A DNA stretch of 64,000 bases from positions 1 through 64,000 of the forward strand of contig CAUYUJ010000035.1 of NCBI GenBank assembly GCA_963575745.1, given 5' to 3'. The position numbers and the translations under genes were made by a program. This document shows, in pieces, positions 1-64,000 of this stretch. Source of the stretch: Prorocentrum cordatum. Lineage: Eukaryota. Each line of letters begins with the position of its first letter. Within the stretch, counting starts at the first letter, position 1. The notes under the pieces are model-generated. The model made no database searches, had not been told where the DNA came from, and saw only the letters and a list, made by a program, of their open reading frames with translations.

Positions 1-847
1 CTCTATAGCGTCGTGGATCGAGTCCTCCTTGGCATCCGAGTCCTGACCGAACTGATCTGGATCTTAAGCTCGAGCTGCCTGAGCACATAGTAGCTGCCCC
101 AGAGCTAATTCACGGGGGGCATGCTAGGAAGACGCGCCGCCGAAAGTTCCAAGGGACGCGCCAGGCGACGTGCCAGGGGACGTGCCAGGGGGACGCACCG
201 CGGGACGTGCCAAGGGGACGCGCTACGGAACGTGCCAATGCATTATGGACGTGCCACGGGACGTGCCAGGGGACGCGCCGCGCGACGTGCCAGGGGGACT
301 CGCCACAGGACGCGCCACGGAACGTGCCAAAGAACGTGCCAAATTGCAATGCTGAGTGAGTGTACCGATCTTGATGTAATGTGCCGAGGGCTGTGCTGTG
401 CTGCGCCGTGCTGAACTGCGATGTGCCATGCCGCGATTGTGCTCTACAGCGTTGTGGATCAAGTCCTCCGTTGCATCCGAGTCCTGACCGAACTGATCTG
501 GATCTTAAGCTCGAGCTGCCTGAGCACATAGTCCACGAAGTAGCTGCCGCACAGCTAATTGACAAGGAATTATGCCAGGAGGACGCGCCGCGGAACGTTC
601 CAAGGGACGCGCCAGGCGACGTGCCAGGGGACGTGCCACGGGGACGCACCGCGAGACGTGCCAAGGGGACGCGCTACAGAACGTGCTGGGGACAAGCGTC
701 GTGTTGGTGGCCTGGACACATAAAAACACGGTGCCAGCTCGGGACAACCATGAGAGATACCCCCTGGGTGGCCTGGACACGTAAAACACGTGGTTCCAGC
801 TCGGGACAATCATGTTAGAGATCTCCCTGGGTGGCCTGAGCATGAAA

Positions 848-2332
848 CATGATCGACCCACGAACCCGGAAAGGAATATAGAACTGTAACACATGGCAGC
901 GTGTTCAAAGACACCTGATTGGGTGACGGGCAAATGCAATGCTGAGTGTATCGATCTTGATGTACCCTGCCAAGGGCTGTGCTGTGCTGCGCCGTGCTGA
1001 ATTGCGATGTGCCATGCCGCGACTGCGCTCTATAGCGTCGTGGATCGAGTCCTCCTTTGCATCCGAGTCCTGACCGAACTGATCTGGATCTTAAGCTCGA
1101 GCTGCCTGAACACATAGTAGCTGCCCCAGAGCTAATGGACAGGGGAACATGCCAGGAGGACGCGCCGCGAAACGTCCCAAGGGATGCGCCAGGCGACGTG
1201 CCAGGGGACGCGCCATGGGGTCGCACCGTAGGACGTGCCAAAGGGACGCGCTACGGAACGTGCCAATGGATGTGCCACGGAATGTGCCAGGGGACGCGCC
1301 ACGCGACGTGCCAGGGGGACTCGCCAAGGGACGCCCCACGGAACGTGCCAAGAACGTGCCAAGTTGCAATGCTGAGTGTATCGATCTTGATGTACCCTGC
1401 CGAGGGCTGTGCTGTGCTGCACCGTGCTGAATTGCGATGTGCCATGCCGCGATTGTGCTCTATAGCGTCGTGGATCGAGTCCTCCTTTGCATCCGAGTCC
1501 TGACCGAACTGATCTGGATCTTAAGCTCGAGCTGCCTGAACACATAGTAGCTGCCCCAGAGCTAATGGACAGGGGAACATGCCAGGAGGACGCGCCGCGA
1601 AACGTCCCAAGGGATGCGCCAGGCGACGTGCCAGGGGACGTGCCATGGGGTCGCAACGCGGGACGTGCCAAGGGGACGCGCTACTGAACGTGCTGGGGAC
1701 AAGCGTTTCGCTCGAGACATCCTATCACAATCATCCGAATTCCTACGCGCGGGACGCGGCACGCGCGAGACATCCTCGGAATTCCTGCGAGCGGGACACG
1801 AAAACAAACATTGCGCCTGAGATATCCTCTGAATTCTGGCCCCCCACGAGGCCCCCGCTCGAGACATCCCCCAATTTTGCAAAACCAGCGTTTCGCTCGA
1901 GACATCCTCAACAAATTATGAAAAACAAGCGTTTCGCTTGAGAAATCCTGTCAAAACCCAAAGAAATCAAAATTCCTGCGTGCGGGACGCGGCACGCGCG
2001 AGACATCCTCGGAATTCCTGCGCGAGGAGCGCTTTTCCGTGTCGCGGTCGGCTCTGCAAAACCAGCGTTTCGCTCGAGACATCCTCAACAAATTCTGAAA
2101 CCAAGCGTTTCGCTCGAGACATCCCCAACTCTGCAAAACCAGCGTCTCGCTCGAGACATCCTCAACAAATTCTGAAAAACAAGCGTTTCGCTCGAGACAT
2201 CCTCAAAAATAATTTCGCCGGCCCTACTCCGTGCGTGCCCGCTCGCAAAATAATTTCGCCGGCCCAAGTCGCAGGGGGGCCGGGGGGTTAACCTACTAAA
2301 AGAGAACCCTGGGCCCGCGCCCTTTCCGGGAA
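848..2332 (-). mobile_element. Helitron2/Helentron-like non-autonomous element, copy B (subfamily 1), nested in A
   Basis: + strand begins CATGATCGACCCACGAACCCGGAAAGG and ends CCCTTTCCGGGAA (asymmetric inverted repeat CCCGGAAAGG/CCTTTCCGGG). It splits an A-run of the host repeat unit and carries two ~430-bp internal units. Confidence 0.7.
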
Positions 2333-2950
2333 AAACACGTGGTTCCAGCTCGGGACAGCCATGTTAGATACCCCTCTGCGTGACTTGGATACGCTGAATT
2401 CGCGCTCCCGCTCGAGACATCCTCACAACGTCTTCCCTGGAGAGGCCCCCAAAGCGCACCCCCCTGTTCAGAGCAAGAAGCCATCACTTTTCCTCATAAT
2501 TCGGCGTTGGGCCCGACGCCATGTTAGATACCCCAACTCTGCAAAACCAGCGTTTCGCTCGAGACATCCTCAACAAATTCTGAAAAGCAAGCGTTTCGCT
2601 CGAGACATCCCCCAACTCTGCAAAACCAGCGTTTCGCTCGAGACATCCTCAACAAATTATGAAAAACAAGCGTTTCGCTCGAGACATCCTGTCAAAATCC
2701 CAAGAAATCTAAATTCCTGCGCGCGGGACGCGGCACGCGCGAGACATCCTCAGAATTCCTGCGAGAGGGGCGCTTTTCCTTGTCGCGGTCGGCTCTGCAA
2801 AACCAGCGTTTCGCTCGAGACATCCTCAACAAATTCTGAAACCAAGCGTTTCGCTCGAGACATCCCCAACTCTGCAAAACCAGAATTTCGCTCGAGACAT
2901 CCTCAACACATTCTGAAAAACAAGCGTTTCGCTCGAGACATCCTCAAAAA

Positions 2951-4599
2951 CATGATGGACCCACGAACCCGGAAAGGGATATAGACATGCGCAGCATGGT
3001 CACGTTTTCACGATACCCAACTGGGCGACATCTCACAAAACATCCCACGAGACACCCCGCGAAACATCCCACGAGACACCTCGCGAAACATTCCACGAGA
3101 CACCTCGCGAAACGTTCCACGAGACACCCCGCGAAACATTCCACGAGACACCCCACGAAACATTCCACGAGACACCCCACGAAACATTCCACGAGACACC
3201 CCACGAAACATTCCACGGGGGTGCGACTGGGTGTGGTCGTGCTGGGGTGTGGTCGTGCTGGGGTGTGGTCGTGCTGGGGGGGTGGTCGTGCTGGGGGGTG
3301 GTCGTGCTGGGGCGTGATCGTGCTGGGGCATGGTCGTGCTGGGGCGTGGTCGTGCTGGGGTGTGGTCGTGCTGTGGTGAGGTCGTGCTGGGGTGTGGTCG
3401 TGCTGGGGGGTGGTCGTGCTGGGGGGTGGTCGTGCTGGGGGGTGGTCGTGCTGGGGGGTGGTCGTGCTGGGGCGTGGTCGTGCTGGGGCGTGGTCGTGCT
3501 GGGGCGTGGTCGTGCTGGGGCGTGGTCGTGCTGGGGCGTGGTCGTGTTGGGGTGTGGTCGTGCTGTGGTGAGGTCGTGCTGGGGTGTGGTCGTGCTGGGG
3601 TGTGGTCTTGCTGGGGTGGGGTCGTGCTGGGGTGGGGTCTGCTGGGGTGTGGTGTCCTGGGGTGTGGTCGTGCTGGGGTGTGGTCGTGCTGGGGTGGGGT
3701 CGTGCTGGGGTGGGGTCGTGCTGGGGTGTGGTCGTTCTGGGGTGTGTCGTGCTGGGGTGTGGTCGTGCTAGGGTGGGGTCGTGCTGGGGGGGGGTCGTGC
3801 TGGGGTGTGGTCGTGCTGGGGTGTGGTCGTGCTGGGGTGTGGTCGTGCTGGGGGGTGGTCGTGCTGGGGGGTGGTCGTGCTGGGGGAGGTGGTCGTGCTG
3901 GGGAGTGGTCGTGCTGGGGCGTGGTCGTGCTGGGGCGTGATCGTGCTGGGGTGTGGTCGTGCTGTGGTGAGGTCGTGCTTGGGTGTGGTCGTGCTGGGGT
4001 GTGGTCTTGCTGGGGTGGACGTGCTGGGGTGGGGTCGTGCTGGGGTGGGGTCCTGCTGGGGTGTGGTCGTGCTGGGGTGTGGTCGTGCTGGGGTGGGGTC
4101 GTGCTGGGGTGGGGTCGTGCTGGGGTGTGGTCGTGCTGGGGTGTGTTCGTGCTGGGGTATGGTCGTGCTAGGGTGGGGTCGTGCTGCTGGGTGGGGTCGT
4201 GCTGGGGTGTGGTCGTGCTGGGGAGTGGTCGTGCTGGGGTGTGGTCGTGCTGGGGGTGTGGTCGTGCTGGGGGGTGGTCGTGCTGGGGGGGTGGTCGTGC
4301 TGGGAGGTGGTCCTCAGAATTCAGGTCCCCAGGAAAGGACAATCTATAACACAAAACAAGCGTTTCGCTCGAGACATCCTCACCATTTTCTGAAATTTTA
4401 ATTCGCCGGCTCGTTATTTATCAGGGAAAAAATTCGCCGGCAATTCGCCGGCTCGTTATTTATCAGGGAAAAAATTCGCCGGCAATTCGCCGGCTCGTTA
4501 TTTATCAGGGAAAAAATTCGCCGGCCTCCTTCAAGCAGGCACCGGGGGACTAGTTTACCTAGTACAAAGAGAACCCTGGGCTCAGGCCCTTTCCGGGAA
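2951..4599 (-). mobile_element. Helitron2/Helentron-like non-autonomous element, copy C (subfamily 2), nested in A
   Basis: CATGATGGACCCACGAACCCGGAAAGGG ... GCCCTTTCCGGGAA. Internal 22-bp array (~3030-3215), 15-bp GGTCGTGCTGGGGTG array (~3230-4310) and 42-bp array (~4400-4525). An empty-site paralog is present at 2201-2230. Confidence 0.75.
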
Positions 4600-4727
4600 T
4601 AATTCCGCCGGCCCTACTCCCGCACGTAATTTATCGCAGAATAATTTCGCCGGCCCAAGTCGCAGGGGGGCCGGGGGGTTAACCTACTAAAAGAGAACCC
4701 TGGGCCCGCGCCCTTTCCGGGAAAAAA

Positions 4728-5752
4728 CATGATGGACCCACGAACCCGGAAAGGGATAAAGACATGTGCAGCATGGTCACGTTTTCACGATACCCAACTG
4801 GGCGACATCTCACGAAACATCCCACGAGACACCCCGCGAAACATCCCACGAGACACCTCACGAAACATTCCACGAGACACCTCACGAAACATTCCACGAG
4901 ACACCCCGTGAAACATTCCACGAGACACCCCACGAACAGGCAACCACTCAACCAGACACGCCACGAAACATTCCACGGGGGTGCGACTGGGTGTGGTCGT
5001 GCTGGGGTGTGGTGCTGGGGTGTGGTCGTGCTGGGGAGTGGTCGTGCTGGGGTGTGGTCGTGTGGGGGGTGGTCGTGCTGGGGGGTGGTCGTCGTCGTGC
5101 TGGGGGGTGGTCGTGCTGGGGCGTGGTCGTGCTGGGGCGTGGTCGTGCTGGGGCGTGGTCGTGCTGGGGTGTGGTCGTGCTGTGGTGAGGTCGTGCTGGG
5201 GTGTGGTCGTGCTGGGGTGTGGTCTTGCTGGGGTAGGGTCGTGCTGGGGTCGGGTCGTGCTGGGGTGTGGTCGTGCTGGGGTATGGTCGTGCTGGGGTGG
5301 GGTCGTGCTGGGGTGGGGTCGTGCTGGGGTCTGGTCGTGCTGGGGTGTGGTCGTGCTGGGGTATGGTCGTGCTAGGGTGGGGTCGTGCATTTCGCTCGAG
5401 ACATCCTGCCAAAATTCCAGGAAATCGTACAAAAACAAACGAATTAGTCGAGACATCATCGAAATTCCTTCGCGCGGGGCGCTTTTCCGCGTCGCGGTCG
5501 GCTCTGCAAAACAAGCGTTTCGCTCGAGACATCCTCCAAACTCTGCAAAACCAGCGTTTCGCTCGAGACATCCTCAACAACAAATTCTGAAAAACAAGCG
5601 TTTCGCTCGAGACATCCTCAAATTTTAATTCGCCGGCCTCCTTCGACCTCGATATTTATCAGGGAAAAAATTCGCCGGCCTCCTTCAAGTTGGCACCGGG
5701 GGACAGGTTTACCAACTAAAAGAGAACCCTGGGCCCGAGCCCTTTCCGGGAA
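4728..5752 (-). mobile_element. Helitron2/Helentron-like non-autonomous element, copy D (subfamily 2)
   Basis: Same termini and internal 22-bp and 15-bp arrays as copy C. Abuts the end of copy A across a short A-run. Confidence 0.72.
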
Positions 5753-6759
5753 TAATGTTGCAGGATTTCCTTATTGTTTCAATTGGGCCTCCTATCATTT
5801 CGTGAGGCTGAGGGAGGAAGGAGTGAAGGAGAGAGAAGGGAGGAGGAAAAGGGACACAACGGGAAAAGGGGAGCAGGAGACAGGGATCAGGAGGAGGGAA
5901 GGATGAGAAGAGAGAGTGTCTCGTGGCAGTCTCCCGGGGGCGGCTCTGGGGTGTCTTCAAAACCTTCCTGGAGGCTGTTGCGGGCGTCTCGTGGTTTCGT
6001 GGGGCCTCTTGGGGGCCACTCGGGTTTCTCGGGGTCTCTCGGGGGGGGGGGGCACCGCTGTCTGCCGTAGGAGAAGCGGAGGCGGCTCCTTTTCAAAGGT
6101 GCAGTACGCGGACGCCCTCGCTGTCCTTGCATTGGCAACGGCCACAGCTGCGCAGCGCGCCCGCTTGAGGCACTCACGCCTTTAGGCGGGGCTTCGCAGA
6201 CGAGGCCCTCCAGCAGAGAGGGCCGGCAACGCTGCTTCTCAGCGGCGGCCGGAAGGGTTTGGCCGCCTTTTGCTACCATGCCAGCGCCCAGGGCTGGGGT
6301 GCCATCACAGCTGCTGAATGGCTGGTAGATCATTCCGATTTCAGCGACAGCGAGCAGGGCTGAGCTTGGCGTCTTGTGCGCTGGGGCGCTCCAAAAACAG
6401 GATCACGATGTCTTTATCTCAGGCGCTGTTGCGCAGACCGTCGCCTCCTGGTGCATTTGAGAGTCTCGAGAGTCTCGGGGCGCGGTCAACGAGGCTCAAG
6501 CCAGGCAACGTTTGTCCCCCGTGTCCCTTGCTGGCGCAAAGGCGCCGGCCTAGAGCCATGCCTAGAACTCCACAACTCGAGGGCTAAGCGGAAGGGCCCC
6601 GGGGCTTTCATACGCCATTCAAAGAGCGGGCCAGGCTTCCAGAGGTGATTTTCCGATAATCGCATGTTGAAAACGGTCCCCCCCTCCATCCGTGCAACAG
6701 CTGGAAGCGGAGGATGGGTAGGAGGAGGAGCGCACATAGCTGGGAAGACGGTGCCACAG

Positions 6760-9700
6760 CTACTGCACAGCACCAGCATCGCATTGCGGCTAATGCAGCA
6801 GTTCGTATCTGGTAATGGTATGAAGGCGTGGCGGCCTGCGGTCGCCGCGCAAGGTCCGCTTTCAGCTTCTGGTAGATGTGAAAGCTCAGGGCCACGACTT
6901 GGTGACATCGTGAACGTGGATATTCGATCTCGCGATCGGGGCGGGGGCCGAGCCCCAGGCGAGTGAGAGGACAAGAAGGGAGGACTCCACGAGGAAGGGC
7001 GAGAAGGTGGAGGAGGTGGGGGCACTGGAGATAATGGGCGAACGAATCGGGACCAGTGCAACTGAAAAGGCATGGCGCATCGGGTGCGCTCAGGACGCGG
7101 GCTGAGGTCGTCCAGGCTCCAGCCAACGTCTGTGGGTGGGCCCATGTCCACGCGGGGGGGCATCGGGCAAGAATCACCCTGAACCCTCCCCATCGAGCCT
7201 CAAGATCAGCGGGCAGCAGCGGCGGAAGGTCGCGGGGCCAGGAAAACATACGACGGCGCAGCAAGGTTGGGAGTTGGGAGGGAATCGGGAAAGAGCGAAG
7301 CCTCAAGGGAGGAGGAGAGGATTCGCTGCGGTCGCGGGCGGCGCTCCTCGGTGGCGGCCGTCGCCAGCTCCACCCTCGCCGCCGCCGCCGCTGGGGTCCA
7401 GGCCTCCAGCCTGGCGCCCGGTGGCCCTGAGCGGAGTACCAGCTCCAGGCACTCGGCGATCGAGCTCTGACGCTCCCAGATCTCCGACGTCAGAGCCCCC
7501 GAGGCCAGGCGGCCGAGAGAGCCGTGCATCTCGGCGTGGCCACGGAACAGCTCAAGGCCCTCCCCCCGTCCGCCCGCCCCGTCCCGCCGAAGAGTGTGGG
7601 TCGCCGTCCGCCGCGCCAGCACCCGGAGCGAGCGAGGGGCCGCCGACCGAAACCAGGAGATCCCCAGGAGCACAGCCAGGCCAAAGGAATTGGGAGGGAG
7701 GCGGAGGAGGCGGTGAAGGACGCGGCGCTCGGAGCAGAGGAGCGCGGGGAGGGGGAGGGGAGAGCTGGCGCGCGTGGCTGAGCGCTGGGAGAATCCCGAA
7801 CGTATAAATCCTGCAGCTGGCCTCAGCGGGTGTTCGGCCCAAGGCCACTTCTGCGGTTCTAGCTCCACATTTGGCAGCTGGGCTCTGCCATTGGGATGAC
7901 AGCGTGGGGGCAGGGCCGACTTGGAAGCCCAAGAACTCGGCGGCGCATTTCACATGGAACTCCACCCATCCTGGCGCAAGGGCGAGGAAAGACGAGCGAA
8001 CTCGCTCGACGACTTCGGGGCCACGTCTCTCCGCCAGCGGAACAAGGCAACATTTGGAGGGCTGAAGGGCCAGGCACGCGAGACGGCGGGCGGCGACGAA
8101 CGCGGGCCTGAGGAGAGGGAGGAGGCGAATCGAAGGGAGGGCGGCGCCCGCGTCGTCCGCCGTCGCTCCGCACCCAGGTTCTAGCCCAGGGCGCCACCTT
8201 CCGGGGGCGGGGCACATTGCCCGGGCCATCGCAGAGCCCAGAGAGGAAGCCATGTCCCGCAGGACGGGGTCCATGCAGAGGGCCCAGATGGTCCCGGAGA
8301 GCGAGCAGCCCAGGGCAACGCCCGAGGCCGCAGTGAACAGGGGGGCCCTGGCCGCCCCGAAGCGGGGGTGGGCGAGAGCCCCCGAATACAAAACGCGAGC
8401 AACATTCAGGTACCTTGTCGGAGGCGACGGCGAGCAAGCACGCGATGAAGAAAGAGCTGGGAGATGGAGGGAAAGACAGCACGGGGGTCGAAGGAGACGA
8501 AGAGAGGCAGATAGGCTGGATGATGGCTACACGCGCGCGCCCGCGCATCCAGACGCACCGCGTGCATCGGAAAGCCCCAGCCACGAATGAACCCAAGTTG
8601 GCAAGCATGGGCGCGCGAGGCGGTCAGAGGCGCCAGCATCTGTTTCGCAGCAGCCGCGACAGCTTTCGCGTCGCAGCTTTTCAGGCTGAGCGGCCGCACC
8701 TTCTCCGTCGCTCGGATGGTTTCCAGCGCGTCGCCCGTCTCCGCGCCCTTCGGAATAAAGGCCATGACCGAGAAGTTGAAGCCCCACGGTGCGGGGGCGC
8801 CACGGAAGAGGCCGATCATCAGGTCGCGTAAAATCTCGGCGAGGCGATCGTTCCCCAGCCGCGCCCGCGCCCGGAGCCGATCAGGACCAGGTGCCGTGGG
8901 GCGAACGCGCTGTAGCGCTGCTCGCAGGCCACTCACTGACGGCACCTCGAGATGCGGCTGCTCGTAGTCAGGCAGGTGCTGGGCGAAATACGCGTCGATG
9001 GCCGCCGCCAGCTGGGCATCATCCACAGGCGGCTCAGCCGTGAAGGTGGGCTGCCCGTAGTGGCGCAGCGCGTCCAGCATCGCGATGGTGTCGCGATCGA
9101 TGGAGACCTGGTGCCCCTCGCCGTCGGCGCGGATGCCAGCAAGTACCAGCTGCCGCCGATGGGGCACCCACAGCAGGGCACGTCGCTGCGCCGCGCGCTG
9201 CATCTTGCGACGATGGAACTCCGATGGGCCATCCGCTCCCTGCCGAGCTTGGGCCTCCTCACGGAGGCGCGCGGCGGCGGCGGCCTGTTGGCGTTCGTGC
9301 CAGGCGAGATGCAGCAGGCGACAGTCCTCCTCGAAGGCCATAGGGTCGCTCAGGAGGACCTGCGGCGTGGTCTCGATGCCACCCTCCGCATCCCTGCGGG
9401 CGCGTTCGCGCCCCCACGCTTTGCCGAGCACGTCAACGCGCTGCTCGACCACTTCGACTTCTCGGGCCTGGCCGCGGAGAACCGTTGGAGGATGTTGGAG
9501 GGAGGCCAAAGGCCAGTTAGTGGAGGCCGCTCGTCTCACGCGGAACGAGATGCAGGCCATCCCCATTGGCGATGGCGACGAGGAAACCGCTGAAGGGCGA
9601 CGATTCTCCGCCCGCGCTGTGGTCCGAGCCATGTGGCGACAAAATCTCCGACTGGCTCAGCGCCTGGTCGACGGCGCCGCGTTCGGCGCTCGCCATTTGC

Positions 9701-10670
9701 ACATCTGTCAGCGGCTGGATCTCCAGCTGGACGATAATCAGCATGGCCACTCAGGCCCCAGTCCGCCAGGGAGGCGGCCTCCTGCCAGATCTCGAAGAAG
9801 GTGATCGTGGTGTCCAGGACGCAGTGGCTCTGCGGGGAGACGAAGGCGCGGTCGATGAAGCTGCAGGTCTGGCGATGCTTCGAGTAGTGGGTGGGCAGCT
9901 CGCACGAGATCTCGAGGAGATCGCGCTGGAAGAGGCTGCGCCGGGTTGCCACGGTGCCAGACGGAGCGCCTGTTCGAGCGAACGACGCGTGGACGAGCAC
10001 GAACTGAGCAGTCATCAGATGAGGCGGTGGAGCCAGTGCTGGAAGCGGACGAGCTTGAGGAGGTAGTCGAGGAGGGTGACGGGAAGGTGGCTGGGGTGCT
10101 GGGGTGGACTGAGAGGGCCGCGTCGACGCCGGTGGGGCGGGGCGAGCAAGTGGGACCGGCTCCCGGTCCGCGATGTTGAAGTCGCCGATGGCAATGGAAA
10201 TGCGGCGGCGCGCGTCGTCCGCCCAGCGAGTCCTGATGACAGGCAGCACCTGCGGCGGGAGAGCACGATTATGCACGTTCATGATGCTGACGTGCTCGTT
10301 CGTCGAGGAGTTGGAGATGGCGAGGACGGCAGCGCGCCCAAAGAGCATGTTCTCGAACTGGAAAACGGGCCGCAGGTGCTCCGCAGTCGCTGGAACCTGG
10401 GCGGCGGGATACCACGGAACCAAGAAGGCCAATCCACCAATGCCAGGCGAGTCGCACGGACAGAAAACGACGTGATAGTGGTACGGTAGCTGGTCCAGGA
10501 CGGCGCGGAGCTTCTCCCCGGTGCCGTGCGTCTGACCGTCTCCTGGGTTAAAATCAGCATGCGCAGCTTCGTGAGCTTCGCGAGCCTGGAGATCTCGCCA
10601 TGCCTTTTGTACGCGCGCTGGCAGAAGAACCCGCGAGCCGTCCAGGAGGCGATGCGCAGCCCTCCGAATG
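6760..10670 (-). pseudogene. LINE ORF2 (AP endonuclease + reverse transcriptase + C-terminal Cys/His knuckle), frameshifted
   Basis: APE motifs: LRIASWTARG, QET..HG, GGLAFLV, IGDFN, SFIDRAF, GLSGH (SDH-like). RT motifs: APGPD, FIPKG, VRPLSL, QLGFIRG, FVSFDPRAVFPSI, SGVALGCSLSG, ATADD, PSKC, FLGF. C-terminal CLFSC..PDSFAHYLQC. Motifs are spread across several frames. Confidence 0.88.
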
Positions 10671-10718
10671 TCTGCTTGCCTTGGGCCGGGGCGAATTCCC
10701 AGAGTTAGCCAACGCGGG

Positions 10719-12659
10719 CTAGGAGCAGGACCGGGTGGAGGTATCCACCTCGCCGGCCAGCTCGGTGGCGCCGCGGAACCTGTCGATGGCGCGCTGGCGC
10801 TCGGGGTCAGGCAGGAAGCGAGAGGCTCGGGGGCCCCAGAAGATCTTGGACGGCTCGTGGAAGCCCTGCGGGACCACCTCGATGATGGGGACGGCATTGC
10901 AGCTGATGATGCCCTTGGCCCGGAGCGCGGTCCAGTCCCGGCCCCTGCCGAAGTGCTGCTGGAGGAGCTGGAGCAGCCGCTTGGCGTGCATCTCGCGGCG
11001 AACTTGTCGAGGAGTTTTGTCGGCACCCACATGGAGGGCAGCGTGGCGACCGGAAAGGAGCACAACGCTCCGCCAGGGGCTCGAAGGGCTTTGGCAAGCG
11101 CAATAGCTCGAACTCCACCAGCGGCTGCGTCACCGAGCACATGGACAAAGAACCGACGACTGGGTGCATCACCACCAATTACCCCAGTGCGACCCTACCT
11201 AGAAGTTGGAGCCCCTAGGAAAGCAGCAGTAGTTGCTATGCTATGCTATGCTATGCTATGCTATGCTATGCTATCTTATGCTATGCTATGCTATGCTATG
11301 CTGCGCTATGCTATGCTATGATATAATATGACATGCTGCGCTATGCTATGCTATGCTATGCTATGTTATGCTATGCTATGTTAAGCTATGATATGTCATG
11401 CTGAGCTGTGCTATGCTAAGGTATGACATGACATGACATTATATGATATGATATGCTAGGCTGCGTAATGCTATGCTATGCTATGCTATGCTATGATATG
11501 ATATGTTATGGTATGCTATGATGCGCTATGCTATGCTATGCTGTGCTATGCTATGTTTGGCTTTGGTATGCGATGCTATGTTATGCTAATACAGCGCTGC
11601 GTTATGCTAAGCTAAGCTAAGCTAGGCTAACCCTCTAGGCAGAGCCTAGATAGGGAATTACACCCATGCTAATGCTGTGCCGTGTTGTGCTGCGCTATGC
11701 TATGCTATGCTATGTTATGCTATGCTATGCTATGCTATGCTATGCTGCGCTATGCTATGCTATACTGGGATATGCTATGAGATGCTATGCTGCGCTATGC
11801 TACGCTACGCTATGCTATGCTGTGCTCTACTATGCTAAAGCTCAGCGAAGCTAAGATGAAGGTAAGCTAAGCTAAGATAAGGGAACGTCACTGGGGGAAC
11901 CGCGGGGCGGATCCTGGGGGAACCGCCGGGGGCGGGGAACACTGCCCGGCCCTTTAAGCATACAGGGTAAGAACCCTTCTAGGCAGAGCCTAGGCAGGGA
12001 AAAAGTTCAAGATGCTCCATGGGGACCTGGGGCGCCGCGATCCGTTCTTGCAGGCTGGCCTGGACCGCAACTTTCGTGACCAGCTGCCCGCAGTTGGCTG
12101 GGAAGAGGAGAGGGTTCGCGTCACGATCATAGTCAACTAGCCGAGCGAGATCAGCAGCATACATGGTGGCCTCGGTTTGGGCCAACGAGGTGCAGATGCC
12201 ATCAACCTGTTCCCGAAAACAGGCGTTGTCACGCTCCAGGTCATCCTGACGCTGCTTGAGCTGCTGGATGTCGTTAGAGTGGGCGGCGATGTCCGCGACA
12301 ATCGGTTCCACAAACTTGCCCATAGCGCCCACCAGGTCCTGCTGCGCCGCTGCCATGGACCGCTTGCAGGCCTTGTCCATCTCTGCGTCGGTGGCATCCA
12401 TGCGCGTCTTGACGAGCGCCAGAAGATGCGATTGGAAGTCCGCACTGGCGGCCACCGCACCACTGGCACCACTGGGGCCGCTGCGGGCGGCAGCCGAACT
12501 CAGGGCTCCAGCAGGCCCTTGCTGCGGCGGCCCCTCGGGCGGATGCGGGGCCCCCGGCGTCGGGAAGGTGGCCGCCGCGTCGTGCTCGCGGTCGAACTGG
12601 CTGGCGAAGGTGGGCGTCACGTCCAGCTGCTGGAGCATGGCCGCCTCATCGGGCGCCAC
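10719..12659 (-). pseudogene. LINE ORF1 (coiled-coil), interrupted by the 11179-12001 insertion
   Basis: Heptad-like segment IAAHSNDIQQLKQRQDDLERDN. The frame continues MEHLELF-GGDAPSRRFFVHVLGD after removing the insert, then shifts into DKTPRQVRREMHAKRLLQLL... and ends just upstream of the APE domain. Confidence 0.7.
11179..12001 (-). mobile_element. Head-to-tail pair of Helitron2-like elements (subfamily 3) carrying (GCTAT)n satellite
   Basis: Units 11179-11657 and 11658-12001 each end on + in CTAGGC-AGA-GCCTAG..AGGGAA. Subterminal inverted copy CCCTACCTAG at ~11193. Inserted in an A-run with no TSD. Confidence 0.7.
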
Positions 12660-13142
12660 GGCCGCGGGCCCGCGCGCCAGGCATCGCGGACCTGGAGCGT
12701 GTCCGCATGGGCAGCGGCGGCGCCAGCGCTGGCAGCACCGCGGTGCTCGCCTCGCCGTCGCTCGGCGCCCCGAGGGGCGCCCAGCGGCGCCGCCGTGTCC
12801 GCCGCCGCCGCGGGAGTCGTCGGCGGCCCACCGCCCGCCGCCGCCGCCAGTCCGGCGCGGGCGGCCGCGGCCCCGGCGCGCTGCGCGCTCCTCGCCGCCG
12901 CTGCGGCCGAGGGCTGTGCGGGTCGGCCCCCCCGCCGAGCAGCCTCGCCACTGGAAGAAGCAGAAGACTCGGAGCCCGTGCAGAGACAGCGGGTCGTGTC
13001 GAGCGAACAGGAACCGCGTGTCGATGTGGAGTGCGGGCGCGCCCGCGAAATCGTGTCTTCAGACCAGCTGTTTCCAGTTGGGCGCTCGAGCCGCCCCCTC
13101 GGCAGCGACCAAGTTCGAAGCGCCAGGGACGCACGTTTCGAA

Positions 13143-13164
13143 CTTGAGCCAAAATGGCTACGGA
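13143..13164 (-). other. Dinoflagellate spliced leader (DinoSL) copy, 22/22
   Basis: Reverse complement reads TCCGTAGCCATTTTGGCTCAAG. Confidence 0.95.
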
Positions 13165-13344
13165 GGAGGAGGAGGAGGAGGAGGAAAAGGAGGAGGAGGA
13201 GGAGGAGAAGGAGGGGGAGGGAGGGAGGGAGGGAGGGAGGGAGGGAGGAGGAGAAGGACGACAATGAGGACGCGGTGGACGAGGACGATGACGACGATGA
13301 CGACGACGACGACGACGACGACGACCACCATAGCGACGACGACC

Positions 13345-13416
<72 letters not shown>

Positions 13417-13830
13417 GCGACGACGACTGACGTGGAAACCGACTCCCCCCAGGGCGGACCGACGCGGCGAGGCTGGCCGCGAAGCCGAGCGGCGGTGCCT
13501 TGGCCTCCCCTTGCCGCCATCTCCCGACCGCCCAGCTGCAGGTCGGCAGGAGGGGCAGGGACTGGAGGAGGAGGGAGGAGGAGGAACGGAGGGGAGGAGG
13601 AGGGGGGAGGAGGAGGGGGGAGGAGGGAGGAGGAGGAGGAGGAGGAGGAGGAGGAGGAGGAGGAGGAGGGGAGAGGAGGAGGAGGAGGAGGAGGAGGAGG
13701 AGGGGAGGAGGAGGAGGAGGAGGAGGAGGAGGAGGAGGAGGAGGAGGAGGAGGGGGGGGGGGAGCAGGGAGGAGGCAGGAGGAGGAGGAGGAGGAGGAGG
13801 AGGAGGAGGAGGAGGAGGAGGAGGAGGAGG
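13162..13830. repeat. (GAG)n/(GAC)n microsatellite cluster
   Basis: Long GGA and GAC tracts read directly; a further degenerate GAG/GAC tract lies at ~14365-14500. Confidence 0.95.
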
Positions 13831-16619
13831 CAGCAGAAATTAACAACTGCAGGGTTGCAGGAACTTTGCTGCGTAATCCTACAAGTTTCGTGGCGGTCAG
13901 GGCGTTCTGGAGTGGGGGCGGGCAGGGGCGCGTCTAGAAGCTTCCCAATGGACTGCACCACTCCTCGGCGGCACCTGGAAGTGGCACAGCTTGCCGCCGT
14001 GTCTCTCGGTAATGTTTCGCACGTGGTCGTCCCTGAAAGCGCTGGACAACGAAGAAGTGCGAAGCTCACGGGTGGCCATTCAGTCTTTGAGAAAGCACGC
14101 TGGGATGTGACCCATCTGTGCGCGTGCGTGCGCGCGTGCGTGCGCGTGCCAACCTTTCGAAGGAAGATAATGCGCAGAATCCAGATTCAACAATACCAAA
14201 GACGCAGAATCGAGAACGGTGCAGAGCAGAGAATGGTGCACTGCATGGGCGCGAACGTCAGCGGCGCCCAGGCCCGCTGGGAAACGGCCCAGTTCACCGG
14301 GAAGTGGCCCAATTTGCCAGGACGCGGACTCTTTCGGGGGCCGGCCACGGGGTATGGGCGGCCGAGGAGGACGAGGAGGAGGACGAGGAGGACGAGGGGG
14401 ACGAGGGGGACGAGGAGGAGGACGAGGAGGACGAGGAGGACGAGGGGGACGAGGAGGAGGACGAGGAGGAGGAGGAGGAGGAGGAGGAGGAGGAAGAGGG
14501 TGAGGGGGCGATGGAGGCCTCCAGGCCTTGGAGGTCGAGACTTCGGCCTCCACTCAGAGGGATCCTCCGGTCAATTCTATACGATTCTGCTTCTCCGTTT
14601 GGGAACACTCTCTCCCCCTCTCTCTCTTTCTCTCTTTCTGTCTCTCTCTGCTTGTTGGTCGTTCTCTTTCTCTCTCTCTCTCTCTCTCCGCGCTTGTGTT
14701 TTTAGTTGTTTTGTTGTTGTTCTCTCTCTCTCTCTTTCTGTCTCTCTGCCTCGCACTGTCTATTGGGGAGTATCTCGGCGCGACACATTAGTTGTGTATC
14801 TATACATATTGACTGGAGCGCACGCAGAGGGGAGGGACGAGAAGGATTGGGGGGGGGTCGGTCGACCGAGAAGCCAGGGAAACAGGAGGGGCCCACAGGC
14901 AAGCTGGGGGCGCAAGCGTCGCATCTGACTTCCGGCCCCATCCCTCCCACCCCTTGCCACTCGGCAGGTATCCTCTCTACTCGCAGGGTCGGATGTCAAG
15001 CAGTGCAGTGCTCCCGAAAGAGTTCGCGATGCATGGTACAGCACAGCACTGCATGGCGTCGCCTGGGGGGTGCGACTTGTTCGGGCAATAGGGTCACAGG
15101 GAAACCAGACGTGGCATAGGACATAACATGCAAATGGACGGTTTGGAAAGCGGGACGCGCATCAGGAAATCAGCGCGGCAGCGAACGCACGATGTCGAAA
15201 GACCGAAACCGCAGAAACAAGACCAGCGCTGCAGTGAGAGCATGATTTGGAAGGAACTGAAGCGAGGAAACGAAGTCATCGCCGCAGCAGGAGCACGATT
15301 TGGAAGAGCCGAAAAAATGATATGAGGTCAGCTCTACGGAAAGAACATGATTTGGAAGGGCTGAGAAAAGGAACATCGAGCGTATTCTGAAATGACTGAA
15401 ACGGTTCGGATTGGAGGAGCACATCGTGCTTGTCAGTTCGACGGCATCCAGTGCGTAACAAAAACAGCACGCGGAGGAAACCAGGACACCTCACCGCCAT
15501 CTTTGGAGAAGGGAAGATACTACTATTCATCTTGTGTAACTGTCAAGCTATAGGTGCGCTCGCGCCACATCTGGCTTCCGACCCCTCCCGCCCATCCCTT
15601 CCAAGTGCGCTGTGTTTCTATATCCACCGACGGGTGTCGTAACGGACATGGAACCCCCCAAAGGACCCCTTTGTTTCATCCGCAATCACCGAAAAGGGGA
15701 GCGCGTGCATTGGAGGAGAAAGTGGCGGATGAGCAGGGGTAAGAGGAGGATGAGGATGAGGATGAGGATGAGGATGATGTTGATGATGATGATGACGATG
15801 ATGTTGTTGTTGATGATGATGATGAGGATGATGAGGATGATGATGATGATGAGGAGGAGGAGGAACAGCACCAGCAGGAGCAGGAGCGCGAGAATCGGGA
15901 GGAGCAGGATGACCATGGGAAGGCGGGAGAGGGGAAAGGGGAGGACTGGTGCGTGCGACGAAGGGCTTGACGCGAGGCGTTCTGCTTCCACTGCTGTCCC
16001 GGCGAGCGGTGCTTCGAGTCTGAGATCCTGCCACTGGCGCCACCGCCGACAGCACCCGATCAAACTAGAGGGGATTGGAAACGCCGAAGCCTTCTTCTCC
16101 AGGACGCCCGCGTCCTCGGGAAGGACTGGAGAGGGGAGGGGGGGGAAGGGGGAGAGGGAGGTGATAGGGGGCCCTGGGGGGTGAAAAGGACTGCCGGGAG
16201 AAGAGGAGGGGATCAGCGATGGGGCACGCACAGAAGGGCGATAGGGAAGGAGAGCTCCTTGTGCTCCTCTCGCCCCCTCGTCCTCCTCCCTCCCCGTGCT
16301 ACCCCCACCTCCTCTTCCTCCTCCTCCTCCTCCTCCTCCTACTCCTCCTCCTCCTCGCCCTCCTCCTTCTCTTTTTTTTTCTCCTGCTGCAGTCCCCCCT
16401 GCTCCTCCTCCGCCCAATCCCGCTCCTCCCCCCACTCCTTCTCGCCCTCACCCCTGCTCCTCCTACATAGTCATTTCCCTGCTCCTCCTCCTCCGCCTCC
16501 TCCTCCTCCTCCTTCCGTTTCCTTATCCATAACTCCCCCCTGTCGCACCCACAGTCGTGTCGGTATGGCGGGTTGGGCGTTTCGCCTGAGACTTCCTCAA
16601 CATGTACGATCCTGACGCT

Positions 16620-18515
16620 TGAGATTTGCATCATGTTTAAGGATGGAAGGCGAGTCGTGTTAACCATGTGGCCCTCATCTGATTGCCGCGCACATTCGTC
16701 GTAAAAGCTTCCAGCGGTGTCAAGGATGGAAGGAGTGCAGGTTTCAAACATGATGGACCCACGAACCCGGAAAGGGATATAGACATGTGGAGCATGGACA
16801 CGTTTTCATGATACCCAACTGGGCAACACCTCACGAAACATCCCACGAGACACCTCACGAAACAGCCCACGAGACACCTCACGAAACATTCCACGAGACA
16901 CCTCACGAAACATTTCACGAGACACCCCGCGAAACATTCCACGAGACACCCCACGAAACATTCCACGACGACAGGCAACCACTCAACCAAGGCGGTGTGG
17001 TCGTGCTGGGGAGTGGTCGTGCTGGGGTGTGGTCGTGCTGGGGGGTGGTCGTGCTGGGGGGTGGTCGTGCTGGGGGGGTGGTCGTGCTGGGGGGTGGTCG
17101 TGCTGGGGCGTGGTCGTGCTGGGGCGTGGTCGTGCTGGGGCGTGGTCGTGCTGGTCGTGCTGTGGTGGTCGTGCTGGGGTGTGGTCGTGCTGGGGTGTGG
17201 TCTTGCTAGGGTGTGGTTGCTGGGGTGGGGTCGTGCTGGGGTGTGGTCGTGCTGGGGTGTGGTCGTGCTGGGTGCTAGGGTGGTCGTGCTGGGGTGGGGT
17301 CGTGCTGGGGAGTGGTCGTGCTGGGGTGTGGTCGTGCTGGGGTGTGGTCGTGCTGGGGCGTGGTCGTGCTGGGGTGGGGTCGTGCTGGGGTGGGGTCGTG
17401 CTGGGGTGGGTTCGTGCTGTGGTGAGGTCGTGCTGGGGTGTGGTCGTGCTGGGGTGTGGTCTTGCTGGGGTGTGGTCGTGCTAGGGTGGGGTCGTGCTGG
17501 GGTGGGGTCGTGCTGGGGTGGCTAGGGTGGGGTCGTGCTAGGGTGGGGGCGTGCTGGGGGGTGGTCGTGCTGGGGTGTGGTCGTGCTGGGGTATGGTCGT
17601 GCTAGGGTGGGGGCGTGCTGGGGGGTGGTCGTGCTGGGGGGGTGGTCGTGCTGGGAGGTGGTCCTCAGAATTCAGGTCCCCAGGAGAGGACAATCTATAA
17701 CACAAAACAAGCGTTTCGCTCGAGACATCCTCACCATTTTCTGAAAAACAAGCGTTTCGCTCGAGACATCCTCAAATTTTAATTCGCCGGCTCGTTATTT
17801 ATCATGGAAAAAATTCGCCGGCAATTCGCCGGCTCGTTATTTATCAGGGAAAAAATTCGCCGGCAATTCGCCGGCTCGTTATTTATCAGGGAAAAAATTC
17901 GCCGGCCTCCTTCAAGCAGGCACCGGGGGACAGGTTTACCTAGTACAAAGAGAACCCTGGGCTCTTGCCCTTTCCGGGAAAAGGTGGCTCTCACAATAGC
18001 GCCGCGCACATTCGTTTTAAACACTTGCAACAACTTCGAGGATGGAAGGAGGCCCGGTTTCAAAAGGTTCCTCTAGTCTTAATGCCGCGCGCAGTCGTCT
18101 TAACACATTGCAGAAGCATCACGGATTGAGGGCAGGTCGTTTTCAAGAGGTGGCTCTCAGCTTAGCGCCACGCACGCTCGTCTTAAACAATTGCAAGAGC
18201 TTCACGGCTTGAGGGCGGGTCGTTTTCAAAAGGTGGCTCTCTCATTAGCGCCGCACACACTCGTCTTAAGAACTTGCAAGGGTCTCATGAATTCCCCTGG
18301 TTGCCCAACGTACCAGAGACGGTGTTTTCGAACTAGTCAGGACTCTTAGGGTACAATTGTTAAATGGATTCGACACGCTTTATGATCTTCCAACGGTTGT
18401 CTCCCAACAGGGCAATTCCCTGCGTCGACATGAACCCTTGAAGGGGCCTATGGGGAGGAAGCTTGGAGGAAAGGTTTATTCCGAACATCGTTGATGAGTC
18501 TGGGGTTTGCACTGG
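16620..18515 (+). mobile_element. Dispersed SINE-like element copy 1 (~80-bp tandem array + conserved 3' end + TCC tail), interrupted by copy E
   Basis: Units of TAGCGCCGCGCACATTCG...GTTTTCAAAAGGTGGCTCTC, ending CATCGTTGATGAGTCTGGGGTTTGCACTGG followed by TCCTCC. Homologous to ~27480-28090 and 45023-45482. The 5' boundary is approximate. Confidence 0.55.
16749..17980 (-). mobile_element. Helitron2/Helentron-like non-autonomous element, copy E (subfamily 2)
   Basis: CATGATGGACCCACGAACCCGGAAAGGG ... GCCCTTTCCGGGAA with the same internal arrays as copy C. Splits the A-run of GTTTCAAAAGGTGGCTC in the host repeat. Confidence 0.75.
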
Positions 18516-20494
18516 TCCTCCCTCTTTTCCTCCTCCTCCATTCCTATTCATCCCCCTCCCCCTCCCCCATCTGCGTCCCCATCCTCTCATCCCTCTCCCC
18601 CTCCTGCTCCGATTGCTCCTGCTACACCTTCGTCCGCAGGCCCCGAGGAAAACAAGTCCGCGGGCGCCAGGTGGTCCAAGACAGTCAGGCGCCGATCAGC
18701 CAACGGCGGGGGTACACCTGAGGCGAACTGAGACACGAACACGAAAATAGAGAAGAGCGCGAGAAGAGACAAGACGAAGCCCGCTCAGCCCACTGCGTCG
18801 GCGTGTGGATGCCGAAGGAGGACGCATGCGAGCTGCGTGTAGCCCAGGGCGGTGGTGACAGGGCCCCCACTTCAAAAACTCTGTGATCTGAGATCCAGCG
18901 ATGCGAACAGATGCAGACATCGCGACAAATCACGACCAGAGCCCTGGAGCCCTTCTCGGGGCGGTGTTCGAGCCAAATCGACCTGCGATGGTCCCAATCC
19001 GAAACCGGGCGCAAAACGCCCGGTGTGACAAAATGGCAACGCCCGGATCTCAAAGGCAGCTCTGTTCGCGCTGGGCGCTGCGCGAAGCGCGAAGAACTTC
19101 GCGCTCTCGCGACGCCCCCCCAGGGAAGGGGAGGACGAGGAGGACGAGGAGGATGAGGATGAGGGAATCGCGAGCCGCGAATCATTTCGCACCCTCGTGG
19201 CGGCCCTGGGACCTCAGAGAGAAGACGGGGGCCAAGCGTCAGCCCCAGACTTCCCCCCCGGGGCTGCCGCCGGAGCCCGACGCCCCCAAGCGCAGGCCAG
19301 GGGTGCGCCACGCGCGGCGCGACACCGCGAGGCGTTCTGTCGGTGCCGCGCGCGCGGCGCGCAGACGTCGGCCGCGCGCAGCGGCTCCAGGGGCCCCCAC
19401 ACCTCGACCCGATAGAAGAGGGATGTGCAGTCGACGGGGGGCCGGAGGGAGGAGGGAGGGAGGAGGGGGGAGGCGGACGGAGGCGGAGGGAGGAGGAGGG
19501 AGGGCGGGAGGGAGGGAGGGAGGGAAAGGGAGGAGGAGGAGGAGGAGGAGGAGGAGGAGGAGGAGGACCCATCATCGTTGTGCAATCTTCGGCGGTCTTC
19601 AGGCCGCCCTTCGGCGGCCTGCGGCGGTCTCCCGCGGCCTTCGGCCGCTTCCGGCGCGAAGGCTGGATGGCCGTGTTCAAAACAAGGGGTCCACGATCGA
19701 ACACCTGCAGGCTCAGGCCCAGCGGCGCGAAGCCGCCTGAGCCTGAGGAGTGAGGGAGAGGAAGGCTTGGGTGCCGCGCAGGGTGCTCCAAAGGTGGTTT
19801 CGACCTCCACTCTGGAGGCTCTCTCTCCCGCGCTGTGCGGCTTGTGCTTCCTGGCATGCCCGTGAGGCTCACGGGGGCCTCTGGGACGCGGAGTCCCTCG
19901 CTGCCATCCCCTCCCTGCCCCGCGACCTGCCTCTCCCCACACACCGCGCCCCGGGAAAATAGCGAGGGGGAGGAAGAGGAGTGCGGCGAGGAGGAGGAGG
20001 AGGAGGAGGAGGAGGAGGAGGAGGAGGAGGAGAACGAGGAGAAGGAGGAGGAGGACGACGAGGGCGACGGCGACGAGGAGGAGGAGGAGGAGGGCGAGGG
20101 CGGGGAGGAGGGCGAGAAGGGCGAGGAGGGCGAAAGGGCGAGCAGGGCGAGGTTGAGGAGGGCGAGCAGGGCGAGAAATTCAAGGCACCCCGCCTCCCCG
20201 CCTCCATGGCATGGGCCGGGGCTGGCCGCTCGTCGGCGTACGCGCCGGCGCCAGCCTCGATGCTGACCGCATGCCCGTCGTCCGCCGTCATCCACCGTCC
20301 GTCGTCGTCCGCCTTTCGTCATCCGTCGTCGTCCGTCGTCCGTCGTCGGTCTTCGTCCGTCGTCCGCCGCCGTAGTCTTCGTCCGCCGTCCGCCGCCGCC
20401 GTCGTCAGCATCGTCGTCGGCCTCGCCGTCCGCATCGCCGTCGTCGTCGCCGCCGCCGCCACCGTGGCCGCCGCCGCCGTCGCCGTCGCCGTCG

Positions 20495-20545
<51 letters not shown>

Positions 20546-21379
20546 GTGTACCTGGGACAACACGATGATAGGATTCGGTGGGATATGGTATGGCATAGCA
20601 TGGGATGCCACGCAATGGTAATGTGGCGCGCCATGGACATCGAATGGGCGACGGGTGCACTCGGGACAGGAAGTACACCTGCGACTAGACGTGGCGGTGT
20701 ACATCTGGTGCCCTCTCTTCCGATGCATGTAGATGAGCCGAACTGTCCGCCAATAAGCTTCGACACCTCCAGCGGCTGAGGCGCTCACAGAGGGAGCGCG
20801 CATGTGCTGCGTCAACACAGGGGCTGTCAGTCTGCTCCTACTCCTCTTCCTCCTCCTCATCCTGCAATTTGCATCATATCCCTTATATCCTTCTCCCTCC
20901 CCCTCCACCTCCACTTCCTCTTCCCCTCTCCCCCTCGCCCTCCTCTTCCTCATCCCCTTGATCCAAAGCCTCTTAGTCCCCGTCCGCTTTCAGAGCCTCC
21001 TTCATCATCTCCTTCTTCTCCTCATCGACTTGCGTATACTACTCCTCCCGTTCCTGCTCCTTCTCCTTCCGTCCTCTCGCTCCTGATCGCCTCTTCATAT
21101 TCCTCCACCACCGCATTCTAATCACCATTCTCCTCCTCTTCCTCCTGATTTCCCTGGTCCTCCTCCGCTTCCTCGTCCTGGTCTTCCTTGTCATGCATGC
21201 CTTCTGCTTCGTCTCTACCTTCTCCTCCTCGTCCTCCTCGATTATCCTCGCACGCTTCGCTTCATCCCAGAGTTGTCCCTATCTCGTATTCACCCTCTTC
21301 CTCACTCCTCACACTTTCCCTTAGTTGAGCGCGGCTGCGTCTCGAGCCTGCGTCGCCATTTCCAGAAAACCTCCGTATG

Positions 21380-21900
21380 GGCCTGCCCCCCCAGCAGAGA
21401 GGCCCCGGCGATTATAAACGCAATGGGCAACGGCGGAACCAGACACTGGACGTGACGTATCAGCGACTAGTAAAACATTGCTGAAGGTGCATGTCCAATC
21501 AGACTGGAACGGCCAGCATGTGTTGCAGCACGGTGGAGCAAACTGCCCATTGACACGTCGCGCCAGATGGCTTGGCGGTACGCGATTCACTATCCCATCA
21601 CCAGATGTGAACGACCAGATGAAATTTGCGATGGTGATAACACTTTGTGGCAAGAACGAGTACCGTCTGACAAGTCGTGCATACTAGCCAATTGTGGTCA
21701 CATGGCTGCAGCTACTGGTAACGGAACATCCATGATGACACACCATATGATAATACATGCGTGAATGCAAGATACAAACCATTCCAAGACATGTTGCAAT
21801 AGGCTGGGATACGCGAAACTGGTGTGCACCATGGGCTACAATACACTCACAGACAGTGATTCGCTGCAGTAGGACGGCATTCAACCTGGCCTATCATAGA
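21380..21900 (+). pseudogene. Possible highly decayed LINE AP-endonuclease fragment
   Basis: Non-repetitive, coding-like stretch with YRLTS..L.NCGH resembling the S.H.P..G segment of APE domains; many stops. Confidence 0.3.
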
Positions 21901-22069
21901 ATCCGCCGACCCCGTCGGCGTGTGGAAGACGCGGTTCGTCGTCGTCAAGACGCTGTTTGTCGCGAACCTCGTCGTCGACGTCACCGCTCCCACATGGAGG
22001 TCGCCGCTCTCGCTCTCCCTGAGCCCGTCGCAGAACAGACCAACGTCTCACTGCGTCATAGGGAAGTCC

Positions 22070-22700
22070 CTTCCCTTTGATTCCTTTCCTGGGGGGTGGG
22101 TGGGTCCGAGGGGGGGTCCCTGGAGGGGGGTCCTGGGAGACTGTCCCAAATCAGAATGTCATCCCCCAGGGAGTCCCGGGGCCCAGAAAAGCCCCAAGAC
22201 GACCAAGAGGCCCTTGGACGGTCCAAGAGGGCCCCGACTCGCCGAACTATCAGTCCAAGACGCCAAAGTCGCCTCCAGACGGCCCAAAAGGTTTCCAAGA
22301 CTGGCCCCAAGACGGCCCAAGAGGCCCCCAAGACGCCCCAAGAGGCGTTCCAAGAGGGCCCCCAGAGACCAAAATCATTAATATACGTTAGGTTGTTCAT
22401 GAATTTTTGCGTTTCCGCCTTTTCGGCTTTCCGACGCTCCAAGACGGCCCAAGAGGCCCCCAAGTTCGCCCCTAGGCCCTAGGCGGCCCAAGAGGGCCCC
22501 AAGAGCCGCCCAATACGGCCCAACGAGGGGCCCCAAAGAGAGACCGCGAACAGAGAGTGCTAGCCTTCCGCTCCAAGAGGCCCCAAGAGGCTACCTAGAG
22601 GCCCCTAAGAGACCCTCATGAGGCCCAAAAGAAGCCCCAAGAGGCCTCCAGAAGCCCCCCAACAGGCCCCCAAGAAGCTCCCAAGAGGCCCCAAAACTAC
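22070..22700. repeat. Interspersed GGCCCCAAGA-rich repeat family (related, mostly inverted, copies at ~5930-6050, 23380-23700, 35990-36840, 37580-37780, 38300-38410)
   Basis: Dense degenerate CCAAGA(G/C)GGCC short repeats with an AT-richer core. Confidence 0.7.
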
Positions 22701-22750
22701 CCACCTCGGCCTTGTGCCCGTCGTCTCCGTCGCAGTATTCTTCATCGTTG

Positions 22751-22800
<50 letters not shown>

Positions 22801-24449
22801 TTCATGGTTGGCGGCACTGGCCGTAAGGCCTTCATATCATACCAGCCATGCGCAAGCCGAAGTCGTATCATATCATGGTAACCAAATACATCTGCATCAG
22901 CGCGAGGACCATAACCAATGATACAGAACTGTCACACGTGATAGCTAAAGCTGGGGTTATCCGTGGTCGAGACTCTGCGGAGCGTGCGGCCCGCGGGCGA
23001 GACCGTTCGCAAACACGGCCGCACGCCCATGCCGAGGGCAAGCGAGGCTGGGACCCCATGGGTGAGGCCTTGCGCAACGCGGCCACGCCCCCCACTTTTC
23101 TGTTGGCGGCGCTCGCGGACGTGAGCGCGACTGCAGAGCCGACGGGCCGCGCCAGACACTGGGCGCACCAGAGCGGGTGGAAAAGTCACGCACGCTCCCA
23201 CACGCAGGGCAAGGCTGGGACCCTGCGGCCGGGGCCCTGTGCACGGGACCCCTGGGCAGGACTCTGTGACACTCGACGCCCCAGGCAAGCAAGGGCCCCA
23301 ACGGCTGCATCCAAGGCAACCAAGACCTGGGCCATACGACTGGGGCCATGTGCAGATGCTCGGCTGCCGCGTCGCTTTCTGGGGTCGTCTTGGACGCTTC
23401 CTGGGGGCTTCTTTGGGTTATGTTGGGGCCTTCTCGGGCGCCCCCTGGAGGCTTCTGCAAAGCCTCTTGCTTGGAGGCCAGTTGGAGGTATTGGGGCCGT
23501 CTTGGGCGCGATGGTTCGGCCGAGCTGGGGGGGGTCTTGGGTCCCTGTGGCCATCTCGGGGCGCTCTGAAGCTTTCCTGAAGCAACCTTCCGCCGAACAG
23601 CCTTGGACGGGCAAGACAACTATCACAAACTTTTGCATGCTCTTTCACGTTGGCCTTACAGCGCCTTGATGAGATGCCTCCCATGCACCTCTTAGGAGCG
23701 TCTTGGTTTCTCATAGACTCCTTGAGGCACCCTGAGGCCCATCACCACCGCTGCTGATGTATGTTATGATTAAGTACACGATGCCCCTGCGAGTCGTACT
23801 TTCTCAACTCAAGCTGCTCGTACTACTCCCACTACTCATGCCATCCTACTGCTCTTACTCCGAATCCGACCCGATTGCCACCCATCCGACTTCCCCGTCT
23901 ACTCTTGCGACTCGTACCTCCCGTGCTACTCAGATTGCGTACCCCTGCCACTCCTGCCACTCTATTACCCCGTCTGCTCCTCAGGGCCGATGGTAAAGGG
24001 TCGAGTGCACCGTGCGAAGCAGATAGAGGGCAGAGAGGAGAGACGGCAGTATACAATATGCAGATCATGCCAGCCATGCCCCTGACAGATGTCTACGTGC
24101 CCAGCTGTTCGTCCCAAACGATGGTTTTTTAACTGCGGCTGCACTGTGCCAGCGATGTCGTTGAGACCTGGGGACATCTGGCCAAAAACATCGCGCGACT
24201 GCGCGGGGACGACGCGACGCCGTGAACCGCCCATCACGGCGGCGCCGAATCATTGGATTTTGTCTTTCTGGGAACTCGAGAGCGCTCCGCCAAAGAACCT
24301 TCTAAGCGCGGCGTCGCCGAAATGTGTGTGGTTCGCACTGCCCAAACTCCAAATTCTTGCCATCCGAATTCCTAAGTGGCGCCGCCAAAAGACCCAAACA
24401 AGCGGCGCAGCATTGTAAGAAATAGGCGGAACCCGCCCAAGCGATCCAG

Positions 24450-25400
24450 TGTGCCGTCGATTTGTCAACACATACAGCGCTTGTTCGGTGACCACGGGTA
24501 GTGTTATTTACGCTCTGATCGGCGTATTCGCCGACTCGCTGCGGCTGGAGTTCTGCAGGTGGGGCGGGGCAAAGCCTCGGCGACGATTAGTGGCGCCTCC
24601 TCTCTGCGTGACCACGCACTTTGGCGAGGACAAGGTCACGTCCCGTCTGATGCCAGGCTGTTTCCAGATGGAACGCCAAAGGCCAATACCACTTCTGCGA
24701 AAGAGCCCGCCAAGCGGTGAGACAAGGCGAAGTGCTCCCCAAGTAAGCCGCTACGCTAACAATTCCTGTAAGGCACTACGATCGGTTCTACGCGATGTCC
24801 TCATTTGACGGAGGCTCGACAACATCCGTGTGCTAAGATCCCTGTTCAAACTGGTACAGCGGCACGCCGTCAAAGCTGATGTTGCAGGCTCGCTCGTAGT
24901 TTGAAATGCCCTGAGGTTGACTTTCGGCGATGCGAAGACGTTTCATACCCCAAGGTGAGGGTCGGGTGCTTTCACCAATCATACTCACAGCAATTCTGCT
25001 ACGAGGACAACGAAAGCTAATTCGGGAAATGTTCCAGTGCACACGGAATGAATGTATGGTCTCTTCGTTGGTACAGGCCGGGCCGCATGTGCACAGGTCA
25101 AAGGAATCATCACCAAGTCTGGCGTGCAAAACGGGGGAACTTAGTGTTGGCAATGGTTTTGTTCAATGCCGCCCATGACTTCCGAAAAGTTCGGTCGGAC
25201 AGATCAGACTGGCAATGCGCTGCGACTTAGATGCCCAGCTTAAATGGACTTCAACACACTGGCACGATCACCATTTATACGGCGACGCGGCCACACCATC
25301 CTTAGTGCATCTGGCTTACCCTGACGTTGTCGCGCTAAGTTTGATGCCGATGATGTAGCCCTCCTCTGGTTGATTTCACTACATTTCTGCGTCGGCAACA
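24450..25400 (-). pseudogene. Decayed LINE reverse-transcriptase fragment
   Basis: RQGKPDA (QG motif) at ~25310-25330 followed downstream by LGDD (YADD-like) at ~25105-25117; frameshifted with stops. Confidence 0.45.
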
Positions 25401-26301
25401 CCAGCTGCTGCAGATCAGAGCTCGACAATGATGACGATTATGTGTGTGCGGGGGCCGAAGAACAGGGGCAGGAGAAGGAATCGGAGGCAGATGAAGTGGA
25501 ATGGCTGTATAACTAGCGGTAGGACTATGAGCACCGATAATGAAAACAAAGAACCTGAGCAGGAGTTCAAACAGTAGGTGCAGGAGTGCAAGCGGCAACC
25601 AGGAGTCAGAGCACACGGAGGAAAAGGTGGCAGTAGCAATAGCAGCAGTAGCAGCAGCGACCGACCGTCTCAGCAGCAGCAGAAGAAAGGGGATGATGTC
25701 GGTCACAGTGGGGGCGTCGGCAGCAGCGGTGGCAGCTCAGGGCCACTCGGCACGGCGCAAAGCAGAGGACAATGCAGCAGTTGTTGGTGCTGCGGTTGTA
25801 GAAGGTGTGCCCTGTGTGTGTGTATGTGTGTGTGTGTGTGTGTGGGGGGCGCATGATTGTGTGCCGCCGGCCGAGAAGTAGCGGGAAGTGGAAGAGCAGG
25901 AGCAGGAGCGGGAGCAGGGGGCGGGAGGAGGATGCGGGTCAGAGACGTCCGCGCCCCTCCGCGGGTCAGCAGGTCGTCCGGCGGCTCTCTCCCGTAGGCG
26001 TCTCCGGGCCTGCGCTCACCCCCATCCTGGGGAGAGGAGGGGAAGGGCGAGGGGAGGCGGATGGGGAGGAAGGAGGGGACGGGGACGGGAAGAGGAGGGA
26101 ATCGACGATCGGGGGGGGAGGAGGGAGGGGAGTGGGGGAGGCACGCAGGGGAGAGGGAGGCGAAGCGGAGGCCAGAGAGGCGGGGATGATGACGGGAGTG
26201 AGTGGAGAGAAAAGCAGATGAAAGCAGTGACTCTTCCTCCTCCCTCCCTCCGTCCATCCCTTCCCAGTCCCTCCAGCCCTCTCCTTCCCGTGGCGTTCGA
26301 G

Positions 26302-26560
26302 GACGCACGACGAGGTGAACCAGCTGCGCGGGAGCGGCTATCTCCCGATCGGGCGGGTGCCGGCGCTCGAGGTGGACGGCCAGGTGTTCGCGCAGAGCCG
26401 GGCGATCTTGCGCTGGGTGGGGCGCCAGACTAGCTTCTACCCGGACGACCTTCAGATCCAGATCGACCAAGTGGACGAGGCGCTGGTCGACCTGATGAGC
26501 GTTCTGCGCTCGGGCTGGTGCTGGCGGGTCAACAGAAAGACTGACTGTGGGCCCTCTCTG
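26302..26560 (+). CDS. Glutathione S-transferase exon (sigma-like N-terminal domain into the start of the C-terminal domain)
   Basis: LPIGRVPALEVDGQVFAQSRAILRWVGRQTSFYPDDLQIQIDQVDEALVDL matches the GST G-site P.G.VP.LEVDG..QS.AILR pattern. AG|G acceptor at 26300-26302. The 3' boundary is uncertain and other exons were not located. Confidence 0.85.
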
Positions 26561-26712
26561 TCCGCAGCTCCTGCACCCTCCTCCTCCTCCTCCTCCTCCT
26601 CCTCCTCCTTCCTCCTCCTCCTCCTCCTCCTCCTCCTCCTCCTCCTCCTCCTCCTCTCCTCCTCCTCCTCCTCCTCCTCCCCTCCCTCCTCCTCCCCATC
26701 CCGACTGCGGCG

Positions 26713-26761
<49 letters not shown>

Positions 26762-26907
26762 GCACGACGACCCCAGAACTGCCTGCCAGCTGCCCACGGC
26801 GCCGCGGTGGCGGGCTGCCTGGCCGGGCTCGAGGGGGCCGCGGGTCCACCGCCCGCCCGCCTGCTGGGCAGTCCCTCGACGTCGTCGACCTCGTCGCCGT
26901 CGTCGTT

Positions 26908-26991
<84 letters not shown>

Positions 26992-27198
26992 CTGCTCCTG
27001 TCCTTATTCTCTCTGCCCCTCCCCCTCCTCACCCTTTTCCTCCCCACCCCCCTCGTCCTCCTCCGTCCCGTTTCCTCACAAGTAGCTCCTCCCTGCTCAA
27101 GAGCGTGCGCGCGCCGAGCAGGAAGATCGCGATCTCTTGAAGCAAGCCCGCCACCAAGGCAGAACAAAACACCAGCTACACGGCAGACCTGGCTTCGT

Positions 27199-27352
27199 GA
27201 TTCTGGCCCATTGAGGGGCCCTGGGGCCCTACTACTGACCGGGTCCCCTTACCTGGGGTCCTGGCTATACTCGACTGAGATTCTGGCCCATTTAGGGGCT
27301 CTGGGGCCCTACTACTAGCCGGGTCCCCCTACCTGGGGTCCTGGCTGTACCC
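27199..27352. repeat. Two-copy ~80-bp tandem duplication
   Basis: GATTCTGGCCCATT...CCTACTACT..CCGGGTCCCC.TACCTGGGGTCCTGGCT occurs twice. Confidence 0.85.
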
Positions 27353-27479
27353 GAACGATGCGCCAATCAGCGCCAGTTCTATCCGGTCCAGCTTGCGGCC
27401 TTCATCTCGCGTCGCAAAAACTCCTCCCCGTCGCACCCTGGGCGTGTCGGTCGGGCGGGCTGGGCATTCCGCCGGAGAC

Positions 27480-28090
27480 CTCCTCGACGTGCGTGACGAT
27501 CCTGGAAATCGAACTTTGCAGCAGCTTCCACAATGGAAGGCGGGCCGTTTTCAAAATGCGGTTCTCGCCTAAATGCCGTGCGCATGTATCTTCCAAGTTC
27601 GCAAGCAGATTCCACAATGGAGGGTGGGTCGTTTAAAAAACGGGGCTCTCGCCTCAGCCCCGCGCACAATCGTCTTAATCGTGTACAACAGTTTCAAGGA
27701 TGCGGGGCGGCCCGTTTATGAAGTGTAGTTATCGTCGTAGCGCCGCGCAGATTTGTTTTGAAATGCTGCTGCAGCTTCAAAGGCTCGTCAAGTTGAAATC
27801 CCAGAAAAACTGCTCTGGCACGATGTAGGGTTGTTAGGACGCAAAGGTCGTGTTGACCTGCGGTGTCGAAATCCGAGGAATGGTGTTCTGGCGCGGTTTG
27901 CGACTGTCAAGACGCAACAACGGCATTGATTCGCAGCGTTGAAATCTCAGGAATGGTGAGCTGGTGCGATTGAGGATTCTCAAACGGTTGTATTTCAATG
28001 AAGCGCTTGGTCCCCACAGGAACCTATGACGAGGGAACTTGGAGGGAGGTTCTACTGCAGCATCGTCGATGCGTTTTGGGTTCACACTGG
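27480..28090 (+). mobile_element. Dispersed SINE-like element copy 2
   Basis: Diverged ~80-bp units, then CATCGTCGATGCGTTTTGGGTTCACACTGG followed by (TCC)n. Confidence 0.5.
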
Positions 28091-28519
28091 TCTCGCTCCT
28101 CCTCCTCCTCCTCCTCCTCCTCCTCCTCCTCATCCGCATCCTCCTCCTCTTCTTCCTTCCCCTGCTCAACCCACCTTCCCGCTCCTCCTCCTGCTCTTCC
28201 TGATCCCTCCCCCCTCTCGTCTGTCACCTTCTCTCCCACCCCGTCCTGTTCCCTCCTCCTCCTCCTCCTCCTCCTGCCACGTTCTCCCCCTCCTCTTGTG
28301 CCTCCCCGTTCCCATGCCGATGGCTTTCCGAAGCACCTGGAGTGGCTGTTCTGCAGGACGCATGGGGCGCTGGTAGTGTGCGCATGGCGCGCGCCCGAAG
28401 AGGCCCGTGCACAATCGCCCCAAAGGGTGAGGAAGACGTGGCGACACCGGCACACGAGGTGCTTACCTGAAAGACAGCCTGGCGGCGAGACCGAATGTCC
28501 GGCGCATTTCGAGGTCCCC

Positions 28520-28790
28520 GCCTCGAAGCTTCCAACTCGAGGTCTCCACCTCGAGGCGTCCACCTCGAGGTCGCAGTGGTTTCACCCCGTGGCGGCTTTC
28601 ACCTCGCGGCCTTCACCTCGAGGCCTCCAGCTCATGGGCTCTACCTCGAGGTCTTCACCCCCAAGTTTTCAAGGAGAGGCCTTCACCTCGAGGCATCATG
28701 AGGCATCCACCTCGGGGTCCACATCGAGGTCTACACCGCGAGGGCTTCACCTCGAGGGCTTCACCTCGGGATCTTCACCAAGAGGCCTTC
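28520..28790. repeat. ~15-bp CACCTCGAGG minisatellite
   Basis: Repeated TTCACCTCGAGG cores. Confidence 0.8.
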
Positions 28791-28854
28791 GCCTTGTTTT
28801 TTCTTTCTTTTACAGCGATGCTTTCACCGCGGGACGTTTGAGTCTGCGCGATTC

Positions 28855-30170
28855 CCCCGTCGCGAAGCAGTCGCCTCAAGGACGCAGCCCTGCGGCAAGG
28901 CAGGCGGTCATGCATGCCCTCGCGTCGAGCGCTTTACCAAAGTTCGTCGCCTTTTGGGCGCTGCGTGGCGGGATCGCCAGATTTCGTGCCTCCGCGAATC
29001 CCGCTCGCTTGCCCCTGTCGCAAGGCAGACGCCTCAAGGACACAGCCCGGCGGCAAGGTCGGCGGCCCTGCACATTCTCACGTCTATCCGATCACCAATG
29101 TTTGTCGCCTTTTTGGACGCTGGCTGGCGGCAGTGCCAGACTCCACGCGCCCACCAATCATGCGCGCTCATCCCCGTCGCGAGGCAGTTGCCTCAAGGAC
29201 ATTGCCTGGCGGCAAGGGCGGCAGTCCTGCGCGCTCTCGCCTCTCCCGTCACCGCGGCTTGTCTTTTTGTTTGGATGCTGGCTGGCGGCAGTGCTGGCTC
29301 TCGTGCCGCCGAAAGTCGGCGCGCTTGCCCGTGTCGCGAGGCAGTTGCCTCGAGGACGCAGTCCGGCGTTAAGGCTGGCGGTCGTACGCGTTCTCGTCTC
29401 TCCAGTCACCGCGTTTCGTGCTCCTTTGGGCGCTGACTGGCAGCAATGCTGATTTTCGTGCGCCCGCAGATTCTACGCGCGCACCCCTGTCGTGAAGCAC
29501 CTGCGTCCAGGACACAGCCCGGCGGCAAAGTCGGCGGTCCTGCACGCTTTCACGTCGAACCGCTACCAAGCTTCGTCCCCTTTTGGACGCTGGCTGGCGG
29601 CAGTGCCAGCCATCGTGCGTCTGGAGATTATGCGCGCCTACCCCCGTCGCGCGGCAGTTGCCTCAAGGCCGCAGCCTGGCGGCAAGGTCGGCGGTCCTGC
29701 GCATTCTGAAGTCTAACCGATAACCAATGCTTGTCTCTTTCTTGGACGCTGGCTGGCGGCTTTGCCAGACTCCGCGCATCCACAAATTATGCGCGCTCGC
29801 CCTCGTCGCGAGTCATTTGCCTCAAGGACATTGCCTGGCGGCAAGGCCGGCGGTTCTGCACGCCCTCGCGCCTCCCTGGATCTCACGGTCTGCCTCTTTT
29901 TGAACGCTGCCCGGCGGCAGTGCCAATCTTCGCACATCGTACGTTTCAGCGCGATTGCCTCCGTCGCGAGGCAGTTGCCTCAAGGCCACAGCCCAGCGCC
30001 CAGGTCGGCGGTCCTGCACTCTCTCACGTCTGCCTGGTTCTCACGGGTCGTCTCCTCTTGGACGCTGCCTGGCGGCAGTGCCAGCTCGCGAGCGTTCGGC
30101 GATTCCACGCGCTTACACCTGTCGCGAGGCAGACGCCCCAAGGACACAGCCAGGTCGCACTCCTGGACGG
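28855..30170. repeat. ~158-bp tandem satellite, about 9 diverged units
   Basis: CGCGAGGCAGTTGCCTCAAGGAC-like anchors at ~28861, 29019, 29178, 29335, 29491, 29648, 29807, 29966 and 30123. Confidence 0.85.
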
Positions 30171-30746
30171 AATGCATTAGTAAGTGTCTGTTGGCGGTCC
30201 TCTTGGTCCGGGCTAACTTGCCTGCCGTCCGCCCAGACGACGTTGCACTTGCACCGCGATCTCCCTTCTTCGCCTCCCCCCCCCGCGCCGCACAAAAATA
30301 GGACGGAGCATAGCAGGGCTGGGAATCGTAATCGCCAACCGACCGCGGCGGCAGGTGGCAGATGGTCTCGCCACTGTCTTCCGGCCTACCCTGTGACACA
30401 GTTACGGGTCAAGATCTGGGTCGTATTCGTGCCATTTGCCTATCAGAGTACATGTCTGCCCCTCTGCAGCGCGCGTGTACATGTAGCGAGGGTATCGCCC
30501 CACACGCTTGCAGGAGGTGCGGGCGTGCACCAGAAGAATATTTAAATGCCCGAATTTCCGTCCCCGGATTTCCTACCGGGGACGAGAACTCAGAATTCCG
30601 GACGCGCCGGCCCATCCGTTATCGAATGGGCGCGCCGTCCGCCGGAGCTCTCACGCAGCATCCGTGATACAAGAGTTCCGTCCATGATCGAGCGGGTTCC
30701 CAGCCCGACCCCCGAAGTAAAAGAGCATATGTAGCATAATAGCTTA

Positions 30747-30919
30747 CAGTCAACCCGTATAGTAAGGATGTGCGATAAGGACGCAAAGGCCTTGGACGCC
30801 AATTTCAAAGCTTTTCGAGCGGGGCGCGGCCAACGAAAGTCGCCAAGAATGGACCGAGGAGGCAAGGATATAAGGGTACCCTTGGGAAGGTTGCCCATCC
30901 TTACAGTGCGGGTTGACCG
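30747..30919. mobile_element. MITE with ~27-bp TIRs (CAGTCAACCCG...; Tc1/pogo-like end)
   Basis: Left CAGTCAACCCGTATAGTAAGGATGTGC versus right reverse complement CGGTCAACCCGCACTGTAAGGATGGGC. TA on the left flank, CA on the right. Confidence 0.55.
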
Positions 30920-32079
30920 CACTGTCCAACCTGTTAACTCAATGGAATGATGTCAGCATGACGCGCGAAGCGGATTTTTCAAACGATGAAACTGTATGCT
31001 GTGTCGACCTGCCTACTGGGCCACGTTGAGACCGCCTGGGGGCCTCTCGAGGACCTCTGGAGGCCTTCCTGCTGCTCTGGCAGGTTCCATCGTGAAGGTC
31101 CACGCTGTTGATTTCACTTGTGGGCCTTTTTGTGGCCGCCATGTTGGCCCTCTTGCTGCCTGGCTGCGACTCTGGCAAGTTACCAACCCAGAACGACCTC
31201 GTTCCGTGCGGTCTGGACCATAGCCCCAGGCCATTCGCACCATCGGGCCACCGTTCCCTTCAGGGTGGTTCCTTCAGGAAACTAGGCCCACTAACGGGGT
31301 CAAGGCATCCCGAAGCAATATTACCTCAAGTCCTCCTCCTCCTTCTCCTTATAACCTGCTCGTTCCCCTGCTCCTGCCGTAGACGCAGTTCCTGCTCTTG
31401 CTGCTGCTTCTCCCCATCGTCCTCCTCCTCGTCATCGTCCTTGTCCTCTCTGTCTCCTCCTCCTCATCCTCCTCCTCCTCCTCCTGTGCCCCCTCCTCCA
31501 CCTCCAACGACGACGACAGAGACGAAGACCAATACCGTCACCGCGCGCGCGCGCTCGCGCGCTGAAGACTCGGCCGGCCCCACGCCATGGACGGCTGCGG
31601 GGCGAAGTTCGCCATGCGCCACCTCGCGGAGGGGAGCTGTCTCCGCAGCGCGCGCCTCCTCCTTCTCCTCCTCCTCCTCCCCTCCTCCTCCTCGTTGTCG
31701 TCCTCTTCGCCTCGTCATTATCCTCGTCCTCCTCTTCTTTTTGTTCTCCGTATGATCACTATTACCATTACTATCGCTACTACTATGACTATTATTCCTC
31801 CTCCTCCTTTTCTTCTCCACGATCCCCCCCTCGGCCCCCCTAGACCCCCACACGCACACACACAATCACTCACGCACGCACGCACACACTTTTTGTTAAT
31901 TCGCGGACGGCTGGTTCAACCCAGCGAAGGCGTTAACAGGATGCACACGCACACACGCAGACCACACACAAACACACAAGCACAAAACAAACGAACACAC
32001 AACCGTTTGTTTTGCTTCGGCGGCTGGGCAGAGGGACTGCTCTGGCGATGTAGCATTAGTGCGCCACACAAAACGCGAA

Positions 32080-33771
<1,692 letters not shown>

Positions 33772-33899
33772 AATGCCGACGGTAGCCAGGGAGCCGCCAG
33801 GGGAGGGGGCGCGAAACCCAATGCCGAGCCAGCCACCGCTGGCGCGCGCGCTCCCCTGACGCGAGAGCTATCCCGGCACGCGCGCAGGTGCTTGGCCTG

Positions 33900-34528
33900 C
33901 CTGCAGCGCCTCCAGCAGCCTCCAGCATGGCGTCGCCCTCGAGCTCTTCTCGATCCATATAGTCGAGGAACGCGCCCGAGCGCCAGCAGCCCGCACGGAG
34001 AATCTCTGCGAGCCTGCCACCGCTGCGGCGTAAAGTCTCCGCGTGGCCACGCCGGAAGGACTTCGTGCAAAAGTGCGCGGAGTCGCGCTCGCCGGCCTCA
34101 TGGGCGAGCCGCCGCGCCAAGCTGAGAATGCACCCGCACGACATGTGCGCAAACGGCGCGGCGCCCGCCGGCGCGCGGTCGAAGATGGCCCCGAGGGCGT
34201 GCACGGGGCAAGTGGTTGTGCACGCCGCGCACCAGCAGCTGCGCACGATGCGCGAGGGATGGTCGACGTGTTTGCGTCTACTCAAATGCAGGGTGACACG
34301 GCCGCCGGCGAAGAATACAACCGCGCGTGCCTTGCGCGCGCGACAATCCTCGTCAGAGAAGGAGAAGGACGCGGCCATGCGCGGGTCACCCTTCTCGATT
34401 CGGATGCCCTCCGACGGCGCTCTAAGAGCGAACCTTGCCAGTTTTCTGCACATGCGGACATGCGCAAATCCCACAGCCCGCCTGCTGCGCGCCAACGCCA
34501 ACGTGGGTTGCGCAACGCATGTCTGCAC
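33900..34528 (-). CDS. Tyrosine recombinase catalytic domain (DIRS/Crypton-type)
   Basis: FALRAPSE (Arg I), LSRRKH (Lys), CPVH, TKSFRRGHA (HxxR box with K for H), GCWRS (Trp) and FLDY (Tyr nucleophile) in one open frame. Preceded by an AT-rich tract ending TTTCAG|G. The 3' boundary is approximate. Confidence 0.85.
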
Positions 34529-37500
34529 CTGAAATACATTCAAACATACATATTTGTATATATTATATGCATATGGGCTGCTAAATTATCTGATCGTCGA
34601 CGCATGAAATGAGTGAACGGTTCTCTTGTGTGAGCATCTTGCGATCAGAAAATGATGTGTTTTTTTTTTTTTTTCATTGAATGCTCTGCATTGCGGTTTC
34701 GATTGCAGGTCGTCGTGGTCTGTCGCCTTGACATGTCCCGCGGTGCACTCCCGTGGCGCGTCCCCACCTTCATGCGCATTTCGGACTTATCCACTAAGGT
34801 TATATAGCGATAGGTGTTAAACACTTATTATAAGCCAGCTCGCTCGCATAATAAGTACTGATACGTACTAAGTTAGGTCGAAAGTTAAGCCATTCTTAAG
34901 TCAGAACTGACTCGAAGTTACGCGCATGCTAATAAGGCCTTTAGTGCCCCCCCTGGCTGCATCGAAAGTTGCAAAAGGTATATCGAAATAAAACGGCGAC
35001 GCCGGTCGAGCGCATTTTGAACCGCGTTTTCGGCGAAACTCTGGAGGTGGCCGGGGCCAGGGGCATGCCGAAGGAGCGGCGACGCCATCCGAGCGTGCCC
35101 CATGGGCCCTTGGAAAATTTCCCCATGTTGCTTGCTCGCGCACTACGTGCGTGATGCAATGTGATGCGCCATGGTTTGTTCTTTGGTTTGGGGGGTTACG
35201 GCGGAGGCGGGGGAGGTTCATGCAATGGCCAATGTGCCAACCCGCCAGGCCCGTCGCCGTGGGCCCCGCCGCCGAGCCGTGGAGCGGCACGGCGGCGGGG
35301 CGTGAGTGTTTTTTGGGGTCCTCTGGCGGTCGCGCTGGCAGTCGGCGACAGGGGCAGCGCGGGTCTGAGTCTTGTGGGCGTGCCACGGGTGCCCTCGCAA
35401 GGAGGGCGGCGGTTCGGGGGCGGAGGAGGACGGAGGATATTCTGTGTTTTCTGTTTGGATGCCCCCTGTGTGTATGCATGTGCACATACATGTGCCGATA
35501 TATCTATATATAGATAAAATGCGTGTATCCTTATCCTGGCAGGGGAAAGGATCGCCCGCTCGCTGGCCGATCGCGGGCCCCCCAGGCGCCCGCCAGGCGC
35601 CCTCCTTCGGCCCCCCCCCCACGCCAGTCAGCCAGCCAGGACCAGTGGCGCTGGTGACAGTGACAGAAGGGCAGGAGGGGAAGGAAAAGGGGGGCAGGTC
35701 GCGCGCTTCGCGGCTCCACGGCTCCACCGACAGCCGCAGCGGTTCGCGCGTTCCCCACGCGTTTCGCGGCTAGGGGGCTCAATCGAGTTCATTCTGCAGC
35801 GGCTGGCCGTCGTCAGACAAATTGGCCCCCGTGGCCAGGGGGGGCTCTCCACGTCGGGATGGGGAATTTGGAAGACATGTAAACGATTAGCGCAACCCTA
35901 CCAGACCATCCAGAAACGATGCCCAGAGGAATTGCCGCGATCAGGGAAGTGGGCAACGCGCAATGAAAGGAAGGGTCCCCCAGTGGAGGCCTCTTGGAGC
36001 GTTTTGGGAGCCGCTCGGTCCTGGACGCCAACAGCGCATTGGGTGCCTCGGAAAGCTGCTTGGGGCTTTCTTGGGGTCTCTTGGGGAGCGTTTTGGAAGC
36101 TTCTTGGGCGCTTGCGGGGCCACCCAGCGCCTCCTGGGCGCCTCGCGGGGCTCTCTTGGAGCGCTCTCGGGGGCCTTGGGGCCGCTCTCGGGGCCATCTT
36201 GGAGGACAACGAGAGGGGGGCATTACTTAGCGCTGCCTTTCGGGCGCTCCTGGGGCGCTCTTCGAGCACTCTCGGGTGCTCTTGGGGCAGTCTCTGGGCC
36301 CTCTTGAGTTTCTATTGCGGCCCTCTTGGGCCATGTTGGAGTAAACGCGTCGGATGGCCATCGGACGTGCAAAGGCGAGAAAGCCAAACACAGTGATTGC
36401 CCGATGGCTTTGGAAGGATGTTGGCCTCTTCGGGGCCTCCTGGGGGAGCTATTTGGCCACTTGGGGCCGTCTTGGAGCGGTCTTGGGGGCATTTGGGAGC
36501 CAGTGTGGGACATTTCGGGGAATATTGAGCCATCTTGGAGGCCATCGCGGGCTCTCCCAGGCGCTCAGCAGCCATCTTAATCAGCGCCCCCCCCCCCCCC
36601 CCCCCCCCCCCCTCCCCAAGAGGCCAGCGTCTTAGCAAAACCAATGAGTTTTGCATTCTTGCCGAGGCATCTTGGATCATTTCGGGTGCCTATGGGGGGG
36701 TCTTCTGGGGCCTCATGGCGCTCATTGGGAGCCTCTCGGGTGCGTCCTGGGGGCATCTTGGGGCGCCTTGGCCACTTCGTTGGGCCCCCATTGGGGCGCC
36801 CATGGGAGCCGTGGGGGCCATAGTTGGGCCATCTTGGGTGAGATCGATCACAGGTTGATGGGGGAGAGGGGGGGGGGGGCTAATTCGCCACCCATTCCCC
36901 CCCCCCATCAGGAAGCCAACGTGGGGCCAAAACCTCAATAGAACCAAAGATGCTGGCGTCCTCGCCGAGGCAGCCGTTTTGGGCGCCCCGACGCCCCAAG
37001 GGCCCCCCCGCCCACGTCCGCGGGGAGTTTGCATGGGGGGGGGCCCGAAGGGGGAAAAGGAGGGGTGGAAGAGGTAACCAATTAAACCACCGACGCCCAG
37101 AGGGTTGGTGGGATTGCACCTGGTTTTCTCCATTGGGCTTTCGATTGCGCATCGTGGAAAGCATTCGCGTCGAGTTTCTCGCGCGGGCTGCATTTGCACG
37201 TTTGATCTTGGAGTAGCAGAAGACAGATGGGCGTTTCTTGGCAATCGTTTGCAATCGTTTGGCGCACATGGATTTCCAACAATAGTGAAGGCAAATCATC
37301 GCAGCGGAACGGCACGCGAAAAGGGGTTCGGCCTCTCGTTGAGATTTCGTTTGTTTGTTTCAACAAAAAATGCGCCGCGTTTCTCATGCAGGGTTGTTCC
37401 TTAAGTAAGCGGCGATATGTTAGGAGTTTGCGCCCATGCGGGCTGGGAGATGCTACGTGTCGCTATTAATTGTGCGCGCTGGTTCGGGTTGCCCGGAGAA

Positions 37501-38679
37501 GTTCCGAGCGACCTTTAGAGGGCCCGCGACAACGTTTTCCAAAGTGGCCCATTTGGGTGGGTGTGGACCCGTTTGTCGTAGGAGGAAGCCCCCGAGGGCC
37601 CCGAGGCGAGTCGAACGGTGTTCAAGACTACCCATTAGGCCCAATACAGACCAGGGCGCCCACAAGGCCCTCAGAAGGCACCACGAAGGCACCGCGGAGC
37701 CCCAGGCAAGCCCAAGAAAACAAAGAACACAACGAGCAGCCTTCGAGATGCCCCAAGCTACCTCCAAGAAAAAATGGAGGCTGCACCTAGAAGCTTTGAC
37801 CCACAACCCAGGCGCGGCAATGGGATGGGCGGAAAGCCATTATATATAAGTTCTCACGCACAGGTTGGGAGATTGTCATTCGGGCACGTGGATGGGCCAT
37901 CCATCTGATAGGCGCGACGCTGCCACTCCGACCACATTGAGTCAGAACACCTCTCAAAATACAAGATATAAGGACATGCTATCATCGCATCGCCCCTGCC
38001 GCTGTCACAGCGGCCGAAGCGTCGCAGCCACCAGCAAGACTGAAAACAAACAAAAAATCTTCTCGGGATCTCTCTTGGACGGCGGGCGAAGGAGGCCCGG
38101 GGGTCAGGGGGGGCTTGGATCGGAGCCCGGACCGCGGACGGATGAAGGGCGGCCCCGAGCGCGCCCCCCCCCCCGACATGGCCCCCTCGCCGCGCCGCTG
38201 GTTCGCCCCGAGTGGCGTGAGTGGGCGGGCCCTGCGAGAGGATGGAGGGCGCCAGTCGGGCGGCCGAATAAAGGTCGGAGGACTCTTAAACATTCTCGCC
38301 CTCGGCCTTGATGGGGCCTCTGATGGTGTTGTTTCGGGTCTCTTGGGGGCCTCTCGGGGCTTCTCGGGCGTTTTTTTTTGGAACCTCTTGGGGTCTCCCG
38401 AGGGCCTCTAAGAAGCAAAGAGGCTAGAATATTCGCTTCCTGCTCTGCGGCAGCCGCCCCGCCCCCTCGGGCGAGGCGGAGGGCGTCGTTAAAATGCATG
38501 GCCCACGGGGCGGCGGATGGGGGGGAGGGCAAGAGGCACGAGGGGGGGCAGCAACGGCAGCAACGGTGCCAGCGAAAAAAAACGGCGATGCCCCGAGCCG
38601 CCGATTGTTGGGTCCTCGATCCTCGATTTGGATCCATGCGCCCCACCGTTATCATGTCCCTCACCCCTCACACCCTCAT

Positions 38680-39110
38680 CATTATCCTTGTCGTCGTCCT
38701 CCCTTCTCCTCCCCTTCATTATCCTTCTCCGTTTCCGTGTCGCTATCATTTTCCTCGCCCTCATCATCATCAACATCATCATCTTCAGTACCATCAACAT
38801 CGTTACCCTCATCACAGTCATCATCGTCACATCCTCATCGTCAACATCGCCGTCATTGCCCTCCACATCACCATCGCCATCATCATCATTAACAAAACCA
38901 TCATCATGCCCTCATCCCCCTGCTCATCCGAATAAGCATCAGCATCATCGGCAGCATCATCATCATCGTCATCATCAGCATCGTCATCAGCATTGTCACC
39001 ACCATCATCATCATCAACAACATCATCATCATCACCATCGTCATCCTCATCATCATCGTTACCATCATCCTCGTCATCCTCATCCTCGTCATAGTCCTCA
39101 TCATCACCCT
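38680..39110. repeat. Degenerate (CAT)n microsatellite
   Basis: Read directly. Confidence 0.9.
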
Positions 39111-39960
39111 CGGGCGTTTCGCCGACTACGTGAACGTCGAGGGCGAGTGCCTTCAAGGCCACCGCCCGCCGCCGCCGGGCTGGGAAAGGGGATTGGGGGG
39201 GAAGAGAGAAGGGCAAGGGCGAGGGGGAGGAGGGGGGGAAAAGATGAGCTGGAGAAGTGGGAGAGGGAGGGGGAAGGAAAAGGGAGAAGAACCTAGAGGA
39301 GGAGCAGGAGCAGGAGCCAGAGCACAGAGCAGGAGGTTAGAGAAGGGAGAAGGACGGGCGAAGAGGAGTAGGAGGGGGAGGGGGGGGAGGAGGAGGAGGG
39401 GGATGGAGGAGGAGAAGGAGGAGGAGGGAGAGGAGGCCAAAGCAGACGATGCGCACATCGTCATGTCCCGCAGGTCGCAGCGACGGCCTGGTGCCGTCGC
39501 CGCGTCGATGATTGGCCAAGCACGGGCACGGGCGCGGGCACGGGCGACGGCCTGGCGCCGTCGCCGCGACGGGCGAGAGCACGGGCGTCGGCCCGGGCTG
39601 GACGGGCGTCGGGCTGGGCCGGACCGGGCCGGGCCGAGAGCACGGGCGTCGATAACGATTGGGCCGGGCGGGCGTCGATAACGATTGGGCCGGGCGGCCG
39701 ATTGGGCCCTCGAGAGGCCCCAGGCAGGGGCCCAGGGCCCCCTCGAGAGGCCAGTTGCTGGACATCCTCATCCTCCTCGTCTTCCTCCGCCTCCTCCTAC
39801 TCCTCATCCTACTCCTTTTCCTCCTCCTCCTCCCTCCTCTTGTTCCTCTGCCTTCTCCTCGTCCTCGTTCTCCTCCTCCTCCTCCTCCTCCTCCTCCTTC
39901 TCCTCCTCCTTCTCCTCCTCCTCATATGCCTCCTCCTCCTCGGCATTGGCAGAGGCTCAA

Positions 39961-41453
39961 TCAGGCCTCCGCCGAGTCGGCGGGGCTGTCCTCCACCGCC
40001 GCCTGGATATTATCCTGGCCGTCGTCGGCGCTGAACTTGGCCCTCTTCTTCGCCCCGTCGTCGCCTCCCGCGAGCTTGTTCAACTTTGCTGCCGGCCGTT
40101 TTTTCTCTGACGAGGCTTTGGCCATGGCCTTCGACTTCTTTGCTGGAGCTCCCCCTTCTTGGCGCTGGCCTTGGCTTTCGACTTCTTTGCTGGAGTCTCG
40201 ATGGCACCATCGTCGGCAGCTTCTTCATCTGGGTCGTCCTCTGCCTCCCCCTCATCATCTCCCTGCTCTTGTCCGTCATCCTCGGCGCACTCATTGCCAT
40301 CGTGGCCCTCGTCATCGTGCGGCTCGTCCTTCTCCGCGAAGAGGGCCGCCAACGCAGGCTGGTAGATCGGCGATCCCTCCTGTTGAATGATCTCCCACGT
40401 CTTTGTCTCCAGGAACTCGATGACAGCCGTCTTGTGCGCCTCTGTGAGGCAGAACCCTATGCACGGCAACTTGTGAACGACGCAATACAGCGCCCTGCCC
40501 CCGGTGCCAACCGTCAAGTCGACGTGGCCGACTGCTGGCCACGAGTGAGATACTTCGGAATCCAGAACCAGGGGATGGCAGTGGTAGAACGGAGGCTCCT
40601 TCCCGTCGCCGTAGTCAGGCTTGTCGGTCTTCTCCTTCGTCGCGCCCCCAACTGCGATATTCGCAGCCTTGCCGAAGATCTCCTTCACCTGCTCCGTCGG
40701 CACACGTAACATGTCATCTGAGTTGTTCCACTTGGCGGCCTGGATGTATCCGATGATCTCCCCCTGGTTTGTCCCCTCGAAATACTTGTGGTCTTTGCCA
40801 ATCACGCGCGAGGCTGAGGCAGTAATCAAGGATAAGTGCTCGACCTGGGCCACTGGCCCCACGCTTCCACGGTTACGGGACAATCGAAGTCTCAACGATT
40901 TCTCACTGTAAATACATTTTACCACTCTCGAAGACTTCGTCATGGCAGCCCCCTCGACGTTCGTGAAGGGCTTCCCGGTGAGCTGCACATCGTTGCCGTG
41001 CTTCATGCCGTCGTAGATCACGTACAGGTCGCCGTCCTTGAGCGCCTCTGCGGTGCCGCCGCGTGCCCGGATAGCGGCCCCGATCATCTTCGCAGCGTGG
41101 CCGCCCGCGTTCCTCAATGGCGGAACCCTGATGTGTGGTTGTGAGTTCGCACGGCCAGCTACTTTTGGATCATAAGTGATATGCACGAAAGAGTTGCCAA
41201 TCTTGTTGCCCCGATCATCGTGATCGATGTCCCCGGTGACCGTTGCCACGTTGCTCTCTGCGATGAGGGCGCTGACTTGCTGGTCGGTGTTGGGCTCCAC
41301 CTCCGGCCTGATAGTGCTCACCAGGCGCTTGGCGTAGTTCTGGAACCTCACCAGCTTGCTCTGCTTGTCCTCCGACATCGGCTTGGCTGGGGCCACGCGG
41401 GCAAACTTCACAAGGTCAAGATTGGCGTCATCGTCGGCTGGCGGCCTCAGAAT
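39961..41453 (-). pseudogene. Exon 2 of a gene encoding a divergent beta-class N4/N6 DNA-methyltransferase-like domain with acidic and Lys-rich tails
   Basis: Over 440 codons of non-repetitive open frame. Motif order TVTGD / NSFVHITYDPK / LKDGDLYVIYD / QVEHL / FYHCHP / VDLTVGTG / IGFC. A frameshift near 40150 continues PAKKSKA...DSAEA* to 39961. CTAG|ATT acceptor is in frame. Confidence 0.55.
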
Positions 41454-41468
41454 CTAGAGCGAACCAAA

Positions 41469-42949
41469 CATGATCGACCCGCAAACCCGGAAAGGAATAA
41501 AGAAACGCAAGGCGTGGCAACGTTTCAAAGACACTTGATTGGACGATGGGCACATGCGATGCTGAATGTGTCGGTCTTGATGTACTGTGCCGAGGGCTGT
41601 GCGATGCTACGCCGTGCTGAACTGCGATGTGCCGTGCCACGTTGTGGATCGAGTCATCCTTGGTATCCGAGTCCTGACCGGACTGATCATCTGATCTGGA
41701 CCTTAAGCTCGAGCTGCCTGAGCAGATGGTAGCTGCCCCAGAACTCTTCGACAGAAGGGGCATGCCAGGAGGGCGCGCCGCGGAACGCTCCGGGGAACGC
41801 GCCAGGCGACGTGCCAGGCACGCGCCATGGGGCCGCACCGCGGGACGTGCCCAGGGGGCGCGCCACGGAGCGTGCCAGTGGACGTGCCGCGGGACGCGCC
41901 AGGAGACGCGCCGCGCAACGCGCCAGGCAGATTCGCCGCGGAACGCGCCAGAGAACGTGCCAAAGTGCAATGTTGAGAGTATCGATCTTAGATGATGTAC
42001 CGTGCCGACGTTGTGCTTTGATGGGCCGTGATCCATGCCACGATTGTGCTCTATATAGGGTTGTGGATCGAATCCTTTGTGCATCGAGCCTTGACCGAAC
42101 TGATTTGGATTTTGAGCTCAAGCTGCCTCAGCACGTGGTAGCTGCCCCAGAAATAATCGACAGGGGGACGTGCCAGGAGGGCGCGCCGCGGAACGTGCCA
42201 AGGAACGCGCCAGGCGACGTGCCAGGGGACGCGCCATCAATGGGCACGCGCCGCGGGACGTGCCAAGGGGACGCGCTACGGAACATGGACGTGCCGCGGG
42301 ACGCGCCAGGGGGGCTCGCCACGGGACGTTCCGCAGAACGTGCCAGGCAACATGCCAGGTTGCAATGGTAAGGGTATCGATATTGATGTGCCGTGCCAAG
42401 AGCTGTGCTGTGCCTGGGCGACCTGGACACGTGAAAAACACGCGTTTCGCTCAAGACGTTTTCAGCACATCATCATGCTAGACATCCGCATCGGCAAATG
42501 GACACGTACAAACAAGCGTCTCGATCGAGACGTCCTCGACACATCCGCATGCTAGACATCCGCCTGGGCGACCCGGACACGTGAAAACAAGCGTCTGGTT
42601 TGAGACATCCTCAACAAATCCCCATGCTAGACATCAGCCTGGGCAACCTGGAGGCGTGAAACCAAGCGTCTCGCTCGAGAGATCCTCAAGACCTGGGCAC
42701 GTAAAAACGAGCATGTCACTTGAGAGATCCTCTGAATTCAGGCCCCCAGGAGAGGACAATATATAACACAACACAAATCCTCAACAACTTCTGCGACCAC
42801 CAGCGTTTCGCTCGAGACATCCTCAAACTTGAATTCGCCTGCCCACCTCGACCTCGATATTCATCGCAGAAGTTAGCCGGCCCACCTCAAGTCAAACCCA
42901 GGGGTAAACCATCTAAAAGAGAACTTTGGGACGGTGCCTTTTCCGGGAA
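41469..42949 (-). mobile_element. Helitron2/Helentron-like non-autonomous element, copy F (subfamily 1, diverged), inside the putative intron
   Basis: CATGATCGACCCGCAAACCCGGAAAGG ... AAAGAGAACTTTGGGACGGTGCCTTTTCCGGGAA, with the same satellite units as copy B. Confidence 0.7.
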
Positions 42950-43541
42950 AAACTCACCCCCCCGCCCTCCTCCGGCCACCCCCCCTTGCGCCCACCTGCT
43001 CTTTATCCAGGGCCCCAGGGCCGCTCGACAGACAATGTGCAATTCAAACGGTTTTGCAGGGTGACCTTAAGTTAAAACAATTGCGACACCGGCGTGGTCC
43101 GAGAAGCTCCCCCGCTACGATTCGGGTTCGCATCTCACGAAATTTGCGTTCGCCGCCCACGTCAGAACCCGACCGGACAGAGACCAGGCGCCACCCCCCC
43201 TTCGGGCTCGCGAGACGACCACCTTGCGATCCATGTTTCACTCTCTGTCTCTTTTTATTGTCATGCATGTCATTTTGGTCGCCGTCGCCCCTCCACCTCC
43301 TCGATGTCGTCTTCCTCATCGTCCTTATTCTGTCTTTCCGTCTCCTCCCACACTGGCGCCCCAACGCCGACTCCTACTGCCCGCGGGCATCCAAGATAGC
43401 CCAGGGGATCTCAAGAGGGCCCTGGATAATTTCCCATGATAGGGGGAGGGATAGGGATCGAGAGAAACCAGCCGGCTTCCAGGAGGACTCCGAAACAAAA
43501 TCCAGAGGGCCCATCGAAAGGGCACATTGGGGGGGACTGAC

Positions 43542-44413
43542 TGTGACGTCACCTCCTCTCCCGAAGCTGAGCGTGGCGCTCGCTGTCCAGGCTCGACGCA
43601 TCGACGGCGGGCGTGCTCGTCTTCTCAACTGGAGGCTCTGGGGGCTCGCCGGACATCGCTTTCTCCTGTTCGTACTTCTCAACCACAATGTCCAGCATAT
43701 CTGAAATCCCTGCAATGGAAATCGCATCGGCTGGTGTTTTTTTGTTTTTTCACGTGGCCCATTAGGATGTCGTCGTCCTTCTCATTGCTGTAGATCAACA
43801 TCTCAACAACGCTGAAATACTCCTCCGCGGAGTCTGGCCACCCGCACCTCCAGGTCTGCGGGGGCGTCGTGGCATCACGTGGGTACCCCATCTTCTCCCG
43901 GTAAGTCGTGAAAGAGCCCAAAACGTTATGAACGGCATCACGGATCGCAGGTTTCCATGGTGTGTGAGAATTGGCCCAATCTTCCAAATTTTTGAGGAGC
44001 CCCTTTTTGAAAAGACAGAGGTGGACCAGGCCCTTGCCGTTGAAGCCGGGCACGGTACCCTTGCACTCCCTCAGAGAAATCCCCTTGGTCAAGATACCGC
44101 ACTTGTGCATGTCCCAGACCCGGCGACCCTTTGGAGGGCAGGCGTGCGTCAACATTATGCCCCTAAGGATGCAAGCGCACTTGAACGCCCCCCCAAAAAA
44201 AACGCACGCGATCGGCGACCCTAAGACGAAAGTTTGGTCCGGGCCCAAAGGCCTGCCCAAAGACCCCAGGGTTTCTTCTGAGACCCAAAGGCTATGTTCC
44301 AATACCTCATGGCAATTCTTAAGGGGCATGGATGTGATCCGAGGTGTTATTTCCCAGAGCTCCGGACTATCAAAAGTGTTATTGAAATCGTTCCCCAATC
44401 GGCCCTTGCCCAC
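43542..44413 (-). pseudogene. Exon 1 (5'-truncated, frameshifted) of the same MTase-like gene; function of this region unknown
   Basis: The 244-aa ORF has globular-looking composition and continues after A-run slippage as KTPADAISIAGISDMLDIVVEKYEQEK. Candidate donor ACA|GTCAGT at 43542/43541. Linkage to exon 2 is inferred. Confidence 0.45.
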
Positions 44414-44534
44414 GTCGGGGCCCTAGCAGGTTCGCGTGGTTAGGGGTGCGGGTGGCCGATTTTGGTGGCCAGCCCGGTGTTTGGACGGTGCCCGGGGGTG
44501 CCCGGGTGCCCTGGGGTACCCGGAGGTGCCCGGT

Positions 44535-44760
44535 AACCCTATAGTTTGATAGCCCTATAGCCTTATAGCCATATAGCCCGAATAGCCCTATGCACCATAT
44601 AACCCTATAGCCTGATAGCCCTATAGCCTTATAATAATATAGCCATAATATAGCCATATAGCCCGATAGTTTTATAGCCGTGTAGCCCTCTAGCCCTATA
44701 GCCCCATAGTTCTGTAGCCATACAATGGCCCTATAACTCTATAGCCCCGTAGCCATACAT
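44535..44760. repeat. (TATAGCCC)n-like degenerate minisatellite
   Basis: Repeated ATAGCC cores. Confidence 0.85.
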
Positions 44761-44922
44761 ATAATCTTAAAGCATATCTGATGGGTTCCTTTCCCCCAGT
44801 ATCATTCGGTTATTTCAAGCCAGGGGTCGGTCTAAGAGAAAGGATCACAGTTGGGATCGTTCGACTATGTATTGCAATGGTATCAGGCCAGCGCCTCCGA
44901 TCCGGAAACGCTTCCAACGCGA

Positions 44923-45022
44923 NNNNNNNNNNNNNNNNNNNNNNNNNNNNNNNNNNNNNNNNNNNNNNNNNNNNNNNNNNNNNNNNNNNNNNNNNNNNNN
45001 NNNNNNNNNNNNNNNNNNNNNN
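44923..45022. other. Assembly gap (100 N)
   Basis: N run. Confidence 1.
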
Positions 45023-45482
45023 TAGCGCCGCGCAAATTCGTTTTCAATTGTTTGCAAGAGCTTCACGGATTGAGGACGGCTTCTTTTCAACATGTAGCTC
45101 TCGCCTTAGCGCCGCGCGCATTCGTTTTTTGTTCCATTAAACATGTAAGAATTTCGCGGGTTCCCCATGACCAGCGTACCAGAAAAGGTGCTTGGGAAGG
45201 ATTCAGAATTATGAGGGCGCAAAGTTACGTTGATTCGCGGTGTTGAAGTCCCAGGAATGGCGTTCTGGCACGACTCGAGATCGTCAATATGCACCTGTCA
45301 GGTTGATCCGTGGCGTTGGAATGCCGCGAAAGATGTTTTGGCATCCTTCAGGTTCTTCAAGCGGTTGTCTTCAAACGAGTCAGTTCAATCAGTGGAAATG
45401 AACCCTTGCAGGGGCCTGTGAAGAGCGAGCTTGAAGGGAGGGTTGATTCCAACATCGTTGATGATTCTTGGGTTTGCACTGG
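45023..45482 (+). mobile_element. Dispersed SINE-like element copy 3 (5' part lost in the gap)
   Basis: TAGCGCCGCGCA units, then ATGAACCCTTGCAGGGGCCT...CATCGTTGATGATTCTTGGGTTTGCACTGG followed by a long (TCC)n tract. Confidence 0.6.
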
Positions 45483-46339
45483 TCCTCCTCCTCCTCTCCT
45501 CCTCCTCCACCTCCTCCTCCTCCTCCTCCTCCTCTCCTCCTCCCACATCCTCCTCATCACCTCCTCCTCCTCCTCCTCTCCTCCCCTCTCCCCCTCCTCC
45601 TCTCCTCCTCCTCTTCCCTCCTCCCCCTCCCCTCTCCCCTCCTCCTCCTCCTCCTCCTCTCTTCTCCTCCTCCTTTCCCTCCTCCTTCCCTCCTCCTTCT
45701 CTATCATTCTCCCCCTCCTCCCCTCCTCCTCCTCCCTCTCCTCTCCTCCTCATCCTCCCCTCCTCCTTCCATTCTCCCCTTCTTCCCTTCTCCCCTCTCC
45801 CCTCATCCTTCTCCTCATCCTCCTCATCCTCCTCGTCTTCATCCTCCTACTCCTCCCTCCTCCTCGTCCTCCTCGTCATCCTCGTCCTCCTCGTCTCCTC
45901 CCCCTCCTCATCCTCCTCCTCTCCTTCTCTTCCCCTCCTCTTCCTCCTCCTCCTCGTCCATCCACCGCCGATCCGCCCCCGTCCCTAGCCCGTGGCAGGG
46001 TCATCAGCTCGTCGTTTTCGTTGTCGTCGTGGTCGTGGTCGTGGTCGCTGTCGTGGTCGTGGCCGTGGTCGTCGTCCTTCTGGGTCGGCGGCGCCAGCCG
46101 CAAGGAATTCACAATGTACCCCTGCTTAGAGCTAAGACCATGTCAAGCTAAGAAGGCCGACTTCACTCTAAGCGTTGTCTTAAACGGTAGTCCAGGTCAA
46201 GAACGACGAAACTTCTGTGAATTACCCGAGAGTGCCCAACCCCTTCCCTTCCCCACGCAAGGCGAATGTATGTATGTTTGCTCCATGCACAAGAACACAT
46301 CGCCTGGTATGCACGATTTGCGCTGCCCTCGTATCCGCA

Positions 46340-47760
46340 GTGCCACCCAAGAACCCACGACGGTGGCGACGGTTGCCCACTTCGCGCCCCCCCAGGAGCA
46401 ACGAGGTCTCAAATGAATTTACGCTGCCCTCACCTCCGCCGTGTCCCCAATGAGCCCACGAGGAGTGGCGACGGTTGTGCAGTTGGCAGCCCGCGAGGGA
46501 GCCGCGAGGTCTCAAATGGTTCTGCGCTGCCCTCACCTCCACCGCGCCTCCCAGGGGCCCGCGAATGTGGCGACGCTCGCCCGAGGTATCGGCTTGGTCT
46601 GCGTAGCCCTCCACTTCGCTGGACCTCCCAGGAGCCCACGAGAGTAGAGACAAGTGCGCCGTTCGCAGCAACCCACGGAGCAGCGAGGTCTCGAATGGGC
46701 CCGCGCGGCCCGACTCCGCTGGACCTCCCAGGAGCCCACGAAAGTAGCGACGGTTGCCCACTTTGCAGCCTCCCAGGGAGCTGCGAGGTCTCAAATGGAT
46801 CCGCGTGGCCCCCGAAGTTCAACTCCGCTGGACCTCCCAGGAGCCCACGAGAGTGGCGACCGTTGCGCAGTTCGCAGCAACCCAAGGAGCAACGACATCT
46901 CAAATGCATCCGCGTGGCCCCCGAAATACGACTCCGCTGGACCTCCCAGCAGCCCACGACAATGGTGACGGTAGCCCACTTCGCAGCCACCCAAGGAGCA
47001 ACGAAATCCCAAACGTATCCGTGTGGCCCCCGACTCCGCTGGACCTCCCAGGAGCCCACGAACGTGGCGACAAGCGCGCAATTCCCAGCCTCCCAGGGAG
47101 TAGCGAAGTCCCAAACGTACCCGTGTGGCCCCAGACCCCGCTGGACCTCCCAGTCGCCCACGAACGTGGCGACGGTTGCACAGTTCGCAGCCCCCCAAGG
47201 AGTAACGAGGTCTCAAGTGGATCTGCGCGGCCTTCCACCCCGCCGTGCCCCCCGGGAGCCCACGAAAGTTCTGCGTGCCCTTCCATTCCGCCGTGCCTCC
47301 CAGGGGCACACGAAAGTAACGACAGTCGCGAAGGTCGCAGCCCCTTAGAGAGCAGCGAGGTCCCGCCTGGATCTGCGTGACCCTCAGAGAGTCGCGAAGT
47401 CCCGCCTGGATCTGAGTGGGCACCCACTCCGCCGTGCCTCCCAGGAGCCCACGAACGTGGCGACAACTGCGCAGTTCGCAGCCACCCTGGGAGCCACGAG
47501 GTCTGGGCTGGGTGCGCGTGGACCTCCACTACGCTGAAACCCCCTAGAGCCAGCGAAATAGGCAACAAATGCGCACTTCGCAGCCACCCCCCTGGGAACC
47601 GTGAGGTCCCGTCTGGATCAGCTGGGCCCCCACTCCGCCGTGCTTCCTGGGAGCCCACGAAAGTGGCGGCAGTTGAGGTCCCAAATGGATGCGCGTGGCC
47701 CCCGACTCCGTTGGACCTCCCAAGAGCACACGAAAGTGGCGACGGTTGCGCAGCCCCCGA
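46340..47760. repeat. ~100-bp tandem satellite, about 14 diverged units
   Basis: GGACCTCCCAGGAGCCCACGA..GTGGCGAC recurs at roughly 100-bp spacing. Confidence 0.85.
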
Positions 47761-47919
47761 ATAGCAAAGGTACGAGCGATGCAGGTAAGGAGGCAGGGGG
47801 CACTCTGAGGCAGGAGGCAGGAGGAAAATGCTGGAGGAGGAGGAGAAGGAGGAGGAGGAGGAGGAGCAGGAGGAGCAGGAGGAGGAGGAGGAGGAGGAGG
47901 AGGAGGAGGAGGAAGAGGA

Positions 47920-49435
47920 TTTTTGCCGCTGCACCACTCTGCCCACACATCCTGTGCACGAATTCGCCGGTGACAAGGTACTCCATCCCAACGCGCTCCG
48001 TGGAAGAGACGAGGTACGCGGAGAAGAAGCCGAGCCAAACGGTGCTGAACAGGGATGGCGGTAACCCTGGCTCCGCCTCCGAATGCACAACCAGGCGGGC
48101 CTTGAGGAGAGCCCGTCAATTGAGGGAGAATGGGTTCTAGAAAACCTGGTTGCCAACTGCATCGGCAGGGCCATTGACAATGTCGAAGCAGGCAGGGCAC
48201 AGGACAGAGTCGCAGACAACGCACAAACGCAGCAGAGAGCCAGGTTCCAGAACACCATCGCATACCTTACACTGATACATGTCGCTACTGCGCGTGCTGA
48301 CCGTTGCAGATTTTCAACCATCTCCAACATGCGCCAGACAGCCGCAGGTGCCCGTACCCAGAAAGAGAGCGGCAGGGCCGTACGTGGATTGGGCATACGC
48401 GTAATTGTAATTGTCGCAACTATCTGAAACAAGAGGCGAAGCTGGCACATGGGCACCATTATCTTATGGATCTTCGACACCACCGTACTGCCCGACAACG
48501 AAGCCAGTAACGTCAGTGTCAACAACTCTGCTTTCCACTCTGCTATTCGTCTGAACACGATTCCGATCGAATCATCGCGCGGCCGAGCCCTGCGCCCAGA
48601 TGGAATCCGTATCCATTTCGCAGACAGCCCCTTCCGACGCAGGGCGATCCAAAGAAAAAGCGGCGTCCCCGGGGGCCGTCCTCAGCGAACTCCAGCTTCC
48701 CGAAACCCTGCTCCGAGCGCAAATCGACTGCCACGTCCATGTGAGAATCCCCGACGGAAGTGCCGTCGGCCAGCCTCGACTCTTCACACGCGGCCCCCCC
48801 CCCTGCAGCGCAGACAGCAGCACGTCGACGTCGCACGACCAGGAGGCGAGGAAGTGTTGGACCGCACCTGGCAGGAAGCGGGTGGCCTCCGCGCGCAGCT
48901 CCGTAGGGGCGACCCGCGGCTCGACCGAAGGAAGCCGTTGTGCGGAGGTTCGGTGTCGCAGATCTCGACGTCGACGCTCTCCTGGGCAGGCTGCCGAGGG
49001 CCCAGGTGCGGGCCGCGCCTTGCCGCGCGCAGCTGGCGCGTGCTAGCGCGTGCCACGTCCACACCAGGAGCCTCGGCATGAAGAGCCACGTCACGGCGCA
49101 GCTTGTCCGCGGGCAGTGGGCGCCGCCCGCGGAGAAGCGAGGCGAGGGCAGGGGCCACGGCGATCAGCCGCTGGACCACCTCCTCGTCCCCGAGTGCCTC
49201 CATGAGCGCCTCGTACTTCGATCGGGCCTCAGACAGCTCCCTCGAAAGCCGCAGGACGAGCGCGTCGGCGGACGCCCGTGCCCCCGCGGCTCCGCGCAGG
49301 CGCCGCCGGCCCTGCGCAGATCCGGCTGCTGCGCACGCCGCGGAAGGGGGCGGCGGCAGCGTCCCGCGCCACCGCGGGTCCCGCGCGCGCCGAAAGCGGG
49401 CGGAACACCAGGCCTTGAGCCAAAACGGCTACGGA
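47920..49435 (-). pseudogene. Spliced-leader-headed retrocopy or retroelement 5' portion with a decayed ORF and Cys-rich zinc finger, embedded in (TCC)n
   Basis: SL at 49414-49435. ORF segment EALGDEEVVQRLIAVAPALASLL...LRRDVALHAEAPG. CKVC-x10-CVVC-x4-CPAC at ~48188-48271. Ends AAAAA then TCC repeats. Confidence 0.6.
49414..49435 (-). other. Dinoflagellate spliced leader relic, 21/22
   Basis: Reverse complement reads TCCGTAGCCGTTTTGGCTCAAG. Confidence 0.9.
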
Positions 49436-50315
49436 GGAGGACGAAGAGGAGGAGGAGGAGGAGGAGGAGGAGGAGGAGGAGGAGGAGGAGGAGGAGGAGT
49501 GGAGACCACAGTGCCCTATCCAAACGAGAGCCCAACACACAGGAGGCTTGGGGGGAGAGAAACAAATGCTTTCAGGACCCCCCCCCCAGGGGCCCAATCC
49601 AGGTTCTTGCCTCTCTTCCACGAAGTCTGGAGCCAACGAAGGTCTTTGCTTCGTGCCCCCGAAACTCTCTGATGCGCGTGCGCCCCCCCGGCTCGGCGAA
49701 GGAGCAGCGTGCGCCGATCCTGGGCCCAGGATGGGCCTGGCCCGGCGGGGGGCGGTGGCCGTGGACACGTCGGCGGTTTCCGGTTCGGCGTTGCGACACT
49801 GGGCGGAGGGGGGGGGGGGAGAGGGGGGGTGGTCTGGCTCCGGACCTCTGCTGGATGCGCCTGCTCGAAGCGGGCGCCAATGGGGGAGACTCCGCCTGCT
49901 CGAAGCGGGCGCCAAGAACAGCCAAGATCTACTGCATGGTGGGGGGGTAGGGAGGGGGGGGGTAGGGGGGGGGCGAGGGCCCGCGCCGATCGGCAAAACA
50001 GTGAATACAAAAACGATCACCAAAGACTTGTTTGTTTTTGTTTTAGACGCGGGTTGGAATCAAGCGCGAACTCCTGGGCAGCAGCGGGACCGAAGGAGGG
50101 CCCGCAAAAAGGCAGCGACCGAGCGCAGAATCGAGGCCTGCATAGACTTGTGGAGGTCCGCGTGGGTTTCTTGGTGGACAATGGAACAAACGAATCCACA
50201 CCCCACCTGCGGCCCCACAAACAACCGGAATTCATGAGACATGCAAACTGCATATCTCATGAATTCCGGCTTGCAGTTTTGGCGTGGTAGACGCCACGGC
50301 CCCCGATGGGCCGCA

Positions 50316-50406
<91 letters not shown>

Positions 50407-51111
50407 TCGTCATCGTCGTCGTCGTCTTCGTCGTCTTCGTCGTCGTCGTTGTCGTCTTCGTCGTCTTCGTCGTAATCGTCGTCGTCGTCGTCGCCCGACG
50501 GTCCTGCATCGCCGTCTCCGCCTCCGCGAGCAGGGCCGCGAGCTCCTCGAACCGCCCGCCGCCGCCGGGCGCGGCGGCCGCCGCAGCCTCGCGGGCGCGC
50601 AGGGCCGCGGTCCCGATCCTCGGGGAGAGGGACCCTCCTCCTCCTCCTCCTCCTCCTCCTCCTCCTCCTCCTCTTCCTCCTCCTCCTCCTCCTCCTCCTC
50701 CTCCTCCTCCTCCTCGTTAGGAGCAATCGAGGCGTCACCTACTGAGGAGGCAGAGAGGTCTCGGATGAAGAGGTACCCATACCCCCTACCTTTGCATCGT
50801 TTTCCCCTTTCTTGGGGATCCATGGGAGGCCTCGTCGCCACCGCTGGACTCTCCTCGACATTCTGGTGAGAACGCACCATGGGAAAAGGTGTCGGGGAGT
50901 AGCGGTATCGGTACCCTTTGGCTTCCCCAAGAGAGGTCTTCGTGAGAACGCTGGAAAGGCCATTAGGCCTGATTCAGCCGCCACTGAGCCAGGTTGGCTC
51001 CGATCGAGCCCAGGATTGAGCGAGCGGGACAAGACGGAAATCAACGGGACTATGCCGGATTAGCCCCGTTAGCCGGGTGTGGTGGGGAGGGAAGGGGCGA
51101 ACCCCTCCCCC

Positions 51112-51366
51112 TTGGGTGACCCCAAAGGGGGTCCAGCTGAAAGGGGGTGGTGCAATAGATTTGCGGCAACTGTATTGCAAATGTATTGCGCAGGAGAATT
51201 GTATTGCGTTGTATTGCAAATCATGTATTGCACGCGAAAATACATCAATACAATTGTGCCCCGACGTGTATTGCACGCCCCAAATGTATTGCAACCCCAC
51301 AAATCTATTGCACCAAATCTATTGCACCACCCCCTTGTCGCTGGACCCCCTTTTGGGTCAACCCGA
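51112..51366. mobile_element. MITE with ~50-bp TIRs and internal TGTATTGCA repeats
   Basis: TTGGGTGACCCCAAAGGGGGTCCAGCTGAAAGGGGGTGGTGCAATAGATTTG versus the reverse complement of CAAATCTATTGCACCACCCCCTTGTCGCTGGACCCCCTTTTGGGTCAACCCGA. Confidence 0.75.
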
Positions 51367-51726
51367 TCCACGAGGGGGAAAGGAGGAGGCTCTGGGAGAG
51401 AGCCAAGAGCCGGCGGGATTAGGACGGCGCAGTCTGCCTACGGACGTCAGGAGCGCGACGCGAGGAGCGAAGCCGCTCACCGAGATCCGACGTTGCAAAA
51501 AAAGGGCACCATCGCAAAAATCACGCCTGGCCCTAGACCCCATGTTTCTGCGTCATTTTTCGAGCCGGATCGATGTGTGAGGGTCCTGGGGCACGAAATC
51601 GAGGTAAAGCGCCCGCTGTGAAAAAATTGCAGCGCCAGAATCTCGGGGATCTTTGACCCCAAAGCGCCTGGGTGTGCACGAGGAGCGACAAGGGAACAGC
51701 GTGGAAAGACCTCAAGGAACAGCGAG

Positions 51727-51961
51727 TCGGGGATCTTCTGACCCGGGTCGATCCGGACCCGGGTGAGTCAGGCCTTGCAGAATCCTGCAAGATCCTGCAA
51801 GATCCTGCACCCAAACCTGGGTCAATGCGAAGGATCCTGCAGGATCCCGCAGGATCCTGCACCCAAGCCCGGGCCAATGCGACCCTGGCCCTGCAGGATC
51901 CTGCAAGATCGGGCGCTCTGGCTGACCCCCGTCTGCATTGACCCCTGTCTCAAGGCTCCCG
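51727..51961. mobile_element. Degenerate MITE-like element with internal GATCCTGCAG repeats
   Basis: Loose ~45-bp inverted termini around repeated CAGGATCCTG palindromes. Confidence 0.4.
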
Positions 51962-52134
51962 CGCGGGCCCCTGCCGAACCCGACCGGCTCCTTTCAGCGC
52001 CCTGGCTGTAGTCGCCAGGCCTTCGCAGGCCCAGCTTGAGCACCGACGCCGGTGGAGGCTGCCTCCTGGCCCTGTCCCGGAAGGCCGTGCCCCACAAATG
52101 TCGGGGCCCAAGGCGGCGGCGGTCTGCGCAGCCT

Positions 52135-52135
52135 C

Positions 52136-52169
<34 letters not shown>

Positions 52170-52285
52170 AGAGGAGGAGAAGGAGGCGAAGGAGAAGGAG
52201 GCGACGAAGAAGACCATAAAGGAGGAGGAGGATAACGACGAGGAGGCGGGGGAGGAGGAGGAGGAAGCGGAGTAGGACGATGATT

Positions 52286-52350
<65 letters not shown>

Positions 52351-52351
52351 A

Positions 52352-52383
<32 letters not shown>

Positions 52384-52947
52384 AATGTTGATGATGATGA
52401 TTGTGATGATGATGATGACGATGATGGCGATGCTGATGATGCTGATGATGATGATGCTGATGATGATGCTGATGATGATGAGGGCTGTGAGTATGAGTAT
52501 GAGTATGAGTATGGGGATGATGATGCTGAGGATGATTATGCATTAGGATAATGATGACGATGATGATGCTGATGATGATGATGACGATGATGATGATAAC
52601 GACGGTGATGATACGGATCATCACAATGATGATAATACTAATGATGGTGATGGTATGATGATGCTGCTGATGATGATGATGATGAGTATAACGAGTATGG
52701 TGATGATGACGACAATGAGGTTCATGATGCTACTGATGATGGTACTGATCATGATGATGCTTATGATGCTGATGAAGATGATGCCGATGCTCGTAATAAT
52801 GATGATGCTGATGATGCTGGCGATAAACATTATGATGATGATGACGCTGATGGTGATGATGAGGATGATGATGCGGATGCAAGGTGATGATGAGTGTGAT
52901 GACGACGACGATGATGATGGTGGTGATGATGCTAACGATTATTATGG

Positions 52948-52990
<43 letters not shown>

Positions 52991-53340
52991 CATGACCATG
53001 TTGATGATGACGATGATATGCAGCTGCTGATGGTGCTGCTGCTGATGATGATGTGTATAATGAAGATGAGGATGAGGATGATGCTGCTCCTGAGGAGGAG
53101 GAGGTGACTGAAGAGAGGAGGAGGAGGAGGAGGAGGAGGAACAGGAGGCGGAGGGGGAAGAGGAGGGGGAGACCGAGGATGATAATGACGATGATGAAGA
53201 TGCTGCTGATCATGATGATGATGATGATGATGATCATGAAGATGCTGTTGCTGATGATGATGATGATACGATGATGATAATGATGATGCTGATGATGATG
53301 ATGCTGATGATACTGATGATGATGACGCTGATGATGATGG

Positions 53341-53371
<31 letters not shown>

Positions 53372-53584
53372 GATGATGATGACGGTACTGATGGTGATGC
53401 TGGTGATGCTGCTGATGATGCTGATGTTGCTGATGACTGATGTTGGTGATGATGATGATGATGATGTTGCTGCTACTGCTGCTGATGACAATGCTGTTGT
53501 TGATGATGATGCTGATGATGATTATGATGATGATGATGATGATGGTGATGGTGATGGTGATGGTGATGATGATGATGATGATGT

Positions 53585-53616
<32 letters not shown>

Positions 53617-53840
53617 CTGATGCTGATGCTGATGCTGATGATGCTGATGCTGATGCTGATGCTGATGCTGATGATGATGATGATGATGAGGAGGAGGAGG
53701 AGGAGGAGGAGGAGGAGGAGGACGTGGAAGAGGAGGGAGAGGAGGAGGAGGACGAGGAGGAGGATGAGGAGGAGGAGGAGGAGAAGAGCGAGGAGGAGAA
53801 GGAGGAGGAGGAGGAGGAGAAGGAGGAGGGGGAGGGCGAG
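52135..53840. repeat. Very long degenerate (GAT)n / (GAG)n microsatellite
   Basis: Read directly. Further GAG/GGT tracts lie at ~54200-54740 and 55147-55447, and GAT/GAG at 59827-60340. Confidence 0.95.
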
Positions 53841-55447
53841 CAGGAACGTCCTGGCCCTCCAAGCATCCAGCGGGCCGTCGGCGCGTCAGGCGAACGCCCT
53901 GCGCCGAGGGGCCGCTGGTGCGCAGAGCGGCGCCCACTGGCCGCCGCTGGCGGCCAGCCGCGGCCGCCGCGGCCGCGTGCCAACAGCGAGCCGCGCGAGC
54001 CGCGCGAGCTGCGCGGCGGCCAGCGCGCCGCGGGGGGCCATCGCGCGAGCCGCGCGGCGGCCGCGCCCAGGGGGGCAGGGCGCTCCGCGCGCGGCGGGCG
54101 GGGCGGCTGGGCCCTGGGCAGGACGGCCCTGCGAGGAAAGATGGGGGTTGGGCGGCGGCGCGGTGACGGGCATGGGAGGGTGGGGTAGGGGGGAGGGATG
54201 GGGGAGGAGGCGGAGGAGGAGGAGGAGGAGGAGGAGGGGGAGGAGGAGGAAGAAAAGGAAGAGGAGGGGGAGGACGGGGATGAGGATGAGGATGAGGAGG
54301 AGGAGGAGGAGGAGGAGGAGGAGGAGGAGGAGGAGGAGGAGGGGAAGGGGGAGGAGGAGGAGGAGAGGGGGAGGGGATGGAGGACAAGCTAGGTGCGCTC
54401 GCGTCATATCTGACGTCCTACCCCTCCCTCCCATCCCTTACCATGGCGCTGATGTTCTCTATCCGCGGACGCGTGTCGTAGCGGACCTGTGGCTCCGCGC
54501 GCGCGTGCGTAGTGGGTGGTGGTGCACGTGCGTGCGTGCGTGCGTGCGTGCGTGTGTGCGTGGTTGTGGTGGTGGTGGTGGTGCTGGGTGGTGCTGCTGG
54601 TGCTGGTGCTGCTGGTGCTGGTGGTGGTGTGTGGTGCTCGTGCTGGTGCTGGTGCTGGTGCTGGTGGTGGTGTGGTGGTGGTGGTGGTGGTGGTGGTGGT
54701 GGTGGTGGTGGTGGTGGTGGTGGTGGTGGTGGTGGTGCGGCGCGGTGGTGGCGGGCGGATGGGCGCGCGAGAAAGAGGCCCGCGCTGGGGCGAGAACGCC
54801 ATCCTGAACGACGGAGGCCAAACACCGATCCGAAAATGAGGCCCACGCTGCAGCGGGAGCACGATTCGGAACGATTCGGGAGCAGAAATGAGGCCGGCGC
54901 CTCAGCGAGAGCATCATTTTGAAAAAAAACGCAAGCGAAAACCCGTTTCCCGGGAATCCTGTGTGTAAAAAAACAATACGCGGGGGGCGTTCGGCCCGAA
55001 AATGACGCCGGCGCCTCAGCGAGAGTCGTTTCCCGGGATTTCCCGGGCATCCTGTGTGTTAAAAAACAGTTCTCGGAGGGTGCGCGGCCATCACCCGGAC
55101 GCCATCAGGGGAAGAGGGAGAGTATTGTCATATTGAGTAATTGTAGAGGAAGAGGAGGGGGAGGGGGAGGGGGAGGGGGAGGAGGAGGAGGAGGAGGAGG
55201 AGGAGAGGAGGAGGAGGAGGAGAGGAGGAGGAGGAGGAGGAGGAGGAAGGAGGAGGAGGAGGATGGAGGAGGAGGAGGAGGAGGAGGAGGAGGAGGAGGA
55301 GGAGGAGGAGGAGGCGAGGAGGAGGAGGAGGAGGAGGAGGAGGAGGAGGAGGAGGGAGGAGGAGGAGGAGGAGGAGGAGGAGGAGGAGGAGGAGGAGGAG
55401 GAGCAGCAAGAGGAGGAGGAGGAGGAGGAGGCAGAGGAGGAGGAGGA

Positions 55448-56120
55448 GCGCATGTACTTTCCTTGTCTGTGTCTCTTGTGCATATGGTGGTGCGCGCGGC
55501 AGCGCGCACGCTCCTGATCTGGACTGGGCTCACAAAACCCTGCTGACTCAGCAGAGGACGGAGCTTGTGGTAAATGTGGAAAGCAAACAAGCACGAGCCT
55601 GTGGTGATATATAAGGCGCCAATCCTCCAAACCCGTGTAGTCGACCTCAGCACCAAGCCCGAAACGCACCAGCGGGGGACTCATACACGGCGGGGAACTC
55701 GGGTTGGAGCTCGGTCGCCTCCCACAGAGACGGCAAAGTCTGTAGTGTTGGATGGCGTCAGGGGCCTCGCATCCGAATCGGCAACGACACTGCGCAAATA
55801 TTTTCACGCGGCTCGACGTTATCCACGCGCCCACGAGAGACTTCACGTGAGGCCACGACCGACTGGGAGCGGGTCTACACAGCAAACCTTGGAGACGCCT
55901 CCAGCGGAGCCCAAGGACATATGGGACTCTAGGACGGGCAAGTCGGGGAACCACTGTCGGAGCCCCCGAGCGATGAGATGAGGCATGCTGTCTGGAATGG
56001 TCTGTAGGTGGATGCTGGGCGAGCATCGCACCTGAAAGCGGGGTGGCTTCTTGTGGTCCAGAGCGTTCTGAGCCTCAGATTCAGCTGCAATGTGGGCTCT
56101 GCGGGGGATCGGGTGGGGAA
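55448..56120 (-). mobile_element. 5'-truncated LINE 3' fragment related to the 6720-13164 element, flanked by (TCC)n
   Basis: KSLVGAWITSSR..CRFGCEAPDAIQHYRLC, RFGLG and AFHIYHKL parallel RLGLG and SFHIYQKL of the first LINE. 3' end ...CATGCGC(TCC)n. Confidence 0.8.
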
Positions 56121-56146
56121 AAAGAGGAGGAAGAGGAGGAGGAGAA

Positions 56147-57694
56147 CATGATCGACCCACGAACCCGGAAAGGAATATAGAACTGTAACACATGGCAGCG
56201 TTTTCAAAGACACCTGATTGGGTGACGGGCAAATGCAATGCTGAGTATATCGATCTTGATGTACCCTGCCGAGGGCTGTGCTGTGCTGCACCGTGCTGAA
56301 TTGCGATGCGCCATGGCGCGATTGTGCTCTATAGCGTCGTGGATCGAGTCCTCCTTTGCATCCGAGTCCTGACCGAACTGATCTGGATCTTAAGCTCGAG
56401 CTGCCTGAACACATCATAACTGCCCCAGAGCTAATGGACAAGGGAACATGCCAGGAGGACGCGCGCGAAACGTCCAAAGGGATGCGCCAGGCGACGTGCC
56501 AAGGGACGTGCCATGGGGTCGCGCGAGACATCCTCGGAACCCCTGCGAGCGGGACGTGAAAACAAGCATTTCGCCTGAGGCATCCTCTGAGTTCTGGCCC
56601 CCCACGAGACCCCCGCTCGAGACATCCCCTAATTTTGCAAAACCAGTGTTTCGCTCGAGATATCTTTAACAAATTATGAAAAATAAACATTTCGCTCGAA
56701 ACATCTTCAACAACTTATGAAAAACAAGCGTCTCGCTCGAGACATCCTGCCAAAATTCAAAGACATCCTCGAAAAACAAATGAATTAGTCAAGGCATCCT
56801 CGAAATTCCTGCGCGCGGGACGCGGCACGCGCGAGACACCCTCTGAATTCGTGCGAGCGGGACATGAAAACAAGCATTTCGCCTGAGACATCCTCTGAAT
56901 TCTGGCCTCCCGCGAGGCCCCCGCTAGAGACAGCCCCCAATTTTGCAAAACCAGCGTTTCGCTCGAGACATCCTGAACAAATTGTAAAAAACAAGCGTTT
57001 CGCTCGAGACATCCGGTCAAAACCCAAAGACATCCTGGCAAAACAAACGAATTAGTCGAGACATCCTCGAAAATCCTGCGTGCGGGACGCGGCACGCGCG
57101 AGACATCCTCGGAACCCCTGCGAGCGGGACGTGAAAACAAGCATTTCGCCTGAGGCATCCTCTGAATTCTGGCCCCCCACGAGACCCCCGCTCGAGACAT
57201 CCCCTAATTTTGCAAAACCAGTGTTTCGCTCGAGATATCTTTAACAAATTATGAAAATAAGCATTTCGCTCGAGACATCCTGCCAAAATTTATGGAAATC
57301 TTAGAAAAACAAACGAATTAGTCGAGGCATCCTCGAAATTCCTGCGCGCGGGACGCGGCACGCGCGATACATCCTCGGAATTCCTGCGCGCGGGGCGCTG
57401 TTCCGCGTCGCGGTCGGGGCTCCAGACTGCGGGTTATTACGATGATTCTGCTAAAATTGCCCCACATCCTCTTTTTTACAAAAAGAAAGCGGTGGTCCGC
57501 GGACCCCGTTATTTATCGAGGATCCAAAATGGGGGGTCGACTTTCCTCGAGCGGGCACGCGCGAAACGCATTTTTTTCACGCCGAATTGGACATTACCAT
57601 TTTTTATCGAGCGGAATTCCGTCGGCCCCCTCCAAATCAAAACCGGGGGTAAAACATCTAAAAGAGAACCCTGGGCCCACGCCCTTTCCGGGAA
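56147..57694 (-). mobile_element. Helitron2/Helentron-like non-autonomous element, copy G (subfamily 1)
   Basis: CATGATCGACCCACGAACCCGGAAAGG ... GGGCCCACGCCCTTTCCGGGAA, inserted at an AA within a (GAG)n tract. Confidence 0.75.
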
Positions 57695-57775
57695 GAGGAG
57701 GAGGAGGAGGAGGAGGAGGAGGAGGAGGAGGAGGAGGAGGAGGAGGAGGAGGAGAGGAGGAGGAGGAGGGAGGAG

Positions 57776-58450
57776 TTTCCCTGTGGGTGGACACTGTCCT
57801 GCTGGGATGTGCCCGCCCTCGCGTGGCCGCCTGACGGCTGGGGGGCCCTCTTGTGGAACTCCCTCGCCGCTTTGGCATGCCCTAGCCACGCTCCCATGTC
57901 GAACAGCTGAAGGCTGCCGATCCCCGACTTCGAGGGCGGGGCCGCGCTCGCCCACCAGACCGCGGAGGGCTCCATCCTCGCGAGCCGGGCGCCGCTCGCA
58001 GATCGAGCAGAAGAGAACACCGGCACCTGGCACTGGGCACGGGCAGCATGGCCCTGGTGGATCACCCCGTCTGCGACCCTCGTGCCAGGCGGCACCGGAA
58101 GCGAATTCGCCGAGACCTCAGCCTGCAGACGCACGCATTCGGAGGGCAGCCGCTCGGCCACCTCCTGGCGGGCTCGCCCGCGGCTCACGAGACAGCGGCG
58201 GCACGTGAAGCGCTCTGGCTCGGGTGAACTTGGGCTTGGGCGGTGCATGCTCAACTCTGACAGGGCCCCGAGGGTCGCATCGCGCACATTCCGTGAGTAC
58301 CGCCACCTGCCTCTTCGGAGCCCTACTCGCGAGACACTCCACCTCGCGTGTGTAATCAATTTCAAAATCGGACAGCTGGAACTCATACGCAGCAGCCTCG
58401 GCCTGGCGACCGGCCATGTCATCGGCCTGTCTCCACAGCTCGGGAATGCC
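57776..58450 (-). pseudogene. Decayed 3' region of a second LINE family (RNase-H-end-like helix plus Cys/His fingers), ending at (TCC)n
   Basis: ADDMAGRQAEAAA..QL, FTCRRC and IHQGH..GVLFCSIC motifs across several frames. Confidence 0.5.
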
Positions 58451-59396
58451 TAGAAACTTAGCTCTGCCCCCAGGCGTGCGGGACTCCGCCTTGCGGGTGG
58501 CCGGCCGCGCATCCCCGAAGGCACCCCAAAAGGCGCCGCCAAAGGTCCCGATTGGTGGCCAGGGCACTTGGAACGAGGTCTGCAGACCCCTCGAACCGCG
58601 TGATTCCCATCCGCGATCCCGCACAAGGCGCGCGGGCGCGCGCCTCGGCCGGCGGTCCCGAGAGCGCCCCCGCCGGCCCGTCGTCCGCCCCCCACGATTC
58701 CACCCGACTGCCTGGCCCGCTGCACTCCGCCGCGCAGGACCACTCCCACCCCGAGATGGTCATCAGATGGCGGGGCGACCTCGGTCCACGCCGATGGCAT
58801 GGGCCCACGCGACCAGAACACAGGGCAAGCTTGCTACTCCCCATTCCGTTGATAAAGGGGGGAGGTCTGATTTGGAGGGGGGGGTCTGAGCAGGGCTGTC
58901 TTGGAGGCTGGGGGGCGGGTCTGACTTTGATGTCGAGGGGGTGCCAGGCCCGGGGGGGGTCTCCAATCCTTCGCGCGGGCCTCAAGGTCAGCTGCGCCAC
59001 TGCGCCCCTGGAGCGCGCAGTTGGCAGCGCATAACCAACCGCGGCAACGACGCAGGCAGGGCAGCGCTGGCACAGGGCTTCGGGTTCTTCAGTCATTCCT
59101 GCCTCGAGCATCCTGCCCCCCGGCCCAAGTCGCGGCCGTGGCCGCGGCAATCGGGCGGCCCCAGGACCTGGGTGCCTGCTTGGAGGGCTTGCGACCTAGG
59201 GCGAAGGGCCACTTGCGGGCCCCGGCACGCTGGCAGCGGGCGGCCACGCGGCTCCAACCGAGCTCCGACAGAGAGGGGAACTTCGCGCAGAGGAAGGTTC
59301 AAAGTCAATGAAACCATGGTCTGGGAGCTCGAGCCGCCAGACACCCCCCGCGGGGTCGGACCACTCCATGCTCGGGGGGTCCCGCGGGAGTAGACA

Positions 59397-59578
59397 AGGA
59401 AAAAACTGCATAAACATAAACTTTTGGCGCTCCGCGCGAATTTCTTGGATCCGCGCTGGGCCCCCTCCCTGGCGCGCGGAGCACGCCAGGGGCGGCGCCG
59501 GAGGCGCCGCGGGGCCCCAGCGCGGATCCAAGGAATCCGCGCGGAGCGCCAAAAGTTTATTTTTACTGTGTTTTTTCT
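59397..59578. mobile_element. Foldback MITE-like element with ~65-bp inverted repeats
   Basis: ATAAACTTTTGGCGCTCCGCGCGAATTTCTTGGATCCGCGCTGGG ... CCCAGCGCGGATCCAAGGAATCCGCGCGGAGCGCCAAAAGTTTAT. Confidence 0.75.
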
Positions 59579-59824
59579 GCTTCGAGGGAGGCAGCCTTGA
59601 TCCAGGGGCGCTGCCAGGATCCCTGATACTGCGCCAGAAGCCCTGGCCCGCCCGCGGCTGGCCTGGGCCCGCAGGAACCCCCGGGTCACCTCGGGCCAGC
59701 CGCGGTGGGGCCTCGCCCGAGCATGCGCGGCCAAGGAGGGCTCGGCGGCGCAGTTTTCTCTTGGGACAGGGGCCCCCTTCCCTGATGGGCCCATTTTCCA
59801 CTACCACCACCATATGCAGGAGAG

Positions 59825-59932
<108 letters not shown>

Positions 59933-60339
59933 GAGGAGGAGGAGGAGGAGGAGGAGGAGGAGGAGAGGAGGAGAGGAGGAGGAGGAGGAGGAGGAGGAGG
60001 AGGAGGAGGAGGAGGAGGAGGAGGAGGAGGAGGGAGGAGGGAGGAGGGAGGAGGGAGGAGGGAGGAGGAGGAGGAGGAGGGAGGAGGAGGGAGGAGGGAG
60101 GAGGGCAGAGGGAGGAGGGCGGAGGCGGAGGGAGGAGGGAAGAGGGAGGAGGGAAGAGGGAGGAGGGCGGAGGGCGGAGAGAGGAGGAGGAGGAGAGGAG
60201 GAGGAGGAGGAGGAGGAGGAGGAGGGAGGAGGAGGAGGAGGAGGAGGAGGGAGGAGGAGGAGGAGGAGGAGGAGGAGGAGGAGGAGGAGGAAGAGGACCC
60301 CCTCCCCCTCCAACTGATGGTGGTGGTGGTGGTGGTGGA

Positions 60340-61000
60340 AAGCAAGCCCATCATTATCCGCGACTGCATGTTTCACGTGTGAGCCTGGCCCGAGCATTTC
60401 GGCAAGCTCGGCGTCTCCTGACCCGCGCGCGGAGACGCGCTTCAGACTGCTGTTGCGGACTGCCTGCAAGCGTAAACCTGGCTGGTGCAGCTTGAAAAAC
60501 ACAGGCCAGGGCACATTTCCATGAGAAAGGACAAATGTGGGAACTGGGGCGAACCCTCAGGAAGTCCCAGGAGACCTGGGCCCAAGGGCCATCCAGGAAT
60601 TGAGCATGATGAAGTCAAGTGGCAGTAAGGTCGAGCTTTATGTCATCGAGGTCCATCATTGGGGACACTGTGGATGCCCAACGAAGGATGCATCCGCGGA
60701 GGAGCGCGTGGAAACTGGAGCTGGCACAGACACGTCTGGCGAGCATTCGGATAGCCGCCAAAGGAATACACGTGCTTGACCTCCGCGCGACCTCTTTTAC
60801 ACGGGCGAAGACGCGCACAAGATCCAGGAGCGCAACCACATGAGTCAAGTTGCGAGCGCGATGGGGTAGAGCAAGCAGCCCATGGGGAATCAGAGGGGAA
60901 GTGGCATCGCTTCAGAACACGCATATACTGCCTATGCGCATCTGATCTCTCAAAACTGATATCGAAATGGCACGCCTCAAGCTTGTCTTGGCACCGGCAA
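60340..61000 (+). pseudogene. Possible very decayed LINE C-terminal fragment
   Basis: Coding-like SIIGDTVDAQRR followed by an eroded C..G.D..EH knuckle pattern; many stops. Confidence 0.25.
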
Positions 61001-62939
61001 AGGGGTCGGCGGAATATGGGGCAGGGAACGTCAAAGCCGCATTCGTCCTGGCACGGCGCAAACATCAGACCTTGAAAGTCAGTTGCACACCGTGCATCTG
61101 CTTTCAACTCTTGGCTACGCGCTGACCATCCTTCTTGCGGGATCTGCGACCCGAGCCTCGATCAAGCCCCGCATGGGCGACCGTGCCCGATGGCTCGACG
61201 CGAAGGCGGCCTTCCGACTACTTCTCAACAGCGCGAGAGATCTCGCGCGCAAGCTCCAGGGATCTGGCGACCGCGACCGACTTGCCAACAATGTCGGGTC
61301 CGATGGCCGACGCGCTCGCGCAGCGCTCACTCGCCGCCCCCGCAAGAGCTGGCGCGATTGCGCGGCGCGGGCCTTCAGCCATCTTGTCTGCGTCGACGAC
61401 CCATGGCCCATTGCGCCGAGGAGACCCCTCGAGGAAAATAAGCAGCGCGCGCGCTCCAGGATATCAGAGAGGACCGCCTTAGCAACGTCATTCGCGTCCC
61501 CGTCGCCTGCGAGGATAGACGCCGCGGGCTCCAGCGGCTTGGGAATCGCACCCCTCGTCTTGGCGCAGCGGGGGGCGACGCGAAGCACGAGGGAGAGCTC
61601 GGCAGAGACAGCCACAAAAAAGTCCAAAGCCCGGGCGGCTCCCCGGGCCGACACAGGGCCCGGGGAATCGCGATCGGCGCCAGAAGCCGGGCCTCCGGTC
61701 GCGCCCAGACGTCCCGACCGACTTCCGAAGACGGCTCCAAGCGCGCAAGAGGATGGGCGATATCGCCACCGCTCTCCCTCTCTCTCCCTCTCCCTCCCTC
61801 TCCCTCCCTCTCCCTCTCTCTCTCTATGTGTCTCTTTCTTTTCCCCCTCGCTCTCTCTTCTCTCTCTCTCTCTCTCTCCCGTCGAAGGCTCGGGCATCGT
61901 TGCCCCCAGGGCCAGGCTGGCGCAGTCGCCGAGGCGAGGCCTGCAACTGCTCGCGCCTCGGCGAGCGACTTCGCAGGAGCCGTCCTCAGGTCTGCCTGGC
62001 CGAAGTTGTCGCTCCCTCGCCCCGTTGCCTCTCGTTGCCTGATGAGGGAGGAGGAGACGAGGAGGAGGACTATGCGGGACTATGCGGAGAAGACGTCCAC
62101 AGCTCTGTGAGCACAATGGGGCATTGAGGCTTGCGGGGCCCCTCTGCTCGAGGGGGGGCCCACGACGAAAAACAGCCAAAAAGAATGGAAGGCCCCGCGC
62201 CGCAGGGACCCCCAGCAGGCCCCAGCAGCCCCCCCTAGTAGGGCAGCCAGGGCCAAAAAACCCCAGGGCGTGACGTGGCCGCACCGGAAGCGCCGTGCAG
62301 CCGCACTGCCCTGGGGGCCAGGGGCCCCAAGCGCCAGCAGTCGGGCCCCCGCTTCCTGCACCTCGCCGCGCCCTCGGATCAGGCGACGGGTGCCGCCGCA
62401 CCGCGGTCCAGTGGACCCTGCGGGCGCGCGTCGCAGGCCCGAGGGAGCCCGCGCGACGAGGAGGAGGAGGAGGAGGAGGAGGAGGCAGGAGCCTGGAGGA
62501 GGAGGCGGGAGGAGGAGAAGGAGGAGGAGGAGGAGGAGGAGGAGCATCACAAAGGAGGACGGAGCGAGGGAGGGAGCGGGGGAAGGATGGAGCGTGGAGC
62601 GAGGGGCGGGGCGAAGATAGCACGAGGGATGCACGACGAGTAGACAAGCGCGTTCCGCTACTCGCAAAGTAACTACTCGCAAATGGCCTGGATCCGCCAC
62701 AGAGGGGGTGCGATACATTGCATCGAGGCAGACATGTGTTTTTTGGACGTTTGCGAGTAGGCACTTTGCGAGTCGTGGAACGCGCTCGGTGAACGAGGGA
62801 TCCGAGGGGACCGGGACCAGCGCCGGCGGAGCGGGCGAGGCGGGGCCTGTTCGCCTCGTCCTTCTGCTCGCGGCTGCCGTTCCAGCACAAGGATTCGGGC
62901 GGCGGCTGGCAGGGGGGAGCGGCCAGCGGCCTCCCTCCT

Positions 62940-63275
62940 CAAGCCTGCCCCCTCCTCAGTCCTGCTCCCCCCTCCTCCTCCCTCCCCCTCCTCCTCCTCC
63001 TCCTCCTTCTCCTCCTTCTCCTCCTCCTCCTCCTCCTCCTCCTCCTCCTCCTCCTCGTCCTCCTGCTCCTCCTCCTCCTCAAGCCTGTCCCTCCTCGACC
63101 TCCTCGTCCTCGTTCTGCTGCTGCTCCTCCTCCTCCTCCTCCTGCTCCTCGTCCTCTTCTTCCATCGCTCCTCCTCCTCGCCCTGTCCCTCCTCGACCTC
63201 CTCGTCCTCGTTCTGCTCCTCCTCCTCCTCCTCCTCCTCCTGCTCCTCGTCCTCTTCTTCCATCGCTCCTCCTCA
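62940..63275. repeat. (TCC)n tract with a ~100-bp internal duplication
   Basis: CCTGTCCCTCCTCGACCTCCTCGTCCTCGTTCTGCT...CTTCCATCGCTCCTCC occurs twice. Confidence 0.85.
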
Positions 63276-64000
63276 TTCAACGATTCCTCTCGTCTGACCA
63301 ACACGCGTGTCGGTAGGGCGGGCGGCGCGTTTCGCCTTAGACATCCTCTCCGTTACCGATCCCGGAGCTTACTTTCAACAAGTACCTGGATGGAGACAGG
63401 TCGTGTTCGAGATGTGGCCCTCGCCTCAGTGCTACGCGTACTCGTCTTGAAGATTTCCCAACTGCGACGTGACTGGAGCACAGGTCGCTTGCACAATGTG
63501 GCTCCACCTTCAGCGCCGCGCGCATTTGTCTTAACATATTCCAGCAGCTACACGGATTGAGGGCGGCTCCTTGGCAAAACAAGACTTTGTTAGAGACTCC
63601 CTTAGATATTTTTCATGCTCAGGAATCACAAGTTGTGCAACAACTACGGTCACGCCATGCCTTGCGAGTGGACATTGTGTCGCTCGGCTCAACGGGGCGG
63701 GAGGCTCGGAAAGGCTCGGGACGTGGACGCCTGGGGGCCTGAATATGGATAGCATGTCACGCCGAAACGTGGTAGGCCAGAACTGGCAGCGCGACACGCT
63801 GACTAAAAAGTGTCATCCTGACCGTATACGGACGGATGGCAGCTCCTTGTCAGATCGGAGCTGTCGCTTGAGACGCCCTTAGGTTGTATGGCCAGGCTTC
63901 GAAAAGTTGTGCACGTTTGCACGGGTTGATGGCGGCTCTTTTTCAAAGCGGAGCCCTTGGGCGTTGTGCAGCATCGCTGATACATGTTAGGTTTACTCTG

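What the first reader, a model, noticed from the sequence alone, without database searches (positions are those of the whole stretch)
6720..13164. LINE whose 5' end is a perfect spliced leader, with both ends fused to (TCC)n
Seen on the minus strand: (TCC)n running directly into TCCGTAGCCATTTTGGCTCAAG, then ORF1, APE, RT and Zn knuckle, then GCGC(TCC)3. Established: DinoSL is trans-spliced onto mRNAs, and SL relics mark retroposed genes. Inference: this retrotransposon moves through a trans-spliced transcript and was copied full-length, so it would not need an internal promoter in the usual LINE sense. The TCC at the start of the SL gives microhomology to the TCC target, which could complete 5' joining.
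Basis: partly seen in the sequence, partly recalled or inferred. Interest (0 to 1): 0.75.

Follow-up and report, generated by a model that had tools for sequence, protein, structure and literature searches.

The report
Spliced-leader-headed LINE in TCC microsatellite
A dead but full-length jumping gene (LINE) in a dinoflagellate-type genome starts with the exact 22-base spliced leader that these organisms add to their messenger RNAs and sits inside a TCC repeat, and related LINEs elsewhere show the same head, so the family seems to copy itself from leader-carrying RNA.

Summary
On the minus strand, (TCC)n runs in phase into a 22/22 DinoSL (13164..13143). A 5'UTR follows, then ORF1, an APE-RT-CCHC ORF2, and the end ...GCTATGTGCGC + (TCC)3 (6740..6721). 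The copy is dead: an 829-bp high-copy insertion in ORF1, a ~320-bp inversion and at least 4 frameshifts.

The SL belongs to the LINE. A relative's contig joins 11176 to 12006, and ORF1's C-part matches the ORF1 profile of SL-headed LINEs (E 1e-7).

The SL head is not unique to this copy. Of 5 related metagenomic LINE loci with at least 1 kb upstream of ORF2, 2 have a perfect SL, 1 a truncated SL and 2 none. A further locus shows LINE tail-(TA)n-SL-ORF1.

The TCC flanks recur in the window. A second SL-headed 1.5-kb retrocopy and a 5'-truncated LINE fragment ending ...GTACATGCGC + 270 bp of (TCC)n are both TCC-flanked. This fits microsatellite-targeted priming.

That the SL is renewed by trans-splicing each cycle, and that no internal promoter is needed, remains inference; no RNA data were available. 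TCC microhomology is not required, because relatives join the SL to (TA)n.

No paper I could search states that LINEs begin with DinoSL.

The parts
13165..13206 (-). 5' flanking (TCC)n tract, running in phase into the TCC that begins the SL; further (CCCT)n and (GTC)n repeats lie upstream to about 13440
13143..13164 (-). DinoSL, TCCGTAGCCATTTTGGCTCAAG, 22/22; the first base of the element
   Evidence: SL consensus as quoted in the passages
12639..13142 (-). 5'UTR (about 504 nt if ORF1 starts at the ATG at 12638); no SL relic detected in it
   Evidence: best local SL score 6, shuffle p about 0.94; covered by relatives' contigs (bins 12562-13035)
12006..12638 (-). ORF1 N-terminal part (coiled-coil-like), interrupted at 12005
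   Evidence: colinear but weak match to the ORF1 profile (E 0.18, second-best of 911 ORFs); X6 record 30 covers 12067-12677
11177..12005 (-). Secondary insertion, not part of the LINE: two tandem units, each starting TTCCCTryCTAGGCTCTGCCTAGA and followed by a (CATAG)n array; very high copy in related genomes
   Evidence: (joint 11176->12006 skips 829; summed contig depth 18,000-32,000 versus about 10-150 for the LINE body; loose ends at 11177 with low agreement)
10722..11176 (-). ORF1 C-terminal part, ending at the stop codon 10721..10719
   Evidence: ORF1 profile E 1.1e-7; tblastn with L001 ORF1 residues 226-316, 29% identity, E 3e-7
9740..10659 (-). ORF2 apurinic/apyrimidinic-type endonuclease, with a frameshift near 10500 and a Pro-rich insert
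   Evidence: profile 3-60, 43-169, 195-255; profile positions 1-263 match exonuclease III structures; Exo_endo_phos in relatives
9389..9709 (+). Inverted segment inside ORF2 (APE-RT linker); profile positions 306-372 read on the plus strand
   Evidence: 9496..9711 on +; 'opposite strands' joints 9388/9709 and X6 record 27
7744..9359 (-). ORF2 reverse transcriptase, with a frameshift near 8412
   Evidence: profile 375-674 E 1.7e-59; 674-881 E 7e-46
6782..7748 (-). ORF2 C-terminal region, with frameshifts near 7746 and 7290; CCHC motif CLFSCTGPDSFAHYLQC at 7072..7019
   Evidence: C1086/C1090/H1098/C1102 nearly invariant in A2
6730..6740 (-). 3' terminus GCTATGTGCGC, shared with the second LINE fragment (GTACATGCGC)
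6721..6729 (-). (TCC)3, a short 3' tail or target remnant, followed by the TCC-like TACCCATCCTCCGCTTCC
47914..49435 (-). Second SL-headed retrocopy (SL with 1 mismatch at 49435..49414; about 1.5 kb, no known domain). (TCC)n lies directly 5' (49498..49436) and 3' (47913..47833). Same insertion signature as the LINE
55448..55912 (-). 5'-truncated fragment of a second LINE of the family (profile 1045-1160, CRFGCEAPDAIQHYRLC), ending GTACATGCGC. A (TCC)n tail lies at 55447..55178 and a TCC-like tract at 56146..56115 on the 5' side

Best explanation
The region 13164..6730 (minus strand) is one inactivated but 5'-complete copy of an L1-like non-LTR retrotransposon. It has a coiled-coil ORF1 and an ORF2 with APE, RT and a C-terminal CCHC motif. 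It belongs to a family spread through DinoSL-bearing (dinoflagellate-type) genomes.

Shown:
- The element begins with the exact 22-nt spliced leader.
- ORF1 and the 5'UTR belong to it.
- Divergent relatives carry the same head.
- The window's retro-elements lie in (TCC)n with TCC on their sense strand.

Inferred mechanism:
- The LINE RNA carries the SL at its 5' end, most simply because it is trans-spliced like any nuclear mRNA of these organisms.
- The endonuclease and RT prime on the GGA strand of a (TCC)n.(GGA)n microsatellite, against a (UCC)n-ended RNA.
- Reverse transcription ran to the first base of the SL.
- The cDNA end was joined within the TCC tract. The SL's own TCC makes the junction ambiguous by 3 nt.
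- The same machinery also inserted another SL-headed RNA (47914-49435) and made a 5'-truncated copy (55448-55912).

Later an 829-bp repeat, an inversion and frameshifts killed this copy. How daughter copies are transcribed is open. The options are read-through plus renewed trans-splicing at the AG that ends the encoded SL, or a promoter within the element or the SL.
For: SL identity and chance:
- The SL is 22/22. Two SL sites are found where 0.01 is expected.
- Both SLs abut (TCC)n in phase; about 6e-4 per oriented position by chance.

ORF2:
- The profile maps colinearly across APE, RT and CCHC.
- The family profile's best solved relative is LINE-1 ORF2p (E 1.3e-51), then R2 (E 4e-34). The N-terminus matches exonuclease III.

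ORF1 and 5'UTR belong to the element:
- The X6 contig joins 11176->12006, and relatives' contigs cover 12067-12677 and the 5'UTR bins.
- The ORF1 profile hits 10722-11129 at E 1.1e-7.

Relatives (80 metagenome loci):
- L001: SL at 117-138, intact ORF1, intact 1200-aa ORF2.
- L004: SL at 172-193, then ORF1 and ORF2.
- L002: LINE 3' end, then (TA)n-like tail, SL, and an ORF1 N-terminus (ORF1 profile E 2e-11).
- L021: a truncated SL, then ORF1 and ORF2.
- The ORF2s are only 26-35% identical and the 5'UTRs are unalignable across subfamilies, yet the SL is perfect. In a rough 13-taxon RT tree, SL-headed copies fall on both main branches (support values not examined).
- Possible older SL relics lie inside the 5'UTRs of L021 (p about 0.002) and L004 (p about 0.03).

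Microsatellite signature:
- In the window, LINE1, the LINE2 fragment, the SL2 retrocopy and two SINE-like 3' ends are all followed by (TCC)n.
- In 9 of 29 relatives with at least 100 nt downstream of ORF2, a simple repeat follows: (TAC)n, (TA)n or (CCT)n.
Against: - No transcript evidence. No RNA holder was listed and all laid runs are contigs. Trans-splicing of this LINE is therefore not observed.
- 2 of 5 relatives with enough upstream sequence (L022, L080) show no recognisable SL. Their best local scores of 8 and 9 lie within the shuffle range.
- No other copy of this LINE's 5' end from the same genome could be examined, because no genome is held.
- The window copy shows no SL relic. Relics are the classic footprint of re-spliced retrocopies, so repeated trans-splicing has no direct trace here.
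- At the 3' end only (TCC)3 follows the element.
- ORF1's N-part homology is not significant on its own (E 0.18).
- The contiguity evidence rests on one contig of depth 9.4 with 46 letters on its shorter side.
Confidence: 0.75

Rival explanations
1. The SL was captured at some time, once or a few times per lineage, and is now a templated, selected part of the LINE's 5'UTR. An internal promoter, or the T-rich motif in the SL itself, starts transcription at or near base 1. The SL is then copied like any other base and trans-splicing plays no part in each cycle.
For: - There is a single SL with no relic behind it in the window copy, L001 and L002b. If encoded SLs were re-spliced at the internal GTAG, relics would pile up.
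- Song et al. 2017 propose that T-rich motifs of DinoSL relicts act as promoter elements of retrogenes (abstract and passages seen).
- L1Tc of trypanosomes, another SL organism, uses an internal promoter and gives unspliced transcripts (title and abstract listing only).
Against: - The SL is perfect in four LINEs whose ORF2s share only 26-35% identity and whose 5'UTRs do not align.
- Possible older relics sit downstream of a newer SL in L021 and L004, which suggests more than one acquisition.
- A non-LINE SL-headed retrocopy with the same flanks (47914-49435) shows that SL-capped RNAs are substrates of the same machinery.
Confidence: 0.2
2. The SL and the sequence down to about 12000 belong to an unrelated SL-bearing retrocopy that happens to lie in front of a 5'-truncated LINE.
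For: - ORF1's N-part has no significant database relative: 0 hits among 2250 candidates.
- It is separated from the rest of the element by 829 bp of foreign repeat.
Against: - A relative's contig joins 11176 to 12006.
- The N-part aligns colinearly to the ORF1 profile, positions 63-171, and the C-part aligns significantly.
- SL-ORF1-ORF2 is found in L001, L004 and L021, and SL-ORF1 in L002.
Confidence: 0.03
3. The LINE is a site-specific element that inserts into spliced-leader RNA genes, as CRE/SLACS/CZAR and NeSL do, so the SL is target DNA.
For: LINEs specific for spliced-leader exons exist (passages of Kojima & Jurka 2015).
Against: - Those clades encode a restriction-like endonuclease; this element has an APE.
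- Upstream of the SL are different microsatellites in different copies, not a shared SL-gene promoter.
- No SL-gene remainder follows the 3' end.
- Rfam finds no RNA gene in the window.
Confidence: 0.01
4. Assembly artefact: a cDNA-derived or chimeric contig joined to a microsatellite.
For: The scaffold has a gap (44923-45022), and this copy has an inversion that could be a mis-join.
Against: - The same repeat-SL-LINE arrangement occurs in independent metagenome contigs.
- It occurs twice more in the window with TCC flanks.
- The element is decayed, as old genomic DNA is.
Confidence: 0.02

Closest known systems
L1-like APE-type non-LTR retrotransposons, including the 'SymbioLINE' elements described in Symbiodinium (de Mendoza et al. 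2018; passages seen)
   Same: ORF1 followed by an ORF2 with APE, RT and a C-terminal CCHC motif. 5'-truncated copies occur. The best solved relative of the family profile is human LINE-1 ORF2p.
   Different: The element starts with the host's 22-nt spliced leader, and no poly(A) tail is seen. The tail or target is (TCC)n. ORF1 has no Pfam family and no DNMT. Clade placement against reference LINE clades was not done.
Microsatellite-target-specific LINEs (Tx1 and R1 clades with APE; some RLE clades), as summarised by Kojima & Jurka 2015 (passages). The names Kibi and Koshi, fish LINEs for (TC)n and (TTC)n, are recalled only.
   Same: The same simple repeat lies on both sides, orientation is fixed relative to the repeat strand, and relatives form head-to-tail arrays (L002).
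   Different: The target here is (TCC)n. Relatives use (TA)n or (TAC)n, so the repeat varies with subfamily or host. Strict specificity is not proven; no empty sites or genome-wide census were available.
DinoSL-tagged retrogenes, or 'recycled' cDNAs (Slamovits & Keeling 2008 as cited; Song et al. 2017; Open Biol 2025)
   Same: A DNA-encoded DinoSL at the 5' end marks reverse transcription of a mature, leader-bearing RNA.
   Different: The retroposed RNA is that of the retrotransposon itself, so the tag marks the autonomous element that probably supplies the RT. The full 22-nt SL is kept, without the truncated relic arrangement typical of retrogenes.
Spliced-leader-gene-specific LINEs (CRE/SLACS/CZAR, NeSL)
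   Same: LINE sequence lies directly next to spliced-leader sequence.
   Different: Those insert into SL RNA genes and use a restriction-like endonuclease. Here the SL is part of the element's RNA, the endonuclease is an APE, and the flanks are microsatellites.
LINEs that define their 5' end by RNA processing of co-transcripts (HDV-like ribozymes of L1Tc and relatives; title and abstract listings only)
   Same: Possible functional analogy: a promoterless or co-transcribed element gets a defined 5' end by RNA processing.
   Different: The processing here would be SL trans-splicing, not self-cleavage, and it is not demonstrated.

Membership tests
Non-LTR (LINE) retrotransposon, APE type, L1-like architecture | Reverse transcriptase of the LINE type | tested here: met
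   Profile A2 positions 375-881 map at E 1.7e-59 and 7e-46. There are 752 relatives. The profile hits LINE-1 ORF2p at E 1.3e-51. Pfam RVT_1 on the window pieces is only weak but clear in relatives.
Non-LTR (LINE) retrotransposon, APE type, L1-like architecture | N-terminal apurinic/apyrimidinic-like endonuclease | tested here: met
   Profile positions 3-255 map to 10659..9740. These positions match exonuclease III structures. Exo_endo_phos is found in P0011 and in the L021 ORF2. Catalytic residues of the decayed window copy were not checked.
Non-LTR (LINE) retrotransposon, APE type, L1-like architecture | ORF1 upstream of ORF2, C-terminal CCHC, no LTRs, 5'-truncated copies | tested here: met
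   ORF1. CCHC. No terminal direct repeats among the 23 self-matches of the window. Truncated copy at 55448-55912.
L1 or Tx1 clade proper | Placement inside the clade in an RT phylogeny with reference elements | not tested
   No reference LINE sequences were available to me. Only the closeness to solved LINE-1 ORF2p over R2 is known.
Microsatellite-target-specific LINE | Independent insertions flanked on both sides by the same repeat, in one orientation | tested here: met
   LINE1, the SL2 retrocopy and the LINE2 fragment all have TCC on the sense strand at both ends (LINE1's 3' side has only 3 units). Two plus-strand SINE-like 3' ends are followed by (TCC)n.
Microsatellite-target-specific LINE | Empty target sites are uninterrupted microsatellites; most copies genome-wide lie in that repeat | not testable with these tools
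   No genome is held, and no run holds the locus.
DinoSL-tagged retrocopy | DNA-encoded DinoSL at the 5' end of the retroposed unit | tested here: met
   22/22 at 13164..13143.
DinoSL-tagged retrocopy | Truncated relic SL(s) behind a newer SL, the sign of repeated recycling | tested here: not met
   No relic in the window's 5'UTR (score 6, p about 0.94). Suggestive relics occur only in relatives L021 and L004.
SL-exon-targeting LINEs (CRE/SLACS/NeSL) | Restriction-like endonuclease and insertion inside SL RNA genes | tested here: not met
   The endonuclease is an APE. The flanks are microsatellites that differ between copies. No RNA gene is found by Rfam.

The most novel reading that the evidence does not exclude
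These LINEs use spliced-leader trans-splicing as their normal way of making a defined, translatable 5' end. A copy is transcribed by read-through from wherever it lands. The AG that ends its own encoded SL serves as the acceptor; in this genome the (UCC)n target supplies a polypyrimidine tract just upstream. The old leader is swapped for a new one at exactly the same junction. Every full-length daughter therefore starts with a perfect SL and needs no promoter of its own. The family would then also be the engine that retroposes SL-capped host mRNAs into the same microsatellites.
Probability: 0.3. Interest if true: 0.8.

Novelty: new variant of a known kind. Interest (0 to 1): 0.6.

Why it matters
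Dinoflagellate genomes are full of retrogenes tagged by DinoSL relicts, but the enzyme source and the integration mechanism are stated as unknown or only presumed to be LINEs (passages). [quoted passage not shown]

SL-headed LINEs in the same microsatellite context as an SL-headed non-LINE retrocopy give a concrete candidate machinery, and a sequence signature to search for: repeat-SL...3' end-repeat.

They also pose a clean question for LINE biology. Can trans-splicing replace the internal promoter or ribozyme solutions to the 5'-end problem?

Practically, SL-relict counts used to date 'bouts of retroposition' would include LINE copies. The enrichment of 'RNA-dependent DNA replication' among SL-tagged genes reported by Song et al. 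may simply be these elements.

Tried and rejected
- The whole genome is not held, so no census of SL copies in the source genome was possible.
- Nucleotide and protein self-searches found no second full copy in the window. Only the CCHC-region fragment near 55.8 kb appeared.
- A Pfam scan of 228 further long ORFs of the window found no other RT.
- A search for ORF1 N-part homologues gave no hit among 2250 candidates of 120-384 aa. The 'longer' and 'shorter' length classes were not tried for ORF1.
- The look-up of sequencing runs: no RNA holder was listed, and no run held more than 0.13 of the words. The laid runs were contigs only, so starts, strands and expression cannot be read.
- The exact pattern (TCC)3+SL gave 0 matches in genome contigs and 0 in viral contigs.
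- The SL alone in viral contigs gave 119 stretches and 134 unique sites. None (0 of 134) is followed by the LINE ORF1 or ORF2 profiles. This is a different phenomenon; see Noticed in passing.
- L015b and L019b, which are SLs downstream of LINE 3' ends, could not be shown to head LINEs. Only a weak MAFFT similarity of L019b to the L004 5'UTR was seen.
- Loci L054-L078 match only profile positions up to about 790, have no SL, and are probably other LINE clades or hosts. I left them out of the 5'-end tally.
- Earlier-findings look-ups returned nothing.
- Literature: 8 searches and passages of 11 papers. None states that dinoflagellate LINEs begin with DinoSL. Supplements, such as the retrogene lists of Song 2017 and González-Pech, were not opened and may bear on this.

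Full report
**What is there**

The window is 61% G+C and has one 100-N gap at 44923-45022. On the minus strand a compound microsatellite, (GTC)n, then (CCCT)n, then (TCC)n, runs in phase into TCCGTAGCCATTTTGGCTCAAG at 13164..13143. This matches the dinoflagellate spliced leader DCCGUAGCCAUUUUGGCUCAAG at 22 of 22 positions, as quoted in the passages seen.

A scan for the 21-mer with up to 3 mismatches finds two sites where 0.01 is expected by chance. The second site is at 49435..49414 with one mismatch. It is also directly preceded by (TCC)n, in phase. The window holds 80 runs of (TCC)>=4, covering 1.5% of both strands. The chance that an oriented position directly follows such a run is about 6e-4. 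Two of two SLs doing so is therefore not chance (the arithmetic is mine).

**Anatomy of the element**

Pfam alone barely sees it: RVT_1 at E 0.0024, below its cut-off, in 10 pieces tested. An exhaustive search with the 416-aa RT piece finds 752 relatives at E<=1e-3 and 178 at E<=1e-10. Many are 1000-1300 aa long.

Eighteen full-length relatives align well (A2). They share invariant APE and RT residues and a nearly invariant C...C...H...C near the C-terminus. Members carry Pfam RVT_1 and Exo_endo_phos. The profile's best solved relatives are human LINE-1 ORF2p (E 1.3e-51), then R2 (E 4e-34). Its first 263 positions match exonuclease III.

Mapped on the window, the profile runs colinearly on the minus strand:
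- APE, positions 3-255: 10659..9740
- RT, positions 375-881: 9359..7744
- C-terminal region, positions 880-1182: 7748..6782
- CCHC motif CLFSCTGPDSFAHYLQC: 7072..7019

The profile has 1201 positions, so ORF2 should end near 6725. The element in fact ends GCTATGTGCGC (6740..6730), followed by (TCC)3 (6729..6721).

The copy is dead. It has frameshifts near 10500, 8412, 7746 and 7290. Profile positions 306-372 read on the plus strand at 9496..9711, which means an inversion of about 9389-9709. An 829-bp foreign repeat splits ORF1.

**Does the SL belong to the LINE?**

Contigs of four public runs were laid at >=80% likeness. They show diverged copies of the element in other organisms.
- One contig of run X6 joins 11176 to 12006. 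In that relative the two halves of ORF1 are therefore contiguous, and 11177-12005 is a later insertion.
- That insertion is a very high-copy repeat. Its summed contig depth is 18,000-32,000, against about 10-150 for the LINE body, and the loose ends at 11177 are heterogeneous.
- The insertion consists of two units with (CATAG)n arrays.
- The same run shows the inversion joints at 9388/9709. It covers ORF1-N (12067-12677) and the 5'UTR bins up to 13035 at body-like depth.
- A 788-nt contig of the run is laid on 6720..7506 over all but 7 of its letters, consistent with a contig that breaks at the tail.

An ORF1 profile built from three metagenomic LINEs hits the window's ORF1 C-part at E 1.1e-7 among 911 window ORFs. 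The N-part is the second-best hit and colinear, but at E 0.18 it is not significant alone. I conclude that the SL, the 5'UTR and ORF1 are one unit with ORF2.

**Do other full-length copies have the SL?**

No genome is held for the window. I therefore fetched DNA around relatives of A2 from metagenome contigs. Of 595 pattern matches, 283 were confirmed and 80 loci were kept. SL-like sequence (15-nt core, up to 2 mismatches) occurs in 6 of the 80 loci. All six are on the LINE's strand.
- L001: a perfect SL at 117-138 after an (ACATATAAA)n-like repeat. An intact 331-aa ORF1 and an intact 1200-aa ORF2 follow.
- L004: a perfect SL at 172-193 after (TA)n, then ORF1 and ORF2.
- L021: a 5'-truncated SL (TTGGCTCAAG) after (TA)n, then ORF1 and ORF2.
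- L002: a LINE 3' end ...CCGCGGGAAATATATACATG runs straight into a perfect SL. An ORF1 N-terminus follows (ORF1 profile E 2e-11; homologous to L004's ORF1). This is a head-to-tail pair.
- L015 and L019: an SL lies downstream of a LINE 3' end. What the SL heads could not be shown.

Five loci of the same architecture have at least 1 kb upstream of ORF2: L001, L004, L021, L022 and L080. Two of them have a perfect SL, one a truncated SL, and two none recognisable. The best local scores of the last two are 8 and 9, within the shuffle range (mean 7.06, 95th percentile 9). L080 may be cut by the contig end.

I left out L054-L078. They match only the first ~790 profile positions at 24-28% identity and probably represent other clades or hosts.

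The SL-headed LINEs are only 26-35% identical in ORF2. They fall on both main branches of a rough 13-taxon RT tree (support values not examined). Their 5'UTRs do not align across subfamilies. Even so, the SL is letter-perfect in four of them, counting the window.

L021 has a second, degenerate SL-like stretch 28 nt behind the first (p about 0.002). L004 has one 29 nt behind (p about 0.03). These hint at more than one round of leader addition in those lineages. The window copy has no such relic.

**The TCC at both ends**

At the 3' end of the finding only three TCC units follow, but the pattern recurs in the window.
- A 5'-truncated fragment of a second LINE of the family lies at 55912..55448 (profile 1045-1160, E 1e-11; CCHC motif CRFGCEAPDAIQHYRLC). 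It ends GTACATGCGC and is followed by about 270 bp of (TCC)n. A TCC-like tract lies on its 5' side.
- The second SL heads a ~1.5-kb unit with no recognisable domain. It ends ...GGCAAAAATCC and then (TCC)n follows.
- Two ~300-bp plus-strand repeats, about 70% alike by the alignment's conserved-column marks, both end ...TTGGGTTyrCACTGGTC followed by (TCC)n.

In relatives the repeat differs. A simple repeat lies downstream of ORF2 in 9 of 29 loci with at least 100 nt of downstream sequence: (TAC)n, (TA)n, or (CCT)n in L042.

This is the signature of LINEs that prime reverse transcription on a microsatellite that matches their RNA tail. Target-specific LINEs for microsatellites are known, mostly from the Tx1 and R1 clades among APE elements (passages). 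It is not needed, since relatives join the same SL to (TA)n.

**Mechanism and its rivals**

Shown: SL-first LINE copies occur in several divergent subfamilies; ORF1 and the 5'UTR belong to the element; insertions lie in microsatellites in one orientation; an SL-headed non-LINE unit has the same flanks.

Inferred: the template RNA carried the SL because it was trans-spliced, reverse transcription reached its first base, and the same machinery retroposes other SL-capped RNAs.

Open: how daughters are transcribed. No RNA holder was listed.

Rivals:
- The main rival (about 0.2) is that the SL is now a templated, selected part of the 5'UTR, transcribed from an internal or SL-borne promoter. Song et al. 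propose that T-rich SL motifs act as promoter elements.
- A fused unrelated retrocopy is rejected on the evidence for ORF1 contiguity above.
- An SL-gene-targeting LINE is rejected on the endonuclease type and the flanks.
- An assembly artefact is rejected on the independent loci with the same arrangement.

**Novelty**

I ran 8 literature searches and read passages of 11 papers. I found no statement that dinoflagellate LINEs begin with DinoSL.
- Song et al. 2017 report that 'RNA-dependent DNA replication' is enriched among SL-tagged genes. In hindsight this may be the same phenomenon.

Supplements were not opened.

Because all nuclear mRNAs of these organisms are thought to receive the SL, the finding is a natural corollary rather than a new principle. 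I rate it a new variant of a known kind, with moderate to high interest. It names a candidate engine and an insertion signature for dinoflagellate retroposition, and it makes the promoter question testable.

Noticed in passing
window 11177-12005: An 829-bp insertion in ORF1 made of two tandem units. Each begins TTCCCTryCTAGGCTCTGCCTAGA and is followed by a (CATAG)n array. The summed contig depth in four public runs is 18,000-32,000, far above the LINE body, and the flanks at 11177 are heterogeneous. It looks like a very abundant mobile or satellite-bearing repeat in related genomes.
   Followed up: partly
window 9389-9709: A segment of about 320 bp in the APE-RT linker is inverted relative to the family profile and to a relative's contig. 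It may be a real rearrangement or a mis-assembly.
   Followed up: partly
window 47914-49435 (minus strand): A second SL-headed unit (SL with one A>G change), about 1.5 kb, ending GGCAAAAATCC and flanked by (TCC)n on both sides. It has no Pfam domain in the two ORFs tested and contains a small Cys-rich ORF at 48137-48280. It is probably a retrocopy of a host or non-autonomous RNA made by the same machinery.
   Followed up: partly
window 27800-28097 and 45190-45483 (plus strand): Two ~300-bp repeats, about 70% alike by the alignment's conserved-column marks. Both end ...TTGGGTTyrCACTGGTC directly before (TCC)n, like the 3' ends of a SINE-like family with the same tail.
   Followed up: partly
window 6721-6745 and 55440-55465 (minus strand): No stop codon precedes the (TCC)n tail in the ORF2 frame of the second LINE fragment (...GKYMR then poly-Ser). 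In one frame the first copy reads ...SYVR then SSS. ORF2 of this subfamily may therefore run into the microsatellite tail. Relatives such as L001 do have a stop codon and a 3'UTR.
   Followed up: no
L081-L199 (IMG/VR contigs, many in bins named GVMAG): The exact 21-nt DinoSL occurs at 134 unique sites in very AT-rich DNA (median 21% G+C). Of these, 127 are preceded by A and sit behind two or three conserved AT-rich motifs. 116 of 134 are followed within 400 nt (median about 50 nt) by an ORF of at least 80 aa. The 27 ORFs tested are mostly ORFans, with DUF4116 repeats and CCCH and RING fingers. 0 of 134 are followed by LINE ORFs. This looks like genome-encoded spliced leaders in front of many genes, possibly leader mimicry by giant viruses of dinoflagellates, or mis-binned alveolate DNA.
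   Followed up: partly
L002:2244-3002; L019:1552-2871: Head-to-tail arrangement: a LINE 3' end (...CCGCGGGAAA), a short (TA)n tail, then directly a new SL-headed unit. The tail of one element seems to serve as the target of the next.
   Followed up: partly
L021:33-90; L004:222-236: Degenerate SL-like stretches lie a few tens of bases behind the terminal SL: TCCGTATCCATTT in L021 (p about 0.002) and GCCATTTGGCCCAA in L004 (p about 0.03). They may be relics of earlier leader additions in LINE 5'UTRs.
   Followed up: partly

What the first reader, a model, noticed from the sequence alone, without database searches (positions are those of the whole stretch)
39961..44413. Divergent beta-class amino-DNA-methyltransferase-like gene with an altered catalytic motif
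Seen: the only long non-repetitive ORF in the window (40080-41453, minus). Established: beta-class N4/N6 MTases (Pfam N6_N4_Mtase) run motif III (GD), IV (SVDLIxTDPPY), VI (LKPGGxLxI), VIII (HExIL), TRD, X (HPxxKP), I (LDPFxGSG), II (IGIE). The ORF shows TVTGD, NSFVHITYDPK, LKDGDLYVIYD, QVEHLSL, FYHCHP, VDLTVGTG and IGFC in that order with plausible spacing. It is followed by an acidic tract and a Lys-rich PAKKSKA tail typical of nuclear proteins. Inference: a prokaryote/phage-type MTase fold adapted in a dinoflagellate, with DPPY replaced by YDPK and the SAM-binding acidic residue replaced. It could be an enzyme with changed chemistry or a catalytically dead DNA-binding protein. This matters because dinoflagellate DNA is heavily base-modified. 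This copy is frameshifted.
Basis: partly seen in the sequence, partly recalled or inferred. Interest (0 to 1): 0.8.

Follow-up and report, generated by a model that had tools for sequence, protein, structure and literature searches.

The report
Dinoflagellate ParB-linked methyltransferase-like gene
This is a real dinoflagellate gene from a large unannotated protein family that keeps the shape of a phage-type DNA methyltransferase but has lost the residues such enzymes use, so it more likely binds DNA than methylates it.

Summary

The catalytic motif is missing in the whole family. None of 204 proteins has (D/N/S)PP(Y/F/W). D-x-K sits at that site in 119 of 146. The canonical motif II position is acidic in 0 of 167, and GxG survives in 83 of 169.

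New here:
- ORF 43682-44422 is the preceding exon. A 2107-nt GT..AG intron full of dispersed repeats separates the two.
- Both frameshifts lie in homopolymer runs and are absent from independent contigs.

My best reading is a non-methylating, probably nuclear, DNA-binding pseudoenzyme; an enzyme with altered chemistry is not excluded. Earlier notes of this scan report similar ParB-methylase-like genes elsewhere in this genome. I found no publication describing the family.

The parts
39961..39963 (-). Stop codon (TGA) of the frame-corrected tail
   Evidence: Sequence. The frame starting at 40149 ends here with a single stop.
39964..40150 (-). Lys/Ala-rich basic tail, read in the frame that resembles the relatives' tails
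   Evidence: Relatives carry similar Lys-rich tails containing a ...KLKKL... stretch.
40151..40155 (-). G5 run holding frame break 2 of the window sequence
   Evidence: for the sequence. table 4: the single X1 contig covering this place (depth 6.15) has one extra base behind 40150.
40156..40328 (-). Acidic tract and start of the basic PAKKSKA tail
   Evidence: Translation. Acidic and basic tails are shared by relatives.
40362..41318 (-). Beta-class amino-methyltransferase-like fold (model residues 21-339)
   Evidence: Model at pLDDT 94.0 and pTM 0.92. Foldseek and VIA-align matches.
41163..41174 (-). Y-D-P-K, directly after the strand taken to be beta-4. This is the place of the (D/N/S)PP(Y/F/W) catalytic motif IV.
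   Evidence: Secondary structure. Family counts. The register is an inference.
40572..40589 (-). F-Y-H-C-H-P, candidate motif X
   Evidence: Non-significant hhalign alignments. P287 is kept in 157 of 172 and H291 in 141 of 171.
40500..40520 (-). D-L-T-V-G-T-G, candidate motif I (cofactor loop)
   Evidence: hhalign and strand E282-287 of the model. GxG is kept in only 83 of 169 relatives.
40449..40460 (-). I-G-F-C, candidate motif II, with Cys where the methyltransferases have the ribose-binding acid
   Evidence: hhalign. The position is acidic in 0 of 167.
41319..41445 (-). Start of exon B: linker and the N-terminal helix before the methyltransferase-like core. It includes the ATG at 41376-41378.
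   Evidence: The proposed acceptor CTGAG|G lies at 41446|41445.
41446..43552 (-). Proposed intron, 2107 nt, GT..AG, in frame
   Evidence: A single alignment with relatives spans the junction. It has not been tested with RNA.
41466..42953 (.). Dispersed high-copy repeat filling most of the intron
   Evidence: blastn found copies at 1-2336, 5511-5755 and 56145-57694 at about 70-80% identity. Contig depth is roughly 9e2-4.6e4 here against about 5-6 over the exons.
43553..44242 (-). Exon A: the end of the ParB-like/helical module and the linker (W-x-x-G-W-P-x-S-A-E region)
   Evidence: tblastn of relatives. The profile of the N-terminal domain matches at positions 327-422, E 2.7e-19.
43745..43750 (-). 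A6 run holding frame break 1 of the window sequence
   Evidence: table 4: the single X1 contig covering this place (depth 5.87) lacks one base at 43745.
44243..44422 (-). Open-frame extension with no similarity to relatives, probably not coding for this protein
   Evidence: no match upstream of 44242.

Best explanation
The region 39961-44242 (minus strand) holds the last two exons of a gene of a Prorocentrum-like dinoflagellate. The gene belongs to a large, unannotated protein family.

Full-length members have four parts: (i) a ParB-like N-terminal domain plus a helix-turn-helix DNA-binding domain, (ii) a linker, (iii) a domain with the fold of beta-class N6-adenine/N4-cytosine DNA methyltransferases, and (iv) an acidic tract followed by a Lys-rich tail. 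This is the architecture of phage and prophage ParB-N6_N4 methyltransferase fusions, from which the family most likely descends (inference).

The methyltransferase-like domain has lost three things in the whole family: the catalytic (D/N/S)PP(Y/F/W) motif, the acidic residue of motif II, and, in half of the members, the glycine loop of motif I. It has gained its own conserved set: Y-D-x-K-x-x-G-E, P-H-x-R, D148, E205, K256, G-G and H340.

I therefore read it as a pseudo-methyltransferase that keeps the DNA-gripping scaffold but does not transfer methyl groups to amino groups of bases. It would work with the ParB-like module as a nuclear DNA-binding protein.

Shown: the gene is real, the folds, the motif losses, the exon structure by homology, and the architecture of relatives. 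Inferred: the phage origin, loss of catalysis, DNA binding and nuclear location.
For: Gene and family:
- E 1.6e-111 to the closest relatives.
- 926 clusters at E<=1e-3, 354 at <=1e-10 and 30 at <=1e-30.

Fold of the C-terminal domain:
- Model at pLDDT 94.0 and pTM 0.92 from a 67-sequence alignment.
- Foldseek against the PDB gave 22 matches at E<=1e-3. All listed rows at that level are beta-class DNA methyltransferases.
- BFVD: 20 matches at E<=1e-3. The named ones are N4C/N6A methyltransferases of giant viruses and phages.
- A language-model search gave N6_N4_Mtase clusters as leads at 0.87 and 0.86.

Motif loss:
- 0 of 204 family proteins contain [DNS]PP[YFWH] anywhere.
- D..K at positions 95/97 in 119 of 146.
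- An aromatic residue or His at position 98 in 2 of 146.
- GxG in 83 of 169.
- An acid at position 335 in 0 of 167.

Family-specific conservation: R109 in 144 of 147, D148 in 156 of 161, E205 in 169 of 178, K256 in 162 of 181, H340 in 161 of 167.

ParB-like module of the long forms:
- Model at pLDDT 82.8.
- The top 11 Foldseek rows are all ParB, Noc, KorB or Spo0J, with a best E of 0.021 and probability 0.95.

Phage precedent: ParB-CTPase fused to PF01555 is enriched in phages and prophages (PMC12704722, passages read).

Gene structure:
- Relatives match both ORFs colinearly.
- A read-through with X at both breaks and the intron removed has no stop. It aligns as one HSP across the junction: residues 75-614 against P0013 1-509, E 8e-72.
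- The GT donor and AG|G acceptor fit the splice motifs reported for P. cordatum (PMC10666404, Table 2 passage).

Tail: an acidic tract and Lys-rich tail are shared by relatives.
Against: - No sequence-profile method links the domain to PF01555. hhalign reaches only E 0.06-0.12 at probability below 1%. The motif-by-motif mapping therefore rests on predicted secondary structure and the ranges of the structural alignments, not on a residue-level superposition.
- The family keeps many invariant charged and His residues, and half of its members keep GxG. That would also fit a working active site with different chemistry.
- E or D stands three residues after the canonical motif II position in 96 of 167 and might substitute for the lost acid.
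- The window holds only the last part of the ParB-like module.
- DNA binding, nuclear location and expression were not tested.
Confidence: 0.55

Rival explanations
1. It is an active enzyme with altered chemistry. The methyltransferase-like domain would still bind SAM or another nucleotide-like cofactor and modify DNA or RNA through the conserved Y-D-x-K / E101 / R109 / D148 / E205 / K256 / H340 set, for example acting on a base other than an exocyclic amine.
For: - Near-invariant polar residues: R109 in 144 of 147, D148 in 156 of 161, E205 in 169 of 178, H340 in 161 of 167.
- D95 is retained at the first position of motif IV in 132 of 146.
- D312 is retained in 115 of 171, and at least one glycine of the loop in 128 of 169.
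- The window copy itself has D-L-T-V-G-T-G.
Against: - The three features that define SAM-dependent amino-methylation are missing family-wide.
- The cofactor loop varies freely among members, with forms such as DLTGASP, DFTMADA and HCTALEE. That is unusual for an obligate cofactor site.
- No candidate reaction can be derived from the sequence.
Confidence: 0.25
2. The family is mainly cargo or a gene of mobile elements. Its size would then reflect selfish spread, and the protein would serve the element, for example by marking or protecting its DNA, rather than the host.
For: - 926 clusters at 50% identity.
- Many copies are fragmentary.
- ParB-methyltransferase fusions are typical of phages and prophages (PMC12704722 passages).
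- Earlier unchecked notes of this scan describe ParB-like genes inside DNA transposons of the same genome.
- This gene sits in repeat-rich DNA.
Against: - No transposase, integrase or reverse-transcriptase domain was found in 47 plus 122 ORFs of the window.
- The only long inverted repeats around the gene are GAG/CTC microsatellites.
- Contig depth over the exons is about 5-6, against roughly 9e2-4.6e4 for the intronic repeat. This particular gene is therefore low-copy at 90% likeness or more.
- It has a spliceosomal-type intron and a host-like tail.
Confidence: 0.15
3. This particular copy is a decaying pseudogene: 5'-truncated, frameshifted twice and interrupted by a repeat insertion rather than by an intron.
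For: - The window sequence has two frame breaks.
- The first 326 positions of the N-terminal domain profile are not found anywhere in the window.
- An assembly gap lies about 500 nt upstream.
- The sequence between the exons is mostly dispersed repeat.
Against: - Both breaks sit in homopolymer runs and are absent from independent contigs that are 96-99% identical.
- Apart from these breaks the 724-codon read-through has no stop.
- The interruption has in-frame GT..AG|G boundaries.
- Long repeat-bearing introns are the rule in P. cordatum, with a mean of 4709 nt (PMC10666404 passage).
- A 140-aa fragment in EukProt is 97% identical to this protein.
Confidence: 0.2

Closest known systems
Beta-class N6-adenine/N4-cytosine DNA methyltransferases (Pfam N6_N4_Mtase, PF01555): CcrM, M.RsrI, M.PvuII, M.MboIIA, M1.HpyAVI, M.BceJIV, type III Mod subunits, and the rotifer N4CMT
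   Different: - No profile-level sequence similarity.
- No (D/N/S)PP(Y/F/W) in 0 of 204 proteins.
- No acid at the motif II position (0 of 167).
- The glycine loop is kept in only 83 of 169.
- It has its own conserved motifs and a eukaryote-type acidic/basic tail.
Phage and prophage ParB-CTPase + N6_N4 methyltransferase fusion proteins (PF02195 + PF01555)
   Same: The same domain order in the long family members: a ParB-like N-terminal domain and helix-turn-helix, then the beta-class methyltransferase fold. The fusion is described as enriched in phages in PMC12704722 (passages).
   Different: - The family is eukaryotic, with an intron in this copy.
- Neither domain is detectable by Pfam. Of 30 long or medium members scanned, 29 had no family at E<=0.01 and one had a single unrelated sub-threshold match.
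- The methyltransferase motifs are lost.
- The ParB P-motif arginine is not evident.
- tblastn against 50,697 phage records found no match.
Catalytically inactive methyltransferase-fold partners such as METTL14, the ciliate MTA9, and the DIRS1 retrotransposon methyltransferase-like domain
   Same: A methyltransferase fold is retained while the active-site motifs are disrupted, with a proposed nucleic-acid-binding or scaffold role. The inactive METTL14 and DIRS1 domains are described in PMC4738411 (passages).
Phage ParB proteins that activate thymine dioxygenases (5mYOX) on double-stranded DNA
   Same: A ParB-fold protein working in DNA base modification rather than in segregation (PMC13229309, abstract and passages). 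Dinoflagellate DNA is rich in 5-hydroxymethyluracil made by TET/JBP homologues (PMC11572971, passages).
   Different: Those ParBs lack an obvious DNA-binding domain and are not fused to a methyltransferase fold. I have no evidence of any link between this family and a dioxygenase. None was found in this window.

Membership tests
Beta-class amino-DNA-methyltransferases (N6_N4_Mtase, PF01555) | Rossmann-like SAM-methyltransferase fold with the beta-class permuted order (IV-VIII, target-recognition insert, X, I-II) | tested here: met
Beta-class amino-DNA-methyltransferases (N6_N4_Mtase, PF01555) | Profile match to PF01555 at the gathering score | tested here: not met
   No PF01555 match for the window protein even at E<=10. 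PF01555 is not among the 25 families listed for the 67 aligned members; the families below that list are matched by few members each. hhalign against a YhdJ-family profile gave E 0.06-0.12.
Beta-class amino-DNA-methyltransferases (N6_N4_Mtase, PF01555) | Catalytic motif IV (D/N/S)-P-P-(Y/F/W) after strand beta-4 | tested here: not met
   0 of 204 family proteins contain [DNS]PP[YFWH] anywhere. At the site, D..K occurs in 119 of 146 and an aromatic residue or His at the fourth position in 2 of 146.
Beta-class amino-DNA-methyltransferases (N6_N4_Mtase, PF01555) | Motif I glycine loop (D/E-x-F-x-G-x-G) | tested here: inconclusive
   The window copy has D-L-T-V-G-T-G. In the family D312 is kept in 115 of 171 and GxG in 83 of 169. 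The mapping rests on a non-significant hhalign alignment plus the predicted strand.
Beta-class amino-DNA-methyltransferases (N6_N4_Mtase, PF01555) | Motif II acidic residue at the end of strand beta-2 (binds the SAM ribose) | tested here: not met
   Position 335 is C, V, T or A and is acidic in 0 of 167. E or D occurs three residues later in 96 of 167. The mapping has the same basis as for motif I.
Beta-class amino-DNA-methyltransferases (N6_N4_Mtase, PF01555) | SAM binding and methyl transfer to N6 of adenine or N4 of cytosine | not testable with these tools
   This needs biochemistry. No model coordinates or ligand docking were available.
ParB-methyltransferase fusion proteins (ParB N-terminal domain + HTH + PF01555) | ParB/sulfiredoxin-fold N-terminal domain and HTH domain in the same polypeptide, upstream of the methyltransferase fold | tested here: met
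ParB-methyltransferase fusion proteins (ParB N-terminal domain + HTH + PF01555) | The same architecture in the window's own copy | tested here: inconclusive
   Only profile positions 327-422 of the 453-position N-terminal profile match the window, at ORF 43682-44422. An assembly gap lies upstream at about 44922-45023. Further exons may lie outside the window or be lost.
ParB-methyltransferase fusion proteins (ParB N-terminal domain + HTH + PF01555) | ParB nucleotide-binding P-motif (GxxRxxA arginine) | tested here: inconclusive
   The conservation listing shows G-x-Y-x-C-G-x-N-x-F after the strand and no conserved arginine motif. No residue-level structural alignment was available.
MT-A70 family (METTL3/METTL14, ciliate MTA1/AMT1) | Closest structural relatives are MT-A70 domains | tested here: not met

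The most novel reading that the evidence does not exclude
Dinoflagellates took up a phage ParB-methyltransferase fusion, switched off its methyl transfer and expanded it into hundreds of lineages of nuclear ParB-type DNA clamps. These would help organise or mark the histone-poor, 5-hydroxymethyluracil-rich chromosomes. One possible mode is base-flipping or DNA-opening cofactors for thymine dioxygenases, in the way phage ParB activates 5mYOX on double-stranded DNA.
Probability: 0.12. Interest if true: 0.85.

Novelty: new variant of a known kind. Interest (0 to 1): 0.6.

Why it matters
Dinoflagellate chromosomes are permanently condensed, poor in histones and heavily base-modified. Several of their chromatin proteins came from viruses or bacteria. 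About half of the P. cordatum gene models are 'dark' (PMC10666404 passage).

This work gives one large dark family a structural identity: a ParB-like DNA-binding module joined to a motif-degenerate beta-class methyltransferase fold. A domain-based survey of ParB folds in eukaryotes used Pfam cut-offs (PMC12704722 methods passage). It would have missed this family, because Pfam detects neither domain.

The result gives concrete things to test: SAM, NTP and DNA binding, preference for modified bases, and nuclear location. If the family is inactive, it is a large example of a eukaryote domesticating a phage DNA-modification enzyme as a scaffold. If it is active, it is a candidate for an unknown DNA modification.

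Tried and rejected
- **Sequence searches with no useful hit.**
  - Pfam on the two window ORFs gave only a chance CDC45 tail match.
  - PDB sequences by phmmer and by profile gave nothing relevant.
  - PHROGs and NCBIfam matched only the low-complexity tail.
  - Pfam on 30 long or medium relatives gave nothing relevant.
- **hhalign.** The family profile against E. coli YhdJ or an 18-sequence YhdJ-family profile was not significant. A permissive run aligned the N-terminal half in a register that contradicts the predicted secondary structure, so I did not use it.
- **Upstream ORF alone.** It had no relatives at E<=1e-3 in the word-indexed search. Its kinship showed only through tblastn of family proteins.
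- **Whole genome.** None is held for this window.
- **Related loci.** Alignment A2 was too diverse for the locus finder. With A1, viral contigs gave none. The one metagenome locus, L004, is a false positive: 44% G+C and no profile match. tblastn of P0021 against phages found no match.
- **RNA evidence.** No RNA holder was listed. The one run laid (X1) behaves like genomic DNA, since its contigs run across both splice sites. The intron is therefore untested.
- **Homodimer test** of the methyltransferase-like domain: no verdict.
- **Transposon ends.** The inverted repeats around the gene are GAG/CTC microsatellites only.
- **Neighbouring kinase-AlkB-like gene,** a lead from earlier notes: not found among 47 plus 122 ORFs. 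Short exons could be missed.
- **Earlier findings by sequence:** none for P0001 or P0020.
- **Organism names.** Of 30 clusters looked up, only 2 carry an organism name, so the family's taxonomic range is open.
- **Literature.** Full-text searches found no description of this family. I read passages only, no supplements, and subscription journals are not covered.


Full report
**Observation.** The minus-strand ORF 40080-41453 exists, with 457 codons from stop to stop. ORF length proves little in this 60% G+C window, which has 121 stop-to-stop ORFs of 200 aa or more. The protein nevertheless has real relatives. A word-indexed search found three of about 425 aa at 45-53% identity, with E down to 1.6e-111. 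An exhaustive HMMER search of 1.84 billion cluster representatives found 926 at E<=1e-3, 354 at <=1e-10 and 30 at <=1e-30. No curated library recognises it. Pfam, PHROGs, NCBIfam and PDB sequence searches gave nothing, or only matches to the low-complexity tail.

**Fold of the ORF product.** I aligned residues 26-385 with 66 relatives and had the structure predicted. The model has mean pLDDT 94.0 and pTM 0.92.
- Foldseek against the PDB returned 22 matches at E<=1e-3. Every listed row at that level is a beta-class N6-adenine or N4-cytosine DNA methyltransferase: M1.HpyAVI, M.BceJIV, the Mbo45V Mod subunit, TTHA0409, CcrM and M.RsrI. M.MboIIA, the rotifer N4CMT and M.PvuII follow just below that level.
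- The viral structure library gave the same answer: N4C/N6A methyltransferases of pandoraviruses, Megaviridae and phages, with a best E of 5.6e-6.
- A protein-language-model search listed N6_N4_Mtase clusters as leads at 0.87 and 0.86.

**Motifs.** The structural alignments begin at model residue 21-22. They place the strand at model 23-27 opposite the N-terminal strand of the enzymes. The predicted order of elements then follows the enzymes: strand 64-69, helix 89-105, strand 117-122, strands 149-157 and 179-186, helix 270-279, strand 282-287 and strand 306-310.

On this basis F-V-H-I-T-Y is strand beta-4, and the residues after it occupy the place of D-P-P-Y. The likely register is D-P-K-V. 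L-K-D-G-D-L-Y-V-I-Y-D is motif VI, and Q-V-E-H-L is motif VIII. F-Y-H-C-H-P, D-L-T-V-G-T-G and I-G-F-C align with motifs X, I and II of the E. coli YhdJ family in hhalign. Those alignments are not significant (E 0.06-0.12), so the residue mapping is an inference.

Counts over 204 family proteins aligned to the family profile:
- None contains [DNS]PP[YFWH] anywhere.
- D95 is kept in 132 of 146 and K97 in 120 of 147. Both are kept in 119 of 146.
- The position of the stacking aromatic is aromatic or His in 2 of 146.
- The canonical motif II position is never acidic (0 of 167: C 95, V 30, T 24, A 15). E or D stands three residues later in 96 of 167.
- Both glycines of motif I are kept in 83 of 169, with variants such as DLTGASP, DFTMADA and HCTALEE.

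The family also has its own near-invariant residues: G100 (138 of 147), R109 (144 of 147), D148 (156 of 161), E205 (169 of 178), K256 (162 of 181), G269/G270, P287 and H340 (161 of 167).

**The family is longer than the ORF.** tblastn of the family proteins against the window showed a second match. The ORF at 43682-44422 (-) matches the segment that lies just N-terminal of the methyltransferase-like domain in longer relatives. Examples are P0021 residues 445-592 and P0013 residues 1-97. About 25 relatives of 700-1100 aa share a further N-terminal region of about 450 aa.

I folded a 453-aa partial P. cordatum protein that equals the first half of the 967-aa P0020, using a 29-sequence alignment. 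The model has pLDDT 82.8 and pTM 0.80.
- Foldseek found no match at E<=1e-3, but its top 11 rows are all ParB, Noc, KorB or Spo0J. The best is Noc at E 0.021 and probability 0.95.

These values are middling, but they are consistent and cover nearly the whole target chains. The full-length architecture is thus a ParB-like N-terminal domain, a helix-turn-helix, a linker, the beta-class methyltransferase-like domain and an acidic/basic tail. According to a 2025 survey, ParB-CTPase folds fused to PF01555 are enriched in phages and prophages (PMC12704722, passages read). That survey searched eukaryotes with Pfam cut-offs (methods passage), and Pfam sees neither domain of this family.

**Gene structure in the window.**
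- The upstream ORF changes frame in an A-run at 43745-43750. In the other frame it continues to a donor AG|GTGACG at 43553|43552.
- An acceptor CTGAG|G at 41446|41445 joins in frame with the main ORF.
- The 2107-nt interval consists mostly of a dispersed repeat at 41466-42953. Copies lie at 1-2336, 5511-5755 and 56145-57694, at about 70-80% identity.
- The tail changes frame at the G-run 40151-40155 and then ends at TGA 39963-39961.
- With X at both breaks and the intron removed, the 724-codon reading has no stop. It aligns as single HSPs across the junction: residues 75-614 against P0013 1-509 (E 8e-72), and 55-602 against P0180 451-976.
- The GT donor, the AG|G acceptor and a long repeat-bearing intron agree with what is reported for P. 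cordatum. There, donors are GT in 24.7% of introns, acceptors are AGG in 79.7%, and mean intron length is 4709 nt (PMC10666404, Table 2 passage).
- Only positions 327-422 of the N-terminal domain profile are found in the window. An assembly gap lies at about 44922-45023. This copy either has further exons beyond the gap or is 5'-truncated.

**Independent reads.** One public run (X1, no RNA label) holds part of the stretch. Its contigs are 96-99% identical over the exons, with depth about 5-6. They run unspliced across both splice sites, so they behave as genomic DNA and say nothing about splicing. Over the intronic repeat the summed depth is roughly 9e2 to 4.6e4. The single contig that covers each break has one extra base behind 40150 and lacks one base at 43745. 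This removes both frame breaks. The breaks are therefore either homopolymer errors of the assembly or differences from an intact allele or very close paralogue.

**Organism and range.** Of 30 clusters looked up, two carry names. P0020 is from Prorocentrum cordatum, also labelled Polarella glacialis in nr. P0005 is a 140-aa fragment 97% identical to the window protein, filed in EukProt under 'Pyramimonas sp. CCMP1952'. The window's G+C of about 0.60 matches the 59.7% reported for P. cordatum. The other clusters come from unnamed environmental assemblies, many on 3.6-5 kb contigs that hold one 900-1100-aa ORF. The family's taxonomic range is open.

**Context.** No other Pfam domain was found in 47 higher-complexity ORFs of the whole window. 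The same holds for 122 ORFs between 28 and 54 kb, apart from two short matches below the cut-off. The long inverted repeats around the gene are GAG/CTC microsatellites, not terminal repeats.

Earlier notes of this scan, unchecked AI notes on other pieces of the same genome, describe ParB-like/beta-class methylase-like genes beside a kinase-AlkB-like gene. They also describe ParB-like genes inside DNA transposons. I could not find the kinase-AlkB partner here, and I could not fetch other loci of the family.

**How it most likely works.** Three defining features of SAM-dependent amino-methylation are absent or eroded across the whole family. The fold and a new set of invariant residues are kept, and a DNA-binding ParB-like module is attached.

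I judge the most likely function to be sequence- or structure-directed DNA binding without methyl transfer (confidence 0.55). That would make it a pseudoenzyme comparable in principle to METTL14 or the DIRS1 methyltransferase-like domain (PMC4738411 passages). The acidic and Lys-rich tail suggests a nuclear location, which is an inference.

An enzyme with altered chemistry remains possible (0.25), because many polar residues are invariant and half of the members keep the glycine loop. A mainly selfish, mobile-element role (0.15) and decay of this particular copy (0.2) lie on separate axes and are not excluded.

The boldest reading ties the family to the unusual chromatin and 5hmU-rich DNA of dinoflagellates. 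It rests on an analogy with phage ParB proteins that activate thymine dioxygenases on double-stranded DNA (PMC13229309, abstract and passages). Nothing I found links the two directly.

**Novelty.** Seven full-text searches, and passages of the papers cited above, gave no description of this family. I read passages and abstracts only, opened no supplements, and subscription journals are not covered. I rate it a new variant of a known kind: a eukaryotic, intron-bearing, motif-degenerate and greatly expanded derivative of the phage ParB-N6/N4 methyltransferase fusion.

Noticed in passing
window 41466-42953; copies at 1-2336, 5511-5755, 56145-57694: A dispersed repeat family at about 70-80% identity between copies, with internal 75-nt tandem units at 42412-42689. 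Summed contig depth in run X1 is roughly 9e2-4.6e4 over it, against about 5-6 over the flanking exons. It is therefore one of the very high-copy repeats of this genome. It has no Pfam-detectable coding capacity.
   Followed up: partly
window about 44922-45023: A run of N (an assembly gap of about 100 bases) lies about 500 nt upstream of the last homologous part of the gene. The missing ParB-like exons may simply be unassembled or lie beyond it.
   Followed up: no
proteins P0005, P0176, P0177: Fragments filed in EukProt under the green alga 'Pyramimonas sp. CCMP1952' are 97% identical to this window's protein, or fall in the 90% cluster of a Prorocentrum cordatum protein. That data set seems to contain Prorocentrum-like sequences, through mislabelling or contamination.
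   Followed up: no
window 39765-39960, 47833-47919, 49415-49499: A long (CTC)n/(GAG)n-type microsatellite starts directly after the stop codon of the gene. Complementary tracts lie 8-9.5 kb away. They dominate the inverted-repeat search and mimic terminal inverted repeats.
   Followed up: partly
P0021 residues 110-600: The language-model search put the N-terminal, ParB-like half nearest to fungal DUF3723 (PF12520) clusters, at score 0.92-0.93 but with only 134-139 shared features. This raises the untested possibility that DUF3723 is also ParB-like. A search for papers holding both terms found none.
   Followed up: partly
locus L004: The only metagenome locus returned for the family is a false positive: 44% G+C, and no match to either family profile at E<0.04.
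   Followed up: yes
family alignment, P0001 positions 291, 303, 324, 335, 340: Conserved His and Cys residues sit on the elements that form the SAM pocket in true methyltransferases: H291 in 141 of 171, H303 in 130 of 171, C324 in 89 of 169, C335 in 95 of 167 and H340 in 161 of 167. They might form a metal site or a plug filling that pocket. I could not check this without model coordinates.
   Followed up: no
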